NCBI GenBank assembly: GCA_965649825.1
Contig: OZ287697.1
Span: forward strand, 62,001 to 126,000
Reading direction: 5' to 3'
Length of the DNA: 64,000 nt
Source: Penicillus capitatus
Taxonomy: Eukaryota; Plantae; Chlorophyta
Part shown: one piece after another, positions 1 through 64,000 of the stretch
Numbering within the stretch: position 1 is the stretch's first letter
How the letters are laid out: the number at the start of each line of letters is the position of its first letter
Notes under the pieces: generated by a model
The model's input: the letters and a program-made list of their open reading frames with translations, nothing else
Databases searched by the model: none
What the model was told of the DNA's origin: nothing
Translations under genes and position numbers: made by a program

Positions 1-571
1 TTTCGAGGTTGAGAAGGGAGAGGGAATAGGCATTCTTCAATGCCATTGGCAGCGTTTTCAATGCATTGTCCGATGCCTCCAGTTTGGTCAGTTGGTATGC
101 CATGGAGCCAAATTCCAAAGGGAGTTCCGTGAGTTGATTGGATGCACAGGACAGACTGACAAGCGTACTCAATCGACTCATCTCGTCCGGCAGTTCCGTA
201 AATTTATTGTGTGAGATATCAATGGAACGCAGTTCACTGATGGTAAACAAATCGAGTGGCAGATGTCTCAACTGATTGTGACTGACATCAATCAGTTTCA
301 GTTCATAGAGCACTCCCAAGTCTTCAGGCAAGGATTCGAATTCATTATGAGACAAAACTAGCTGAACCAACTCCACTGTCTATAACCATCAACCGTGTGT
401 TTGCGTGAAGATAGAGGGACAGGTGAGGCGGTGTACATCGAAGAAATTGTCGCGTTGCGCACGGTTGTAGGCCTCAGACGGTAGAGATGTCAGTCCCTCT
501 CCGCGCAGATTGAGTGTTCCCGATTTTTTGGACGTCTCGACTTTGCGCATGAACGACACCGGCAGTGCCAT
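1..571 (-). CDS. Leucine-rich repeat protein, LRRC40-like (5' part; runs off the window start)
   Basis: Exon 1 is MALPVSFMRKVETSKKSGTLNLRGEGLTSLPSEAY. After a short intron the minus strand reads continuous LRRs (LVLSHNEFESLPEDLGVLYELKLIDVSHNQLRHLP...LSCASNQLTELP). Confidence 0.85.
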
Positions 572-648
572 GGAGTCCGTTTCCGATACGTTCTCGAAAA
601 GGCAAGAAGAACGCAGGAACGAACGTACACACGCAAGTCACTTCTCAA

Positions 649-1378
649 ATGCGTGCACGTTTTGTGGCGCAGCAATGCCGTCGGCTGTGCTCGTCGACAT
701 CTCAAGAGAGCTCGACAAGGACAGGCATCGTTGAGGCACTGGCCTCGGTCTCTAAGACATCCTCTGCCCAAGTTCCTGCTGTCGAAAGGCCTCAAGACAA
801 TCCGTCCTACATTCCTTGGACGCCAACAGATCGGCTGTCAAAGAAGAAGACCTACTTCAAACGCATGGCCTTCCTGATCGATGTACAAATCCATTCCCTC
901 CATAAAAGGATCATTGCAGAGATCAGCCCGCATCTGTGCTGCTGCATAGACATTGGAAAAAGAACAGGAGGCTGTTGCACAAACCAATCGTCCGACGCCA
1001 AAGTTCAATACGGGCGACACTCTTAAGCTGACATTGGTAATCGCTCAATTCCTCACTCTTGTCCGATCTCTCTCTATTCAGCGTTTGCCGGAGAATCAGA
1101 ACAAAGAGACCGAGTATACAGGGATCTGTATTGCCAAGAAGAACAAGGGCTATCGTTCCAGTTTTATTGTTCGCAAGACATGGCCGCCATCACAGGGTGT
1201 TGAAAGAACCTTTCCACTGTGCGGATATGTCCTCGTCTACATGAACCATTGCGACTGTCAGTGTGATTGGTGCAGATACTGTCCAACCATTCTCAAGATC
1301 GAGGTGATCGCGGAGAAGCGGCACAACAAAGCGAAACTCTATCATCTGAGAGAGAACACTAAAGCGACAGCTGTATAG
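649..1378 (+). CDS. RPL19: Organellar (probably mitochondrial) ribosomal protein L19, multi-exon
   Basis: L19 core KFNTGDTLKLTL...YTGICIAKKNKGYRSSFIVR...GVERTFPL...KAKLYHLR. ATG 649 begins an Arg-rich presequence (MRARFVAQQCRRLCS). Confidence 0.9.
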
Positions 1379-1421
1379 TCTATCGTCCATAAGGTGTGGA
1401 GTATTACATGTGCTGACGCAA

Positions 1422-3025
1422 ATGGTCGCGATTGCTCTATTGCATCGATACGCGGCACAACCGCTTGGCACTCGAACGCGTACGTCGTGGAAACGAGCAC
1501 TGCCGCATCTGCGCATACAAAAAGGCGACGTTCGGCGACATGCGATAAAAGATGGCGACGGCGTGGCGACGCACCAGTTTGAAGGACCATCGCCCAATCG
1601 ACGAACAGAAATCGATGAAGAAGGACAACAGAAGTGGATCGCACAGCTTCCCTTGAAGCGCATTGCCGCTTGGCTGTTCGTTGGATTTCTCGCACATCAG
1701 CTGAAAGATTTTTTCGGGGTGATTCCTTTTTTCTCATGGATCACTATGGACAGTGATTGTGCCTTGTCAGATTGCGATGGGTGCTTTTGTGATTTCGGCC
1801 ATCGGCAACAGCTTCGCCGATTCCAAACAGGCGGCAGCAGTCATCGGTGTTGTTCCCGCTCCACTTCGTCGACGTTTTTTGGTCCTTCTGTATTTCTCCA
1901 TCATTTTCTCTCTTCTCACTCTTTTTGGTAGAGTCTCTTCCTCTGATCATGCGGAGATGACTGTGAATTGGAGGTAGGGGCCGTGACCATTCCAGACATC
2001 GTCACCGAAGGCATCGATTTCGTAAACCGTTTGCAGAACGAGAACATCTGGACGGTGGTACTAGAGAAGATGCGTGCCGGTTTGGGGTGAGCTCCACCCA
2101 AATCAAAGGGATCTCAACGATCCAGGAGCGTCTAGGGATAAGATCATGAATCAGTTCGAGAACTTTGTGCTCTTGCTCAGCACAGAGAATATCGTTCAAT
2201 CAACCGGCGCTGCAGATGTGCAGGTAATATCCGAGAAGACCCATCCATCTCTTTAGACATATCTACACGGCGATGTGGATGTTTAGCAAGCATGGGGACC
2301 TGAACGCACGGCACAGTTAGGATTGGCCTTGCAGAAGCTCTTGAGAAGTTATACGGAAGCTGCTGTGAGTTTCACCACCAGTCTCCTCTCCTTTGTCACG
2401 CGTTTTGCTCTGCAAATGGTCGTCAGCCTCGTCTTGAGCTTCCTGTTGGTGTGGGATGCTCCACGTATTCGGGATGGCATTCGATCCCTAGAAAACTCAC
2501 GGCTTTCAGGCATCTACTCTGAAGTGGCCCCCAGCTTCACCGTCTTCTCGAGCCTTTTTGGCAAAGCCTTGCAAGCTCAGGTCATCCTCATTCTCCATAC
2601 CATGGAAGGCCTTGTGTACAAGAGTGCTGTCTGTCTGGCAGGCCACCATCTCGATCGTTAACACGGGTCTGACGCTGTTGGGTCTGTGGGCACTGCGTTT
2701 GCCCAACATCGGTTTCATGTCCCTGTTTGTCTTTATCTGTGGATTTATTCCGATCGCCGGCGTGTTTCTGTCGACACTGCCTATGGCATTCGTGGCGCTC
2801 ACCGAGTATGGATTCTCGACTCTAGCGGCCGTTTTGGTCATGGTTTCTGGAATACACTTTGTCGAAGCGTATGGTCTGAATCCCCTCATCTACTCTGCCC
2901 ATCTCAAACTCCATCCTCTGCTTGTCCTATCCGTCCTTGTCGTTGCAGAGCATTTGGTTGGCGTCTGGGGTCTCATGCTGGCCGTCCCAGCAACAGTATT
3001 TGCACTGGATTATGTCATCAAGTAA
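1422..3025 (+). CDS. AI-2E family (PerM/UPF0118) membrane transporter with probable plastid transit peptide
   Basis: C-terminal TM motif set FIPIAGVFLSTLP...IHFVEAYGLNPLIYSAHLKLHPLLVLSVLVVAEHLVGVWGLMLAVP; several short introns. Confidence 0.85.
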
Positions 3026-3192
3026 CATACTCCATCCGTATTGAGCATCTCTGGTCATCATCTCCTCTATGCTATTCCCACAGGTATCCCGACAGCAGTG
3101 TCCCTGAAATTGTGGCCAAAGAGTTAGATGCTGTACTTCCTGCCAAACCGTAGATTTCGCTAAGTCGAGACAACACAGAAGAATAGAGAAAC

Positions 3193-3981
3193 CTATTCAG
3201 ATGTATCCGAACGCGCCTTGTAAGCAACAAAACTATTCAATACCATCCACAGATCATTCTTAGCATCCTCCCATCGCGGCGTCGGACAGGAAGCCCTCAA
3301 GTAAAAAACGTTATTCGGTGTTGATGTGATCCCCAGTAGATGATGCCGACGAATCGTGGTCAGCTCATTGTCTTTGGCATCTTTGCAGGACTTCTTTCCT
3401 CCAAGTGCTTCAGTGACGAGCCCCTTGCATGTCTCCACACAATACTCGAGGACATAGACACTGGATGGCCCTTGAGCTGTGTCTCTGTAAGCACCGCTCA
3501 GTACTTCAAACTCCATGGATCCTGGAGATTGCCGGACGGGTTCCACGTCATCTTCTGCCAGCAATTTGAGATCCACCCCTTCTGTTCCTTTCGCCATCTG
3601 GAACTTCTCCACACTGAAGGTGTCAATGGTCAGAAAATTCCCAACAAACGCAATGGTCCCTTCCTTCATCGACTCTCCTCGTTCAAAGGCCACCAGCCAA
3701 GAGGAAGGATAGACAAACTCAAACCCTGCTGTTGATCTCAACACCTTGGTGCCATTTTCGCCATCGGTTGGCGGCGTGCGCTCGGCGACGCTCATCTCTT
3801 CGGCATGAGCGATGCGCAGCAGCTCGTTGCCGGTGCAGATGCCAATGGATACCAGAGCGGTTCGGCGACTGACCATTGCCTCTGGGCGATGACTGTGACC
3901 GCGTAGTTGTTTTCGATGCTGGGTTCTGACGACATGCGTCAACGAACGCGTCAGCGAGGGACGGTATCGACAGAGACACAT
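3193..3981 (-). CDS. PsbP-domain thylakoid lumen protein
   Basis: Single ORF with a transit peptide, twin-Arg signal (VSRRTALVSIG...AHA), FEFVYPSSW and C-terminal YLRASCPTPRWEDAKNDLWMVLNSF. Confidence 0.8.
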   Translation of the reverse strand: MCLCRYRPSLTRSLTHVVRTQHRKQLRGHSHRPEAMVSRRTALVSIGICTGNELLRIAHAEEMSVAERTPPTDGENGTKVLRSTAGFEFVYPSSWLVAFERGESMKEGTIAFVGNFLTIDTFSVEKFQMAKGTEGVDLKLLAEDDVEPVRQSPGSMEFEVLSGAYRDTAQGPSSVYVLEYCVETCKGLVTEALGGKKSCKDAKDNELTTIRRHHLLGITSTPNNVFYLRASCPTPRWEDAKNDLWMVLNSFVAYKARSDTSE

Positions 3982-4000
3982 TGTGTGTCGATCTCCTCCA

Positions 4001-4963
4001 ATGACACCCTCTGAGTGGATCCGATCTCTCAATCGATCAAGGCCGTGTGAATGTGACCGTCGTCGCATCCGAATGTTCTGCTTTCCTCCAGCTGGATATG
4101 GATCCTGGATCTACCACAGTTGGATGGAATCTCTTGGGCATCTGGTCAAGATTGTGCCTCTTGAGTACCCAGGTGCAGAGAATAGATCATCACGCAGAAG
4201 GTGATCTCAGATATGTGTATAGGAAAGAATTCACGACTGCATGAGAAACCTGTGGAGGATCTCGCTGTTCTGGCCGATGCGTTTTTTCAAATCCTTAGAT
4301 CGGAGGTCAACACGGGACCGTATGTGGTTTTTGGCCACAGTATGGGAGCATGGATTGCTTACGAAGTTCTACGGAGAATCGATGCCGAAGATCTCTGTCT
4401 GCCACTCAAGTTCTATGCATCGGGGAACAGATCACCCATCTTCTATGGCAAGGAGTTTGACACAGATCCCACATGCCTCGGCAGTCTGTCGTTTTCCAAT
4501 TTCTGGGAGGCCTTTGAAAGGTGGGAAGATCTTGATGCCCATAGTGTGCTCCTGTGATGATGCCAGGCGTTATGGTTTGAATGAGAACTTACAGAACAAG
4601 AACATTCGCCGATTTGTCTACCCGAGCTTCAAAGCGGATTATAAGATGATCGAAAGCTACGTCCTCAATGGCGATGCCAGTAGGCTTCCCATCTGCAAGG
4701 CAGCTGGGTGTCCTATAGAAGACGCCGTGTGCTCAGGGACTGTTCGAATTCACTGTCCGATTCATGCATTGAGTGGAGAAAGAGATCAAAGAGTGACGCG
4801 TATTGGATTGGATGGATGGAAACATGTGACATCCTCCACCTTCTCCCTGCATCGATGTGCCGGATGCGACCATGACTGCATCCACCGGAACAATGCGGCG
4901 TTACTCAAGTTCTTGAAAGCGGATTTGACACAAGTACACAGAGACCACATCATTGAAGCTTGA
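4001..4963 (+). CDS. Stand-alone type II thioesterase (GrsT-like alpha/beta hydrolase)
   Basis: RMFCFPPAGYGSWIYHSW, VPLEYPG, nucleophile motif VFGHSMGAWIAYE, KADYKMIESY, IHALSGERD, C-terminal His region GCDHDC. Confidence 0.85.
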
Positions 4964-4967
4964 TCCG

Positions 4968-6433
4968 TCAGTCCTGTATAAACGCAGAGATCCTTTGTAT
5001 ACGTGTCATACAGTAATGGTCTGCTCTAGGTGAGATGCAATGCGATAGACGTCTTTTTAGAGCTGAGTACCAATCATATGGATTCCTTGGAAGGGAGCGT
5101 AGCTTGAAGAAGTTTAATGTCTTCGATACTGTCCTGTCTCTTGGCCCGTGACGTCTATTCTCTTTCCACACAGACTCAGATTGTTGACTGAGTTGGCGTC
5201 ATCGTCATCAGCTTTTCTCTCCTCCGTGTCTGGCTCCTCCATCTGATTCCATTCTCATTCGCAGGCATACCATGGCATGGTTACCTGATAGGTATGATTG
5301 GATGAAAGGAACGTCCTGGTGTTGAAAGACTCCTTGCCGCAGTGTTGACTACACCCTTGTCGTTTCCAGTCCTTCATACAGGTCAGTTGGATGGTGTTCA
5401 TAGATTTCAGGATGTTATCCATATTGCATACATTGACGAACTTCATCGAATCTGTCCATGAACGATCGACGATGCACACCGAGAATAGGCAAAGCATCCA
5501 TCATCTTACGCGAGTCGTGGATATTGGACAGATGTTGCACGAAGTTGTTTTGGAGTCGCTCCTCTTCGGCACAGACGTCTCGGTCAAACCATCTCCGACG
5601 GGAGCCCGTCTTTGAAGCTGCGACTTGACTCTTCTTGTCATGCAGCACATGTCAGATATCTTGCATGGTGTCATGTGCCGTCTCCTCTACCCTACCTCGG
5701 GTAACGGACTGCTTCGAGTCACTCCATCTTCCTCTCGCGGTAGATGAGGGACTGCGGTGCTCTCCGTTTCGCCAATTTCCTCTTGCCTGACAGCGACAGT
5801 TCTGCAAGAGGAATGCCGTTCACTGCTGGTCGCATGTACAGCAGCACGAGCCATACATCTTCCTTCCTGCCATCTCTAAGAGTCATCATGTCAACTGAAC
5901 AGTGAGGGTACGAGAATTGAGGACCCTGTTGGCAATTGTCTGCGTCGTACGAGGCGTCCATTTGATCTTACGCGGCGACGATTTTGCCGATTCTCTCCCT
6001 GGGCCAGCAGCGGAATGAGGGCACAATCTTGGAAGGAGGAAAACATCATCGAGTGTCTCAGGAATCGGAGATGGTCCGGACAGCAACGCCGGCAAATCCC
6101 AAATCTGTTCAAAACCACCCACCCGCATCTTCCGACCACAGAGTCCGTCATTCAACCGACACCTGCTGAGAAGCATTTCTCCATGGCTCGAGGGTCCATG
6201 TCTCTTCCGAGTTGTCAACGTCCGGCGATGTCGTCAACAGAGATCTAGTCCTGGCACCTTTCGCATGCGAACCACATCGACGGCGACGGAGTGCACTCGA
6301 ACGCTTCGATACGTATTCCCGTAAATCCGCCGATCTGTGCCGTTACTCTCATCTCAGTCCATGAGACACTTGGAGGACACCTCCCAAGGCGATCGTCAAT
6401 CGATTCGGCAGGCGATGCGTTCGGCGTCTCCAT
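4968..6433 (-). CDS. Hypothetical multi-exon protein
   Basis: The first three exons splice in frame at GT-AG sites (METPNASPAESIDDRLGR/SADLREYV...NASQQ/IWDLPALL...). The 3' end is uncertain and no family was recognised. Confidence 0.45.
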
Positions 6434-6517
6434 GACACATGAACGGTGCGCGCACCGATCTCGATTGGACGGGACATCTGCAAAGAGTGTCTCTTCAGCA
6501 CCCCTTCCACCGGCGCC

Positions 6518-7447
6518 ATGATCTCCACAGCCACTTCTGCATCGCGTTCGACAACCATCCGACTCCGTGGCATCTCTGCGTCCCTCTCATGGAAGCCTCT
6601 CACCCGGCAGCGCGCTTCCCCGTCTGCCCCGTTTCGACAGAGGCGCCTATCGCCTAGTAAAGGGATCGAGTCGTGGAGACTTTATGCCTCGGAAGTTGAC
6701 GATGAGGTGGAAATCGTCGAAGAGGCTGACCTGGATTCCAGTTACCTTGCTGTTCTCTCTCGGGAAGATCTCCCAAAGGGACAGCGTCGGGAAGTGATGG
6801 TGGATGGAAATCGGATTGTGGTGTTTTGGTATCGAAATGAGATCGTTGCCTGCGAATCGAGATCTCCTGCCGAAGGAGCCTTCTCCACAGGTTTCGTGAA
6901 TGCCAATTTTACAGAAGACTACGGTATTATCTGTCCCGGCACCAATACCGTATTCTCACTCAAAACGGGTGAGATTCTGGAATGGTATCCCACAAATGTC
7001 GTGCTGCGGTCCATTATCCCCCAAGACACCTGTCGCAATTTGGAAGTCTATCCAGTCAAGATCACCAAGGACGCCATTTACATCTCATTCAAATCTGGAA
7101 ATCAAGGAGGCGTACGGACCATGAGATCAAGGGGTGGGGCCAAAACCTCCTTGGAAGAGAACAATGTGTTTGGACTGGAGCCCCGTGTCTACTATGAAGG
7201 TTCAGAAGCTGGAAGTCAGTCTGTCGAGAAGACGACATCAGCATCCAGTCTGCAGGGAATGAATCCTGCGACGGTGTTGATTGGGACCATCGCCGTCGCC
7301 ATCGTGGCCGTTTCCGGAACGGCTTTGGCTATTTATTATGAGTCTATTCCTGGATTGATTGTTTTTTGGGTGGTGCTCTTTGGAATTGTGGCCTACACCA
7401 TTTCCCAAACACTCGGTATTTTTGAAGAGAAACCCTCATCCTCTTGA
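6518..7447 (+). CDS. PSB33: PSB33/TEF5-like Rieske-fold thylakoid protein
   Basis: Intronless. Rieske-like domain with ESRSPAEGAF in place of the Fe-S ligand motif, C-terminal TM helices and an N-terminal transit peptide. Confidence 0.85.
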   Translation: MISTATSASRSTTIRLRGISASLSWKPLTRQRASPSAPFRQRRLSPSKGIESWRLYASEVDDEVEIVEEADLDSSYLAVLSREDLPKGQRREVMVDGNRIVVFWYRNEIVACESRSPAEGAFSTGFVNANFTEDYGIICPGTNTVFSLKTGEILEWYPTNVVLRSIIPQDTCRNLEVYPVKITKDAIYISFKSGNQGGVRTMRSRGGAKTSLEENNVFGLEPRVYYEGSEAGSQSVEKTTSASSLQGMNPATVLIGTIAVAIVAVSGTALAIYYESIPGLIVFWVVLFGIVAYTISQTLGIFEEKPSSS

Positions 7448-7603
7448 ATGGATCTTCTGTGAAGAGAAGGGACAAACGGCACAGCGCCTTGTTTTGCAAT
7501 GCTTTATTGTTTATTCTTGACAGAGAGCCCTTTCGTGAAATCTACCCAAGCGGGCAAGGTCTGTCATATGTGTACAGTATCTTAGGCCGAGAGAGGACAC
7601 AGA

Positions 7604-9093
7604 CTATGGTGATAGCAGGTTGGCACAATGACGTAGATAATCTTCACGGACACGCATGAAACATTCAAGGGAGCAAGAATCTTGAGTTCTTGTGCCGCTT
7701 GAGGTCGCTTGTTTGAAGATGTCTTCGAAGGTGGCATCGCTAATCTCTATTTTAGACTTGGACAGGATGTCTCTCATCTCTTTCTTGCTGCGCAGCTGCA
7801 ACAAACCACACGTACAGATTGACCATTTCTCCTTGAGTGGCTTCTCTGCGGAAACCGACTGGACCTTGATGCAATGATCGGCGTCCAGTCCCAATCCCAC
7901 ACACCGTGGAGGCGAAATCAGCCAATCAACGCTGATTTCTCTCTTCTGTTGGACAGATTCTTTTGAACCAGACAGGTGAGTGGTGTCAGGAGAAAGCGTC
8001 TCCTGCATAGCATCAGCGGTAACTGCACTCTGCGGAGATGATGATGGACCTTTCGTCTGGATGGCATGTGAATGGCGTGGTTTTCTTCGCCACCGTGTCG
8101 CAACAGTTCGGCCATCTTGTTTTCTTCTCTCTTGGTCAATCGTCCGTGGACAACATTCGGATCCACGAATGCCCTGAGAATAAATACTGAGAAGCGGGAC
8201 ATGGTACTGGCAGACGCCGCCACACCCGGGTGTGATTGGGTGCGTCCTTCCTAACGGAATCTCCATCGTGCTACGGAAAGGACAACTGCCATTCTAAACA
8301 CCAGATCGCACGATTGAAGCATTTTATCTGATAGCAAGATCCACATACCTTGTCTCCGCTGGGCGCCATATATGTCAGCGCCTCTTTCACTGTCGCACGA
8401 GTTTCTGCCTTTGCAGACGGATGGTACGATGGGCACCCAAAACGGTGCGTCGCGAGATCGATGCCAGTTCGCTCCCAGTCCATTGTCGAACGTCGGCAAG
8501 TGTCTTCAGCTACATCCAACACTAGGGTGACATTCATGCACATGAACGCATCACACGAGTCTACATTCTTCTCCGTGTGGCTCAGAAAGATCAAAGATGT
8601 CCTGGGACCGGCAGGAAGAGCATTCACTGAAGTCCTTGCGATTTTCTCACCTCGTTTCGCGTCGTCATACCGAAAGGGATTTCGGTGCCCAGTCCTCCCG
8701 GAATGTCGAATCCCCGTTGATACGAGCGTCCTAGCGGACGACGCTTCGAACTGCGAACAAACAACGATCCTTTTCATGCAACTTCATGTTTCCAGGCGCA
8801 GTACCTATCGTATATCGCTTCCTTAACGTCTTCGATGCGCTGAAAAACGTCAGATCTCCGCGAGCAGCTCATGGAGTGCACTGCAAAATCGTCGGTCTGC
8901 GCAACCCCGAATGGAGATCGATGTGTGACGACGGCACGAAACTTGTCGCCTTTAGAATGACAAATCCGGTCGATTCATGCACCGACGAAGGAGAGAGATT
9001 CACGATGTGCTTGCCCTTAACCACGCGATACAATTGCCTCGGAAGAATCGCATCAGCACCTGCACTATGGTGGCGCAGGAACAGAGACTTCAT
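7604..9093 (-). CDS. EFHB: EFHB (CFAP21)-like ciliary protein, multi-exon; 5' end approximate
   Basis: Spliced EAIYDSSKRRPLGRSYQRGFDIPGGLGTEIPFG; DWERTGIDLATHRFG; C-terminal RSKKEMRDIL...FEDIF...CSLECF. Confidence 0.6.
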
Positions 9094-9493
9094 TCGGCAT
9101 CACGGATAAACAACAAGTGAAAAGTCGCTGAAACGCACACACCGTCGCTTGCTGTGTGTCATCGTCATCTCCACTCTCTATCGCTCATCTTGTCAACCGT
9201 TCTCCCCTGTCGAACACGGATCCACGCATTTGGCCCATCTCTGAGGCGTAGCGTACAGAACGGCTGCTCTTATCGTGTCAAGCAGAAGAAGGAGCAAACA
9301 CCTTCTTCTAGGCGACCGTCCTGACGCCGACACTTATTGTGCATCTGACGTCACTTCAGACATCTGCGCGACAACTCGAAGCAAATTAATGCCGGCGACG
9401 TTTGCCCCTTGTTCCGTCCATCGACTCTAGCAGCCACAGCCGGACAGCGTTTTGACGTGCATCGTCTTGTTTCCGTCATAGAATCGGGTTCTC

Positions 9494-11424
9494 ATGCTCT
9501 CCATCCTCGAGAAAGTCATCCACGACTTCCAAGATGAGATTGACGGCCTTAAGCACGAGCGAGTTCGAACATAGACGTCATGACATGCCGTCTCTCACTT
9601 GTTCTCTGTCCTTGCGTGCTGTACAGTTTTCGAGTCTGCGGTTCGCTCTGAAAAAGATACTTCGATCTTTAAAAACGGTGGACGAGGTCGTATGGGATGG
9701 CTATGGAGAGGATACAGTGCTGAAGGCGGAGTTGCTTAACATTCTGTCCGAGGCCGAGGCGGAAATCGGAGCTCTATTGCGATCACAGCACAGCAGACTG
9801 CGCCCAAAATCTGATCGCCATCATCAATGCATCACATCTCTACTCATTCGACTCGCCGTAATGAAACAGGACATTGATTGGGGGAATCACGTGTGCTATG
9901 TGTGCATGGCTGTATCAGGGATACAAAGATGAGCTGCGTCCCCCAACTGCTTTGCCCAGAATGAACAGTTTCCGTATCCCACTTTTCACAAGGTGCGAAA
10001 AGAGTGAGAGGGATTCTCTCTTGAGTGTGTGAGATATGGTGAACAGGTCTGACTCGTTTCGTTCTGTAAACTACGAACGACATGATAACGAACGGGATGA
10101 TGACCAAGAAGGAACTGTCAAATGTCTTTCTGTTGATGTCGAACGCGAACGTATTAAAGCAACGATGGAGATCAGACCACCACCAGCAGCACCAAGTACC
10201 GACTGAGCTCTTAAGGAGAAGGTTCTTTTTCTGATGGAATGGATCAGATCCGAGTCGTCCGTCAGCTCCTGTGCGATCCGGCCCGCCTCCACCGCCTCCA
10301 CCAGGAAAGGGATCTGAAAAGTCTAAGAAAAAGCCAGAGATTCAGCGGTTACCCATGGTTGTGACGCTCTGGGGACGTGCTTGTGCATGACATGTATGTG
10401 CGTTCGAGGTCGTCAAGTTGTTTCATAGTTTTCGATCGAAGACAGCCGAGCCGACAGCTTCCAAGAAGAAGCTGCCAGTGCCGAATGTCCGAGATAGCAA
10501 TCCAGCTGCTGTCATTCAGGAGCTGATGTCCAGGTCCCAACACGCACAGAAAATAAACAAGGAAGGTGGGTACTGGCAATCCACTGATCTCTGATCAAAC
10601 GGCGGCTGTTTGCAGTGGAGATGCATAACGAGACAATCAAACAATGGGCTTGTCAAATAAACACCGCGCAATTCCAGACAATGGATGAAGTGGCTGCTTT
10701 TGTGGATAGAATGGATGCAGACATGATGGCAACGTTGACGGACGAAGTCGTCATTCTCAGACGTGTTGGAGAATGGCCAAAACGGTGTGTCCTCATCCAT
10801 ATAGACATACCATCTCGTCACTCTTTACCCTGTGCATTCACAGGTATGATACACTGCGCGAAGCAAATGCCTCGTGGAAACAGCTGAAAGACATGGAATC
10901 GACCTTGGTCAATTGGTCGTTCCGTGAGAAGAACGGAATAGAAATAGAGCTTAAGAGAATACAAGATCATCTGGAGAAGATAGATGCCAAAATACAGTCC
11001 ATGATGCGGTTGCACCAGAGCGAAGAGTCAAAGTACAGAGAAGCCAGAGTGCCATGGACAGCACGACTCTTCGACGGTGTCAAACTCGCAGCACTGGTAC
11101 CCATTGAAGTGTACCTCACAAAGGCACATGAGCATTCTTCAAAACTCGCATCTGCAGAGAAGCAGAAAAGACTCTTCTCAAGTCATCTCTCTCATTGCTT
11201 GTTCCGACAGCAATCCCTCTGCTGTGCTGTGTCTTGTAGATTGCGCATTGTTTGCTTTTAAAGGGCACCAGTTTGTAGGAGGTTTCAACGAATCATGTAC
11301 ACAGGCCTTCACTCAAATAGAGAGAGCTGCTCAATCAGTGATGACCGCCTGTTCACACAACGAGTTTCATTTACCCTTTTCGCCTAAGAACTGTGTCGCA
11401 CAATCGTCATTGTCGTCAACCTAA
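9494..11424 (+). CDS. CHUP1/IPGA1-like protein (coiled coil, Pro-rich patch, CHUP1-type C-terminal domain)
   Basis: Spliced IQELMSRSQHAQKINKEVEMHNETIKQWACQINTAQFQTMDEVAAFVDRMD...LTDEVVILRRVGEWP..YDTLREA...VPW...GVKLAALVPIEVYL is colinear with the CHUP1 C-terminal consensus (VETQGDFI...AAFSDIEDVVPFVKWLD...DERAVLKHFEWP..KADALREA...IKLASVKLAMKYM). Confidence 0.7.
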
Positions 11425-12029
11425 AGCCCACAGTTCCAATGCCTATAGCTTTTCTTCTTTTTTCTTCTGACGAGAACCATCCATACCTGACTGTTTTTCG
11501 CCCTGACTGTTTTCTTTGGCGAATGCTTTCGTACTTTACTGGTGTCTTGTTGTGACGCCCCAACGTCTGCATAATGGCGGATTTCTGAAGTCTTCGATTT
11601 CGTTACCTGTAAACTCCGGCACCTCAAAGTACCTTTCGTTCATATTGACACATTTAGCAATCCTGCCTTACTATTACAGATTGACTGCCTTGATTCCATT
11701 GTTTGTTTCTACATGACGATTTGTCTTACGCTGCAGATAGACAATTGTTGGCGGTTCATCTGCAATGATAGTTTCCGTTGCAATGAGGTAGATGGTGCAC
11801 GTCGATTGCTGTTTCATTGGCGATACGATCATGATCGTATGGCCTTCCCCCCAAAGGCATTGTCCGTGTCGACCCTTTCGATAATAACGACGGCCAAGTG
11901 GATACCGCGTCTCCGTGTGCTTGTAACAGAGGCCTCATGTAATTCATTTGATATTGGGTTTCTTAGCTAGTCTTTGGAAATAACAGGCAAACAGGCCTAT
12001 ACTCAGATAATATAGTCAGCGATAAGACA

Positions 12030-14011
12030 TCAGACGTCCAATATAAAGCGTCTTGGATCTTCGATCAAGTCTTTAATACGTCTGAGGAATGTAACAGCCT
12101 ACGATCGCACAAAGCCCTTCCCTTTCGTCACTGCTATTTCGATGAGCTCGACCTCGCGTCCATCGATGAGTCTGTGATCGTAGGTCAAGGCAATGTACAT
12201 CATGGGTTTGATGACGGTTTCTGTTCCCTTGGCGACAGGTCTCTGTTGAATCGCATGCATTCCTACGAGACAAGAGACGCTTTCATTCTATCAAAGTGCT
12301 CTTGTCGGACCCAGAATGGCAGATTGAGGTGGATTGATAATGGGCGTGCTGAGCATACTGCCATAAACGCCTCCGTTCGAAATCGTGAACGTTCCGCCCG
12401 ACATCTCATCGATCGAGATGGTGCCATCTCTCGCTTTCAGTCCCAATTCCACGATGTTCTGCTCAAGCAAGCATACATGGGTGTAAAGGATGTTTGTGAT
12501 CCAGGCTTACTTTCTCGACATCTGCGAACGTCATCTTGTGTGCATCTCTTAGAACAGGAACCACGAGTCCTTTGGGAGTGGCAACGGCTAGCGACACATC
12601 GATGTACTCTCGGTACACGATCTCATTCTCTTCGATCACTGCATTGACGGCTGGTAGATCCATCAGAGCCGTGACAGATGCCTTGACAAACGCTGACATG
12701 AATCCTGAAACAGCAAGCCACAGTTCGGTCTGCATGGACGACCCCCCATGACCATGTGCCAATGCCTACCGAGTTTAACACCGTGTTTCTGCAGAAAGAG
12801 ATCTTTGTAGAGCGTGCGCATCTCAATGATGTTCGACATGTCCACTTCGTTGAACGTCGTTAGTAAGGCATAGGTATTCTGAGCTGCCTTTAGTCTCTGA
12901 GCCACACGCAAACGTAGACGGGACATTGGCACACGACTAGAGCAACACCATCATTGCACCTCAAACGTCTCCGAATGGAGGAGACAGACGTTTCCGGTCT
13001 TCCTGGTCGCGAAGACGGCTGTTCTGCTTCGGCTGCGACTTTCTTTGTCACCTGTACACCGTTTTCATCACACCTCAGGATCAGATAACATATGAGAGAT
13101 GACCGGCTCCGGTTTTGGAGGAGATTTCGGAGGTGGCTGCTCGGTCGGCTTTTCTGGTTCCTCTTCTGTTTTTGTGTTGGCCTCCACAGGCTCTGTTGTT
13201 ACATGTTCCTCCCTTTCGCTGCCTTCCAAAACAGCAATCTACCAGTACCGTCAGTCTTGAGCTGGCAGATGCCATTGTCCGTCACTCTACTTTGACAACA
13301 GGCTGTCCGACTTCCACTGTGTCCTGTTCTTTGACGAGAATCTCCACGACTTTGGCAGGGTCGGATCCGGTGTAGCGGACATCGATGGTCACTTTGTCCG
13401 TCTCAATCTGTGCGATGACATCATCCTCTTCCAACCGATCTCCTGCCCATGCAATATCACACACATACAGCAGTCGACACAGAAAAACAGAAAGCACCAG
13501 CATCTCTAAGGATAGCAGCAATCGTTCCCTCTGTCACGGAGTCTCCCATTTGTGGGACGGCGATGACACTCGAAGAACGCACAGATGCATGAAAATGATG
13601 CCATCTCACACCGCACACTCTCATTCTGTTTACCATTCGTCTGCTCTCCCCATCGCACGGGCAAAGAACACTTACGCATCAAATTCGTGTAATATGGGTC
13701 TGACAGCATTGGCTACATACAATCCGATAACCGTGATCTCATCCATCAGATGACGGTGGACCTGAAGGGACATAGGGAAGAGCGTTTGCCAATGCACAGA
13801 TCTCTCTCTGTCGAGTCTATAAAAAGCAAGAAAACATCGAACGTTTTTCGATCGGCAGAGGAGCGCGTGTTGGATCACGAACAAGACTGTCAGAGCGAAA
13901 AAAAGCCTCTGGGATATCGAAAAGAGTGGCCCTGTGTCGATAACGCACCAGTCGTCGGAAGACAGCGAGATGACGGCAGCGTTTAGCGGTCGCGCCAACA
14001 ATGCGGAACAT
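12030..14011 (-). CDS. DLST: Dihydrolipoamide succinyltransferase (2-oxoglutarate dehydrogenase E2), mitochondrial
   Basis: Lipoyl domain ([11 protein letters not shown]...[10 protein letters not shown]), [47 protein letters not shown]. Presequence [15 protein letters not shown]. Confidence 0.95.
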
Positions 14012-14092
14012 TTCGACGGCGACGGCGACGGCGTGTCTGACGGTCAAGTCACACGCAACATTAATCAAATGCTCTCGTTAATCACCATCCCG

Positions 14093-15053
14093 TTATTTTC
14101 GATGCTTCTTGCGTTTCCTCTTCTCGCGGTGTCTCTCTGACTTCTCCTTCTCTTTATGTCTCTTCAACACATCGAGTGCATGCTGTACCTCCTCCTCATC
14201 CGGAGGGCGCTTTTCAGATGCCAGCGGTAATCCTTGTCCAAAGAGACCTAACGCAGAAAGAGGGCACATTGTCGGAGACGCGATGGTGGATGGGGTCGAT
14301 GCCTTGACGGTATTGAAGGTGTGGCTGGTGTTGTGTGGCAAAAGGCTTGATGCGTGCCTCACGTTCCATCTTGCGCCGTTCGATGCGCGTTTTATATTCC
14401 ATGGCATTTCGATCAGTGGAATTGAGATCCAGTGCTCGATCAAAGTCCTTCAGTGCTGCATCGTAGAATCCTTGATTGGCATAAGCAGCTCCTCGCGCCA
14501 CATAAACATCGCAGCTGTTCGGATTGAGTTTCAATGCCTGTTCATAGGACTCGATCGCCTCTGTGTATTTCCCGGACTTGGCCAGAGCCACACCTTCTCG
14601 AAGGGCCACTTCCGACCAGGAAATATCCAATGCACCCTTCATGCATTTCCAGACATGCTCTGTTTGACGCCCATCGATCCAGAGGCCTCGAATGAGGGTT
14701 CCGCCGAAGGCATCCGTCTCTTGACGCACTCCGAGTTCTTTGGAAAGGCGAGGGACGCAGTCTGTTGCGTGAAAGGCTCTTTGCGACTGCAATTCGGTGA
14801 AGTAGTCATCGCGATGTCCTGACCGTCGGATCGCGAGAGAAGGTGACTCGAGACGTGCCGCTTTGCGCGAGAGAGAACTCTCGGACGTATCCGACCGTCG
14901 CTTGAGACTTCGAGAACGCCCTTCGCGTCGCTGGGTGTCGAGAAAGAGATGCGGCAAGAGCGATGCTTTCGCTTTCGCCACGCGCTCGGCCACCGATGGA
15001 CCATCGTCGACTGACGTCTGCATATCCATTCCTCTGACAACAGGCGCATTCAT
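14093..15053 (-). CDS. TPR-repeat protein, TTC14-like
   Basis: TPRs (GVALAKSGKYTEAIESYEQALKLNP; RGAAYANQGFYDAALKDFDRALDLN) and a basic K/R-rich C-terminus. Confidence 0.75.
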
Positions 15054-15288
15054 TCAGCACTGCCGTCGCATCATGTCTTTTCGCCGAAGATCTTCTCAAG
15101 AACCATGCGTGTGTGCGTTCGCATATGTGCGTGCGTTTGTTGCGTTTCGCCATCGTTTAGCATCGAGCGAGCTCCGACCCACCTACTGTCCGACTGAACG
15201 TTCTTCCTATCGCGTTCCGTTGCAGGAACTTTTCGAGGCGTTTACGCTTTTATCTATTTTCCCGTTCGCGCTGCTTCGTCGTCGCATC

Positions 15289-17214
15289 ATGTCCAAGGAC
15301 GCCGTCAACAACAGCAACAATGACCTTCGCAAAGAGAACTTCGATGACACCGAAGGCCTCGACGTGCTGCCCGACTATGAAGGACTCGGTGCCGAAAGCG
15401 ACGAGGGCGAAGGAGGAAAGAAAGGACTCGCCGTTCGTTCGAGTGGTTTCAAAGAATTCATGTTGAACAAAGAAGTTTATCGCGCCGTGCTCGAGAACGG
15501 TTTCGAACATCCGTCCGAAGGTACGCCGTTCGCCGAAAGCCGCAAGGAAGAGAGCGCTGGACACAGTGCAACATGAATGCATCCCCGAGGCGTTGTTGGG
15601 CCGCGACTTGGTCTGTCAGGCGAAGAGCGGCATGGGCAAAACTGCCGTCTTCGTCATCGCCGTTCTCCACCAGATTCGTCCAACGCCGAACATCGTCTCC
15701 GCCATTGTGCTCGGCCACACTCGCGAACTGGCATTTCAAGTGTGTGACGCCTCCCGTATGTGTGTCTTTGTGAATGAGGAGAGTGTATGTTCGTGCACGC
15801 AGATTACGAAGGAGTTTGAGCGGTTTGCTGTGTATCTGCCTAATGTGGTGGTCATGCCTGTGTTCGGTGGTGTCTCGTTGACTGGACAGAAAGATCAGAT
15901 TATGATGAAGTATCCGAATATCGTCGTCGGTTGCCCGGGTCGCGTCAAAGCTTTGGGCCGAGACAAGATTCTTGACTACAGTCAAGTCAAGCACTTTGTG
16001 ATGGATGAGTGCGATAAGATGCTTGCAAAGATGGACATGCGCGCAGACGTGCAGGAGATTTTCAGAATGACGCTGCACAACAAGCAAACCATGATGTTCA
16101 GTGCGACGATGTCCCGTGAGAGTCGCCTGATCTGCAAGAAGTTCCTCCACAACGTATGTGCCGACCCCATCCGTCATACACCCTCTTTTGTCCACACATC
16201 ATGATGCAAAATTCACGGGCTTGGCATCGGTGGAGCTCTCTCTCAGTCTCTGGGAAGAAAGCTTAGAAGAAGCCGTTCTCTGTGATTCTCATCGTCGATG
16301 AGACACCATCATGGTCATGGGCATGATTTAAATGATCGATCGATTCGTTTTTCTTACACATGGGAAGCCGAGATGATGGACATCACAGATCTCATGCCCC
16401 TGGCATTGTCCGGCTCAGCCGTAGCTTCCGTTTCTTTGCATGCTGTCGGAGCGGGTCTTCATCCTCTGTGTGTGCTGTGCAGCCGAAAGAGGTCTATGTG
16501 GATGACGAATCGAAACTCACACTGCATGGTCTGGTGCAGCATTTCATCATGCTAACGGAGCCCGAAAAAAATCGCAAGCTCTGCGACGTCTTGGATGCTC
16601 TCGATTTTAATCAGGTGGAAGCCCGCCTGTTACAAACGCTTTGTGTGGGAACATAGATGATGTGACTGACAGGTGGTCATCTTTGTCAAATCGGTCATGC
16701 GTGCCAAAGAGCTCAACTCTCTGCTCAAAGCTTACAACTTTCCATCCACCACCATCCACAGAGGAATGGACCAGAATGAACGGTGCGCTATACATCAGAG
16801 TCACGGTACCTTCTGACGCGCTGTCTCTGTTCAGTCTGAAAGTCTATCGCGACTTCAAGGAAGGGCAAGAACGCATTCTCGTCGCCACAGATCTCTTTGG
16901 CCGCGGCATCGACATCGAACGCGTCAACATTGTCATCAACTACGACATGCCTGAGACAACAGAGCATTCAGACGGTGCCGACACCTATTTACACAGGGTC
17001 GGTGCTCTTTTCGATGACGCTTCCCTTTTCATCACGCCTGTCATGTGAGCAGGTTGGCCGAGCGGGTCGATTTGGCACGAAAGGGCTTGCCATTACCTTT
17101 ATCGCTTCCGAAGCCGATTCCACCGTTCTCAACAGAGTCCAAGAGCGTTTCGATGTTTGCATTTCTGAAATGCCTAATGACATCGATCCGAAGACGTACA
17201 TGAACAGGGAGTAA
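15289..17214 (+). CDS. UAP56: DEAD-box RNA helicase UAP56/SUB2
   Basis: [87 protein letters not shown]. Confidence 0.97.
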
Positions 17215-17344
17215 ATCACAAGATGTATCTTTGTGAATCCGTCATTCCTTAATGGCTACGGTTCAGATCCATCCATGCACATGCGTTTGTGCGCCCGGAC
17301 GTGTGATATCTTTGTGTTCTGATAATGGTGATGACATGTGTCAG

Positions 17345-17791
17345 TCAGCATTTGCGTATGACTTTCCATATCTCTTCTGCGTGTTCCCCGTGTGGATTTC
17401 GAATACGATCACTATCAATTCTTTGGCTGTATTCACTCTCGATCACTTCCATCACACTCTCGATTCCGATGATCTGTTCTGCTAACGTCACATCACGCAC
17501 AAGGAGTTCTGGCGCCTCTTGGATCAAAGGCTCCAAATGGAGTGCTTCCTTGGAGATCTGCAGTCGCCAAGGACAAATGTATGTCCGGATCGTATCACTG
17601 TTACGGTCGTGTAAGAGCGATACTTGAGAGATCAAACCGAAACGCGTCTCGCCACTGTCACGGTGTCGGTAGACAACGACATCCCACTCGCGAATCTCGA
17701 CGGGATGCTGCGCTGCATGCAGTCGCTTTGGCCTCGTGGCGACGGAGCTCGCCTGTCGGTGAACGAAACCGCGTGGCGTTATGAATGACAT
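17345..17791 (-). CDS. Conserved plastid-type protein of unknown function
   Basis: Transit-peptide-like N-terminus and C-terminal motif QRIDSDRIRNPHGEHAEEIW. May contain one intron. Confidence 0.55.
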   Translation of the reverse strand: MSFITPRGFVHRQASSVATRPKRLHAAQHPVEIREWDVVVYRHRDSGETRFGLISQVSLLHDRNSDTIRTYICPWRLQISKEALHLEPLIQEAPELLVRDVTLAEQIIGIESVMEVIESEYSQRIDSDRIRNPHGEHAEEIWKVIRKC

Positions 17792-17888
17792 CGTTCTTGA
17801 TAATGGTTGGGAAGTGTCTGTGATCGATCGCCTGTCTACTATCCTGTCCTTAGCAATTCACACTTTCTCCTTGCTTCTCACTCTTTTC

Positions 17889-18355
17889 TTAACTGTAAGC
17901 TGCTTTTCCGCGGAGGCATTCGTTGGCACACCGCTGAAGGCATTTCTCATTCCAGGCAGGGACTTGATGTACGTTTGTGCAAACAGACCGTCCACATGCA
18001 TCGGTGCAGGCATCGGTAGCAGAGACACCACAGACAGTCACACAACTTCCAGGAGTGGGTTCCTGGGCATCACATATGTTGTTACGGTCTTTGAATGGTA
18101 TGAGACAAAGGAGTCTCACCTTGGCCAGACTGCCCATTCTTCTCAACAGCCGATCGGACGTGCACACACGTTCGCAGATGAATTCGTTGTCGCCCCTTTG
18201 TTACGACACCTGTGTGAGAGATGGATGGGCGAGTGCTGTCGACGATACCTGGCGGTTCGATCACCGGGTTTCTTGCGCCGTCGACCGGTGGCGAGTTTAA
18301 CGATAAAAGCGACGGGAACTGTCAAGCCCGCCGCCCAGTAATAGTACTTCTGCAT
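17889..18355 (-). CDS. Small green-lineage Cys-rich protein with N-terminal TM segment
   Basis: C-terminal SCVTVCGVSATDACTDACGRSVCTNVHQVPAWNEKCLQRCANEC matches, from memory, a conserved plant Cys-rich motif. N-terminal hydrophobic MQKYYYWAAGLTVPVAFIV. Confidence 0.7.
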
Positions 18356-19028
18356 TCCACTGTGCGCCTGACCCGTTTGGCAGAAAGAGAGAACAGTAGA
18401 TCGAGAAATGACTCGTGTCGATGAAACTTCGCAGTAGATAATGAATGGCATGGACGAGAAATGGCCGGGAGATAGAAATTCCAGGAAACCGGACAAACAG
18501 TGCCTTGCACTGCAGCCAAGGTTCAATCACGTTGCCGCGTGCAGACCAACAGTCGTTCCTAAGCTTTTAAGTCTGCAGAAATCTGGTCATCTAAAGCCTG
18601 TCGATGCTTCATACCTCTGGCTGCGTTTGAATGCACCTTTTACACAAATCTCGCCAATGATGCCCTTTAAGAGCTGCCTTTGCAGTATTGTATGTTTCTT
18701 CATAATGTAAAAGCGATCTTCTTGTCTATGTGGTTATGAGTATCTTGCCTGATTTGACAGCGGCTCGACATTGACTCTTCTATCGGCTATGATCGACGTT
18801 TCTTCAACGGGATAATTGTTGATATGGACAGCAAATCCAAACCTCCCCAGCAAAGTGAAGAACATTAGGCAACAAAACCCCTCCTATCTGTAATCGATCT
18901 CATGCTACTGCATAACATCTACCGTGCCAGAATGTTGCCAGACGAATACATCAACGAGCCCAACGTCACATCAAAAGATTCAAGAATCGTGCTACCAAAG
19001 AAAAAGACCTGTAAATCGGTTGAATGCT

Positions 19029-19190
19029 TGTCAGCGAAAGATTTGACGCAATACAGAGCAAAAGGTTCACATGTGTCCACGTTCATGTCTTTTTACGTCA
19101 CAGGTGACATGACACGTCGTGTAAGCGCCCCTTCGGAGACAGAACCCTTGGACAACAAGACACGTCACATCGTGCCGGTCCTGTTCTTTT
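19029..19190 (+). repeat. Dispersed repeat copy A (inverted partner at 24182-24345)
   Basis: gagcaaaaggttcacatgtgtcc...cacaggtgac...acacgtcgtgtaagcgcccc...agaacccttggacaacaagacacgtcac...cctgttctt is shared with the reverse complement of 24182-24345. Confidence 0.9.
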
Positions 19191-19225
19191 GACTATCCTT
19201 TGTGCTCATTACTGATCGACCGCCG

Positions 19226-19712
19226 TCATTTTGATCCGTCCATCGGAGCTTCATTCTTGGAAATCAACTGCATCTCTATAAGACTGTCGGTGGCTTTCCC
19301 GACCTTCTCTTTTAGTCTCCTACGTTGCCATAGGCGTGTGGACCGGAGTGAATCTAAGTGCATCAGATCTGTTGGTTGCGAATGCTGGAAACAATGACTC
19401 GCCGAATGATGACAAACATGCAAGAGGAGTGCAAGCTATTGATGTAATCGCGTCAAGGTCGTTTGAGAGTCCCAGAATAGCAAACAGTTTCTTACAATTC
19501 GTCAGTCGGAACTCTGTGATCAAACTGTGGAGGACTGACACCGTGTCAATGAAGATGACAGAAGATGAGTAAGAAACAAATGAAAGATCGACATAACCGC
19601 GCTTCTTGTAGGATGTGTCCAGTCTGAGATCGTTCGATTGCCGGAGAATCAAATCGCTCGTGATGGGAAGAAGTTCGGTTATCGCGCTATGCAAAGAGTT
19701 CTCGGCCTTCAT
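19226..19712 (-). CDS. Possible hypothetical protein (exon fragments)
   Basis: Consecutive minus-strand ORFs with protein-like composition. Structure unresolved and no family recognised. Confidence 0.25.
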
Positions 19713-20689
19713 GTGATTTGGAACAACAACGGCAGGAGGAATTGGAGATAGAGTTGCTGGTCCAAGAAAGGTGATTCTGAGCTGGTGTTAAATGCCGTCT
19801 CGGGCCCATGACGGAGCGACACGCTCCGACGCCCAGAACGACTCAACAAAGGTCAAGGGTTACAGGAAAGTGTAGACAATCAGACAGGCATAAAGGTCTT
19901 CTTAATGACGCGGTTTACGTATAAATAATGTCGTCGATTCGATTCGTGCCGTTACGATCGTATCGTCACATGATTGACTCAGTGAAGTCAATCCGGCACT
20001 TTAACAGCTGGAAGATGTACTGCGAGGAACTGATGAATTGCAAAGCTTGGGGTCTGTTCACGAGTAGTCTTGAACCACGGTCGCCAATGAAAGAAGTCTT
20101 ACTTTCCAGGCGAGGTGCTTGAGAGATTCGTCTCGGTCGCCGTTTTGTCGCTGTTTTTCGGCTTTCCACGCATGGCGAATCCACCTTCGCTCTTGACGCC
20201 TTGTTCTGCTAGTACGGGATTTCTTCACATCAGTAATGCATCGTCCACATTCTGTCGTGTCTGATAGTAGGGGTGGTTTTTGATGCGGATCAGTTTTGCA
20301 TGGAGAAGGGCTGAAGCTGTGAGGTGCGTGCGATACGAGGGCGAGTGATTGGAATATGCACTGTGTGTTTTGCTGACACTGTACGAGTAACCGAGGTCCA
20401 CTACTGGGTCAAAAGAATGTGCGGATGCAGTGGAAACTCTCCAGTTTATCGTAAGGCGGTTGACTCATTTGCTGTAAAGCGTTGCCTCACCGGCGACACA
20501 ATCAAAAAGCTTTTGGTTCGTAAGAAGTCGCACTCAGGTGTAGTTAGTAAAAAATCATTGAACGTCATTATTTGCAGATTGTGTCAGTTTTGGAATTTCC
20601 GTTTTACTGTGTGAACAAGAGTCTTGTTGTCTTGTTGTGAGGCCGCACTGTCCGTTTCGAGTTTCGACGTGTCATTCGACGTGAAAGCC

Positions 20690-22287
20690 ATGTGGACTGC
20701 CGTCCTCTGTTCTCTGCTCGTCGCACTCGTGACGCGTATCCTCTGGCGCAGATGGAAGTACGACCTCCACAAGGTACCGAGTCCGCCTGGCTGGCCGATC
20801 CTGGGTCACAGTCTCGACTTCGTCAACAGCGAAGTACTCAGAAACACATGGAAATGGTTTGGACAAGGTCTCAAGCGCCTCAATTACCCGAGTTTGATGA
20901 GGGTTTGATGCTCGCTCTCGTCAGCTGTTCAAATTTTCGCTGTAGATTGATGTTTTTGGTAAATCTTTGGTGGTGGTCACGGATGACGAGTTCATAAAAA
21001 ACGTTATAATGTCGAGCAGAGATCCCTTTCCTAGAACCGTCGAAAACGACAATTTCATTCTTCCGGTGAGCTCATTGACAGATGAGATCAAGTGATTTGT
21101 GCTTGTAGATGATAGGCAATAATCCACAAGCCAGATCATTTGTGCTGCATGCTAAAACGACGCCATACGTCAAGGCGGTTCGTAAAGTTTACTTAACCGC
21201 ATTTCAGTCGAACAATCTAAGAGTGGTGATGCCGAAGATCCACGATGTCATGCAAAAAATGATCTCCATCATCGAATCTGCATGGGAGGACGGACCGATC
21301 GACGTCCAGAAACTGTCCGTATCGTTAACTCTGGACTTCATTGGTTCTATCGCCTTCGACAAGAATCTGGGCGGTTTGGATGGCAGTGGTGAGATCCTCG
21401 ACCATATTTTGGCAGCTGGATACATCGCGAGAGAAGCTTATGGCAATCCACTCAAGACTGTCTACTGTAAGCTTTTTCCACACTCTAAGGTTGGACGACA
21501 CCGGAGCTCGGTTCTCGGAAAACTGCACAAAGAGTGGAAACGGCTCACGGATGAGATATTGGCGCGAGAGGACCCTGTCAACGACGAAGAGCCCATCTGG
21601 TACGGACTGAAATATCTGATAGATCCGGAAACGAAGAAACGACTGGATTACGACGGCTTACTGGCCGAGGTTGCGACAGTTGTGTTTGGCGGGATGGACA
21701 CCACAGGACATCAACTCGCATGGATCCTTGGTCTCTTGGCTGCTCGCCCCGACGTCGTCGGAAAGATGTTAGACGAGTTGAAGCAGCACGGTCTGTACGG
21801 AGACACTCAGAAAGAACTGCAATTCGAAGACTTGTCGAACCTGACCTATCTCAATGCTGTCGTTAGGGAGGGCATGAGAGTAGTGCATATTTTTCCGGCA
21901 GGCTTCGCTCGAAGTGTGCCAAGGGACATGAGTATTCTCGGATACAGAATCCCGAAGGGGACGACGATTCTGCTGATTGGCAACCGCGCGTACCACATTG
22001 ACACAGACTGGAACGATCCGGAAAGCTTCAAGCCAGAGAGGTGGCTCAACGACGATGCGATCTGCCGTTTACATAACCTACATTTCTCTTGGGGCCCTAG
22101 AGATTGTCCCGGACAGAAGTTGGCGATGCTGGAAATACGAATTGCCATTGTCGCTATCTTCCAAAAGTATGTGGTGTCCTTGGTTGGCTCGTATGCAGAC
22201 TTGGCGGACAATACTGTGGAAGGACTCGTCACCGAAGCCGAGGACGGCATCTGGTTGAATTTTACGCCGAGAAAGACTTCCACTTAG
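20690..22287 (+). CDS. Cytochrome P450, ER-anchored
   Basis: N-terminal TM anchor then PSPPGWPILGH; I-helix GGMDTT; ExxR (EGMR); PERW; heme motif FSWGPRDCPG. Confidence 0.95.
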
Positions 22288-24181
22288 CAGGACAGAAGCT
22301 TTTCATCATCCATCGATCATTACTTTTCAAATAATATCGCTTTCTCTTGCATGAGGATACTGAATGCCAAGCGCAAAGAGAAGTGTGATTAGCGACTATT
22401 CTTTTCACCTGCAATGCATGTTGGAAGGATTTTACTCTCCGTTGAAACTCATCTGTAATGCAATGCTGGTTGACTTTATACATCTCTCTCGCATTATCCG
22501 TCGTTATTTCACCGCGCAGTATAATCTCACTGGTCGTATGACCCTCACTCGGACTGATGGTATTTGTGAGCCATCATCTGCCGAATGATCGAGACTATTG
22601 ATTATTGTGGCGACACGAGCGATATCGAAATCTCTTGAATAGAAACAAACAGAACAACTCTTCGTTACAGATGATGATGTTTTTTTTTTCAAATCGCCCC
22701 CCTTTTATATGGTTTTCTAACATGACGTTATGATGGCGTCATGCTTCATGTCATGATGTCATCTTCCTCCTCAGTTCTTCTTCCTTCCTTGACTTCATGA
22801 CAGTGACAGTGGTTTAACTTTCGGCTATGTTCTGACCGGTTTTGTGCGCGTGCTTAACGTTTACGATAAAGACCAACGGCTTCGGCCAACGGCTTTTGTC
22901 GACAGTATTCTCCACAGGGACATTTGATTGTGCAAGATGCGGGTTATTTCGAGACATTTGGAGACATACTCCTCACAACTGTGCCTTTTTGGAGACAAAT
23001 GAAGATAAATGTGAGATCAAATAGGCACCGCGGAACTCTTCGTGTGAATTAAATGTGTCTGTGCTGTACGATTGCTTGTCCTTGCCATGAATGCAGCTGG
23101 CGTCTTTTCGTTCTCTCAGCTCAGATCGCTTCAACCGACAAGTCCCAACACCGCGGTGAGTGGAATTCCATCTGCAAGGCAATGCTCCTGTCTGAAATGC
23201 GAATTCTGCAATGTCCGATTACTCTGAGTCGAAGAAATGGTACCCGATGGGCGAAACCATTAACTGTGTGGAAACGAGAGCACGATAAGAAGAATGTCTG
23301 TCTGCACAAGGAAGGGTCAACGCGACGGTTGAAGTGTCAGTCAAAAGAAGGCGCCATTCTAATGGAACGGTGATGGGACTGGACACTGATGTAACCGGTG
23401 ACATTGCTGTCACTTCATCTTTTCGCGCCCTTGGCTGCGCGACGTAACTGTCGCTTCCGAGTCGCGATGAGTAGGCGTGAGTCAGGGTGACTAGGAATGA
23501 GCTCTTATGAAGTTCACACTGAAGTTCCATGGAAGCTTCTAGAATCTCATTTGGAACTCACTCTTGACCTTCGTATGTTTTTTCCTGTTGTCACAATGAA
23601 GGATTGCGTATTTAAGTGAGGGTCGGACACGTAAAACATCTTTTGCTCGCCATCCAAGTTGCACTTGTGTCTGTGAATCACATACAATCTGTTTCTCTTT
23701 GTCAAACATTTGCTGTCTATCGTCGCTGTAATAAGTTATCTCTTCGCTGCAACTTTTGGCATGGCCTCCGATATCCATGCTCATCCTCATCTTGCTTCAA
23801 GACGTCCGTTGCGCTTGTGAGATGAGCCAACCCGGAGACGATTCAGGCACGCACTCTCCCCGTCAACCTATCCGCTGCCGTGCAAACGAGGGGGAGATAC
23901 ATGTCAGCGCAGAAGACACCCTAAGGAACGTGAGGGTGAGGCAGCCGGAGGGAGTTTTTCGCAGTCTCACATGTTAGATTCCACCGTGTATGTTTCTTTT
24001 GACCAAGTAATCGCTTTTCACTCCTCCTATTGAGCAGGTAACCATTGTACGTCATAACCGACTGAGTATCACAATCGAACCACCACGGATTTTTTGTTTC
24101 CGACAAATAGCGCTTATTCATAATTTTTCATACAGTCCGAATACGTTTCCAAACTCGCGATAGAAACTCATGTGTCATTGT

Positions 24182-24345
24182 CAGAAGAACAGGGCCGTCA
24201 TATCGTGACGTGTCTTGTTGTCCAAGGGTTCTGCCTTTGAAGGGGGCGCTTACACGACGTGTCGTGTCACCTGTGGCACACAAAGACATGCACATGGACA
24301 CATGTGAACCTTTTGCTCTCTAATACGCCAATCCTTTCGCTGACA
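24182..24345 (-). repeat. Dispersed repeat copy B (inverted relative to 19029-19190)
   Basis: Reverse complement aligns with copy A, including a conserved AAG|GT...CAG|G intron-like segment. Confidence 0.9.
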
Positions 24346-24665
24346 GTCGTCTCACACACTTGAGTGGCTAAATGCAAGTCATGAATTGAGGTTTTATTTC
24401 GGTCACATTCATCGCCACATGCCTTGCCGTCCATGACAATCGACTGAACCCTGCGCAGTCCGTGCATAGCGAAGGTGTACGGTGGTGACACGAGAGACAG
24501 CAAGTGCTGCTTCGCGTGCAAACCGTCAGCATCACTTTGAGAACTCTGTCCAATGTCGTAACGCACCTCGCCCGTCCAAATGATGTCGGTTGGCACACGT
24601 GTCATACTTGCCCGGGGCAATGTCGACAATCCGTTAAGGTGTTTGGAACGCTCGCATGTTCTCAT
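24267..24665 (-). CDS. Possible small hypothetical protein
   Basis: ORF MRTCERSKHL...VSERIGVLESKR followed by a consensus intron; if spliced, TGA follows immediately. Its 3' part is the repeat shared with 19029-19190. Confidence 0.3.
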   Translation of the reverse strand: MRTCERSKHLNGLSTLPRASMTRVPTDIIWTGEVRYDIGQSSQSDADGLHAKQHLLSLVSPPYTFAMHGLRRVQSIVMDGKACGDECDRNKTSIHDLHLATQVCETTVSERIGVLESKRFTCVHVHVFVCHR

Positions 24666-24857
24666 TCATAGCTTTTCGTCGCTATCGGAGAAAGACCCGA
24701 AACTGCCACCCCATCGATGTCTTCGCAAAGTAGACGCGCTTCTCTTTCTGTCTCATATACAGAACAGTAACGCAACAAGGTATTTTAAATGGAATAACAT
24801 ACTTCCACTCGACGAGGACCGTACAGCCTGCCACTCGAATCGAGGTTTGTCTCTTTC

Positions 24858-26652
24858 ATGGTTTCTCGCTCCCGACAGGATTGCCGATTTCAGCGGACGA
24901 TGCGTGTTCTTCGCCCCGAGACGGTAACTGGTATCTATCAAGTGCGATATCCATCTCACTCTTTTGAAGTCCACCATCGATTTGCCCTTCCAGCTGCGTC
25001 TGAACAATTTGAGGTCCCTAACACGACACAAGATCTTCCAAACGGAGACTTTTGCCATAGCTGGCCACCAATGGTCCGTGTGCTTGACATCTACCGCATG
25101 TCATTCGTACAGTGTGCAGGAGACTGGTCCTCTGTCGATGTTATGACCAGCGTTTCGAGAACGAGCACCTTGCCGTCTATCTGTGTTCTTTAAATGGCGT
25201 TTGTCTTCACGTGCGTTTCCGTCTGACGCTACTCAATCAAAGTGGCAATGCCAGACACCACGTACAAGGTGACGATCCGTGTTATCAACTTTCTATTCTG
25301 CCAATTGCTATATCCAGACTTTGCTTTACTGTTTGGTCGCCACGACATGAGAGGCACTCGATCGTTTCTGGACATGGATCGTGTTCGATGTACAGGCAAC
25401 GGATTTGTGCGAGGAGGAAGTATTCGTCTCCTGCTCGAGATGGGTGCCGTGGTGGAGAAGAAAAGGCGGCAGCCGGTATTGGACACGGTTGGCGGGCATA
25501 TTGGGTTGATCAACGTCGAAGTCTTCACGAGTGATATCTTACAGAAACGCACGGATCGTTTTGGTCTTGTAGAGCTCTCTCGAAAACGCAGTTTTATCGC
25601 CCAGAGAAACCAGTCCCTCGTCTCCTTGCAGAAACAAGTACATCCCTGCCACTCTGAGAAAGATCCCTTCGTCATCATAGACTCCGGGATGTGGCGTGCA
25701 GGCTAAAAACGGTCGTTTGTGGTTGTGCACCCGAACGGAGACGGGAGGGCTCAAGTTCGGCAAGAACTTGACGCAGCTGTCACCTGTCGGAAGTTTGGAC
25801 CTGGCGTGTCCGCGTCGTTCAGGTAGAGAGTCATGGATTGGGCTTTTCTACGAAACTCCGGCGCTGTATCCTCGGGACAATGCGCCGATGGAGAATCTCT
25901 GGGTGCTCTTTCTCAAGATCTTTATCCCGGAGACCAATAATCTGAGGGTTCTCGGCCACAGAATCGTTCATAAAGACACGAGAACCCTCGACATCTTCTC
26001 GGAACTCGCAAACGCGATGCAGCTAAGGAGAAATCATCACTTCCGCGTTTTCAAAGAAAATAACGACATGCAAGGCGTTCAGGAGATTGAACCGTCGCAA
26101 TCACTCGAAACGGTGCGTTCATTACCTGAATGAAGACATTCTCTCTACTCATGCAACGCGTCACTGTCATTGACAGAAGGGCATTCGAAATGGAGACATT
26201 CTAATTGGATGCTGGGTCTCGGATGAGGACCACATACGCGCTCCCTTCGACCCCGATCTGTGGAATCGATTTCATCAACATGCCTTTTCGGATGAGGGAA
26301 ATGAGATAGAGGAAGAAGAAGAGGGCGGGGATGATGTCGCTGGACCATCAGCAGCATACTCCGTATACTCCTGCAGAGAGGATGATCTGTTGCAATGTTT
26401 GCCTGTTTTAGCAAAGCGTGACGGATGAGCAGGTGTGTGTCTACTGCCGTGAATGGCCTCCAACATCCGGAATGCTCCATGGCGAATCGTATCACTTTCG
26501 AGTTTGGCATTGAGGGAAGACACATGGACTGCTATTCTAGGATTCACAAGTGCTTGTGTCACGAGTGCGCCCGTCTACTAAAGGAGGAATCAAATCTGAA
26601 ATGCTTCATGTGCGGGGTCCAAACGGAACGCATCATTATGGACATTTTCTAG
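24858..26652 (+). CDS. MATH + USP7-type UBL1/UBL2 + C-terminal MDM2-type (C2H2C4) RING protein; putative E3 ligase
   Basis: MATH (TFAIAGHQW...LAVYLC...FRLTLLNQ); UBL1 FGLVELSRKRSFIAQRNQSL; UBL2 VLFLKIFIPETNNLRVLG...GIRNGDILI; spliced RING CVYC...LHGESIHKCLCHECA...CFMC...MDIF*. Confidence 0.8.
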
Positions 26653-27107
26653 AAGGGCACTCAGCAGCAAGAACCACCAATGAACCTATACCATCTTCGC
26701 GAGTTTTCTCATAGCAGCATTGCTGCGTGTACAACACATGGTGATCATAATGACAAGACGTCTGCGATTGCGCCGATCGTCTATCGAAAAACGAGGGCGT
26801 GACATGCCACTCGAAGAATAACATCTTACTCATCTTCTAATCCCCATCAATGTGCAATAACAGACACAGATCCATTACTAACGGCTTCATTATCGTAAAA
26901 GGCCAACAATCGGGAAATTCGTGTTCGGAGTGTGCGAGAGAGACAACAATCAAATGATGCCATATCGATCACGCTGTTGTTGCCAATTTCCACACCAGAT
27001 GCAAAATGCTGGAAGAATACACGATGCAGCACAATTACGACGACAGTTGCCGTTGCCACATCATCGTCATCTGTCTTCTGACACTTGTCTCGTTGACTCT
27101 TGCTTGA

Positions 27108-29224
27108 TCAGAAGAAACTGGAAATATCCTGTTGCCCATTGGCACCTTGTTGTTGTTGGGGGACGCTGTTCATGGAATTCGCGGTGGTTTGAAATGGATT
27201 GCTGCCCATGGATTCCTGACGCATGGGCACGCCTGGCAGAGCAAAGCTTGGTTTCTTTTGAATACTGGGAGTCAGTCCATCGAACGGATCCGCAAGAGCA
27301 CCAGGTCCGGTGAACGTTCCGTTGGCTCCGTGAATGGCGGCGCTTGTGTGTTGGTATACAGGCATGGGACTCGGATGAATGGGCTGCTGATACAGCTGGG
27401 CCTGAGGCTGAGGCTGAAGAACAGTCGATTCGTGGCCACTGAATGGATTGTTCGACGCAGGCATCGCTGTCGGAAACACCTCCATCTGAGGCGCCGCCGG
27501 AGTTGAGAAGCCTTGCATCGGCGAAGGGTATGCCGTTTGGGCAATGAAGGATCCGGGAGAGGAACTGTCTGGAGGCGGCGGCGGTGGAGGCATCGGCCCA
27601 CCTCCAAAGAAATCATCAAAGGGCGATGCGTTCTGTTCAGTGACAACAGAAGTGGTCCCGACTGGTGATCCCAGACCGCCCGATGCTCCCCAGTCACCTA
27701 AGAAGCCGCCATCTTTGGTAGCATCTGGCGTCTGGAAGACCGTATCACCAAATGGATCCGACAACACACGTTCTGGTAAGACATCTGTCGGTTGAGCTGG
27801 GACGCTGAGATCCAACGCATCGAGACCCAGTAGATCTTGTTCGTATTCTTTTGGCTTTTCCTCTGTTGTCTTCTGGAGATTCACGACGAGCTTCGTCGTC
27901 GGTTGTCCGCCGCCATCTGAAGACGGTGCAGCAAGTGCAGCGGAGGGCGTTCCTCGTGCGTTACGCGATACGGTCGAGGGGAACTTCCGTGCTGCTGTTC
28001 TTCCCGTGGCTCCTTTCACGTATTCTTCCATCTGACTCAAGAAATCTTCCGGAGGAGGCGTCAACTGTGGAAACTGAATCTGATGTCCGATACGCAGATC
28101 TGTCACATTACATCACAACACATCGCACACTCCACAACACTCTTTCCACAAGACGCACTTTGCACGGCATTGAAGAATGTTTGCATCTGGTTGGAGCTGT
28201 TGATGGACTCGCGGTAAAGTTCGAGTCCTTTGGAGGCGTCAACGCGGTCCATTTCAAAGAACTGCTCTGCTAAATTGATCACCCCTTCCGAGATCACACG
28301 ATAAAGACGAAAGCATTCTGTGAGCAGTGCTCTCAATGCCTCCATCACAACGTCGCTCTCGGCGGCGGCCCCTTCTGGCACGCAGGCAAGTACACGTTGC
28401 AGCATTTTCTGCACTCTCGGTAACTCGTCCAGCAGTTCCTGTCCAGTAGCTGTCTTGAAACGCACGTTCGCTCCGCCTCCATCTCGATCCACATCGAATT
28501 TTATTGACTCGAAGACAGACAAACGCTCGTCCAGATAACTCGAGTACACACGGACAAAGGCTGAGAAATCCCAACTCTCTTTCTGGGACCTATCGGCAAA
28601 GTTATTGAGACGCATGAGCTCCGTCACCTTTCTCTTCTCCTTATAACGGATCATCTACCCGAACAACCTTTCTCATTATCCGATCTCAAAGTGTGATGGA
28701 TAGAGGGATAGATATCAAAAAGAATGAGACTGCGTTATTCCACGCACTTCTTGTTTGAAATTGCCATCGCTGTCAGACTTGAGGAGTTTGTGAAACACCA
28801 TCAAAGCCTTCAAGACCACCAACCACGTTTCATTTGGAGTCGTCAGCCTCTCATACAGTGCATGGACAATGTATATCACTTTTTTGCGATTCGACGACGT
28901 CGCGATAATTTCGCGCAACGCTACAAAACAACCCGCGTACGTCATTCCTGTGTCATGAGGTAGGATAGAGGAGACGCACTCCGAACGTGTTTTTCTTTGG
29001 GTGGCGTGATATCATGATTCGTTGCTTTAACGACGGCGATTTCCACATCCTATTCACCAAAATCTCACCACACATGCACTTCATTCGACATAAGCGACTT
29101 GAAATTCGCCGCCGTTTACACGGGCCGCTCCCGCCGCGAGTTTATCGGAGACCCAACTTATCGTCGACGTTGTCTTGGGCTTGCCATTGCCTCGACCATC
29201 TTTGGACATACTTGTCGTTGCCAT
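27108..29224 (-). CDS. ANTH-domain clathrin assembly protein (AP180/PICALM-like)
   Basis: TWLVVLKALMVFHKLL, NNFADRSQKESWDFSAFVRVYSSYLDERL, LYRVISEGVINLAEQFFEM; disordered tail with DPF/NPF motifs. Confidence 0.9.
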
Positions 29225-29325
29225 TTTTCTACGCGAGAATAGTAGTAAGTTGAAGAAGAGCGGCACGAACAACGCTTAAATGCTAAATGACACAATGCGA
29301 TTAGAAATGCCGAGGTTTGGATGCG

Positions 29326-30551
29326 ATGCAATGGATTACGCCAGTGCGTTCTTTCATTCGCGAGGAATGCGCGACGCGTCGCAGCGCCTCGGCGAATGAT
29401 GTCGTTCAACGCCTCTCTCACGAAGTTCGACGTAAATTACAACTGGCGGCGCAGTCCATTACGAAAGACGACGCTGAGACCGTCTGCGAAGAAGTCTTCG
29501 TGGACCTGATGGGCAAACTCGCTGCCATAGCGCAGGAAGTGTTCAAAGCCGACCGCCCTTGTGCATTCTTCGAAATCCTGGCAGACTACTACTTACATGT
29601 ATGGTATGATGTGACGTGGGGTGCGGAAACACGTGTGGTTGGTGGTTAGAATGGCGTGGAGGCGGAACGTGTGTTGGGTGTGTGCCGAGGAATGTGGGGG
29701 CAGTCCTATGTGGCAGCGATTTTTTCATTGATCCTTCATAAATGGCTTCTGACGAATGAAGAAGCTGGCGGGAAGCTACAGCGACATACCTGTCTCAATG
29801 TCTTGCTGACAGGATGCCGCCAACTCTTCTGGAAAGACATCCATTGGTGCACCTTTCATTTCGAATCGCTCTTTCATTTCATTGATAACATCTACGCAAC
29901 ACCGACAGAGCTCCCATTCAAAAGCGCATTCCTCTCGCTCATCGGCCAATTCCTTCCCTACTATGTCCCCACTGAGGTCAGCATCTCACACATTCTCTCA
30001 CTCTAACGGTGTCTGTATGGTGGTGGTTATTGCAGTCTTTATCCAGACGCATGATGCGATTACCTTATCAGAGAATGGCCCAAAGAAATGTCCCAATGCC
30101 TTTGACAGCGACGGGCTTCACACCAGATGTGCTGTTCACAAAGATCACAGAATTGCTGAAGGAGTTGGGTGCAGATGAACCCGGTCTGGTGTGTTACTTA
30201 GAGTCCCTGCGCCGAGTGAATACCTGTCCACTGCTCACACAATTGGGAACGGTCACACGTTTGCAGTTTCAGGCACAGCTGTACACACTAACAACACAAG
30301 GCGGCCCACGCTATCCATCGCATTCTGTCAGGGCAGCTGCCTTTTCCACGTTGGATGCTCTCTATCCAGCTGGCGCCCGTACCCGTAAACTCATTTCTCT
30401 GCTCTTTAAGATATTTCATCCTCTCTCCTGGCCAAGGACGACGGCCACGATGGCTCAACAGACGTGGAGCCGATTCTTATGTTTTATCCTCTTCTTCTTT
30501 TCTTGCATCGCTTTCTGTATGCGATTCGTGATGAAGCCCTTTATCCGATGA
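29326..30551 (+). CDS. Conserved green-plant protein of unknown function
   Basis: IFSLILHKWLL, RQLFWKDI, and C-terminal LYTLTTQGGPRYPSHSVRAAAFSTLDALYPAGARTRKLISLLF typical of a plant-conserved family. Confidence 0.7.
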
Positions 30552-30895
30552 AGGAAGGCTTCACCCTCATTCCCCTGGTTCTTTAGCGGCCTGTGAAGTC
30601 GATCTTTTTATGGGTCCGGTCAATTTTGACATGCAGTAGTCGGGATTCGTTTCGCACACGCGTTGGCATTATGGACGTTGTCCAGTTTAGGATCTTTACG
30701 ATTCAATGCCTCCAATGCATCAAAGACAGCTGCTTTCACGTCAGAAATCTTATCGTCTCTTCTCAAATATTTCTTCCCGGAAACACCCTGTTGCGGACAG
30801 CAGCCATATGACATTATGCCCACTCCGTCAAAAAACAACAAATACATAATCAATCAACAATGGTCCAATCGTTGTTATGGTGCACAAAAAGGCAA

Positions 30896-31961
30896 TCAAG
30901 AGCATGAAGAAAAGAGATGGTTCCATTTGTTGGTATCCTGTTCGGGAGGATCTTCTCCGTCGATACTCTCCAATGCAAAACAGTGGTGTGACGTGTCTGG
31001 AAGATGCAGACACTGAACAATGGCTTCAGCCACAGCGATCCGTGATGCCTCTCCATACAGATTATCTTCACCCGATAGACGTACAGCCAATCGACTCCCA
31101 CGCGTGCCCCTGATCAAAGTATTGAGATCTGTCGAAGTGTACGGGGCATCTGTTAGACGAGATGGTCTCAGAATCGTCCAGGGCAATCCCGAAGACATCA
31201 CGGACTTCTCAACCCCCCTTCTGTAAGTCAAGACGTTAAAGAGGTTGAGAATGACAAAAGGAAACTGGTCTGTCCGGGTGACACCGGCAGACGAGATCAA
31301 AACAAAGCGACCGATGTCGCTGGGCGTGTATTGAATGAGGTTAGCAATGGCTACCTTGTCTGTCTTCTCTGGACTATTATCTCCTTTCCACCTGAGAACA
31401 TTGACGTCAACCGTAGAAGAGGAGAAAGAAGAGATGACGACCTTGGAGATGGGAAGGCCGTTGTGCCGACGCAGCTGCAGACAGCATCAACGCCTTTCAT
31501 AATGGCAGGGATCTCTTCGGCATAGCGTATGTCGCATTCCACAATCTGCCTCGTCCGTTGTGTGAGGAAGGGGAGGTGCGGACAGGAGAGCGCACTTCGA
31601 GATTGGGTGTGTCTACGCCAAATATCTCTTCGGCCTTTGCGATGTCTCGAGCCACGGCGCGTACGCGGAATCCGCTCTCCAGAAGGCGCTGGACTGTCAA
31701 TTGTCCTACGCCTCCAGTCGAACCGGCCACGAGGACAAGCGACCCGACGGATAGCGCTTTCGCGACAGGCAGCGCCTCTTCCTTTTCGACGGAGCTTGCG
31801 ACAGAGAGAGGCCACGTGGCAGCTCTCAGTTGTCCCTCTGCACGACGTGCTAAGAGGTGACCAGAGGCATCGGGACGACGCGCCGTTATCCGTGGCGCAT
31901 GTCCGCCGATATCAAACAACGCCACTGGTGACACACGTCCGAGCTTCGCTGACAAGGCCAT
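30896..31961 (-). CDS. NAD(P)-binding Rossmann-fold protein (atypical SDR/NmrA-like), plastid
   Basis: VLVAGSTGGVGQL, CVGTTAFPS, RFVLISSAGVTR, SGLPWTILRPSRLTDAPY, ASRIAVAEA. Confidence 0.9.
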
Positions 31962-32050
31962 CGATTAAACAGTGGATAAGAATGGTAGCGAGGGAAGCCC
32001 GGCAATCGATGAAAAAGAACCACAAATATCGATCATCTGTCATCTCTCAG

Positions 32051-32535
32051 ATGCTGCGTGTTGTTTATCGACCTTCGGGACGAACGCTTCTGCCTCCGGT
32101 GACTGTTCGTCGCCCGCGCCTACGAATACGTCGCGTGCTTCGTCGTGCGGTAGCGAATACGTCAAGTCACAATTCTGTTGTCTCACTCTAGAGTGAGGTA
32201 GGAGAAGAAGCCCGAACAGAAAGAGGAAGTCATTGGCACATCGAAAGACTTGTTTGACGGCGGGCTTTTTGAAAGGGGCCTCGATCCGCGTCTCTTTGGC
32301 GATGATGTCGATCCGGACACTCCACTGCCGCCGGAGTTCGAAAAGGACTTCTGGGAGGATCCCAAATTCGAAGTAACCGTCTCCGTCTGTGGCCGGAAGA
32401 GAGATCTCGGCGTGATAGGTGATTGGAAAGCTGATGCAAAACTTTATTCCAGTGATTGTCGTTTTGGGACTTGTGGCTGGCGGCATCGCCGCCAAATCCT
32501 TCAACGATGGAGCGACGTCCTATCTTAAGCCGTAA
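32051..32535 (+). CDS. Small single-TM plastid (thylakoid-like) protein
   Basis: Three exons splice in frame: MLRVVYRP...RRA/EKKPEQ...DFWEDPKFE/VIGKLMQNFIPVIVVLGLVAGGIAAKSFNDGATSYLKP*. The FWE...TM...NxGAT pattern resembles a plant-conserved chloroplast protein. Confidence 0.65.
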
Positions 32536-32648
32536 GCGTTTTCAGCCATTTCTTCTGTGGTTAGCAAATCTGCATTAGTGCATCGTCCGAGACAACAAGT
32601 GCAGAGATTGTCCCACTTCAAACGGAAAAGAAAGAATAAGAGGCTTCT

Positions 32649-34257
32649 TTAAGATTCATGCGCCGCGGTGTTTGTTGAGCTCCCTGTGGAAATGAATCTC
32701 TTCCAGTACTCATCGGACTCGTATCGTTCCGTCAAAGGCATTTCGATGTCACTCAGAGGGAAGCTCGCAACCAAATCATCCACACTCTGCACCTCGTGGG
32801 CAGCAAAGGGCGTCTCGGATGTCACCGGGATCGCCATTTCTTTTGAATCTTGACCTTCTTTCCTCGTCTCCTCTTCCAACTGTTGCGTAACAGAGCTCAG
32901 CGCTGCGAGAGGAGTAGAGTAGATCTCCGAGTGCGGATAGTGAGGAAAGAGGCTTTGACCATAGGGAGTCACTCGTGAGAGAAAATCGCTGGCAGGCATA
33001 TACTCTGGGATCACGGGCACACCCACAACTGTTGATCCATCTGGTTTGTTCGCAGACGCCGTCTCCACTTCGATGGCCGGAACGGAATGTGGATAGCTGT
33101 ACGGCTGCACCTCCATCGAACCGGATGTCTCGTAGCCTGTATTGAAGCTACGAAGAAGTCGATCCAATCGAGCCGAGACATCAGATGGACTCGCATTCTC
33201 CCTCTCGTATTCAATGAGCTTCTGCTCCTCACTCGTCCCGCGTCTTGCCTTTCTCTTGCGTCGATCTACAGAAGAACAACTCCATCGTGCCGTACATGTT
33301 TGTGTGGCATAGGGCCAGACACACTTCTCTGTCCAGATCCACCATCTAGCGTTCTTCTGTGGGCACGGTCGAGCAGTTCTGTTAAGACGTCTGGGTTCTG
33401 CAAGTACTGGGTAAAGAGATTAAGCAATTCGGACTGACGCGAGTCTCCGTTCTCTATGCGTTTATTCAGTCTACGAATCTCTTTCTCGGATCTCTGGAAG
33501 CAGCACACCATGAGATGCGTTTTCTCACAGATGGACGTTGTCAGCTGACTTGTTGTTGCTGACGCAAACGCACGAGCTCCATCATCAGAACATTCTTGTC
33601 CCTCTTCAAATTCTCCACTTCATCACGTAATCCCCCGAACAAACCGATCTAACGATGCAGCAATGGACGATCTTCGTGACATTCGGCAAAGAAAGGGTTT
33701 CAAAACCTCGATGGCAGAATTTGCCACAGAAATGGAGTTCTGATCGGCTGCCGTCAAACCGGCATGAGATGGCTTCTTACGCTGGATGTAGGCCAGCAAG
33801 TCTGGGAAGCCGCGGATGAAATTCTCATTGGAAAACTCAAACCGATCCGGATCTATTTTCCTGAAACCCTTTAAACACAAATCTCACTCTTTCTCACTCT
33901 TTCAAAATCACACACAGACATAAGTATTCAACTGCCGTACAAAGCTTGAGAAGTTGCTGTGTTTGAAGTGGCGTGGCAGCAGGTCGCGCGCAAATTCCGC
34001 CGGTTCCCACACGATAAAACTATCGGCCAGAAACATTCATACCCTCACACCTTCTCACTCTTTTTCACCTGTTATCTTCAGGTCCCCAGGAAATAACGGA
34101 GTCCGTTTGAGGGTCGTTCACCAAATCATACCTGTCACGCACAGTACATCTCGAAAACGGGTCCGTCTGCTGTTATCAGCAACGACGTTTTCTTTAGGAA
34201 TGGCGCAGGTCGACTGTTTTCATACACAGTGTTGTTTCCGTTGTGTTGTCCTCGCAT
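32649..34257 (-). CDS. HSF: Heat shock transcription factor
   Basis: DNA-binding domain [15 protein letters not shown]...[50 protein letters not shown]; downstream heptad repeat region. Confidence 0.95.
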
Positions 34258-34352
34258 AGTTTCTTTTCAGAACGAACAAACGAACGCGTTCAATATGGCC
34301 ATGACACAACAATTAAACGCATGCAGCACACACGCACAGACATTCAGACCAC

Positions 34353-35397
34353 ATGACTTGGCTCCACCTCTTCCTCGTTCTCTGCGCCCTGCACGGCGTC
34401 TGGGCAGACGAGGTCGTAAGCGACGTCTTTCCCAAAGGTTCGTTCGCCCTCCTTTATCATAGCAAACAGACTCACGCTGTGGTGTATCCTATAGTTTGTG
34501 CGTTCTTGCCGAATACGCGTTTGGTGGGCGAGGACATCCATGAGCGTCCCATCCTCCGTCTCCCATCTCCCAGTGCGTGTTGCGATGCCTGTCTTAACTA
34601 CAAGGGCGAGGAAGGATGCGTCGCCTATACGTTTTTCTTCCGCAACGGTCTGAGCGAGTGCTGGCTCAAACGTGACGCCGTTGTCGCCGAGTTCAGCGAA
34701 GAAGGTGACTCCGGATTCCCCAATTTCTACCACAACGATGCGTATCCCGATCTCTCGTCCGATCTTGGTGAGTCTTTGGCGATGCCTCTGATCAGCCTGT
34801 TGGTACGTTCGGTTTCTAGATGTTCTCTTTTCTGGGTTTTGGGATCTCTCTCGAGTCCCTTTCCGTTTCTCCCTGCAACGCGAGATGAACGGATGGAGAT
34901 TTAAAGCCTCTGTGGGCGATACCGCACTGAACAGCGATGCGCTCCGCTCGTCCGGCAATTTTTTCAGGGCACTGCCAGAATCGTGCAGTAGGAAGCATGT
35001 GACCATGAACTGGGCCTTTGTCGGTCAAGACGTCATCCGTCTACCGATCCTCAATCTCAAATGCCCGGACGATTGCCTGAAAGCATGCAACAATCATCAA
35101 GGTGCCACTGTCGACATCGAGATGCTCTATGTCCATCGTGTGTGTGGTGCAGAGGAAAGTGGTCGCTATTCATGCGTGGCTTTTAACTTTAAGTTCGATC
35201 TGCCCGTGACCGAGTGCTGGCTGAAGTCTGCGCCGCTTTTCAGAAAGCCGATATTCGGAATGGCGTGCGGTACGTCTGAGAGATCCGGATTTGAACTGGG
35301 CAAGGCGCCGGAGGGGCACATCAAAATGCGGGACACCTACAGACAACTGATCGAAGAGGGCAAGAAGTGCCTCGATCCCAGTCTCATCAGTGTTTGA
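34353..35397 (+). CDS. Secreted protein with two PAN/Apple domains
   Basis: Signal peptide MTWLHLFLVLCALHGVWA; two C...CxxxC...CVA(Y/F)xF...CWLK modules. Confidence 0.8.
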
Positions 35398-35625
35398 GAA
35401 ACTGTCTGTTTTTACGTTCGATGAATGGTTTGGTCGATCAACGTTCAAAGGGCCCAATTTAAGAGTTTGTGTGTGTTTGATGGATTCTCGTCACTCGTGC
35501 GGCGTATGGGTTCAGGTCGGATTCGTAGCAGTGCGTTGAGGATGGCGACATGGACATTTCCGGTGCGCGCCCCGTTCATTTATTCCCGTTTAAAATCAGC
35601 ACTTCTTAACACACACGCAGGCGAC

Positions 35626-36502
35626 ATGTCTTCAGAAGCGGACGCTCTAGATGTACTCATGGAAGAATACGAGAAACAGGCAGCAGCAGACTGCAAAGCT
35701 GTCGAGGAACGCAACGTCAAAAAACGCAACGCAAAAGAACAGACGCAGGTCGATGTGCTGCAACCTCTACCCAAACACAACAAGTTAGACGACCTCGTCC
35801 TCGGATTCCCTCCCTGCCACAAGAGCGTTTCACTGAAGGGGATATCAACTTTTAGTGAAGCTGGGATACTCAGAAGGACAGGGATTGGGCACACAGAAAC
35901 AAGGACGTTCCGAACCGCTTCCGTTGCCGTTGAAACGTCGACGGGAGGGATTGGGGACCGTCCAGCGCAAGAGGCCGACGCTGCCGAGAAGAGATGCCAC
36001 GGGTAAAACCACGCCCCTTAACCGTTCGCTGTCTCCACTGCATTGCTCAGAAGCCGAGATGGCAAAGACGACGGAATTTCGCGAGGAGATGTCTTTGCGG
36101 ATGACATGGAAGAAAACGGAGAAGCGCCTGAGGGCTGCGCGTTATCTGATAGAAGATCTGGACATGCGCGTCGGAATCGAACGGAATCCCTTTTGGCTGC
36201 CAGATCCAGAAGTCCGTCTGCCTGTTGCTCCTGTATGCGCGTCGAAATCTCGACGTTGCGTTCAGTTGGCGGCACATCATGAAGAAACGGAGACGGACAG
36301 ACTCCAATCCATGCGCGTAAGCGACGCCTTCGCTGCATCTGTTGCTTACCTTCGCGGACAGCACGCCTACTGTTTCTGGTGCCGACTTCAGGTACTCCAC
36401 TGAACACCGCAATGTTCTCTGTGTCCGTCATGTCATGTGCAGTACGAGAGCCCGAGAGAGATGGAGACGATCTGTCCAGGACTCAAAGAGGCAGATCACT
36501 GA
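35626..36502 (+). CDS. GPATCH11: G-patch domain protein, GPATCH11-like
   Basis: G-patch KLGYSEGQGLG...EPLPL...RREGLG; C-terminal YLRGQHAYCFWC...CPG. Confidence 0.8.
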
Positions 36503-36883
36503 AACACACAAACGATCTCTGTCGATACAGAGTCGTCTCTGACATCTCCCTTTGAGTCAACGCGAGAAGGGAGATCGAATTTCATTCAGTCTTATGAATC
36601 GGCGCGGCTCGATCGATCACAACGTTGCGCTTGTGGAATCGTTTTTCTATTTGCCAAACGTTCAAGCCGCCGAGCTCGCCCTGTCGTTCGGAACGATCGA
36701 TTTCTTGTTCGGTACAAAGGCGGTAGCGATGTTATGCGTGTTCGTGAGGTTGTTGCGTATCATGGCGATCTTCTCTCGAGGTCTCTCGAACGCCGTCGAA
36801 TCTTTGGTCTCGAGTAGGCCACTGAGATTGTCACATCACGCATCCCAGTAACGCGAGGGTTTCAACGCACATGAGCCACCGTC

Positions 36884-39800
36884 ATGCTCACCGGTGCTTT
36901 GCACGTCAACCGTCCCCTGTCGAGAGTGGCAGTGCGCCGTCGTTTCTGTTCGAATCGCTTCTATGATACCTGTCGCTACTCTTTACTATCCCCTCTTTCT
37001 TGGGAGCACCACTCTCGTTCGTACTGCTGGAACGAAGAGCGAAGACAGATCTCTTGTTCCTCGGCCACGAGCGAAGAAGTGAACACGGATGACACCGTTC
37101 AGCAAGAAAAGAACAACGCCGTTCATCTCTCCCCCACTCTCCTCACGCTGCCTAAGGAAATGCAGTCAGCGATAAAGTTCCGCCCCAAAGGAAAGGAGAA
37201 ATTCACACGGCAGTTCGTGCTACTAACAAAGGATCCTGCCTTTGTCCTGCCTTCCACGGAGACGACAGCTCCGATCAGGCAGAACGTGACCCTAACGGAG
37301 GAAGAGATGATGACGATCGAAGATTTCAAACAAACAGAAATGTATCAGCGAATGTTTCGCTTTTGCCCAGATGCTCTCTGGATGTCGTATTACTGGGAAA
37401 ATGTCATTCTGCTTCCGTGCCGAGTGGCATCCGATCAGTCGTGGGAGATCGCATGGGATGTCGTACACAATCTCGTCCGTCCCGAAAGGCAAGAGCTGTA
37501 CAACGGTTTTCTTCGGATCCTGTCAGATAACCGTGAGAAGGAGGAACCGCCGAGTCCAGAGCTGATCGAAGCCATACAGAAGATCCAGTCGTTTTCGCAG
37601 GAGGCGAATTTGACGCCGGTTCCTTCAGAGGCGACGTGGGACGATGTGACAGCCTTTTTGAAAACGTGCGTCATTTCTAGTCCGAATCATTGGCCGGCGA
37701 TCTCCTTTTCTCTCCACAAGAATTTCAAAGGAACCGGGTATTTTATGTATCCTGGAGCGGCCGAAGCAGAGACGCTTCGCCGAAGCTTCGATGAACGATC
37801 GAGGATACAGCTTTCAGAAGAGACCGATACATTGTTTCCTCTCTCAGCCGATTGGCTGGTCCTCTTTATGGCCATGCAGATTTCGCTACCAGATATGGCC
37901 GAGTGGATCAATATCGTACGCCTGAAACGTGCTTTCCAGGTGATCGATGATCTTCCGACCGCATCCATTGTGCCGTACATGAGACCCTCATCAGAGAACA
38001 TGAACAAGATTGCGATGTTTGGCAAAATGATTCTTCGCATTGTCACTTTGCTGGATCAGTGGCAGACATCGAACAACTCAGTGATGAACAATAGCAAAGC
38101 CAAATCCATGGTTTCCCATGACAGCATTCGCAATGTCAGTCTGGGTGCGGCACTCGTGCAGCTGCCGAGTGTCTTTGAGGTTCTGATGCAGTGGGCAGAA
38201 GTGCGAGGGAGGAATTTGCCATCTGGATGGAACTGGGGTCCGTTGGTGTCGGCCGACAAGAAAGTGAACATCCGTGGCTGTAGGGCCGACTGGAGACGTA
38301 TGAGGATTGAGCAGACTGCTGGACAAAACTTCAAGTGTCTTGTAACCGCCAGCTACGAAACGATCGGCATGGGCGGAATCTGGAGACTCTGCGAGAGGAT
38401 CGGACTCGTTCGGCTGTGGCCAGATGGCTTCATAAAGAAGTACATCGACAACTGGAACGGCCAGCCGTTTGATCCATCAGAGGTGCAAAAATGGGAGAGA
38501 GCGCCCGTCTATCGATACAATTCCGTACGGAAGGATATCTACGACGCCTTCTGTGACGTCTTTGGCTACGAATTCCACCAGAAATACCGTTTCGATTGTG
38601 CCGTGCATCACCCCTCGATATCCAGTGTCAGCAATGCCATTTATGGATGGATGTTGATCATTGGCAGAGCGTACCTGGATCTCTTTTACCAGCAGTATGC
38701 CGAGAAAACGCGGCCGCACTTTACGCAAAGCAACATCAGCAGTCTTTTCAATGAAGTGCGGAAAGTGGAGACATGTGTGGACGTGGCCTGCAATCTCGAC
38801 CTCATAGACATAGCCAAGACCCGCATGGTGCGAATCCAGAAAGCTATAGCAGAAGACAGAGAGGACAGAGACGCATTGAAGGGTGGCCCCTTTACTCGTG
38901 GGTTTCTCTCAAACATCGTTCAGGTGTTGATCGGATGTGTGGCATGGGATGTCGGATTCGACGTCGAACGTGTGATGGAGATCATTCGACCGCACTTTGC
39001 CAGAGAGATCGATAATTCGGCAGACAAGATCGATCCCACGTACTTTGTTGTGGAACGCTACGTTCCAACGGACCTCGAGATTCAACACTTTGATAAGACG
39101 AAGGGGGCGACGTACTATCCAACGTTGATTCAGCTGAGCAGGAAAGGGAGCACGGATACGTTCTTTGGAATCTATGTGCTGACAAAGCGTCCAGTGTCAT
39201 CCTTTTCGACAACGGAGTCGACGATCGCGGTCAACGATGTGGAGATCGTGACGCGATGGCAGTTGTTCCGTTCAGGGATGAAGCTTCGCCGGTCGCAGCA
39301 GGCATTGCTGAAGGCTTTTCAGTCCGAGTGGTTTGAACCCATTCTGCCTCCAGAGACCATCACTGTTCAGAAAGCTCCACAGACGAAAAAGTATTGGTTG
39401 GCGTTTGCCAAGGACGCAATGGGCGAGTCGAGCTCTTTGGACTGGGATCTGATGCAGCATATCGTCAAGAAAACACTGCCGAAAGACATTTCACTCGTCC
39501 TGAAGCACTTATTGGGTGAAGACATCGCCGAAAAGGATGCGGAGAGAGCCGCCAAGGACGTTCTCTCGGCAGACGATTCTCTTCGTCTAACAACAGAGAA
39601 AGAGATCGAAGAGAAGGACGAGGACTTATTGAAGCAAGCGCAACATCGCCTGCTGTTTATGGCAGAGGGACGCCATGTTGTGCACATGAAAAAAGGAAAG
39701 GAGAATGTGGGCAACATCATCAACAATCATTGCCTGATGGATGTGGACGTTGCGCCAGCCGTCCGTGTTCGAGTAGCCGGGAAGTCCATCTGCTTTCAAG

Positions 39801-41059
39801 CATCCGACGCGAACTGTCTGCCGTATACAGAAGCACAGTTTCGATGTCTGACGATTGTGCCATTTCTGACCGATGTTCTGGAGAAGAGGCTGTTGGTTGA
39901 AGACTATCGTCGCATGTATGATCTGCCAGAATCCATACCGAACGAAAAATTGCTCCTCTGTCTCTCGCTCAGATCACACAGCAGTACGAAGGAGTTTGGA
40001 ATTCTGGCGATGATGGGGCATTCTGTCGCAAAGTACTTGATCACTCTGCAGATTGTGACCAACAATCAAGCACCCAGCGTGGGACAACTGTCCGTTCTGC
40101 GAACGCACCTTATGTCTGCCCGTCAGTTTATGAGCGAAAAGGACGAGCATTTTCTTCTGGGGCATATCTTTGCTCCTTACTTCCTGGCCTACAGGGACTG
40201 GTATTCACCTGCTAATCCTCCCACCGATCTACAGTCGATTCACAGAGATGATCCGGAGACGGCAGACACTGAAACGAACTCTTCTCTCGAACTGTCCCCT
40301 CCTCAGGTCGTGAAACCTGTTATGGGACGCCGCTCGTCTGGAGTGGAGCACAACGTTTCTGCAGGCGTTCCTCAGAAACAGGTCAAGGCCATCGCTATGC
40401 TCTGCTTTCTCTATGAAGGTATCGAAGCAGCCAGTGACTATCTTTACAAAACGGGTGTCATCGGGCTGGAAAAGTATCCCACTAAGAAAGAAGAGCCGCC
40501 AGAGAAGCAGCCTCAGATGAACAAGTATCTCCGGCTGTACGATACCCTGCAGTACACGTTTCAAGACATGAGCACCCTGACGTTGGCTTTCATGCATTCT
40601 TCTGCATTTCCAAAGCATGGAGACAACAACGAGATTCTGGAATTCTTGGGCGATGCTGTGCTGGATCTCTGCATGACCACATACATCTATATGAAGTACC
40701 CGGAGTTGTCTGTGGTTCCAGCCACTCGTCTGAAAATGGAACTGAACAGCAATTTTCTGTTTGGATGGCTTTCCTGTGCTCCGCCTCTGGAACTGCCAAG
40801 TCTGCTTATGCAGTCGATTCCAGGATTCCCCGAATCCCTACCCTCTCCAGAGAAGGCAAAGAACGAAGGATTTGAAGATGCGGCGGCGAAGAAAGTGGCG
40901 TCGGATCTCTTCGAGGCATTGATAGGAGCCGTCTTGGTCGATTCTGGATACTCCATCGAAACGATCAGCGAAGTGGTGCTGCGACTCATGAAAGAGCCAT
41001 TGGAGAACAAGGCCGAGTTCGGCATCTGGGATCCAGAGGCGGAGACAGAAACACCGTAG
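36884..41059 (+). CDS. Intronless 1391-aa Dicer-derived protein with four RNase III-like domains (duplicated Dicer core); only the last retains catalytic residues
   Basis: Intact signature NEILEFLGDAVL...SDLFEALIGAVLVDSG near the C-terminus. Three degenerate copies lie in register with plant DCL RNase IIIa/IIIb, and there are two platform-like segments ending in (I/L)(A/D)WD. Confidence 0.85.
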   Translation: MLTGALHVNRPLSRVAVRRRFCSNRFYDTCRYSLLSPLSWEHHSRSYCWNEERRQISCSSATSEEVNTDDTVQQEKNNAVHLSPTLLTLPKEMQSAIKFRPKGKEKFTRQFVLLTKDPAFVLPSTETTAPIRQNVTLTEEEMMTIEDFKQTEMYQRMFRFCPDALWMSYYWENVILLPCRVASDQSWEIAWDVVHNLVRPERQELYNGFLRILSDNREKEEPPSPELIEAIQKIQSFSQEANLTPVPSEATWDDVTAFLKTCVISSPNHWPAISFSLHKNFKGTGYFMYPGAAEAETLRRSFDERSRIQLSEETDTLFPLSADWLVLFMAMQISLPDMAEWINIVRLKRAFQVIDDLPTASIVPYMRPSSENMNKIAMFGKMILRIVTLLDQWQTSNNSVMNNSKAKSMVSHDSIRNVSLGAALVQLPSVFEVLMQWAEVRGRNLPSGWNWGPLVSADKKVNIRGCRADWRRMRIEQTAGQNFKCLVTASYETIGMGGIWRLCERIGLVRLWPDGFIKKYIDNWNGQPFDPSEVQKWERAPVYRYNSVRKDIYDAFCDVFGYEFHQKYRFDCAVHHPSISSVSNAIYGWMLIIGRAYLDLFYQQYAEKTRPHFTQSNISSLFNEVRKVETCVDVACNLDLIDIAKTRMVRIQKAIAEDREDRDALKGGPFTRGFLSNIVQVLIGCVAWDVGFDVERVMEIIRPHFAREIDNSADKIDPTYFVVERYVPTDLEIQHFDKTKGATYYPTLIQLSRKGSTDTFFGIYVLTKRPVSSFSTTESTIAVNDVEIVTRWQLFRSGMKLRRSQQALLKAFQSEWFEPILPPETITVQKAPQTKKYWLAFAKDAMGESSSLDWDLMQHIVKKTLPKDISLVLKHLLGEDIAEKDAERAAKDVLSADDSLRLTTEKEIEEKDEDLLKQAQHRLLFMAEGRHVVHMKKGKENVGNIINNHCLMDVDVAPAVRVRVAGKSICFQASDANCLPYTEAQFRCLTIVPFLTDVLEKRLLVEDYRRMYDLPESIPNEKLLLCLSLRSHSSTKEFGILAMMGHSVAKYLITLQIVTNNQAPSVGQLSVLRTHLMSARQFMSEKDEHFLLGHIFAPYFLAYRDWYSPANPPTDLQSIHRDDPETADTETNSSLELSPPQVVKPVMGRRSSGVEHNVSAGVPQKQVKAIAMLCFLYEGIEAASDYLYKTGVIGLEKYPTKKEEPPEKQPQMNKYLRLYDTLQYTFQDMSTLTLAFMHSSAFPKHGDNNEILEFLGDAVLDLCMTTYIYMKYPELSVVPATRLKMELNSNFLFGWLSCAPPLELPSLLMQSIPGFPESLPSPEKAKNEGFEDAAAKKVASDLFEALIGAVLVDSGYSIETISEVVLRLMKEPLENKAEFGIWDPEAETETP

Positions 41060-41208
41060 TGTAACGGAAAGCCGTTTTCTATTCTTAGCGACTGCGATCG
41101 ACGATGTTCGCCGCGAAAGCGCACGGCCAAGGAACGATCTGTCACATCATCGAGAGGATCGTAGTATCCGTCCGTCTCAATTTGCCGTCGAAGGTGACGC
41201 TGCCAGTT

Positions 41209-42810
41209 ATGACAGCAGCGCTCAGCGAAGATCGTTTTAAGTATGGAATGCCGTTGCTCTGTGCCGAATGGCCATCTCGTAAATACTTTCTCGTGGGGGG
41301 TGGCGGCGGAACGGCCTCGACAGGAATCAAAAACAGGTTCCGTCCTTCTCGTTTTCTCTCGCATCCACAGAAAAGCGTTCGACAGAGTTCTCGTCGCGAA
41401 GTTTGAAGACGGTGTCGTTTCGGATCAGTTGACAGAACTGTCCTGCGATTCCCAGACCCCAGTCAGGCAGGCAATAGGACACCTGTGAACACATCTATGT
41501 AGCAACGCCGTGTCGTTTATGCAGGAGCTGTTCGCATCCGAACGGACAGGATATCGTCATCGGACTGGCAAACGAAGGCGTCAAGCATTTGAGACTACAC
41601 ACACTTAAATCTGCTCCATCTCTTGAAGCAATACCTGGTATGTGGATGCGTTACCCCTTCTCTTGTCTGTTCATCGTAATGTGGATGCTGAAGGGAGTCC
41701 GGTGTTGGACGCTTTCGAGGGTGTCCATGAAGAGGTGGTGTGTTTGGTCTTCAGTTGTGATGGACGGTTTCTGATTGGAGGATTTTCTGGAGGATGGATT
41801 CAGATCTGGCAGTGGCCAGAAATGAACATTCACCTCAAATTCAGGCAAAACAGAATCTGATTGAGCGACCTGCTCGCCCTCTTGACTCTGGAAATGCTCT
41901 TAGAGAGGACGCCTTGTACAGTACCTTAAAAGATCTGGATGTGCGTTCGGACGATGTACCAGCTTTCGTGGCCCTAACAACATCCAAAGGCACCGCTGAA
42001 TTGTGGGACTTCAATGAAGGCACGATGCTGTACGAGTTTCCAAGACATGGTGGGCGCTTCCTTTGTTCCTTGCGATGACGAATGGCCTCGCCATTGTTCT
42101 TCTTGGACAGGATCGAAGGGCGTGAGATTTGTGCATTGCAAGTTCTTGCCCGAGACGCCTCTTCATCTGCTGTACACGACGCTCGTGACGCGACGGGGGA
42201 GTTTTCTGATCAAATGGCGCATTCTGAAGAGTGGCACTGTCAAGTTACTGAGAAAGGTTTGTGCTCTCAGTGCCTGTTCGCATCTGAGGGCCTCATCCAA
42301 GTGCAGGTAAAGGTGGGAAATGACCCACTCAGTGCCTTTGCTGTGCGTCCACGTGTCATGGTGACTGGCTCCAGCGAAGGAGACTTAACGGTAACTCGAA
42401 TCTGTCAGATACAAAGGAGAGCGTGCTGATGCTTGTCATTGACTAGATCCTCACGACAGACCGTATGCTGCCAATGCAGACAATTCAGGGTGCCCATATG
42501 GTTTTCGTCACAGCCGTTGCCTTTGCCCCCACCTCAGACAACAAAAGTAACATCTCTTCTGCCATCTCTCTCATGTACAGAGGAGTGGCGCTGCCCGTGG
42601 ACAGATCCCGCCGAGGTGTTGTCTGTTTCTGGCGATGCCAGTGCCAAAGTGACGGTCATTCAGTACAAGAGAGAATCGGGACTGTGGCTCAAGAGCATGG
42701 TGCCCTATATCATGATGAATGTGCTTCTTGTCATCTTTGCTGTCTACCTGCTCTGGATATCAGACATCTGGTTGAACACAGGCGGCGCAGACAGCTCAGC
42801 AGAGCTCTAA
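41209..42810 (+). CDS. SEC12: SEC12-like WD40 guanine nucleotide exchange factor
   Basis: KYGMPL...LVGGGGGTASTGIKN, AHMVFVTAVAF, LSVSGDASAKV, C-terminal TM anchor. Confidence 0.85.
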
Positions 42811-43744
42811 TAGATATGTTGGTGACAATGTCGAGGGAAAGGGACAGAAGGGTCGGTTCTGTACGAGTATGCATCGTTTTGTACATTGCTCGCCGTGATG
42901 GTTGAAGTGTGACAATGATCAAGGACATAAAGGGAAAAAGAGTGGATGATGTGACAGCATCTTAAAGGATATTTCTAACGAATGAATGCAAGCGCGCGCA
43001 TGAGTTTCTTGCGTTTTCGTATCCTCGCTAATGAGCATAAGAGATTCGTTCGTGATCGGTCGTATCATCGGCCAATGGGCGCTCTTAGCCGTATTCTGAC
43101 GTCGAGCGATTTTTCATTTTCGTTTCGATATCGGTTCATCTACACGACACGTGTTTTGTGTTATCGTCCGTATCACGATTTCTTTCGAGTGCATTCGACC
43201 CTTCCGCATTGTCCCGTAAGCGAAGACAGCGACGTCCGATACCGAGATCCGTCACGGAAGAGCTGAGAACACCATGCGTGTCGAAGGTGCCATCGACGTG
43301 TGCGCATCCGACACCTCACTCTTTTTTGCGACTGCCGTGACATTCCGCGCATTCTTAGGGTCGCATCGACAAAGCGTTTGAGGAAGAAGATCGATACATG
43401 CGACTTTCCGAGGGAGTGCGTACACGAACGAGAGATCAGCCAAGTCTGTCACCCAGCGGCAACGCAACACAAGCAAGAATACGCGAAGAACGCTTCAACC
43501 GTTCGGAGTTGGCTAACTAGCCAGAATATCTCCTGATCTCATTCGCGGCGAAGGAGAAGCACGACCTCTTTGTCACGTTATCAACTTAAAAAAACTGTCC
43601 TCGACATCCAAAGATTCCTCTTTCCATTTTTATGCATACCTCGGCAAAGAAAAGAAGAAGTCACGTCACAGCTTCGAACGTTGAGCTCTAAGACGGGCTC
43701 AGCTTGGAAAGAAAAGCCTGTTTGGCAACAGAGGTTTAACAGCT

Positions 43745-46700
43745 TCAAGCATCCGCATCAGAGCACACTGCAGTCTCGTGTCTTTCGGAGGTCGGTCTCA
43801 GCTTGCTAAGAAGATGCTTGATCTCGCACATGATCCAGAGCACCAGAATGCGAAACACTCCGGCATTCGCTGGATAGCCTTCATACTTTTCTGTCAATAT
43901 GTGTTTCAGGTACTCGGCGGCGAACTTGAGAATTAAGAACACAAAAACAAGAAAGGTTATGAGATTCAGCATGAGACAAGCGAGCGTGAGGAGCTCGCGA
44001 GTGTAATTCTCTGGGTAGTCTTCGTTATCGAGCATGATCGCAGCTTGCGTTGTCACCAGTGACACGAACAGAGATGCCAGTCTAACTTTATTCAGTTCTT
44101 GGAAGCGCTTTCGGTACGGCATCGCCATAATCTGCATCACAATAGCAAACGTGATGAAGTGCGCAATGCCGGTGATCGGCAACATGCTGTCAAACAAACT
44201 GGCACAGAACACAAGGAATGCAATGACGGCTTTCTCCAAAACAATAGCAATCTCCCAATATCGACAACGATTCAGTTTGTAACAACGGTAAAGGAAACCC
44301 GTCGTCTGATATACCCAACTGGGCTTGTGAGTGAGGTGTTCGACATGGGCCCTGAGAGAGATGACGAAGAAACCAAATAGACCAGTGTATACGACACACA
44401 TGAAGACGACGACGGAGAGCAGTTTTGTGTGGTCGCCTTCATGACATTTGAGGGCTGTGTCTACTGCCCAGTACTTGTGAGTCACATCGACTTCCCCGAA
44501 CGCTGCTGAATCGTGCACTTCGACGCAGAGGAAGGCGCTTAATGCCGTCTTCAGCACTGGCACCAAAGTGATGTACCAAAGGACCATCAATGACAACATG
44601 CATCTCTTTGAGAGGTAACGTGGAGGTCTGTCGCCTCCTGATGACGCCAGAAATATCGTCCAGAACACGATCCAGAAGAGATACACAGCACAAGGAGTGA
44701 TGGACGAACTGACGATGAGTGCCAATACCGTTGGTTGCAACGACAGGCCTTCTGAGCTCAAACATACAACTGAGTGTCGAATGCCTTCAGAGGCGAGGCC
44801 TGAGACAAATTCTGGAAGCAACACAGCAGTTAAGGAGACAAATTGTCAAGACCTCTTTGCCTTACCCCCTGCCTTTGCCATAAAGATCAGAGGAATTGCC
44901 CATCCAACGTCGACAGAAATTATCAGAAGGGTTACTTGGACATAGCTCAGTGTAATCTACAGAGTCAAAGATCAGGGTCTGCGGAACGAACAGATGATCT
45001 TGGACCTTGAACATTTCAACGGTTTTCCACTTATTTAGAGTTTTCTCGGACGCAGGTAGCCCGTCATCCACCTCATCCGCCGCCGCCTAAGGCATCTCCA
45101 CTTAGTGAATAGTAGACGTTGGTTACATTGTTCTCACTTCCATATCTAGGAGTGGAGAATTGATCGCTTGTTCCGATGGAGAAGGTGAGCTCCCGCTGGC
45201 AATCTGGCCAGTGTCTCGGCGAAGAGCACTAAGTGTGCCTCGGATTGTGATACCGGTAAGTCCCATAAGATAGAAGACTGACGTCAGAATGTAAGTCCAA
45301 CTGAAGAATCTCCCCAGACACAATTCGCATTTCGAAGAAAAACCTGATCCGTACCCCTGTCCACACGATCCACAAAGCGGTCCAGTATGTCCCTGTCACA
45401 CATCTCACGCATGCCTGCAGCTTAAGTACAGACTCACCTCTTTGCACTGTGCTTCATTGTACAGTGTCGGGAATGTCTTGTTGAAATCGCAGCTATCGAC
45501 ATCTTCTGTCACCGTTTTCAAAAGTTCCTTGCGACCATCGAAGTCGCACGCACTCGATGTGAGACATTTCCTCAGCTTTTTCGAACACGGCGTCGTGTGC
45601 CAGTATCCTTTTGCTGGAAGAATCACGTGCGTGGAACAATCTCCATTCTCGGGACAGGGGCGGCAGCTCTGATTGCGCTCTTCTCGCAGATTGTAGGTAT
45701 CAAAGCTGCACAGCTCACAGATGGTGCCATTTGCCGCAGCCACTTCTCCCATTTTGCACCCCCTGATGTTGACGTCTATCTCGACAGGTTCAATCGACTC
45801 CTCGCTGAAGTTGATCACGCATCTGTATTTTCCTTTCCTGCCAAATCCGACGACTCTGCTGAAGTTGCCACTGCCATTGATCAAAGGCACATAGAGAGCT
45901 CCCGGAAAGAAACCTCTATCTGCTGTCATGTAAGCTTCGACTGTTTCGCGATTTAGACCGATAGCTGGCCAGTGGCCTAAGCCATCGACGACTCTGAGTG
46001 CAAAGCTAGGAAGAGGTTCGCCACTCGGATGATCTTTAATTTCGAAGTGCCTCCTCTCACCGAACGCCGTCTCGTTGTCGCCTGAAAGGATTTGGATGGC
46101 CACATCCGTTGCATACGATCCTGCTTCTTCTCCATAGATTCCTGCGCGATTGCTGCTCCACGACCGGCAAATGTCGTTCTTCGAAGTGATGGATTTCAGC
46201 GTGCCGAGTTCCTGCCTGTCATAGAACTTCCTTTTCTCCTTCCTCGACCGAGAGGAGCAATCCAATCGAATAGCTCTAAAATGCGAGGTAAAGAGACCGC
46301 CTCCAGCACTCTTTGCTTCGTTCCTGCTGAGTTCGACGTCTGTGAGAACGGCAAAAGAGCAGTCAGCTAATGGCTGCGTGCAGTCCACGTCTCTCTCTTC
46401 GTTCACGAAATGGATCCCACCTTCAAAGCAGCACTCATGAACTCTGATGTATCCTTTGATCGCGATTACTCACCTCCTCGATGGGCAACGTTATTACGGA
46501 GCCTGCAGCCTTCCAGTTGGACTCCCACAAGGCGTTGCTTCGATGAACGAATGGACACTCCCCCGCCCTCCTTGGATGCAGAGTTTTCTTCGAAGACGCA
46601 ATCGTTGCACAGGAATGCCGAATCCTTGAGTCCGGCGAAGCCGCCCCCTTCTCCTTCTGACTGACATCGCAAGATGGTCAGATTCTGTGCCTCGATCTTT

Positions 46701-49700
46701 GCTGACGAGGAAAAGATGCCTCCACCCTTTTCAGAAGCTCTGCTGTCTTCCACAGTTGTGTCTGTCACGGTGACACTCCTGTTTCCTGTGACCATGATCG
46801 CCCCACCGTGCTGATGGGCCTCGCTTCGTCTGAAGGTTGAGTGCGTGATGTTGACTGTCGCGTCGTCCGCCAGTATGCTGCCGCCATCTGTCGCGTTGTT
46901 CCCTTCCATGTCGCACCGATCAAACGCTGCAGAGTGTTCTGAAACGTAGACAGCACCGCCAGAATCAGTGGCCCGGTTGTTTCGGAAACGGACGTTGGTA
47001 TACAGTCCATCGATTGTCGCTTTCTGATGAATGGCTCCTCCTTCTTTCGCGGAGTTTTTGCTGAAGCTGGAATTGAATATGCGAAGCGCAGTTGCCTCAT
47101 CAGCTGCGATGCCGCCACCGAATCGACCAGCAGTGTTCTTCGTGACATTCACCTCTGTAATCGTCAGCTCTGTGGCCGCCATGTATGACGTAAGGTAGAC
47201 GGCACCTCCATCTGTATCGGCTGTATTTCGGACAAGACTGCAGTTTGTGATGTTTGTAATGGAGTCCTCGAAAAAGAGGGCTCCTCCATTTGACGCCGTG
47301 CTGTTCGCCATTTTCGTGTCTCGAATCTCGACTGTACTCTTTTCAAAGTACATACACCCACCTTTCCCACTGACTCCTTCTGCAAACGAGGACGTGACGA
47401 TTGTAGCTGCTCCACGGATGCTAAACAGAGATCCTCCAGCAGTTTGCGACGTCTCTTCAGAGAAACGACACTCCTCGACTGTTATCTTTGACCCACTGGT
47501 CATCTGTACAGAACCACCACCTCTGCGTTTAGCCGAATTCTGCGTAAAGTCACATTGGAACAGGGAAGCCGTCGACTCTTGGTAGATATCCAGAGCTCCT
47601 CCTGAACCTGCTCGGTTCTTTTTAAAGGTAGAGCCAGAAATGTTCACTTGACAGATATCCATGCATTCAATGGCCCCACCAACGGCGTCGGCAGCGTTGT
47701 CGATAAACTTGGAGTCTCGGACGATCAATCTGGAGCTTAGAATGTAGAGAGCTGCGCCCGAGTTGCCTGCTTCGGAAGAACGGAATTTTGTGTCTCGAAT
47801 TGAAACGTCAGATTCGGTACTGGCCAGAAGACACCCTCCAGTGACATGCGCTTTCCCGCGTTTGAAGGATGAGTTTGATATATTGACTGTGGTCTCTAGG
47901 ACATTGACGTAGCCTCCGGATTCGGCAACTCCATCTTCAAACTGTGTACGAAGGATATCGACAGTGCCATTGATTGCGTAGATGGAGCCTCCTGTTCTCT
48001 TGACCGTATTCTCCGAGAGCTGACAGTCGATGAACACGACCGAACCGCCATATCCAGAGTACAGAGCGCCGCCATTCTCAGCAGAGTTCAGATTTAGCGA
48101 ACTATCAGAGACACGAATGCTCGAGGAGTCTCTGCCGGCAACGAAGCCTCCGACGTCTGTGCCTGTGTTGTTAAAAGCTCTACTGCGCTGGACAATGACT
48201 TCGGAATCGAAAATGGAAAGCACGCCGCCTTCCTTGTCCGCCGAGTTCGATTCGAAATGCGAATCCGTGATCCGAGAAACTGAATGGCTCTTCATAAAAA
48301 CGGCTCCTTCTTCCTGCGCCTGACATTCATGGACGCGTGCGTCTTTCAGAATGAGTCGACTTGAGTATTCCACTGCGATGCCGCCTCCTTTTGTGGCAGA
48401 TCCCGCTGAGATATTGGAAGTGGCCACTTCGACGGACGAAGTCTCGAGATAGAGGGAACCTCCGATGCCTGCACTGTCCTTCTCGAAAACGGCGTACTCC
48501 ATCGTCGCGTTTGAGTTTGCGAGGTAAAGGCTCCCTCCGTTCCCTTCGGCAGTATTCTTGACGAACGCACATCGATCAAGTTTGGCAGCGCTGCCATCCT
48601 CGAGGAAGAGAGCGCCTCCATCGTTCTCTGCAATGTTGTATCTGAACGACGTACTCGATACAGAGACATCGGATCGTGCAGCGAAGACGGCTGACCCGGA
48701 ACTCCCCTTGTTATTTCGAAAGGCCGAGTCAGCGATCACGGCAGAGGAATCGACCAGATGGATGCAGGAACTGAACGGGTCATCAACCCTGACAACGTCG
48801 ACGTCGTTGCGGACAAACGTCGAATCTACGAGAGACAGAGTGCCGCCTTCCACGCGAACAACGGTGAGCTCATTCTTGGAGACATTGAGCCGGGAGACCT
48901 CCATCCAAGATCCAGACGGAGCATAAAGAATAGAGGGGTTCTCTCTGTGAGACGCCTCTAGTCGGTTTTCGGACACCGTGCAGTTCACCAAACGGTTGTC
49001 GGATGCGAGCATCGCCCCACATCCGCTTCCAGAACAATCATTGTTTTCGATTGTGACATCGATCATTTCAACGATCGAACAGATCGGGGACCGGATTCGG
49101 AGGCCAACTGCCCCGTCCATCGCGTTTTTTCTGAAAATTACGTGGCTCATGCCAATGTTGCGACTCGATTGTTCTGGTGTGCATTCCTCGACGTCCACAA
49201 TGGCATATGCATGTGTACCCTTCTCTTCGCCAAAATAGCACCTTTCGAAAACGACGTTCGCAAAGGTCACGTTCTCGGCTCTGCAAAACAGACTTCATGT
49301 GCTGCTTCGACGGAGTGGAAGGCCCTTACTGGATGAGGAAGAGACCTTCGTTGTCTCGAGGACAGATGAACCGCACCTTTGTCTGCGAAAGCGGAAAGAC
49401 ATCGCCGGCGGCGACCGCTGACCCGTCACCGACAGCGGCGCTTAGGGTCAGTGGCCACGGGACATTGACTCGCGCCTTCGGTCGGATGATCCGCTCCGTG
49501 TCAAACAGCATAATGTCGCCATTTTGCGTGCAGTTGATGAGCAGCTGGAGGTCGTCTTGTATGGACTCAAGAGCGTCGTCGTCGAAGGACCACGTTCGCG
49601 TTTCATTCTCCAGATAGCGGTCGATTTGGCGAGCTGATAGGCGACACTCGTAACCTTGACAGCACGGTGTTGTCAGCCCAAATCGGACCAAAGTCAATGG

Positions 49701-50091
49701 GTGTACCCGGATGACGATCATTCGAGTCGGCATTGTCCCTTTGCAACAAGCGCTGTTGCGTGTCGCGAAACTGAAAACGAACACAGGATATCGGCCGCTT
49801 CCTTGACAGAGCCGCCGTGGCGTAATACTCTCACCGCTTCTGGGTCGATGTCGACGGGTCGATTTTCGGCGATGACATCGACGGCCGTCTCTGCACCAAG
49901 AAACCAATTTGACGCGGCCCGGATAGACAAGAAGTCGGATGCTTGCCTCGCCGAGTGACAATGGGGTTTTCCGTGTGCAATGGATGGCGATAAGTGTGGT
50001 CGGCATTCGTGCTTTGGGGTTGCGCGCTTCCCGCCTGCAGAAACACGGCGACGAAAAGCAACTGACTCTTCACTCGACTACTGCGATACAT
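43745..50091 (-). CDS. Large Pmp-like right-handed beta-helix / Cys-rich / multi-pass membrane protein
   Basis: Signal peptide, many GG(A/S)(I/L/V) and FxxN repeats (934-aa exon), Cys-rich CELCSFDTY...CRPCPENGDC...KGYW, and a C-terminal block of several TM helices. Confidence 0.85.
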
Positions 50092-50870
50092 ATTTCCTCG
50101 TTGAAAATGCTTGTGTCTTAGAAGCTTCTGATCGTATTATATGTTTACGGAAATGAAAACTGATAATGTATGTCTTCAAAAGACGACAATGAGAACCCAC
50201 TCTCTTTCTCATCCCCGTCTTCTTGCTCCAGAAAAAGACGGGAACAGGTGCATGAACGCAATTCCGTGGTTGCCCAATAATGCATCAGCGACTACCTGTC
50301 GGCTGCAAATTTGGATCATGTGCATTGCCTGTTCGCGCCAGAGCAATGCAAATTGATCTGACCCATATATTTGCAACGGCAGAAAGCAGCTCAAGGCGCA
50401 TAGACAGTGAACGCACATATGAGTGGTGCGATGCCAAAGACATCTGAGGGTGTTCATCCATCAATTATATGACATCTGCTTCATCGTCGTAAGGTATTCA
50501 CCGAAATCGGAGTCCGTCGATGGACAAGCGGATGTTGTATCGGTTCTGCAAAGCTAGTCGGACGCGAGAATAGATTTCAGGCGTTTCGATCAAACCGTCT
50601 CCGAATCTAGACAGCTTTGCGTGATCCGTCGGGTTTAATCAAAATCAAACCGGTGACGCGATTTGACGATACTGTGGACAACTGGAAAGACAGATCTGTC
50701 GATGCATCCATCCGCTAGAGATCGACGAAACCACATGCTTCTCTCTCTTCATAATCAAGGTTACGCGGACTTCCGGCCGAATCGCTTTCCCAAAAGGCCA
50801 TCGATATCTGCTCGAAATGACTTTAAATAAAACGCGATCGTCATTGTAGAAACAAATACGAAGCGGTGGC

Positions 50871-50961
50871 TTGGGAAGAACGCGTACATTCTGGAGTTTT
50901 ACATGACGTCACTTGAGACAAGTACGTGCCACGAATGTCGTTTGGGAAGAACGCATACATT
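50871..50961 (+). repeat. Short direct repeat, 20 bp, one mismatch
   Basis: ttgggaagaacgcgtacatt (50871) and ttgggaagaacgcatacatt (50942). Confidence 0.7.
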
Positions 50962-51088
50962 TCTTAAGATTCAGTCGTCGAGTTCATCTTGGATTATTTA
51001 ACTTTACGGCAGAAGCGTAAGACGTAAAAATCCATACCGAGAATCCATCCCTTCGTTATCCCGCACCCCCACTGTACAAACCATAAAA

Positions 51089-51420
51089 AACGAAAACGGC
51101 AGTGCGTTGATTGGTCTAGTTCTAGCTCACGTTGGTTGCTTATTGAAAGATAAATGATCTAAGAACTGTAAACAATGTGTTCCATCGTATATAGATAAAC
51201 AAGAATGACAATGTGGTCATTGGTTTTGTTTCAGGTCAAGTGAATTGGATAGTGAAAGGCGAAACGTGAAATGTCTACGAACGGTAAACCGTGCGTTGCA
51301 TCGTCCGCAGAGGAACAAGAACGTCAGTGCGGTCATTGGTTTTGTTCTAGCTGATGTTCATTGGACAGTGAAGGATGAAATGAAATCAACATGAGATAAT
51401 GCAAAGTGTGTTGCATTATC
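51089..51420 (+). repeat. Three diverged tandem copies of a ~110-116 bp unit
   Basis: Units start at ~51089, 51198 and 51314. Shared blocks: aacaagaa...gtcattggttttgtt...attgga.agtgaa and gaac.gtaaac..tg.gtt.catcgt. Confidence 0.75.
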
Positions 51421-52871
51421 TCATGGGCTCGTCGCTGCATTACCTCTTATACACGTTAGAACAGTATTGACCTCGTCTGCGATCCAATTCTGCTCCGCGT
51501 TGGAAAGAGTGGAGAAAATTTTGTGTATTCTGGGGCTTTCGACCAGAAGCAGAACGCTTAGTTTTAAGCAGCCGGTCCCTTTATCATCCACCTGAGACCA
51601 GTAAACGGCGATTTCTGTTTGCAAACGCAGATAGATGGCCACCATTCACCTCGGCTTTCTGGAGGAATTTCGTCTTGCCTCTCGGCTGTGCCCTGAAACA
51701 TCTATCGATAGCAGAAGCTCGCCATCCGTTGTCTGGATCATCGATCTTTGACTGACGGCGATCAGGCAGTCCCATTGTCCTTCTGATCTCGAAATCGGTA
51801 TACGTAACCCTCAAGTACTGACGGCCAAACAGTAGCAGACAGAAGACAAAGGGCATAACGATAATGATCGCCCAGAATGGCGTCAAAATGAATATGAGAC
51901 AATGATTCCCTGTCCAAGCATCTGTCAAGGTAACCTACTCAAGAAGGATGTGTACCGTGATTGATGATGTGTGAGATGACAAGGTATGAAAAGTAACAGG
52001 TGGTTGCGAGTGTTGTCAGAAAGATAATGCCGAAGACAATGAGCATAATCATCCACCGTTTGCCTAACACCAAACATTAAGAAATTAGAAAAGAGTGAGA
52101 TAACGGACTCATGAATGGCCATTTCGGCGGAATATCGACTTCGAGGAAACATGGTCCGTATCTTCTGAGAGACAGGCGCCCATCTCCGGGTCCGGACTTC
52201 ACGTCGACGACGATTCCGCGTCTGTCGTCGAGGAGCTGTGAGTGGAATTCAGGCGGCAGAGCATACCGAGAGGGATGAACGGTCGTTTTGCAGCTGTTCG
52301 AGCGCAATGCGCGGATGGGCCGTCGCTGTCAAGTTGCTCCGTCGACGTCAAGACGCCAAAGAGTAAGAGCTTACTGTAATAATGTGAAAGCATTTGTCTT
52401 TTCCTTCTTCGATTTCGAACCAATCCGGTCGCAATAACTCGATGTCGACGTACTCCGCCAACAGTTTCTGCAAAACAATCTGCGGCGAAGGCGCAAAGAA
52501 GCGAGCGCAAATCACCGTCTTCGTTTTTTCGTAAGCATCGAGGTTGTACGGAGGTTGCGTGTCTCTCAGAGAAAAACAGTCGAAAACGATTTCGCCTTTG
52601 CCGTCGAGGTGCGCACACTAGAAACGCGGTAAAAGCGCCTCAACTTAGTGCGGCGTTGAAGAACAGGACGAGAAATGTACGCGACATATCGTTGTGTCTT
52701 TTGCACTCTGTAGTGTCTCCTCGACACGGTATCGACCATAAATAACGTCGCCGACGCGGTATGCAAGTTTAAGTTTGCCTTTGGACACAGACACACTCTT
52801 GTGAGTGTAGAAAGGCCACGGCGGTTTTGCCGAAAATCGCGCCGGCAGTAGAATTCACCTGCTGTGTTCAT
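51421..52871 (-). CDS. Degenerate kinase N-lobe + membrane domain protein (cyanobacterial-type Ser/Thr kinase relative); 5' end uncertain
   Basis: Manually spliced YRVGDVIYGRYRVEETLQSAKDTTICR/CAHLDGKGEIVFDCFSLRD.../IVLQKL...DWFEIEEGKDKCFHIIT; then LEVDIPP, TM LTPFWAII, and C-terminal STLSNAEQNWIADEVN. Confidence 0.5.
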
Positions 52872-53126
52872 TTTGAGAAGGAAATTCGTGCTCTTGCGAG
52901 AAACAAGTTCGCGCTGTAGAGGTTTGGATTGAAAAATCGCGAACTCCGTTCTTCAAAGAGCACGCCAGCTCTAGGGATAAGCGGTAACGGTTCGCACGTA
53001 TTCAACGATTATGAGAGCATGACATCATGCTTGATGACGTGGCGACAATGACGAGAGCATAACATCATGTCGTTTCCGAGTATTCAAACGGTCGTGACTC
53101 TTCTATGCGCCATAGTTTATGTTTGG

Positions 53127-53395
53127 TGTCGCCGGTCGAGTCGGACGAAAAGATATCAGCGAGAGACTTCTGTTACAAGTAATCGGAGCAAGGTCTGGAA
53201 TGGTTTAGACTGTCACTTATGTACTCGCATGGTGACGTGACATCCCTAAGCAGATGACTCATCCTGCTGCGAAAACCACAGAAAAAGACCTCAGACGCAC
53301 TTAGACCTCGTCTGACAAGACATTCAACACCCCCTGAGCACATGACCCCCTCTGCAACAAGACAGTCACATCGACAAAGGAAAATCTTGGCGACA
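53127..53395 (-). mobile_element. Older diverged solo-LTR-like sequence related to the adjacent element's LTR
   Basis: Termini TGTCGCC...GGCGACA. The reverse complement shares ordered blocks with the young LTR (cgatgtgac, gaggggg, agggggtg, tctgagg, aggatgagtca.ctgc, gtcaccatgc, ccttgctc, ttttcgt). No matching TSD. Confidence 0.8.
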
Positions 53396-53411
53396 GCCGG
53401 ATCGACGCATA

Positions 53412-53648
53412 TGTCGCCGAGCGATGTGACCCTGCCTCGTTTCTGAGGGGGCCACGGCCTAGGGGGGTGCTGGCTGACTCATTTGGAGGCGTTGTTCTCT
53501 GGCTCTGAGGCTAGGATGAGTCACCTGCCTCGTACAGTCGCGTCACCATGCTGGTATTTAAGGCGGAATCTGAACCACTGAACGCCTTGCTCTGTAAACA
53601 AGAAAGACTTCCGCTGTTATCGTTTTCGTTCGGCGCCTCCGCGCGACA
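53412..53648 (+). repeat. 5' LTR
   Basis: Identical by eye to 54951-55187. Confidence 0.95.
53475..53561 (+). promoter_or_regulatory. Putative LTR promoter: two inverted AP-1/GCN4-type sites and a TATA-like box
   Basis: TGACTCA 53475-53481, TGAGTCA 53517-53523, TATTTAA 53555-53561. The second site is conserved in the old LTR. Confidence 0.45.
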
Positions 53649-53660
53649 TGGTTTCGGAGC
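53649..53660 (+). other. Primer-binding site, initiator tRNA-Met-like
   Basis: TGGTTTCGGAGC versus canonical TGGTATCAGAGC (2 mismatches), immediately after the LTR. Confidence 0.75.
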
Positions 53661-53786
53661 GTCGTTGACGTTCCTCAGTTTGAACTCCGTCTGTGTGGCG
53701 TTGCGCATTTGCTGTGTGCTTTGCGCCCGTTGAGTCCTGACTAGGCGCACCTAGGCACAAGGAATTTCAAGGAAGCAGTAGCAAGG

Positions 53787-54887
53787 ATGAGTCAAGTACG
53801 AAGAGAAAGAGGGGTGGAGCAAGGTCACGGAGAGGAGGGGTTCTACCGTGTCGAGGATGCGGGGACGAGCTTGCTCAGTTGGCTCGGTTGTGATGCGGGG
53901 TTATACGCTTCCCCGTTGCCTTTTCAGTTAGTAAAGACGCGTCTTCGGGATGGCTCCCGTCCCCTCCGCGAGGGTTTCTTGATAGACGTACAATGGATGT
54001 ATGACTTTGCCTACTACATCTGTCCACGGCTGCAAGAGAGGAGAGACCTGCTGAACGGGGAACGGGGAAGAAAGGCCGAGAGAGAACAACTACAACAGCA
54101 GTTACGGCGCGAACAGCGAAGTGCGTCTGAAGCGCAGACGGCGTGTGCTAACGCGGTCAAGGAGAGCGAACGGTGGAAAGGGCTCCACGACGAGCTGTAC
54201 CGGGAGTTTGAGCAGGGGCTGCAACAAAACGCCTTGGCTGCGCAAGCGTGGGAGGAAGTGAATGGGAAAAACGAACGGCTATCAGGGGCGAATGCGAGGT
54301 TGCGACAGGACCTTGCCGAGGCGCAGCGAAGCAGCGTCAAGGCACAGCAAGATGCAAACGAGGCACGCATTGCAGCCTCCTCTACACAACAGAAGCTCGA
54401 AGAGACAGAGACGGCCTACGAAGAGGCCAAAAAACATTTCATTCGAGCACCTGATTTGGTGCTGAGTCTTCAGTCGTTGACTAACGAGGTAAAGACGCTG
54501 CAGGAGACCGTACAGACGAGCGGCGAAAGGACGACAGAAGCGGTGGCCAGGAGACCACCGGATGGACGAAATGAGAAGACGCTGCAGCAGATGAAGCGTG
54601 TGCTGCATGACATCGGTCGATATCCGCGGCGACGACGAAGAGAAAAGGCAGCCGACGCAGCTGACGATGGCGGAAGTGTCATCAAGCGCGGTCGGATTTG
54701 CTATGTGTGCCGGTGCAAGGGGCACTTGGCAAAAAACTGTCCGCAAGTGCGGACAGTTGGTACGACGTCAGCGGAACCGACGATGTCAGATGCAGAGCAA
54801 CGGCCGGCGGAATCAAGCGCAGAAGCGTCGTCTTCAGGATGGACCATTTTCTCTGCTCTAAGACGTTTTACCTCGGGCATCGACTGA
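53787..54887 (+). CDS. Gag-like ORF: long coiled coil + single CCHC zinc knuckle
   Basis: Intact, intronless 366 aa with CYVCRCKGHLAKNC (CX2CX4HX4C) and a heptad-rich E/Q/A/R middle. Confidence 0.85.
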   Translation: MSQVRRERGVEQGHGEEGFYRVEDAGTSLLSWLGCDAGLYASPLPFQLVKTRLRDGSRPLREGFLIDVQWMYDFAYYICPRLQERRDLLNGERGRKAEREQLQQQLRREQRSASEAQTACANAVKESERWKGLHDELYREFEQGLQQNALAAQAWEEVNGKNERLSGANARLRQDLAEAQRSSVKAQQDANEARIAASSTQQKLEETETAYEEAKKHFIRAPDLVLSLQSLTNEVKTLQETVQTSGERTTEAVARRPPDGRNEKTLQQMKRVLHDIGRYPRRRRREKAADAADDGGSVIKRGRICYVCRCKGHLAKNCPQVRTVGTTSAEPTMSDAEQRPAESSAEASSSGWTIFSALRRFTSGID

Positions 54888-54950
54888 AGGCGTTAGATTC
54901 TTTCGTGGGGGCTTGTTTGCAGTGTCTTCGGAGTTTGGCGGGAAGCGTGG

Positions 54951-55187
54951 TGTCGCCGAGCGATGTGACCCTGCCTCGTTTCTGAGGGGGCCACGGCCTA
55001 GGGGGGTGCTGGCTGACTCATTTGGAGGCGTTGTTCTCTGGCTCTGAGGCTAGGATGAGTCACCTGCCTCGTACAGTCGCGTCACCATGCTGGTATTTAA
55101 GGCGGAATCTGAACCACTGAACGCCTTGCTCTGTAAACAAGAAAGACTTCCGCTGTTATCGTTTTCGTTCGGCGCCTCCGCGCGACA
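54951..55187 (+). repeat. 3' LTR
   Basis: Identical by eye to 53412-53648; followed by TSD GCATA. Confidence 0.95.
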
Positions 55188-55682
55188 GCATATGGGAAGA
55201 TCAGAGACAAGGGGTTCAGTGGCTTCGTAGTTGGTTGTAGAGACAAGAATGAACATCGTTTGTGTCCTCCTCGGTTGTAAGGATCGACATGAGTCCCTCT
55301 CTGTTTTTTGTGTATAACAAAGTTGAGCATTGTGTCACATCTTTAAAGAAGTTATACATGTCCTCGAGTAGTGTGCGCAAACATCTTTCTCCTTAGTTTT
55401 CGAACATGCCGTGTGACAAACTCAAATGCCAGGCAGATATATATCATCGAAGCAATGACAGTGTTGCGGCCCCGCCGCGCCAACGCGCAGAAACGCGAAC
55501 GACGATGAAGGCGTATCGACTACAAAGACTGTTTTCAACATTTGTCGTGCAGGTTACATAGCCACAGAATAGACAAACACGTCACATCAAACAAACGAGC
55601 ACGGTTCTGAGCCTCTTCTTTGTCAGCTGCGCGAAGGTGGACAGCTGTGACAGTGACAGATGATTTTGCAGTCGAATCGCAC

Positions 55683-57024
55683 ATGATGATGATTGGCACA
55701 AAAATGCGACAAAAGTCCGTGGCGAAGAAGAGAAAGCGTCGTGTGCGGATCGCAGCGGTCGATAAGAAAAGCAACGGAGGTGCTCAAAACAAGCACTTTT
55801 TGACATTATCCGAAACGCCACTTGACGCTTCACTGCTCGTGAAGAGTACACCTCAGCGAAGCTGTGGATTCGGCTTACCCCTGATTTTTTAGACAGTAAA
55901 GAACAGAGTGACTTGCTCAAAACCTCTGTCTCGATTCTGCTCGAAGCGGATCGGAAGTTCGTCTCCGAATCATGGCAGATGGGGAGTCGTTTCAAAAGAC
56001 AAAGAACACAGGTCCGCCAACACACACCCCTGTCCAATCAACCCCACTTCTCCGTTTTGCAGAGCAAGGCGAGGACCGAAGAGCAGCCGAGGGTCGCAGC
56101 GAAAGAGACGTCAAATGGTTTGCATGAGTGGAAGTCGGCACGAGATCTCTTTCCGTCTGACGACAATGTCTCTTTCCACGAGTGCGGCTTGGACGAGCGG
56201 CTCTGTAACGAATCGATGAGCGAAAAGCAATGGCAGCGGCCGACTGATGTGCAGCGATGGTTGACGTCTGCTGTATTGGCAGGCCATGATGTGATCTGTG
56301 GCGCTGGAAAGGGAACAGGAAAGACGAGTGGCTACATCCTTCCCATTGTCCAGCGTCTGATGCATCATCAGCCACGTCTGTCCCGTGCCGATGGCACACA
56401 TGCTGTCGTTCTCTGTCAGAATGTACAGGAGTGTCAGAAAACGGCAGAGATGTTTATGTCCATCATGAAGAAATGCTGCTGGTGGCTCACGTGCAGCGTC
56501 TTCGCTGGTCCCGTTCGATCCTGATTCGGCTATCCGGAGCGACGGACTGTTATAGGGGGTGAGAATCGAAACCATGAGAAATCACGTCTGAGGAAAGGAG
56601 TGACAGTTATGGTGACGACCGAGACGCGACTGCTGGATCATCTAGAGGTTACGCTATTGCACTCTGATGATTCGAGAATAGCAACGCTGTGCAGAATACG
56701 GCGGCGTTTGGGACGAGCAACGTGGAGATTTTTGTGGTGGACGAAGTTTCACTCTTGCTGTCTTCGAAGAGAGGGGGAAAACTCCGCAGAGCAAATCAGT
56801 TGCTTCAGAGCTCCTTGCAGTCTGGAGGGAAACAGAGAATGCAGAATGTCATTTGCACTTCTGGTTGGCATCCAGAATTGGCTTTTCTCTGCCTGTGCAT
56901 GCTTCGAAATCCAGTGAGCATTGGATTCAACTTCTGCCAAAGCAAAAACCGGAGATGGAGCGCGACAGTCGAGGGAAAGTGGACGTCGGAAGAGAAAGAG
57001 TCCAAGTCTAAGGAGAGGCAGTAA
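55683..57024 (+). CDS. DBP7/DDX31-like DEAD-box protein, degenerate and apparently RecA1-only
   Basis: PTDVQ, GTGKTSGYILPIVQRL...RADGTHAVV, GENRNHEKSRLRKGVTVMV, RLLDHL, VVDEVS; the frame ends soon after motif III. Start approximate. Confidence 0.65.
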
Positions 57025-57284
57025 CCGAAGCATGGATGATACGTGAGGCCGTCCGAGGTTGAAGGTCATTCTTTGTCGATCGAAAGCTGATAAGACTGTG
57101 ACAACTTTGTGATTGCTATTGTCATTACGCAGTCGTTTTAACAACCGATTCTTACAAAAGAGAGAGTCTTTCTTCCTTTACGCCCTTCCTTAAATACCTC
57201 CTGATCTGGAGGGGCGACTAATATGCCGTTGATCCGATGACTACAAATGCAATGATTACTCATCGTCCTAGTATTGTCTACAGG

Positions 57285-57857
57285 AGCCCACAACTATAAA
57301 GATCACACATCTTTTGTTATTTCTGATGACATTGCTCGCGAACTTGGACAGTTCAGTATGCTGCCAGAGATAATGGTTCCTCAGAGAGGTGAAAAGAAAA
57401 CGAAAAAGAGTCTCATCGTCAAAACAGGGACCAAGTGAGTGTATGAGATAGCATTTGGACAAATGAACGGGCAGTATTTATTCCGCGAACAAAATCGTGG
57501 CAGGAATAGAGTCGTCTTTAATCATCTGCGCATAAGTCAGTTGAAGTGTCCTTTTGGTTCTCTGGTAAAGAGAAGGTATTCAGGTTATCGCATCGACCAT
57601 ACTTTATGCGACAACTCGAACAGAGATCAACGACGAAGAGAGAGATCATTACAACAAGCTCGTGCAAACGCCGACATAGACCGTGCGCATTTCCAGGCAA
57701 TGCTGATCATACATTGGTACCGAGGCTAAACAGAGGGCCAGCTAAAAGTAAGTTATGGTTTGTTCCTATGTTCCTATCTAGCATGATGTGGGCTAGATGC
57801 GGGGTTTTGACAGTCGAAACTGAAGAGAGGGCTAAAGTGAAGATACACCTACCTTAG
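57285..57857 (+). CDS. Possible hypothetical gene (exon fragments)
   Basis: An open exon GAHNYKDHTSFV...LIVKTGTK is flanked by ctacag| and |gtgagt. The rest is unresolved. Confidence 0.25.
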
Positions 57858-58212
57858 GTTATAAACCACTCATTGCTTTTCACTCGAGCGGCAAAATAGA
57901 GAGAGTGCTAGACTGCCTTGTCCACTGCGTCGAGAGGCGACATTATCGCCTTTATAAGGAACGACAATCACGAGATGTCATCCTTTTTTGTGCACAACAC
58001 GCGACGGTACAAATAACAGGGGTGAAGTCACACGCATCTCCTAGACACTTATGGAGGCGGCCAGGGATAGGCATCGTCGCCATTTTACAGTCAGAAATAC
58101 GGACGACGCCATCGTGAACACCATCCATCATTTCTATTCCGTGGCCATAATGAATACATGAAGGCCATTCCGTTTGCAGGCGAGATCGGACGGACACGTC
58201 GTGCCCATCAAG

Positions 58213-60678
58213 ATGAACAACTCCGTTGCAGCATGTGGTCTCTTTGCCAGCAAACTGCCACCTCTCTACGCGGTCCCTCCTACTAGAGTCGCATATTTTA
58301 AGTCGCCACGTTTCCGAGATAGTCCCTCTCCGTTCAACACCTCCTTCGTATCTTTTCGTTCGAGAAGAAGTCGTCGACTGCGACGAGAGCTCGTTTCCGT
58401 CAAAGAGGTCAGTCACACTTGTCTCACTCCTTTATCCCAATAACACCTCTCTCCTATGTTTACCAGGTCGGAATTGCGGGAAGTGTGGAGAGCGCCCCTG
58501 AAGGAAATGGCAATGGGCTGTCTGTTGGCAACGGCGTTCTGGAAGATCTGCCGCCGCAAAAGACGAATGGAAGTGCGGCCATTGTTCCGGTGTCCTCAGT
58601 CAAAGCCATTGCCAGTGGTAATGGGGTGGATGTGACGACATGGACTGATCCCTGTACTGCCGGTCAAGTGGAAGCGTGTGCCGCACTTCGAGCCACAGAA
58701 TCGGATACGATCGATCCACCCCTCGAAGATAAATGGAGCAAACGCAAGACTTATAACTCATTACAGGTGTGCATCGCAGACATTGAACGACATGATGTGA
58801 CAGGTGGGTGTGTAGAGGACACTCGAAGTGTGGTCCTTCGCTTTCTCCTTCTTCCTGCAGCTCTGGTGGACGAATTCGCGTTTCAGTTATCCCCGAAACG
58901 GCTTCACTCCTGAAGCCATCTCAGAAAAGAAAAAGAAACTGGCAGCGTGGTTGCGGAAGGAATTGGTGCGTTCATGAGCGCAGAGATCGTTTGGGTATGA
59001 GTGAGGGTGTGGTGAAGGTGCGCCTGGGTCCAACCTTCATCAAGATCGGCCAACAGTTCTCGACTCGAGTCGACGTACTGTCACAGGAATTCATCAAAGA
59101 ATTGGAGCAGCTTCAAGACAACGTCCCTCCCTTCGACTCGCGTCTCGCCGTGCAGATCGTGGAAGAGAGTTACGGAAAGAAAATCAGCGATACGTTCGAG
59201 TACTTTAACAAGACCCCGATCGCCGCCGCCAGTTTGGGCCAGGTATGAGATCGGCAGACAGAACATAAGGATGGAACTAACAGCATCTGTAGGTGCATAT
59301 GGCACGGCTGAAGGGAGAGACGGTAGTCGTCAAGGTACAGCGACCAGGTTTGAAGGAACTGTTCGACATCGATCTGAAGAACATCCGTGTCCTGGCTCAG
59401 ATTCTGCAGTCCATGGATCCCAAATCGGATGGAGCGGCTCGCGATTGGGTGGCCATCTACGACGAATGCTCACGGATTCTGTACGAAGAGATCGATTACG
59501 TCAAAGAAGCGTCAAATGCCGAACAGTTTCGTGCGAATTTCGCAGAGGTGGATTGGGTCAAAGTGCCTCGAGTGTTCTGGGAGTACATCACACCAGAGGT
59601 ACTTGTCATGGAATACTGCCCAGGGACTAAAATCAACAACGCTGAGAAGATCGATGAGCTGGGCATGAACCGACAGCAGTTGGCTCGATACGCCGTCGAA
59701 TCCTACCTCCAACAAATCCTGAGACACGGATTCTTTCATGCCGATCCGCACCCGGGGAATGTGTCCGTGGATAACGTCAACGGAGGACGCCTGATTTACT
59801 ATGACTTTGGTATGATGGGGTCGATTCCTGGCAATGTGAAGGAGGGATTGGTGGAACTGTTCTATGGGGTCTACAAGAAAGACATAGAGAAATGCGTGGA
59901 GGCGTTGATGGAGATGGGTGTGTTAGTCAAGGGAGGTGACATGACAGCCATTCGACGAACAGGCCAATTTTTTCTGACGAGCTTTGAGGAACGGCTGAAG
60001 CAGCAGAGGGATGAGAGGGAGAATAATCCAGAGGCATACAAAAAGTCTTTCAAGCCGCAAAGAACGAAGGACGAATCGAAGGCGATGCGGAAGAAGATCT
60101 TGGCGAATATTGGCGAAGATCTGTTGGTGACGGCTGCCGATCAGCCGTTTCGATTTCCAGCCGAGTTTACCTTTGTCGTCCGTGCCTTCTCCGTTTTGGA
60201 CGGCATCGGCAAATCCCTTGACAATCGATTTGACATTTCTGAAATTGCGGCGCCCTACGCCAGGGATTTTGTCCTGGAGGGTCGCCCACAGCTGAAGAAA
60301 CTGCAGGAAGAGTTCAGTCGACGAGCCGCTCTGCAGAAACGCGCTGTACTGAATCTCTTCAAAGGACCGAATATGATTGAAGAAATGAATCTGTTGCTTG
60401 GACGAATGGAACGAGGAGAATTGAAACTCAGAGTGCGCGCCTTGGAAGCGGAACGGGCGCTGAGTCGCGTTGAATCGTGGCAATCGGCTTTGGGTAGCGC
60501 CGTCGTGGCATCGACCTTGGTGAACGTGGGCACGATGTTTCGTCTAAATTCTATGGGCTGGGCATCGGTCGTCACATTCACATTCGCCACCTTCTTTGCC
60601 CTGATGTCGATGGCCTCCTTCCTCAAGGTCAAATCGCTGGAGAAAAAAGAGAAACAGATAACGGGAGCGGCGGCGTAG
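58213..60678 (+). CDS. ABC1K8: ABC1/UbiB atypical kinase, ABC1K8/OSA1-like, plastid
   Basis: LGPTFIKIGQQFSTRVD, PIAAASLGQVH, VVVKVQRPG, FFHADPHPGN, YYDFGMMG, IGEDLLVTAADQPFRFPA. Confidence 0.92.
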
Positions 60679-60861
60679 CTTTTAGGAAGTCGACAGCGCC
60701 GTGCATTGATTCTTTATTGGACACATCCTTGTGATGCATATTGTTTGTTTGTTCGTTCGTTCGATGTCATCGACACAACGTCTATGAATCGTCCGTTTTG
60801 GTGGCAAAAGTGATGTGGTTTCTCATTGCTTCTGTTGTGGATGATCGCTCCTCTGAATCAA

Positions 60862-61806
60862 ATGATGTCAACGCCATGCCATGCAAGCGTCGTCACGATT
60901 CAAGCACATGTGCGATCCTTCCTCGTCCGCAGAGCCTTTCGACAATGCGTAAAGATATGGACACGATGACACGTGGCATCTTCCTTCTTATAGAAATCCG
61001 CCGCCTGTGTCATTCAGCGAGCGTGGAGGTCGTTTGTCAACCGGATGATCTACCGCTGCCTACGCGACAGTCTTCGCGCTCAGTAAGAGAAACGCACGGC
61101 GCGTGCTTGACATGATTGTGGCGTGACAGCAATGCAGGAGATGCTTCGGCGGCTCTGCGATATTTGAGCATTCGCGAAGCGACGCTCGCCGACGCCGCAT
61201 CCGGATTGCACGTCCGTTTGCGTCTCGGCGGCGCATCCTTTCCCCCAAGCATCTACTACAAGATTTTTACGCATCGCCCCATTGCCGACATTGGCGCCTT
61301 CGGACCACGTAACTATGCAAACGAAAACGGCGTCGATCCCTCGCCGACGTCTTATCCACATCCACGCGTCCGAGTGTCTTTGATGGGTACTGTGCAGGCG
61401 TACGTATTCGGAGGATTGGTATCAACGGGTAGAGAACAATCCGTGGAGATGCGTGGGTTACGTCTCGTTGCAGACGGACGCAGCGACTGAATCGGAGACG
61501 AAGCGGGTGGCGGCGGATTGGAGACACTTCGCAAGAGTCACGCGGCAGGCAGCACGCCAAAAGCAACGACAACGTCGAGCGCTTCAGTGGCGTGCATGGA
61601 TCGACGACACATCGTTCGAATCTCCCGAAGAAGAGGCGCTTCTCTCCTGGTGTACTGCCCTCGACTACGAAACCTACCTCTGGTACGCAGACAGACGGTT
61701 CGCGCCGAGAGGACATCGCCTCTGCAGGGAGTGGCAGAGCGACGGTTGGACAATGGGTTCATCCGAGATGGTGTCGTGCCCTCTATCTTACAAAACCGAT
61801 GTTTGA
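60862..61806 (+). CDS. C11orf65/MFI-like IQ-motif protein
   Basis: IQ motif TIQAHVRSFLVRR; ADAASGLHVRLRLGGASFPPSIYYKIFTHRPIADI; LLSWCTALDYETY. Confidence 0.75.
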
Positions 61807-61860
61807 GTTTACACCGTCACCGTGTTTAGCGTTCTTCCAAAACCCACTTCGCTTGTCGCG

Positions 61861-63202
61861 TCATACCTCGACGGTTACGACTGGATGGCTTTTGTCGATG
61901 CGTTTGAAGATACCGGAGATGACGGCGCCCGGACCGAGCTCGTAGCTCTGGCTAAGGCCTCTCTCCAGCAGATGGCGCATGGACTGCTCCCATCGAACGG
62001 GCGATGTGACTTGCTCCGATAGAATCCGTTTGATCGTTACCGGATCAGAGTGTGGCTGGGCGTCGACATTCGAGACCACCGGAATCGACGGCGTCACGAT
62101 ATCCGTCGTTTCGAGTGCCTCTCTGAGAGCGTCAACGGCCGGTCGCATAAACGGCGTATGAAACGCTCCGGCGACCGCCAGCTTCACAGTCATACGTGCC
62201 TTAAACTCAGGCTTCGCTATCTCCTGTACGACCTCGCACGCCGCCTGGGATCCCGAAACGGTATAGTTCCCAGGGCACAGATAATTCGCAATCTGCACCG
62301 TCTCGCCATCGCCAGCACGAGCAGACGCCTCCGTGCACAGTGCATCCACCTAAGAACACATATAAGGAGCATCAGCCATACGGGAGTAGAGTGGGGTAGA
62401 TGGATGACCTTTTCGGATGCCAGTCCAATGACGCTCACCATTCCGGAGGTACTCGCATCGGCCGCCGCCTGCATGGCCTCTCCCCGTAGCTTCACCAATC
62501 GCAGTCCAGCTTCGAATCTAGAACGCGTATATCTCTTGTCGCGTCTTGGCGGAACGACAGCCACAGAGTGGGTCGACTCACGTCATCGCGTTGGCAAAAG
62601 TGAGAGCGGTGTACTCTCCGAGGCTCAGTCCACACGTCACATCACACTTCTTTAGCACTTCCTGCGCGAACAGCTGTATTGATCGGGCGTTTGTCATAGT
62701 GCGGCCTGTACTTCTCCGTGCTCGGCCTTCAGCTTCTCGACAGCTGCCAGGCTGGCGACGAATAGAGCGGGTTGGCTGAAGGCGGTCGAATCGAGTTTCT
62801 CTTTTGGACCGTCGACGCAGATCTGATACAGATCATAGCCCAGAATCGCCGTCGCTCTGTCAAAGAGCCCTTTCGCGGCGGGCACCGTTTCCACGACCTC
62901 CTGCGACACACATCGCCGCCGCCACTTTTCGAAGACGGCGATCACTTTCGCCATGCCGATTTTTTGAGCGCCCTGTCCAGGAAACAGAAACGCCACGGAC
63001 GGCCTGTACTCCGCAAATCCGCCGTCGTCAGCAGCGGCCTACCAAAAACCCTCAGATACAGAACCACACTCAAAGGCACGCTCGCCACGACAGAGGAGCC
63101 CCGAAGAGAAGATGTCGTGATCCGTGGAGTCCTCCATAGAGTCGTCCGGGTGATGTGGTGACACAGGGGCCGTCCACGAGGCAAGGAGGCAAAACAGGAC
63201 AT
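61861..63202 (-). CDS. FabD: Malonyl-CoA:ACP transacylase, plastid
   Basis: [65 protein letters not shown]. Confidence 0.95.
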
Positions 63203-63243
63203 CACAGACGATACGTCCTTCAGAGTGCGTTCGTGCGTGCAGG

Positions 63244-64000
63244 ATGGACGTCTGCCTCTCCGACGATCGTCGTTGGTGTGCCCTCGACGCTCTGTTAACA
63301 CGGGAGGGCAACTCCGTCGGCGAGAATTTTGCAGCGAGTGACGAAACGCGTCTACTGCTGTCAGAGGTCGTCCGCGTTCTTGTCGTCGGTGCCGGAGGCC
63401 TCGGCTGTGAACTGCTGAAAGATCTTGCCCTGACGGGATTCCTCAATCTCGATGTGATCGATCTCGATACCATCGATGTCTCCAATCTCAACCGACAATT
63501 TCTCTTTGGGTGCGATACCGTCGCCTCGAGGCTACGTTAGGTCTGACGCGATGTAGACGTGACGATGTGGGGCGACCCAAAGCGGAGGTGGCTGCCGAGA
63601 AGATCCAGCGTCGGATTCCGGGCGTACATGTCACTCCACACTTCTGCAAGATCGAAGACAAACCGTCGGATTTCTACGAGACGTTTCATCTCATTGTACT
63701 GGGACTAGATTCATTGGAAGCCAGACGTTACATGAACTCCCTGGTCTGCAGCTTCGTGCAGTACGATGCCGAAGGCCATCCCGATCCGGCAACGGTAAAG
63801 CCGATGATCGACGGCGGTACCGAAGGATTCAGAGGACACGCAAGGGTGATACTCCCTGGCACCACACCCTGCTTCGAATGCACCTTGTGGCTCTTCCCCC
63901 CTCAAATCCACTATCCTATGTGCACACTGGCCGAGACCCCTAGGTGCGATGCCAAGGCCAAAATCGATCCCTCGTGAACCTGAAGGGCACAGGACGGCGG
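63244..64000 (+). CDS. UBA3: NEDD8/RUB-activating enzyme E1 catalytic subunit (5' part; runs off the window end)
   Basis: [19 protein letters not shown]...[50 protein letters not shown]. Confidence 0.95.

Follow-up and report, generated by a model that had tools for sequence, protein, structure and literature searches.

The analysed window, a 64,000-nucleotide stretch of a Penicillus capitatus contig, carries a large gene whose product we refer to as the double Dicer (Table 1). Its 1391 codons run without interruption, a stop in the same frame sits 4 codons ahead of the ATG, and the gene upstream encodes a separate G-patch protein. The identical protein (P0001) was called on a 1.46 Mb ENA contig, and an orthologue (P0002) is 77% identical to it. 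The protein ends about 15 aa past its last RNase III domain, IIIb-2. At the opposite end, and read by eye only, the first ~99 residues resemble an organellar presequence in the window protein and contain NLS-like basic clusters in relatives.

Internal profile comparisons establish, at the level of predicted domains, that this one polypeptide contains two tandem copies of a whole minimal Dicer core, each half being predicted to run from N to C terminus through a platform, a PAZ-sized slot, a connector helix, an RNase IIIa domain and an RNase IIIb domain. Family profiles of aa 85-712 and aa 713-1391 aligned in hhalign with a probability of 99.96% and an E-value of 6.1e-39 over 574 collinear columns, spanning approximately aa 102-711 and 753-1375. 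When the halves were compared by segment, the best match was always the counterpart in the other half, with E 6e-29 for IIIb-1 and IIIb-2, E 1.3e-12 (probability 97.8%) for the two platforms, E 4e-8 for IIIa-1 and IIIa-2, and E 1e-3 for the two connectors. Single-sequence BLASTP of the protein against itself yielded a single weak hit, between IIIb-1 and IIIb-2 (E 0.001). An alignment so far beyond chance bears out the two similar halves described in the initial annotation, and the motifs quoted there were all found where it had placed them.

Table 1. Features of the double Dicer gene, in window positions, with the evidence for each
Feature	Positions	Strand	Description and basis
Double Dicer ORF	36884..41059	+	Complete, intron-less; 1391 aa + stop
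N-terminal ~99 aa	36884..37180	+	Low conservation, Arg/Ser-rich start (alignment)
Platform-1 (aa 100-205; FVLLTK...ILLPC...WEIAWDV)	37181..37498	+	hhalign to platform-2
PAZ-sized slot 1 (aa 206-318, 113 aa)	37499..37837	+	PAZ position, not recognisable as PAZ
Connector helix 1 (aa 319-362; LFPLSADWLVLFMAMQISLPDMAEWINIVRLKRAF)	37838..37969	+	Inside the N-half single-stretch DCL1/DCL3 alignments
RNase IIIa-1, dead (A377, K381 / Q481, K484)	37970..38518	+	N-half profile to DCL3 and DCL1 IIIa
RNase IIIb-1, dead (G588, L591, R595 / N677, Q680)	38519..38998	+	hhalign to IIIb-2; Dicer IIIb matches
Platform-2 (aa 740-865; FGIYVLTKRP...FQSEWFEPI...KKYWLA...LDWDLM)	39101..39478	+	Family-profile matches
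PAZ-sized slot 2 (aa 866-985, 120 aa)	39479..39838	+	PAZ position, not recognisable as PAZ
Connector helix 2 (aa 986-1025; LPYTEAQFRCLTIVPFLTDVLEKRLLVEDYRR)	39839..39958	+	Aligned with DCL1 and Dcr-1 connectors
RNase IIIa-2, dead (A1042, H1046 / K1165, K1168)	39959..40513	+	DCL1 alignment 967-1374
RNase IIIb-2, intact (E1250, E1253, D1257, D1341, E1344)	40514..41023	+	Pfam Ribonuclease_3 E 4e-18

Searches against solved structures revealed that each half independently matches Dicers by profile, which upholds the further proposal of a tandemly duplicated Dicer core. The whole-family profile, C-terminal half included, matched A. thaliana DCL1 (7eld) at E 1e-60 and DCL3 (7vg2) at E 9e-54, and aligned to DCL4 (9kby) as a single stretch over aa 712-1369; its DCL1 alignment over aa 967-1374 takes in both IIIa-2 and IIIb-2. 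The N-half profile alone recovered DCL4 (E 5e-26), DCL3 (E 3e-21) and DCL1 (E 7e-20), with profile positions 144-633 aligning to DCL3 residues 901-1396 and 216-633 to DCL1 residues 1293-1722, both alignments taking in IIIa-1 and IIIb-1. For IIIb-1 the same profile gave a DCL4 stretch at E 2.5e-18 and human 2eb1 at E 1e-17. The tandem of IIIa-type and IIIb-type RNase III domains on one chain by which a Dicer is recognised is thus found twice, and a platform and connector flank the PAZ position as expected of a Dicer. Drosha was considered and rejected, as its chains matched at about E 1e-22 through IIIb-2 only, against 1e-60 to 1e-48 for Dicers, and the window protein has no dsRBD. Membership of the kinetoplastid KREN/KREPB proteins was also set aside, with no U1-like zinc finger, PUF or dsRBM found by Pfam and profile matches exclusively to Dicer and RNase III proteins.

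The segments that precede the RNase III domains could be placed with differing directness. With the family profile, platform-2 matched the platform stretch of Drosophila Dcr-1 (E 6e-4), the human platform-PAZ-connector cassette 4ngf (E 4e-5) and DCL1, and the connector that follows has six residues invariant across the family alignment (P993, E1000, L1003, L1004, D1007 and R1009). Platform-1 had no direct PDB match in the N-half profile search; we assign it, together with connector-1, because of homology to the second copy and the DCL1 and DCL3 alignments. Both PAZ-sized inserts lie at the right position and are under constraint as judged by dN/dS (~0.25 for slot 1), and slot 2 lies within the single-stretch alignments to DCL4 (712-1369) and to P0013, a relative with a single core. 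With the cutoff relaxed to E 10, Pfam still found no PAZ in the window protein, and when each slot was compared in hhalign with the P0013 PAZ the probability was 0.2%; in the Ostreobium homologue P0006, the stretch aligned to slot 1 has a Pfam PAZ match below threshold (E 4.4e-5). Helicase, DUF283 and dsRBD were likewise undetected in the window protein by Pfam and NCBIfam, in agreement with the earlier reading that it has no helicase, no dsRBD and no clear PAZ.

IIIb-2 is the only domain to score above the Pfam and NCBIfam thresholds, IIIa-2 (Pfam Ribonuclease_3, E 0.036) and IIIb-1 (Pfam Ribonucleas_3_3, E 0.16) both falling below them, and it matches human Dicer IIIb (2eb1) at E 1e-9 as a single sequence and 6e-36 as a profile. 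A residue table of nine relatives showed the equivalents of E40, D44, D107 and E110 in IIIb-2 to be present in every relative covering them. In IIIa-1, IIIb-1 and IIIa-2 the metal ligands are gone in the window protein and the D..E pair of the second motif is gone family-wide, while the Ostreobium homologue still reads RLEYVGD at IIIa-1. The acidic metal ligands by which both RNase III domains of a Dicer are recognised are therefore found in IIIb-2 only, and the three dead domains and one live domain initially described prove to be a family-wide pattern across the nine aligned relatives. IIIa-2 retains the Dicer IIIa-type GH...F...W.PP segment, and its second-motif Glu position is occupied by Lys in 8/9 relatives and by Arg in 1/9. 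With catalytic residues predicted to be intact only in IIIb-2, we infer a one-site enzyme.

These same residues bear on whether the protein cuts RNA at all. It might instead act solely as a structured or dsRNA-binding scaffold, with the IIIb-2 acidic residues kept for structure or metal-dependent binding; that three of four domains are dead yet conserved suggests that non-catalytic RNase III domains are useful here, and plant chloroplast RNC1 has dead RNase III domains in an RNA-binding role. Dead-domain RNase III proteins with RNA-binding roles also include KREPB4/5 (PMC5648035). We nevertheless consider a purely non-catalytic protein improbable, since the four IIIb-2 ligand positions are invariant in relatives only ~20% identical whereas the same positions are freely replaced in the other three domains, a difference that argues for selection for catalysis at IIIb-2.

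An exhaustive phmmer search returned 12 clusters at E <= 1e-3, seven of them with lengths of 1319-1511 aa, and the named relatives, from Bryopsis sp. KO-2023 (GMH38406.1) and Ostreobium quekettii (CAD7698378.1), carry generic annotations only. The Bryopsis and Ostreobium gene models and several other assemblies share the same collinear double-core design, and full-length collinear alignment with two cores and the dead/dead/dead/live order was found for this ulvophycean family. By these alignments, the double Dicer is a small family conserved at full length in siphonous or ulvophycean green algae. In a neighbouring gene, too, the window is nearest to Bryopsis.

Comparison with the 77%-identical orthologue gave a dN/dS of 0.27 overall at a dS of 0.47, with a value no higher for the dead half than for the live one; neighbouring genes lie at 0.26-0.37. 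By segment, IIIb-1 is the most constrained (0.14), the rest of the N-terminal module lies at 0.21-0.29, and the N-terminal ~99 aa are the highest (0.41). The whole protein, dead N-terminal module included, is under purifying selection, and the overall and IIIb-1 values in particular argue that selection has retained the dead module. The architecture would be an artefact or a relic of decay if the ORF ran through two adjacent Dicer genes, if the contig were wrongly assembled, or if the gene were a pseudogene. Nothing specific points that way beyond the general caution due to a window and an orthologue drawn from metagenome-type assemblies without transcripts, and we regard such an explanation as barely credible: the 4.2 kb ORF is unbroken in two species at the divergence and constraint given above, the junction between the modules is conserved (P728 invariant; dN/dS 0.22 for aa 701-800), and the independent gene models and assemblies share one architecture across their length range. 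The initial annotation had argued from its length that the open frame spoke against simple decay, and the selection data now strengthen that argument.

On balance we lean, without great confidence, towards a one-site dsRNA nickase in which the dead core would serve as a second, non-catalytic dsRNA-gripping unit. The initial annotation had proposed a nickase or single-strand cutter with the dead module as clamp or ruler, which is a reasonable expectation from RNase III enzymology. IIIa-2 and IIIb-2 would pair within the chain as a pseudo-dimer, the arrangement found in all Dicers and in Drosha. This pseudo-dimer would hold a single catalytic centre, and hydrolysis would therefore be confined to one of the two strands in a bound duplex. 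By analogy with human Dicer, the cut strand would be the one carrying the 5' end, the target of IIIb, leaving a dsRNA that is nicked or cut asymmetrically. At the inactive site of IIIa-2, the conserved Lys could plausibly hold the phosphate of the uncut strand with no hydrolysis. IIIa-1 and IIIb-1, with their own platform and connector, most likely form a non-catalytic dsRNA grip that may provide a longer binding surface, a longer measuring distance or a hold on a second helix. A more specific version, which we put forward only tentatively, is that of a strand-selective nickase whose dead core would provide an additional ruler or clamp and set the nick at a fixed distance from an RNA end or a second helix. 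That IIIa-2 would pair with IIIb-2, and how the N-terminal module would fold, we deduce entirely from sequence homology, because the AlphaFold2 models, built from 2-sequence alignments, reached pLDDT values of 34.5 and 33.2.

The PDB matches of IIIb-2 include Class 1 RNase III and K. polysporus Dcr1, both of which act as homodimers, and P0013, a canonical single Dicer-like relative with two live-type domains in the same sequence neighbourhood, suggests that partners may exist. The double Dicer could accordingly cut both strands by oligomerisation, either as two copies or together with a canonical RNase III or Dicer, making staggered double cuts with its dead domains as scaffold only; two IIIb-2 domains could then pair in the manner of bacterial RNase III or budding-yeast Dcr1. 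We judge this unlikely because IIIa-2 keeps its Dicer IIIa features, its collinear place beside IIIb-2, its conservation across the family and its fixed Lys, all of which fit a retained intramolecular partner better than a bystander.

Precedents for the favoured one-site nickase come from both natural and altered enzymes. Trypanosome editosome RNase III dimers with one dead subunit have been proposed to cut one strand (PMC5648035), and engineered E. coli RNase III heterodimers nick dsRNA according to work cited in the same paper. Mutations in the IIIb domain of DICER1 abolish cutting of the 5' arm alone (PMC6695490). If our reading is correct, the double Dicer would be a natural, conserved dsRNA nickase, an activity so far known only from RNase III heterodimers made in the laboratory, apart from its proposed occurrence in editosomes. 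Its role could then lie in an unusual pathway of small RNAs or of dsRNA control in the giant coenocytic green algae, in which persistent dsRNA replicons are known (PMC7594059).

A literature search found no published description of a four-RNase-III Dicer, in line with the earlier statement that no such derivative was known, and we regard the double Dicer as a Dicer-derived protein of a design for which we found no description. With canonical Dicers (DCL1 7eld, DCL3 7vg2, DCL4 9kby, human 5zak and Drosophila Dcr-1 8dfv) it shares the domain order of each half, the connector LLAED.R motif and the IIIa GH..F..W.PP segment; unlike them it carries the core twice, has one intact site of four, lacks helicase, DUF283 and dsRBD, and has no recognisable PAZ. 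Giardia intestinalis Dicer (2ffl/2qvw) lacks helicase and dsRBD and comprises a platform, PAZ, connector and a pair of RNase III domains, the same minimal make-up as the repeated unit here; in Giardia, however, the unit occurs once, both of its sites are live and its PAZ works. 2ffl was among the PDB matches of IIIb-2, weakly and over IIIb only (profile E 3e-14).

The closest natural functional analogue of a one-site RNase III dimer is provided by editosome KREN1-3 with degenerate KREPB4/B5 and other partners, where a live and a degenerate RNase III are thought to cut one strand, the mRNA and not the guide RNA (PMC5648035, PMC6800513). Those live and dead domains lie on separate proteins of a mitochondrial complex that are not Dicer-derived, whereas the double Dicer is one chain with a fully dead second pair, and Pfam and profile searches detected no sequence relationship between them. 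Engineered E. coli RNase III heterodimers and DICER1 IIIb hotspot mutants resemble our proposal in that loss of acidic residues from one domain leaves a single-strand cutter; in contrast to such laboratory constructs and disease alleles, the double Dicer is one-site in its conserved wild-type form, and the inactive member of the pair is of the IIIa type. P0013 (974 aa) has platform, connector and RNase III features in common with the family (C-half HMM 178 bits, N-half HMM 83 bits) and differs in having a single core, a Pfam PAZ (E 3e-9) and intact motifs in both of its RNase III domains; by its sequence, it looks like the unduplicated parental type.

The protein encoded here, which we call the double Dicer, is almost certainly a tandem of two Dicer cores, judging from its sequence: each half carries a platform, a PAZ-sized slot, a connector, RNase IIIa and RNase IIIb (suffix -1 for the N half, aa 85-712; -2 for the C half, aa 713-1391). 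Cutting the family alignment at aa 712/713 and comparing the halves as profiles by hhalign gave a probability of 99.96% and an E-value of 6.1e-39 over 574 collinear columns, about aa 102-711 against 753-1375. Domain by domain, the best internal match of each segment was its counterpart in the other half, with E-values of 6e-29 for the IIIb domains, 1e-12 for the platforms, 4e-8 for the IIIa domains and 1e-3 for the connectors; similarity between the PAZ-sized inserts of slots 1 and 2 was not detectable by hhalign. The duplication is evident only through family profiles, single-sequence BLASTP of half against half being nearly blind to it (one match only, E 0.001). This matching of counterparts along the halves indicates that a whole module was duplicated or that two paralogous Dicers were fused. 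Since the Bryopsis/Ostreobium clade has the architecture too, the event predates its split from the window's clade.

Comparison with solved Dicers points to Dicer ancestry for each half. With the whole-family profile, a single alignment to A. thaliana DCL1 (7eld; E 1.2e-60) spanned the connector helix, IIIa and IIIb (aa 967-1374), and DCL4 was matched over one stretch (aa 712-1369), while the platform-2 region (aa ~719-841) matched the platforms of DCL1, Drosophila Dcr-1 and the human platform-PAZ-connector cassette 4ngf (E 4e-5). The N half alone matched DCL4 (E 5.3e-26), DCL3 (E 3e-21, a single stretch, profile 144-633 against residues 901-1396) and DCL1 (E 6.7e-20, profile 216-633 against 1293-1722), in alignments that extend from the connector through IIIa and IIIb. 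The dead N half thus shows Dicer ancestry by itself. In both profile searches Drosha and bacterial RNase III scored far lower and were restricted to the IIIb domains. Platform-1 is a putative platform, identified only via its similarity to platform-2. AlphaFold2, given two-row alignments of the window protein and its orthologue P0002, returned models with mean pLDDT of 34.5 for the N half (aa 85-712) and 33.2 for the segment from connector-2 to the end of the protein (aa 982-1391), too low for fold matches to carry meaning, so the domain assignments rest on profile-sequence and profile-profile statistics, which argue for them strongly. The initial annotation had read the protein as two similar halves, each a Dicer core, and both the internal self-alignment and the profile comparison of each half with Dicer structures uphold that reading.

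Conventional domain libraries see little of this architecture. The sole above-threshold domain in Pfam and NCBIfam was the C-terminal RNase III domain (aa ~1220-1376), whose closest solved counterparts are the RNase IIIb domains of Dicers. Scanned alone, aa 546-705 gave a sub-threshold Ribonucleas_3_3 match covering nearly the whole profile (E 0.16, IIIb-1), and aa 961-1215 a sub-threshold Ribonuclease_3 match on the signature helix (E 0.036, IIIa-2). The first 545 aa (IIIa-1, platform-1 and PAZ slot 1) gave no Pfam or NCBIfam match even as sub-segments, nor did the platforms and PAZ slots of both halves in the sub-segment scans. Helicase, DUF283 and dsRBD were likewise not found in the window protein, and neither of its PAZ-position inserts (113 and 120 aa) was recognisable as PAZ, in keeping with the earlier reading that no helicase, clear PAZ or dsRBD is visible; the Ostreobium homologue has a sub-threshold PAZ match in slot 1. 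The first ~100 aa are poorly conserved across the family, and by eye the window protein begins with what resembles an Arg/Ser-rich presequence, a candidate signal for organellar targeting, where several relatives instead carry Lys/Arg clusters resembling nuclear localisation signals.

The double Dicer belongs to a small family. An exhaustive phmmer search with aa 1-1200 against 1.84 billion cluster representatives recovered 12 clusters, seven of them proteins of 1319-1511 aa alignable end to end with the double Dicer; another match, P0013, is a canonical single Dicer-like protein of 974 aa with a Pfam PAZ and two intact RNase III domains. A word-indexed search returned only the protein itself, P0002 and one Drosha-like animal protein, whether queried with the single protein or with the family alignment; it missed the other family proteins (P0003-P0010) although their representatives are in the same collection, and its negatives do not equal absence. 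P0002 is a 1392-aa orthologue, 77% identical; the 4 Mb ENA contig on which it lies carries the same genes beside it. Only two members carry names, GMH38406.1 of Bryopsis sp. KO-2023 ("hypothetical protein") and CAD7698378.1 / A0A8S1IWJ5 of Ostreobium quekettii ("RNase III domain-containing protein"), both from siphonous green algae of the order Bryopsidales.

Three of the four RNase III domains have lost their catalytic residues, as the initial annotation had noted for the single protein, and the pattern holds across nine relatives. With IIIb-2 as the reference, its E40, D44, D107 and E110 are kept across the nine aligned relatives wherever sequence covers them, and the D107/E110 pair is absent from the other three domains in every member; at the E110 position of IIIa-2, eight of nine members have Lys and the other Arg. 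First-motif remnants persist in single lineages: IIIa-1 of Ostreobium has RLEYVGD, IIIb-1 of Bryopsis has ALENLGD, and three members keep LE..G in IIIa-2, a scatter that would be expected from the decay of once-active domains.

Residues at the catalytic positions in the double Dicer's four RNase III domains (Aquifex numbering)
Domain	E37	E40	D44	D107	E110
IIIa-1	N	A	K	Q	K
IIIb-1	G	L	R	N	Q
IIIa-2	G	A	H	K	K
IIIb-2	E	E	D	D	E

Every characterised RNase III enzyme is active as a dimer of such domains, in which each one cuts a single strand. Dicer and Drosha form this dimer within one chain, between IIIa and IIIb. If IIIa-2 and IIIb-2 pair as usual, they would form a processing centre with one catalytic site, and just one of the two strands in a bound duplex would be cut. 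In human Dicer, IIIb cuts the 5'-arm strand, and DICER1 IIIb mutants lose 5'-arm cleavage (PMC6695490); by analogy, the same strand would be cut here. The dead pair of IIIa-1 and IIIb-1, together with the platform and connector of that half, would then form a non-catalytic dsRNA-binding unit that would extend the binding surface or the measuring distance. Precedents exist in trypanosome editosome endonucleases, for which pairing with degenerate RNase III domains has been proposed, so that mRNA is cut and the guide RNA spared (PMC5648035), and in artificial E. coli RNase III heterodimers that nick dsRNA (PMC5648035). We give this one-site, one-strand mechanism, with the dead pair as an RNA-binding unit, an even chance. 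Oligomerisation that restores two-strand cutting is somewhat unlikely, and would reduce the finding to an unusual domain architecture. That the protein only binds RNA, as a pseudoenzyme, would suit its three dead domains and is improbable, because the catalytic residues of IIIb-2 are invariant while those of the other three domains have been freely replaced.

The gene as a whole is under purifying selection. Against P0002 it has a dS of 0.47 and an overall dN/dS of 0.27, and three neighbouring genes give dS 0.48-0.56 and dN/dS 0.26-0.37. Among segments, dN/dS is lowest in IIIb-1 (0.14) and stands at 0.21 in aa 101-360, 0.27 in IIIb-2, 0.29 in IIIa-1 and 0.29-0.37 in the middle of the C half; the dead module is thus constrained at least as much as the live one. 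By these substitution rates the gene is not decaying, which bears out, dead domains included, the earlier argument from the open frame against simple decay. We consider an artefact or pseudogene very improbable. The 1391-aa frame is uninterrupted, with an in-frame stop four codons upstream of its ATG; this stop and the separate G-patch/DUF4187 gene upstream argue against hidden helicase exons directly before it.

Coordinates of the double-Dicer ORF and other features in the window
Feature	Position	Strand	Remarks
PsbP-family ORF	3193-4068	-	plastid-type
Rieske-like [2Fe-2S] ORF	6446-7447	+	plastid-type; hydrophobic membrane segment at end (by eye)
DEAD-box helicase	14214-16204	+	DECD motif, UAP56-like by eye; at least two ORFs
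Cytochrome P450 ORF	21109-22287	+	Pfam 7.5e-55, from profile position 86
ANTH-domain ORF, then directly Pro/Gln-rich ORF	27108-28654	-	clathrin assembly protein type; second ORF 332 aa
G-patch/DUF4187 protein	35425-36403
Double Dicer	36884-41059	+	1391 aa
Chlamydia-PMP-type repeat ORF, then Cys-rich and multi-pass membrane ORFs	43745-49270	-	repeat ORF 934 aa, Pfam 2e-24; Cys-rich ORF with weak ephrin-receptor-like match
Coiled-coil ORF	53787-54887	+	366 aa; CCHC zinc knuckle (CYVCRCKGHLAKNC) at end; no Pfam match
ABC1K8-like plastid kinase ORF	59293-60678	+	97% identical in sister species

Gene content places the window in a green alga: it has plastid-type genes (PsbP-family, Rieske-like and ABC1K8-like), intron-split neighbours of the double Dicer, and top matches to Bryopsis and other chlorophytes. 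A trypanosomatid, suggested at first by GC content and the long ORF, and then a diatom or stramenopile were discarded on these grounds. Rfam and tRNA scans of the 64 kb gave no matches. The window and its sister locus lie on megabase contigs in ENA ERZ26696514 (L001) and ERZ25074695 (L002). The contig names bear coverage tags in the manner of metagenome assemblers (ctg..._41x_l, ctg..._180.19x_l); apparently, two related ulvophyte-like algae were assembled within metagenome datasets. The division of the DEAD-box helicase over several ORFs implies introns, with a TPR-like ORF running across its start on the opposite strand; the P450 ORF probably lacks an upstream exon, since its match begins inside the profile. 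The ANTH-domain and Pro/Gln-rich ORFs, likely one gene, are syntenic in both ENA loci compared (L001 and L002). The three ORFs that begin with the PMP-type repeats probably make up, as exons, a single large surface protein, and the sister contig L001 has them in synteny (dN/dS 0.26-0.37). The zinc-knuckle ORF could be a gag-like remnant or a host protein. The plastid kinase, better conserved in the sister species than the double Dicer (77%), has its best named match in Bryopsis sp. KO-2023 (72%; other chlorophytes 63-67%), where its gene BSKO_06121 shares a 7.05 Mb contig with the double-Dicer homologue BSKO_06290.

Full-text searches of open-access papers and bioRxiv yielded no description of such a protein, an absence that is not proof and that agrees with the initial annotation's view of a four-RNase-III Dicer as undescribed. 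An oomycete DCL2-type or Drosha-type origin was dropped; the "four RNase III domains" reported elsewhere belong to two separate oomycete Dicers (PMC4791657). A conserved wild-type protein with two pairs and one live site would be a natural experiment on the activity of a one-site Dicer (whether it nicks, processes one strand selectively or releases its product asymmetrically), on the use of dead RNase III pairs as RNA clamp, ruler or scaffold, and on the route by which enzymes of RNA silencing diversify when an internal duplication is followed by catalytic-residue loss. If the one-strand mechanism is true, the protein would be a naturally evolved dsRNA nickase and a possible reagent. It also draws attention to an RNA pathway as yet unexplored in siphonous green algae, whose giant single cells contain persistent dsRNA elements; such replicons are known in Bryopsis and Ostreobium (PMC7594059), and a link to them is speculation only.

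Among known systems, the repeated unit of the double Dicer corresponds to a minimal Dicer such as that of Giardia, lacking helicase and dsRBD; by sequence, the plant DCLs come closest. What defines Dicer and Drosha is a single intramolecular pairing of live RNase III domains that makes a staggered double cut. The double Dicer, in contrast, appears to lack the second live site of that defining pair, and its PAZ-position inserts are not recognisable as PAZ; we therefore call it Dicer-derived rather than a Dicer.
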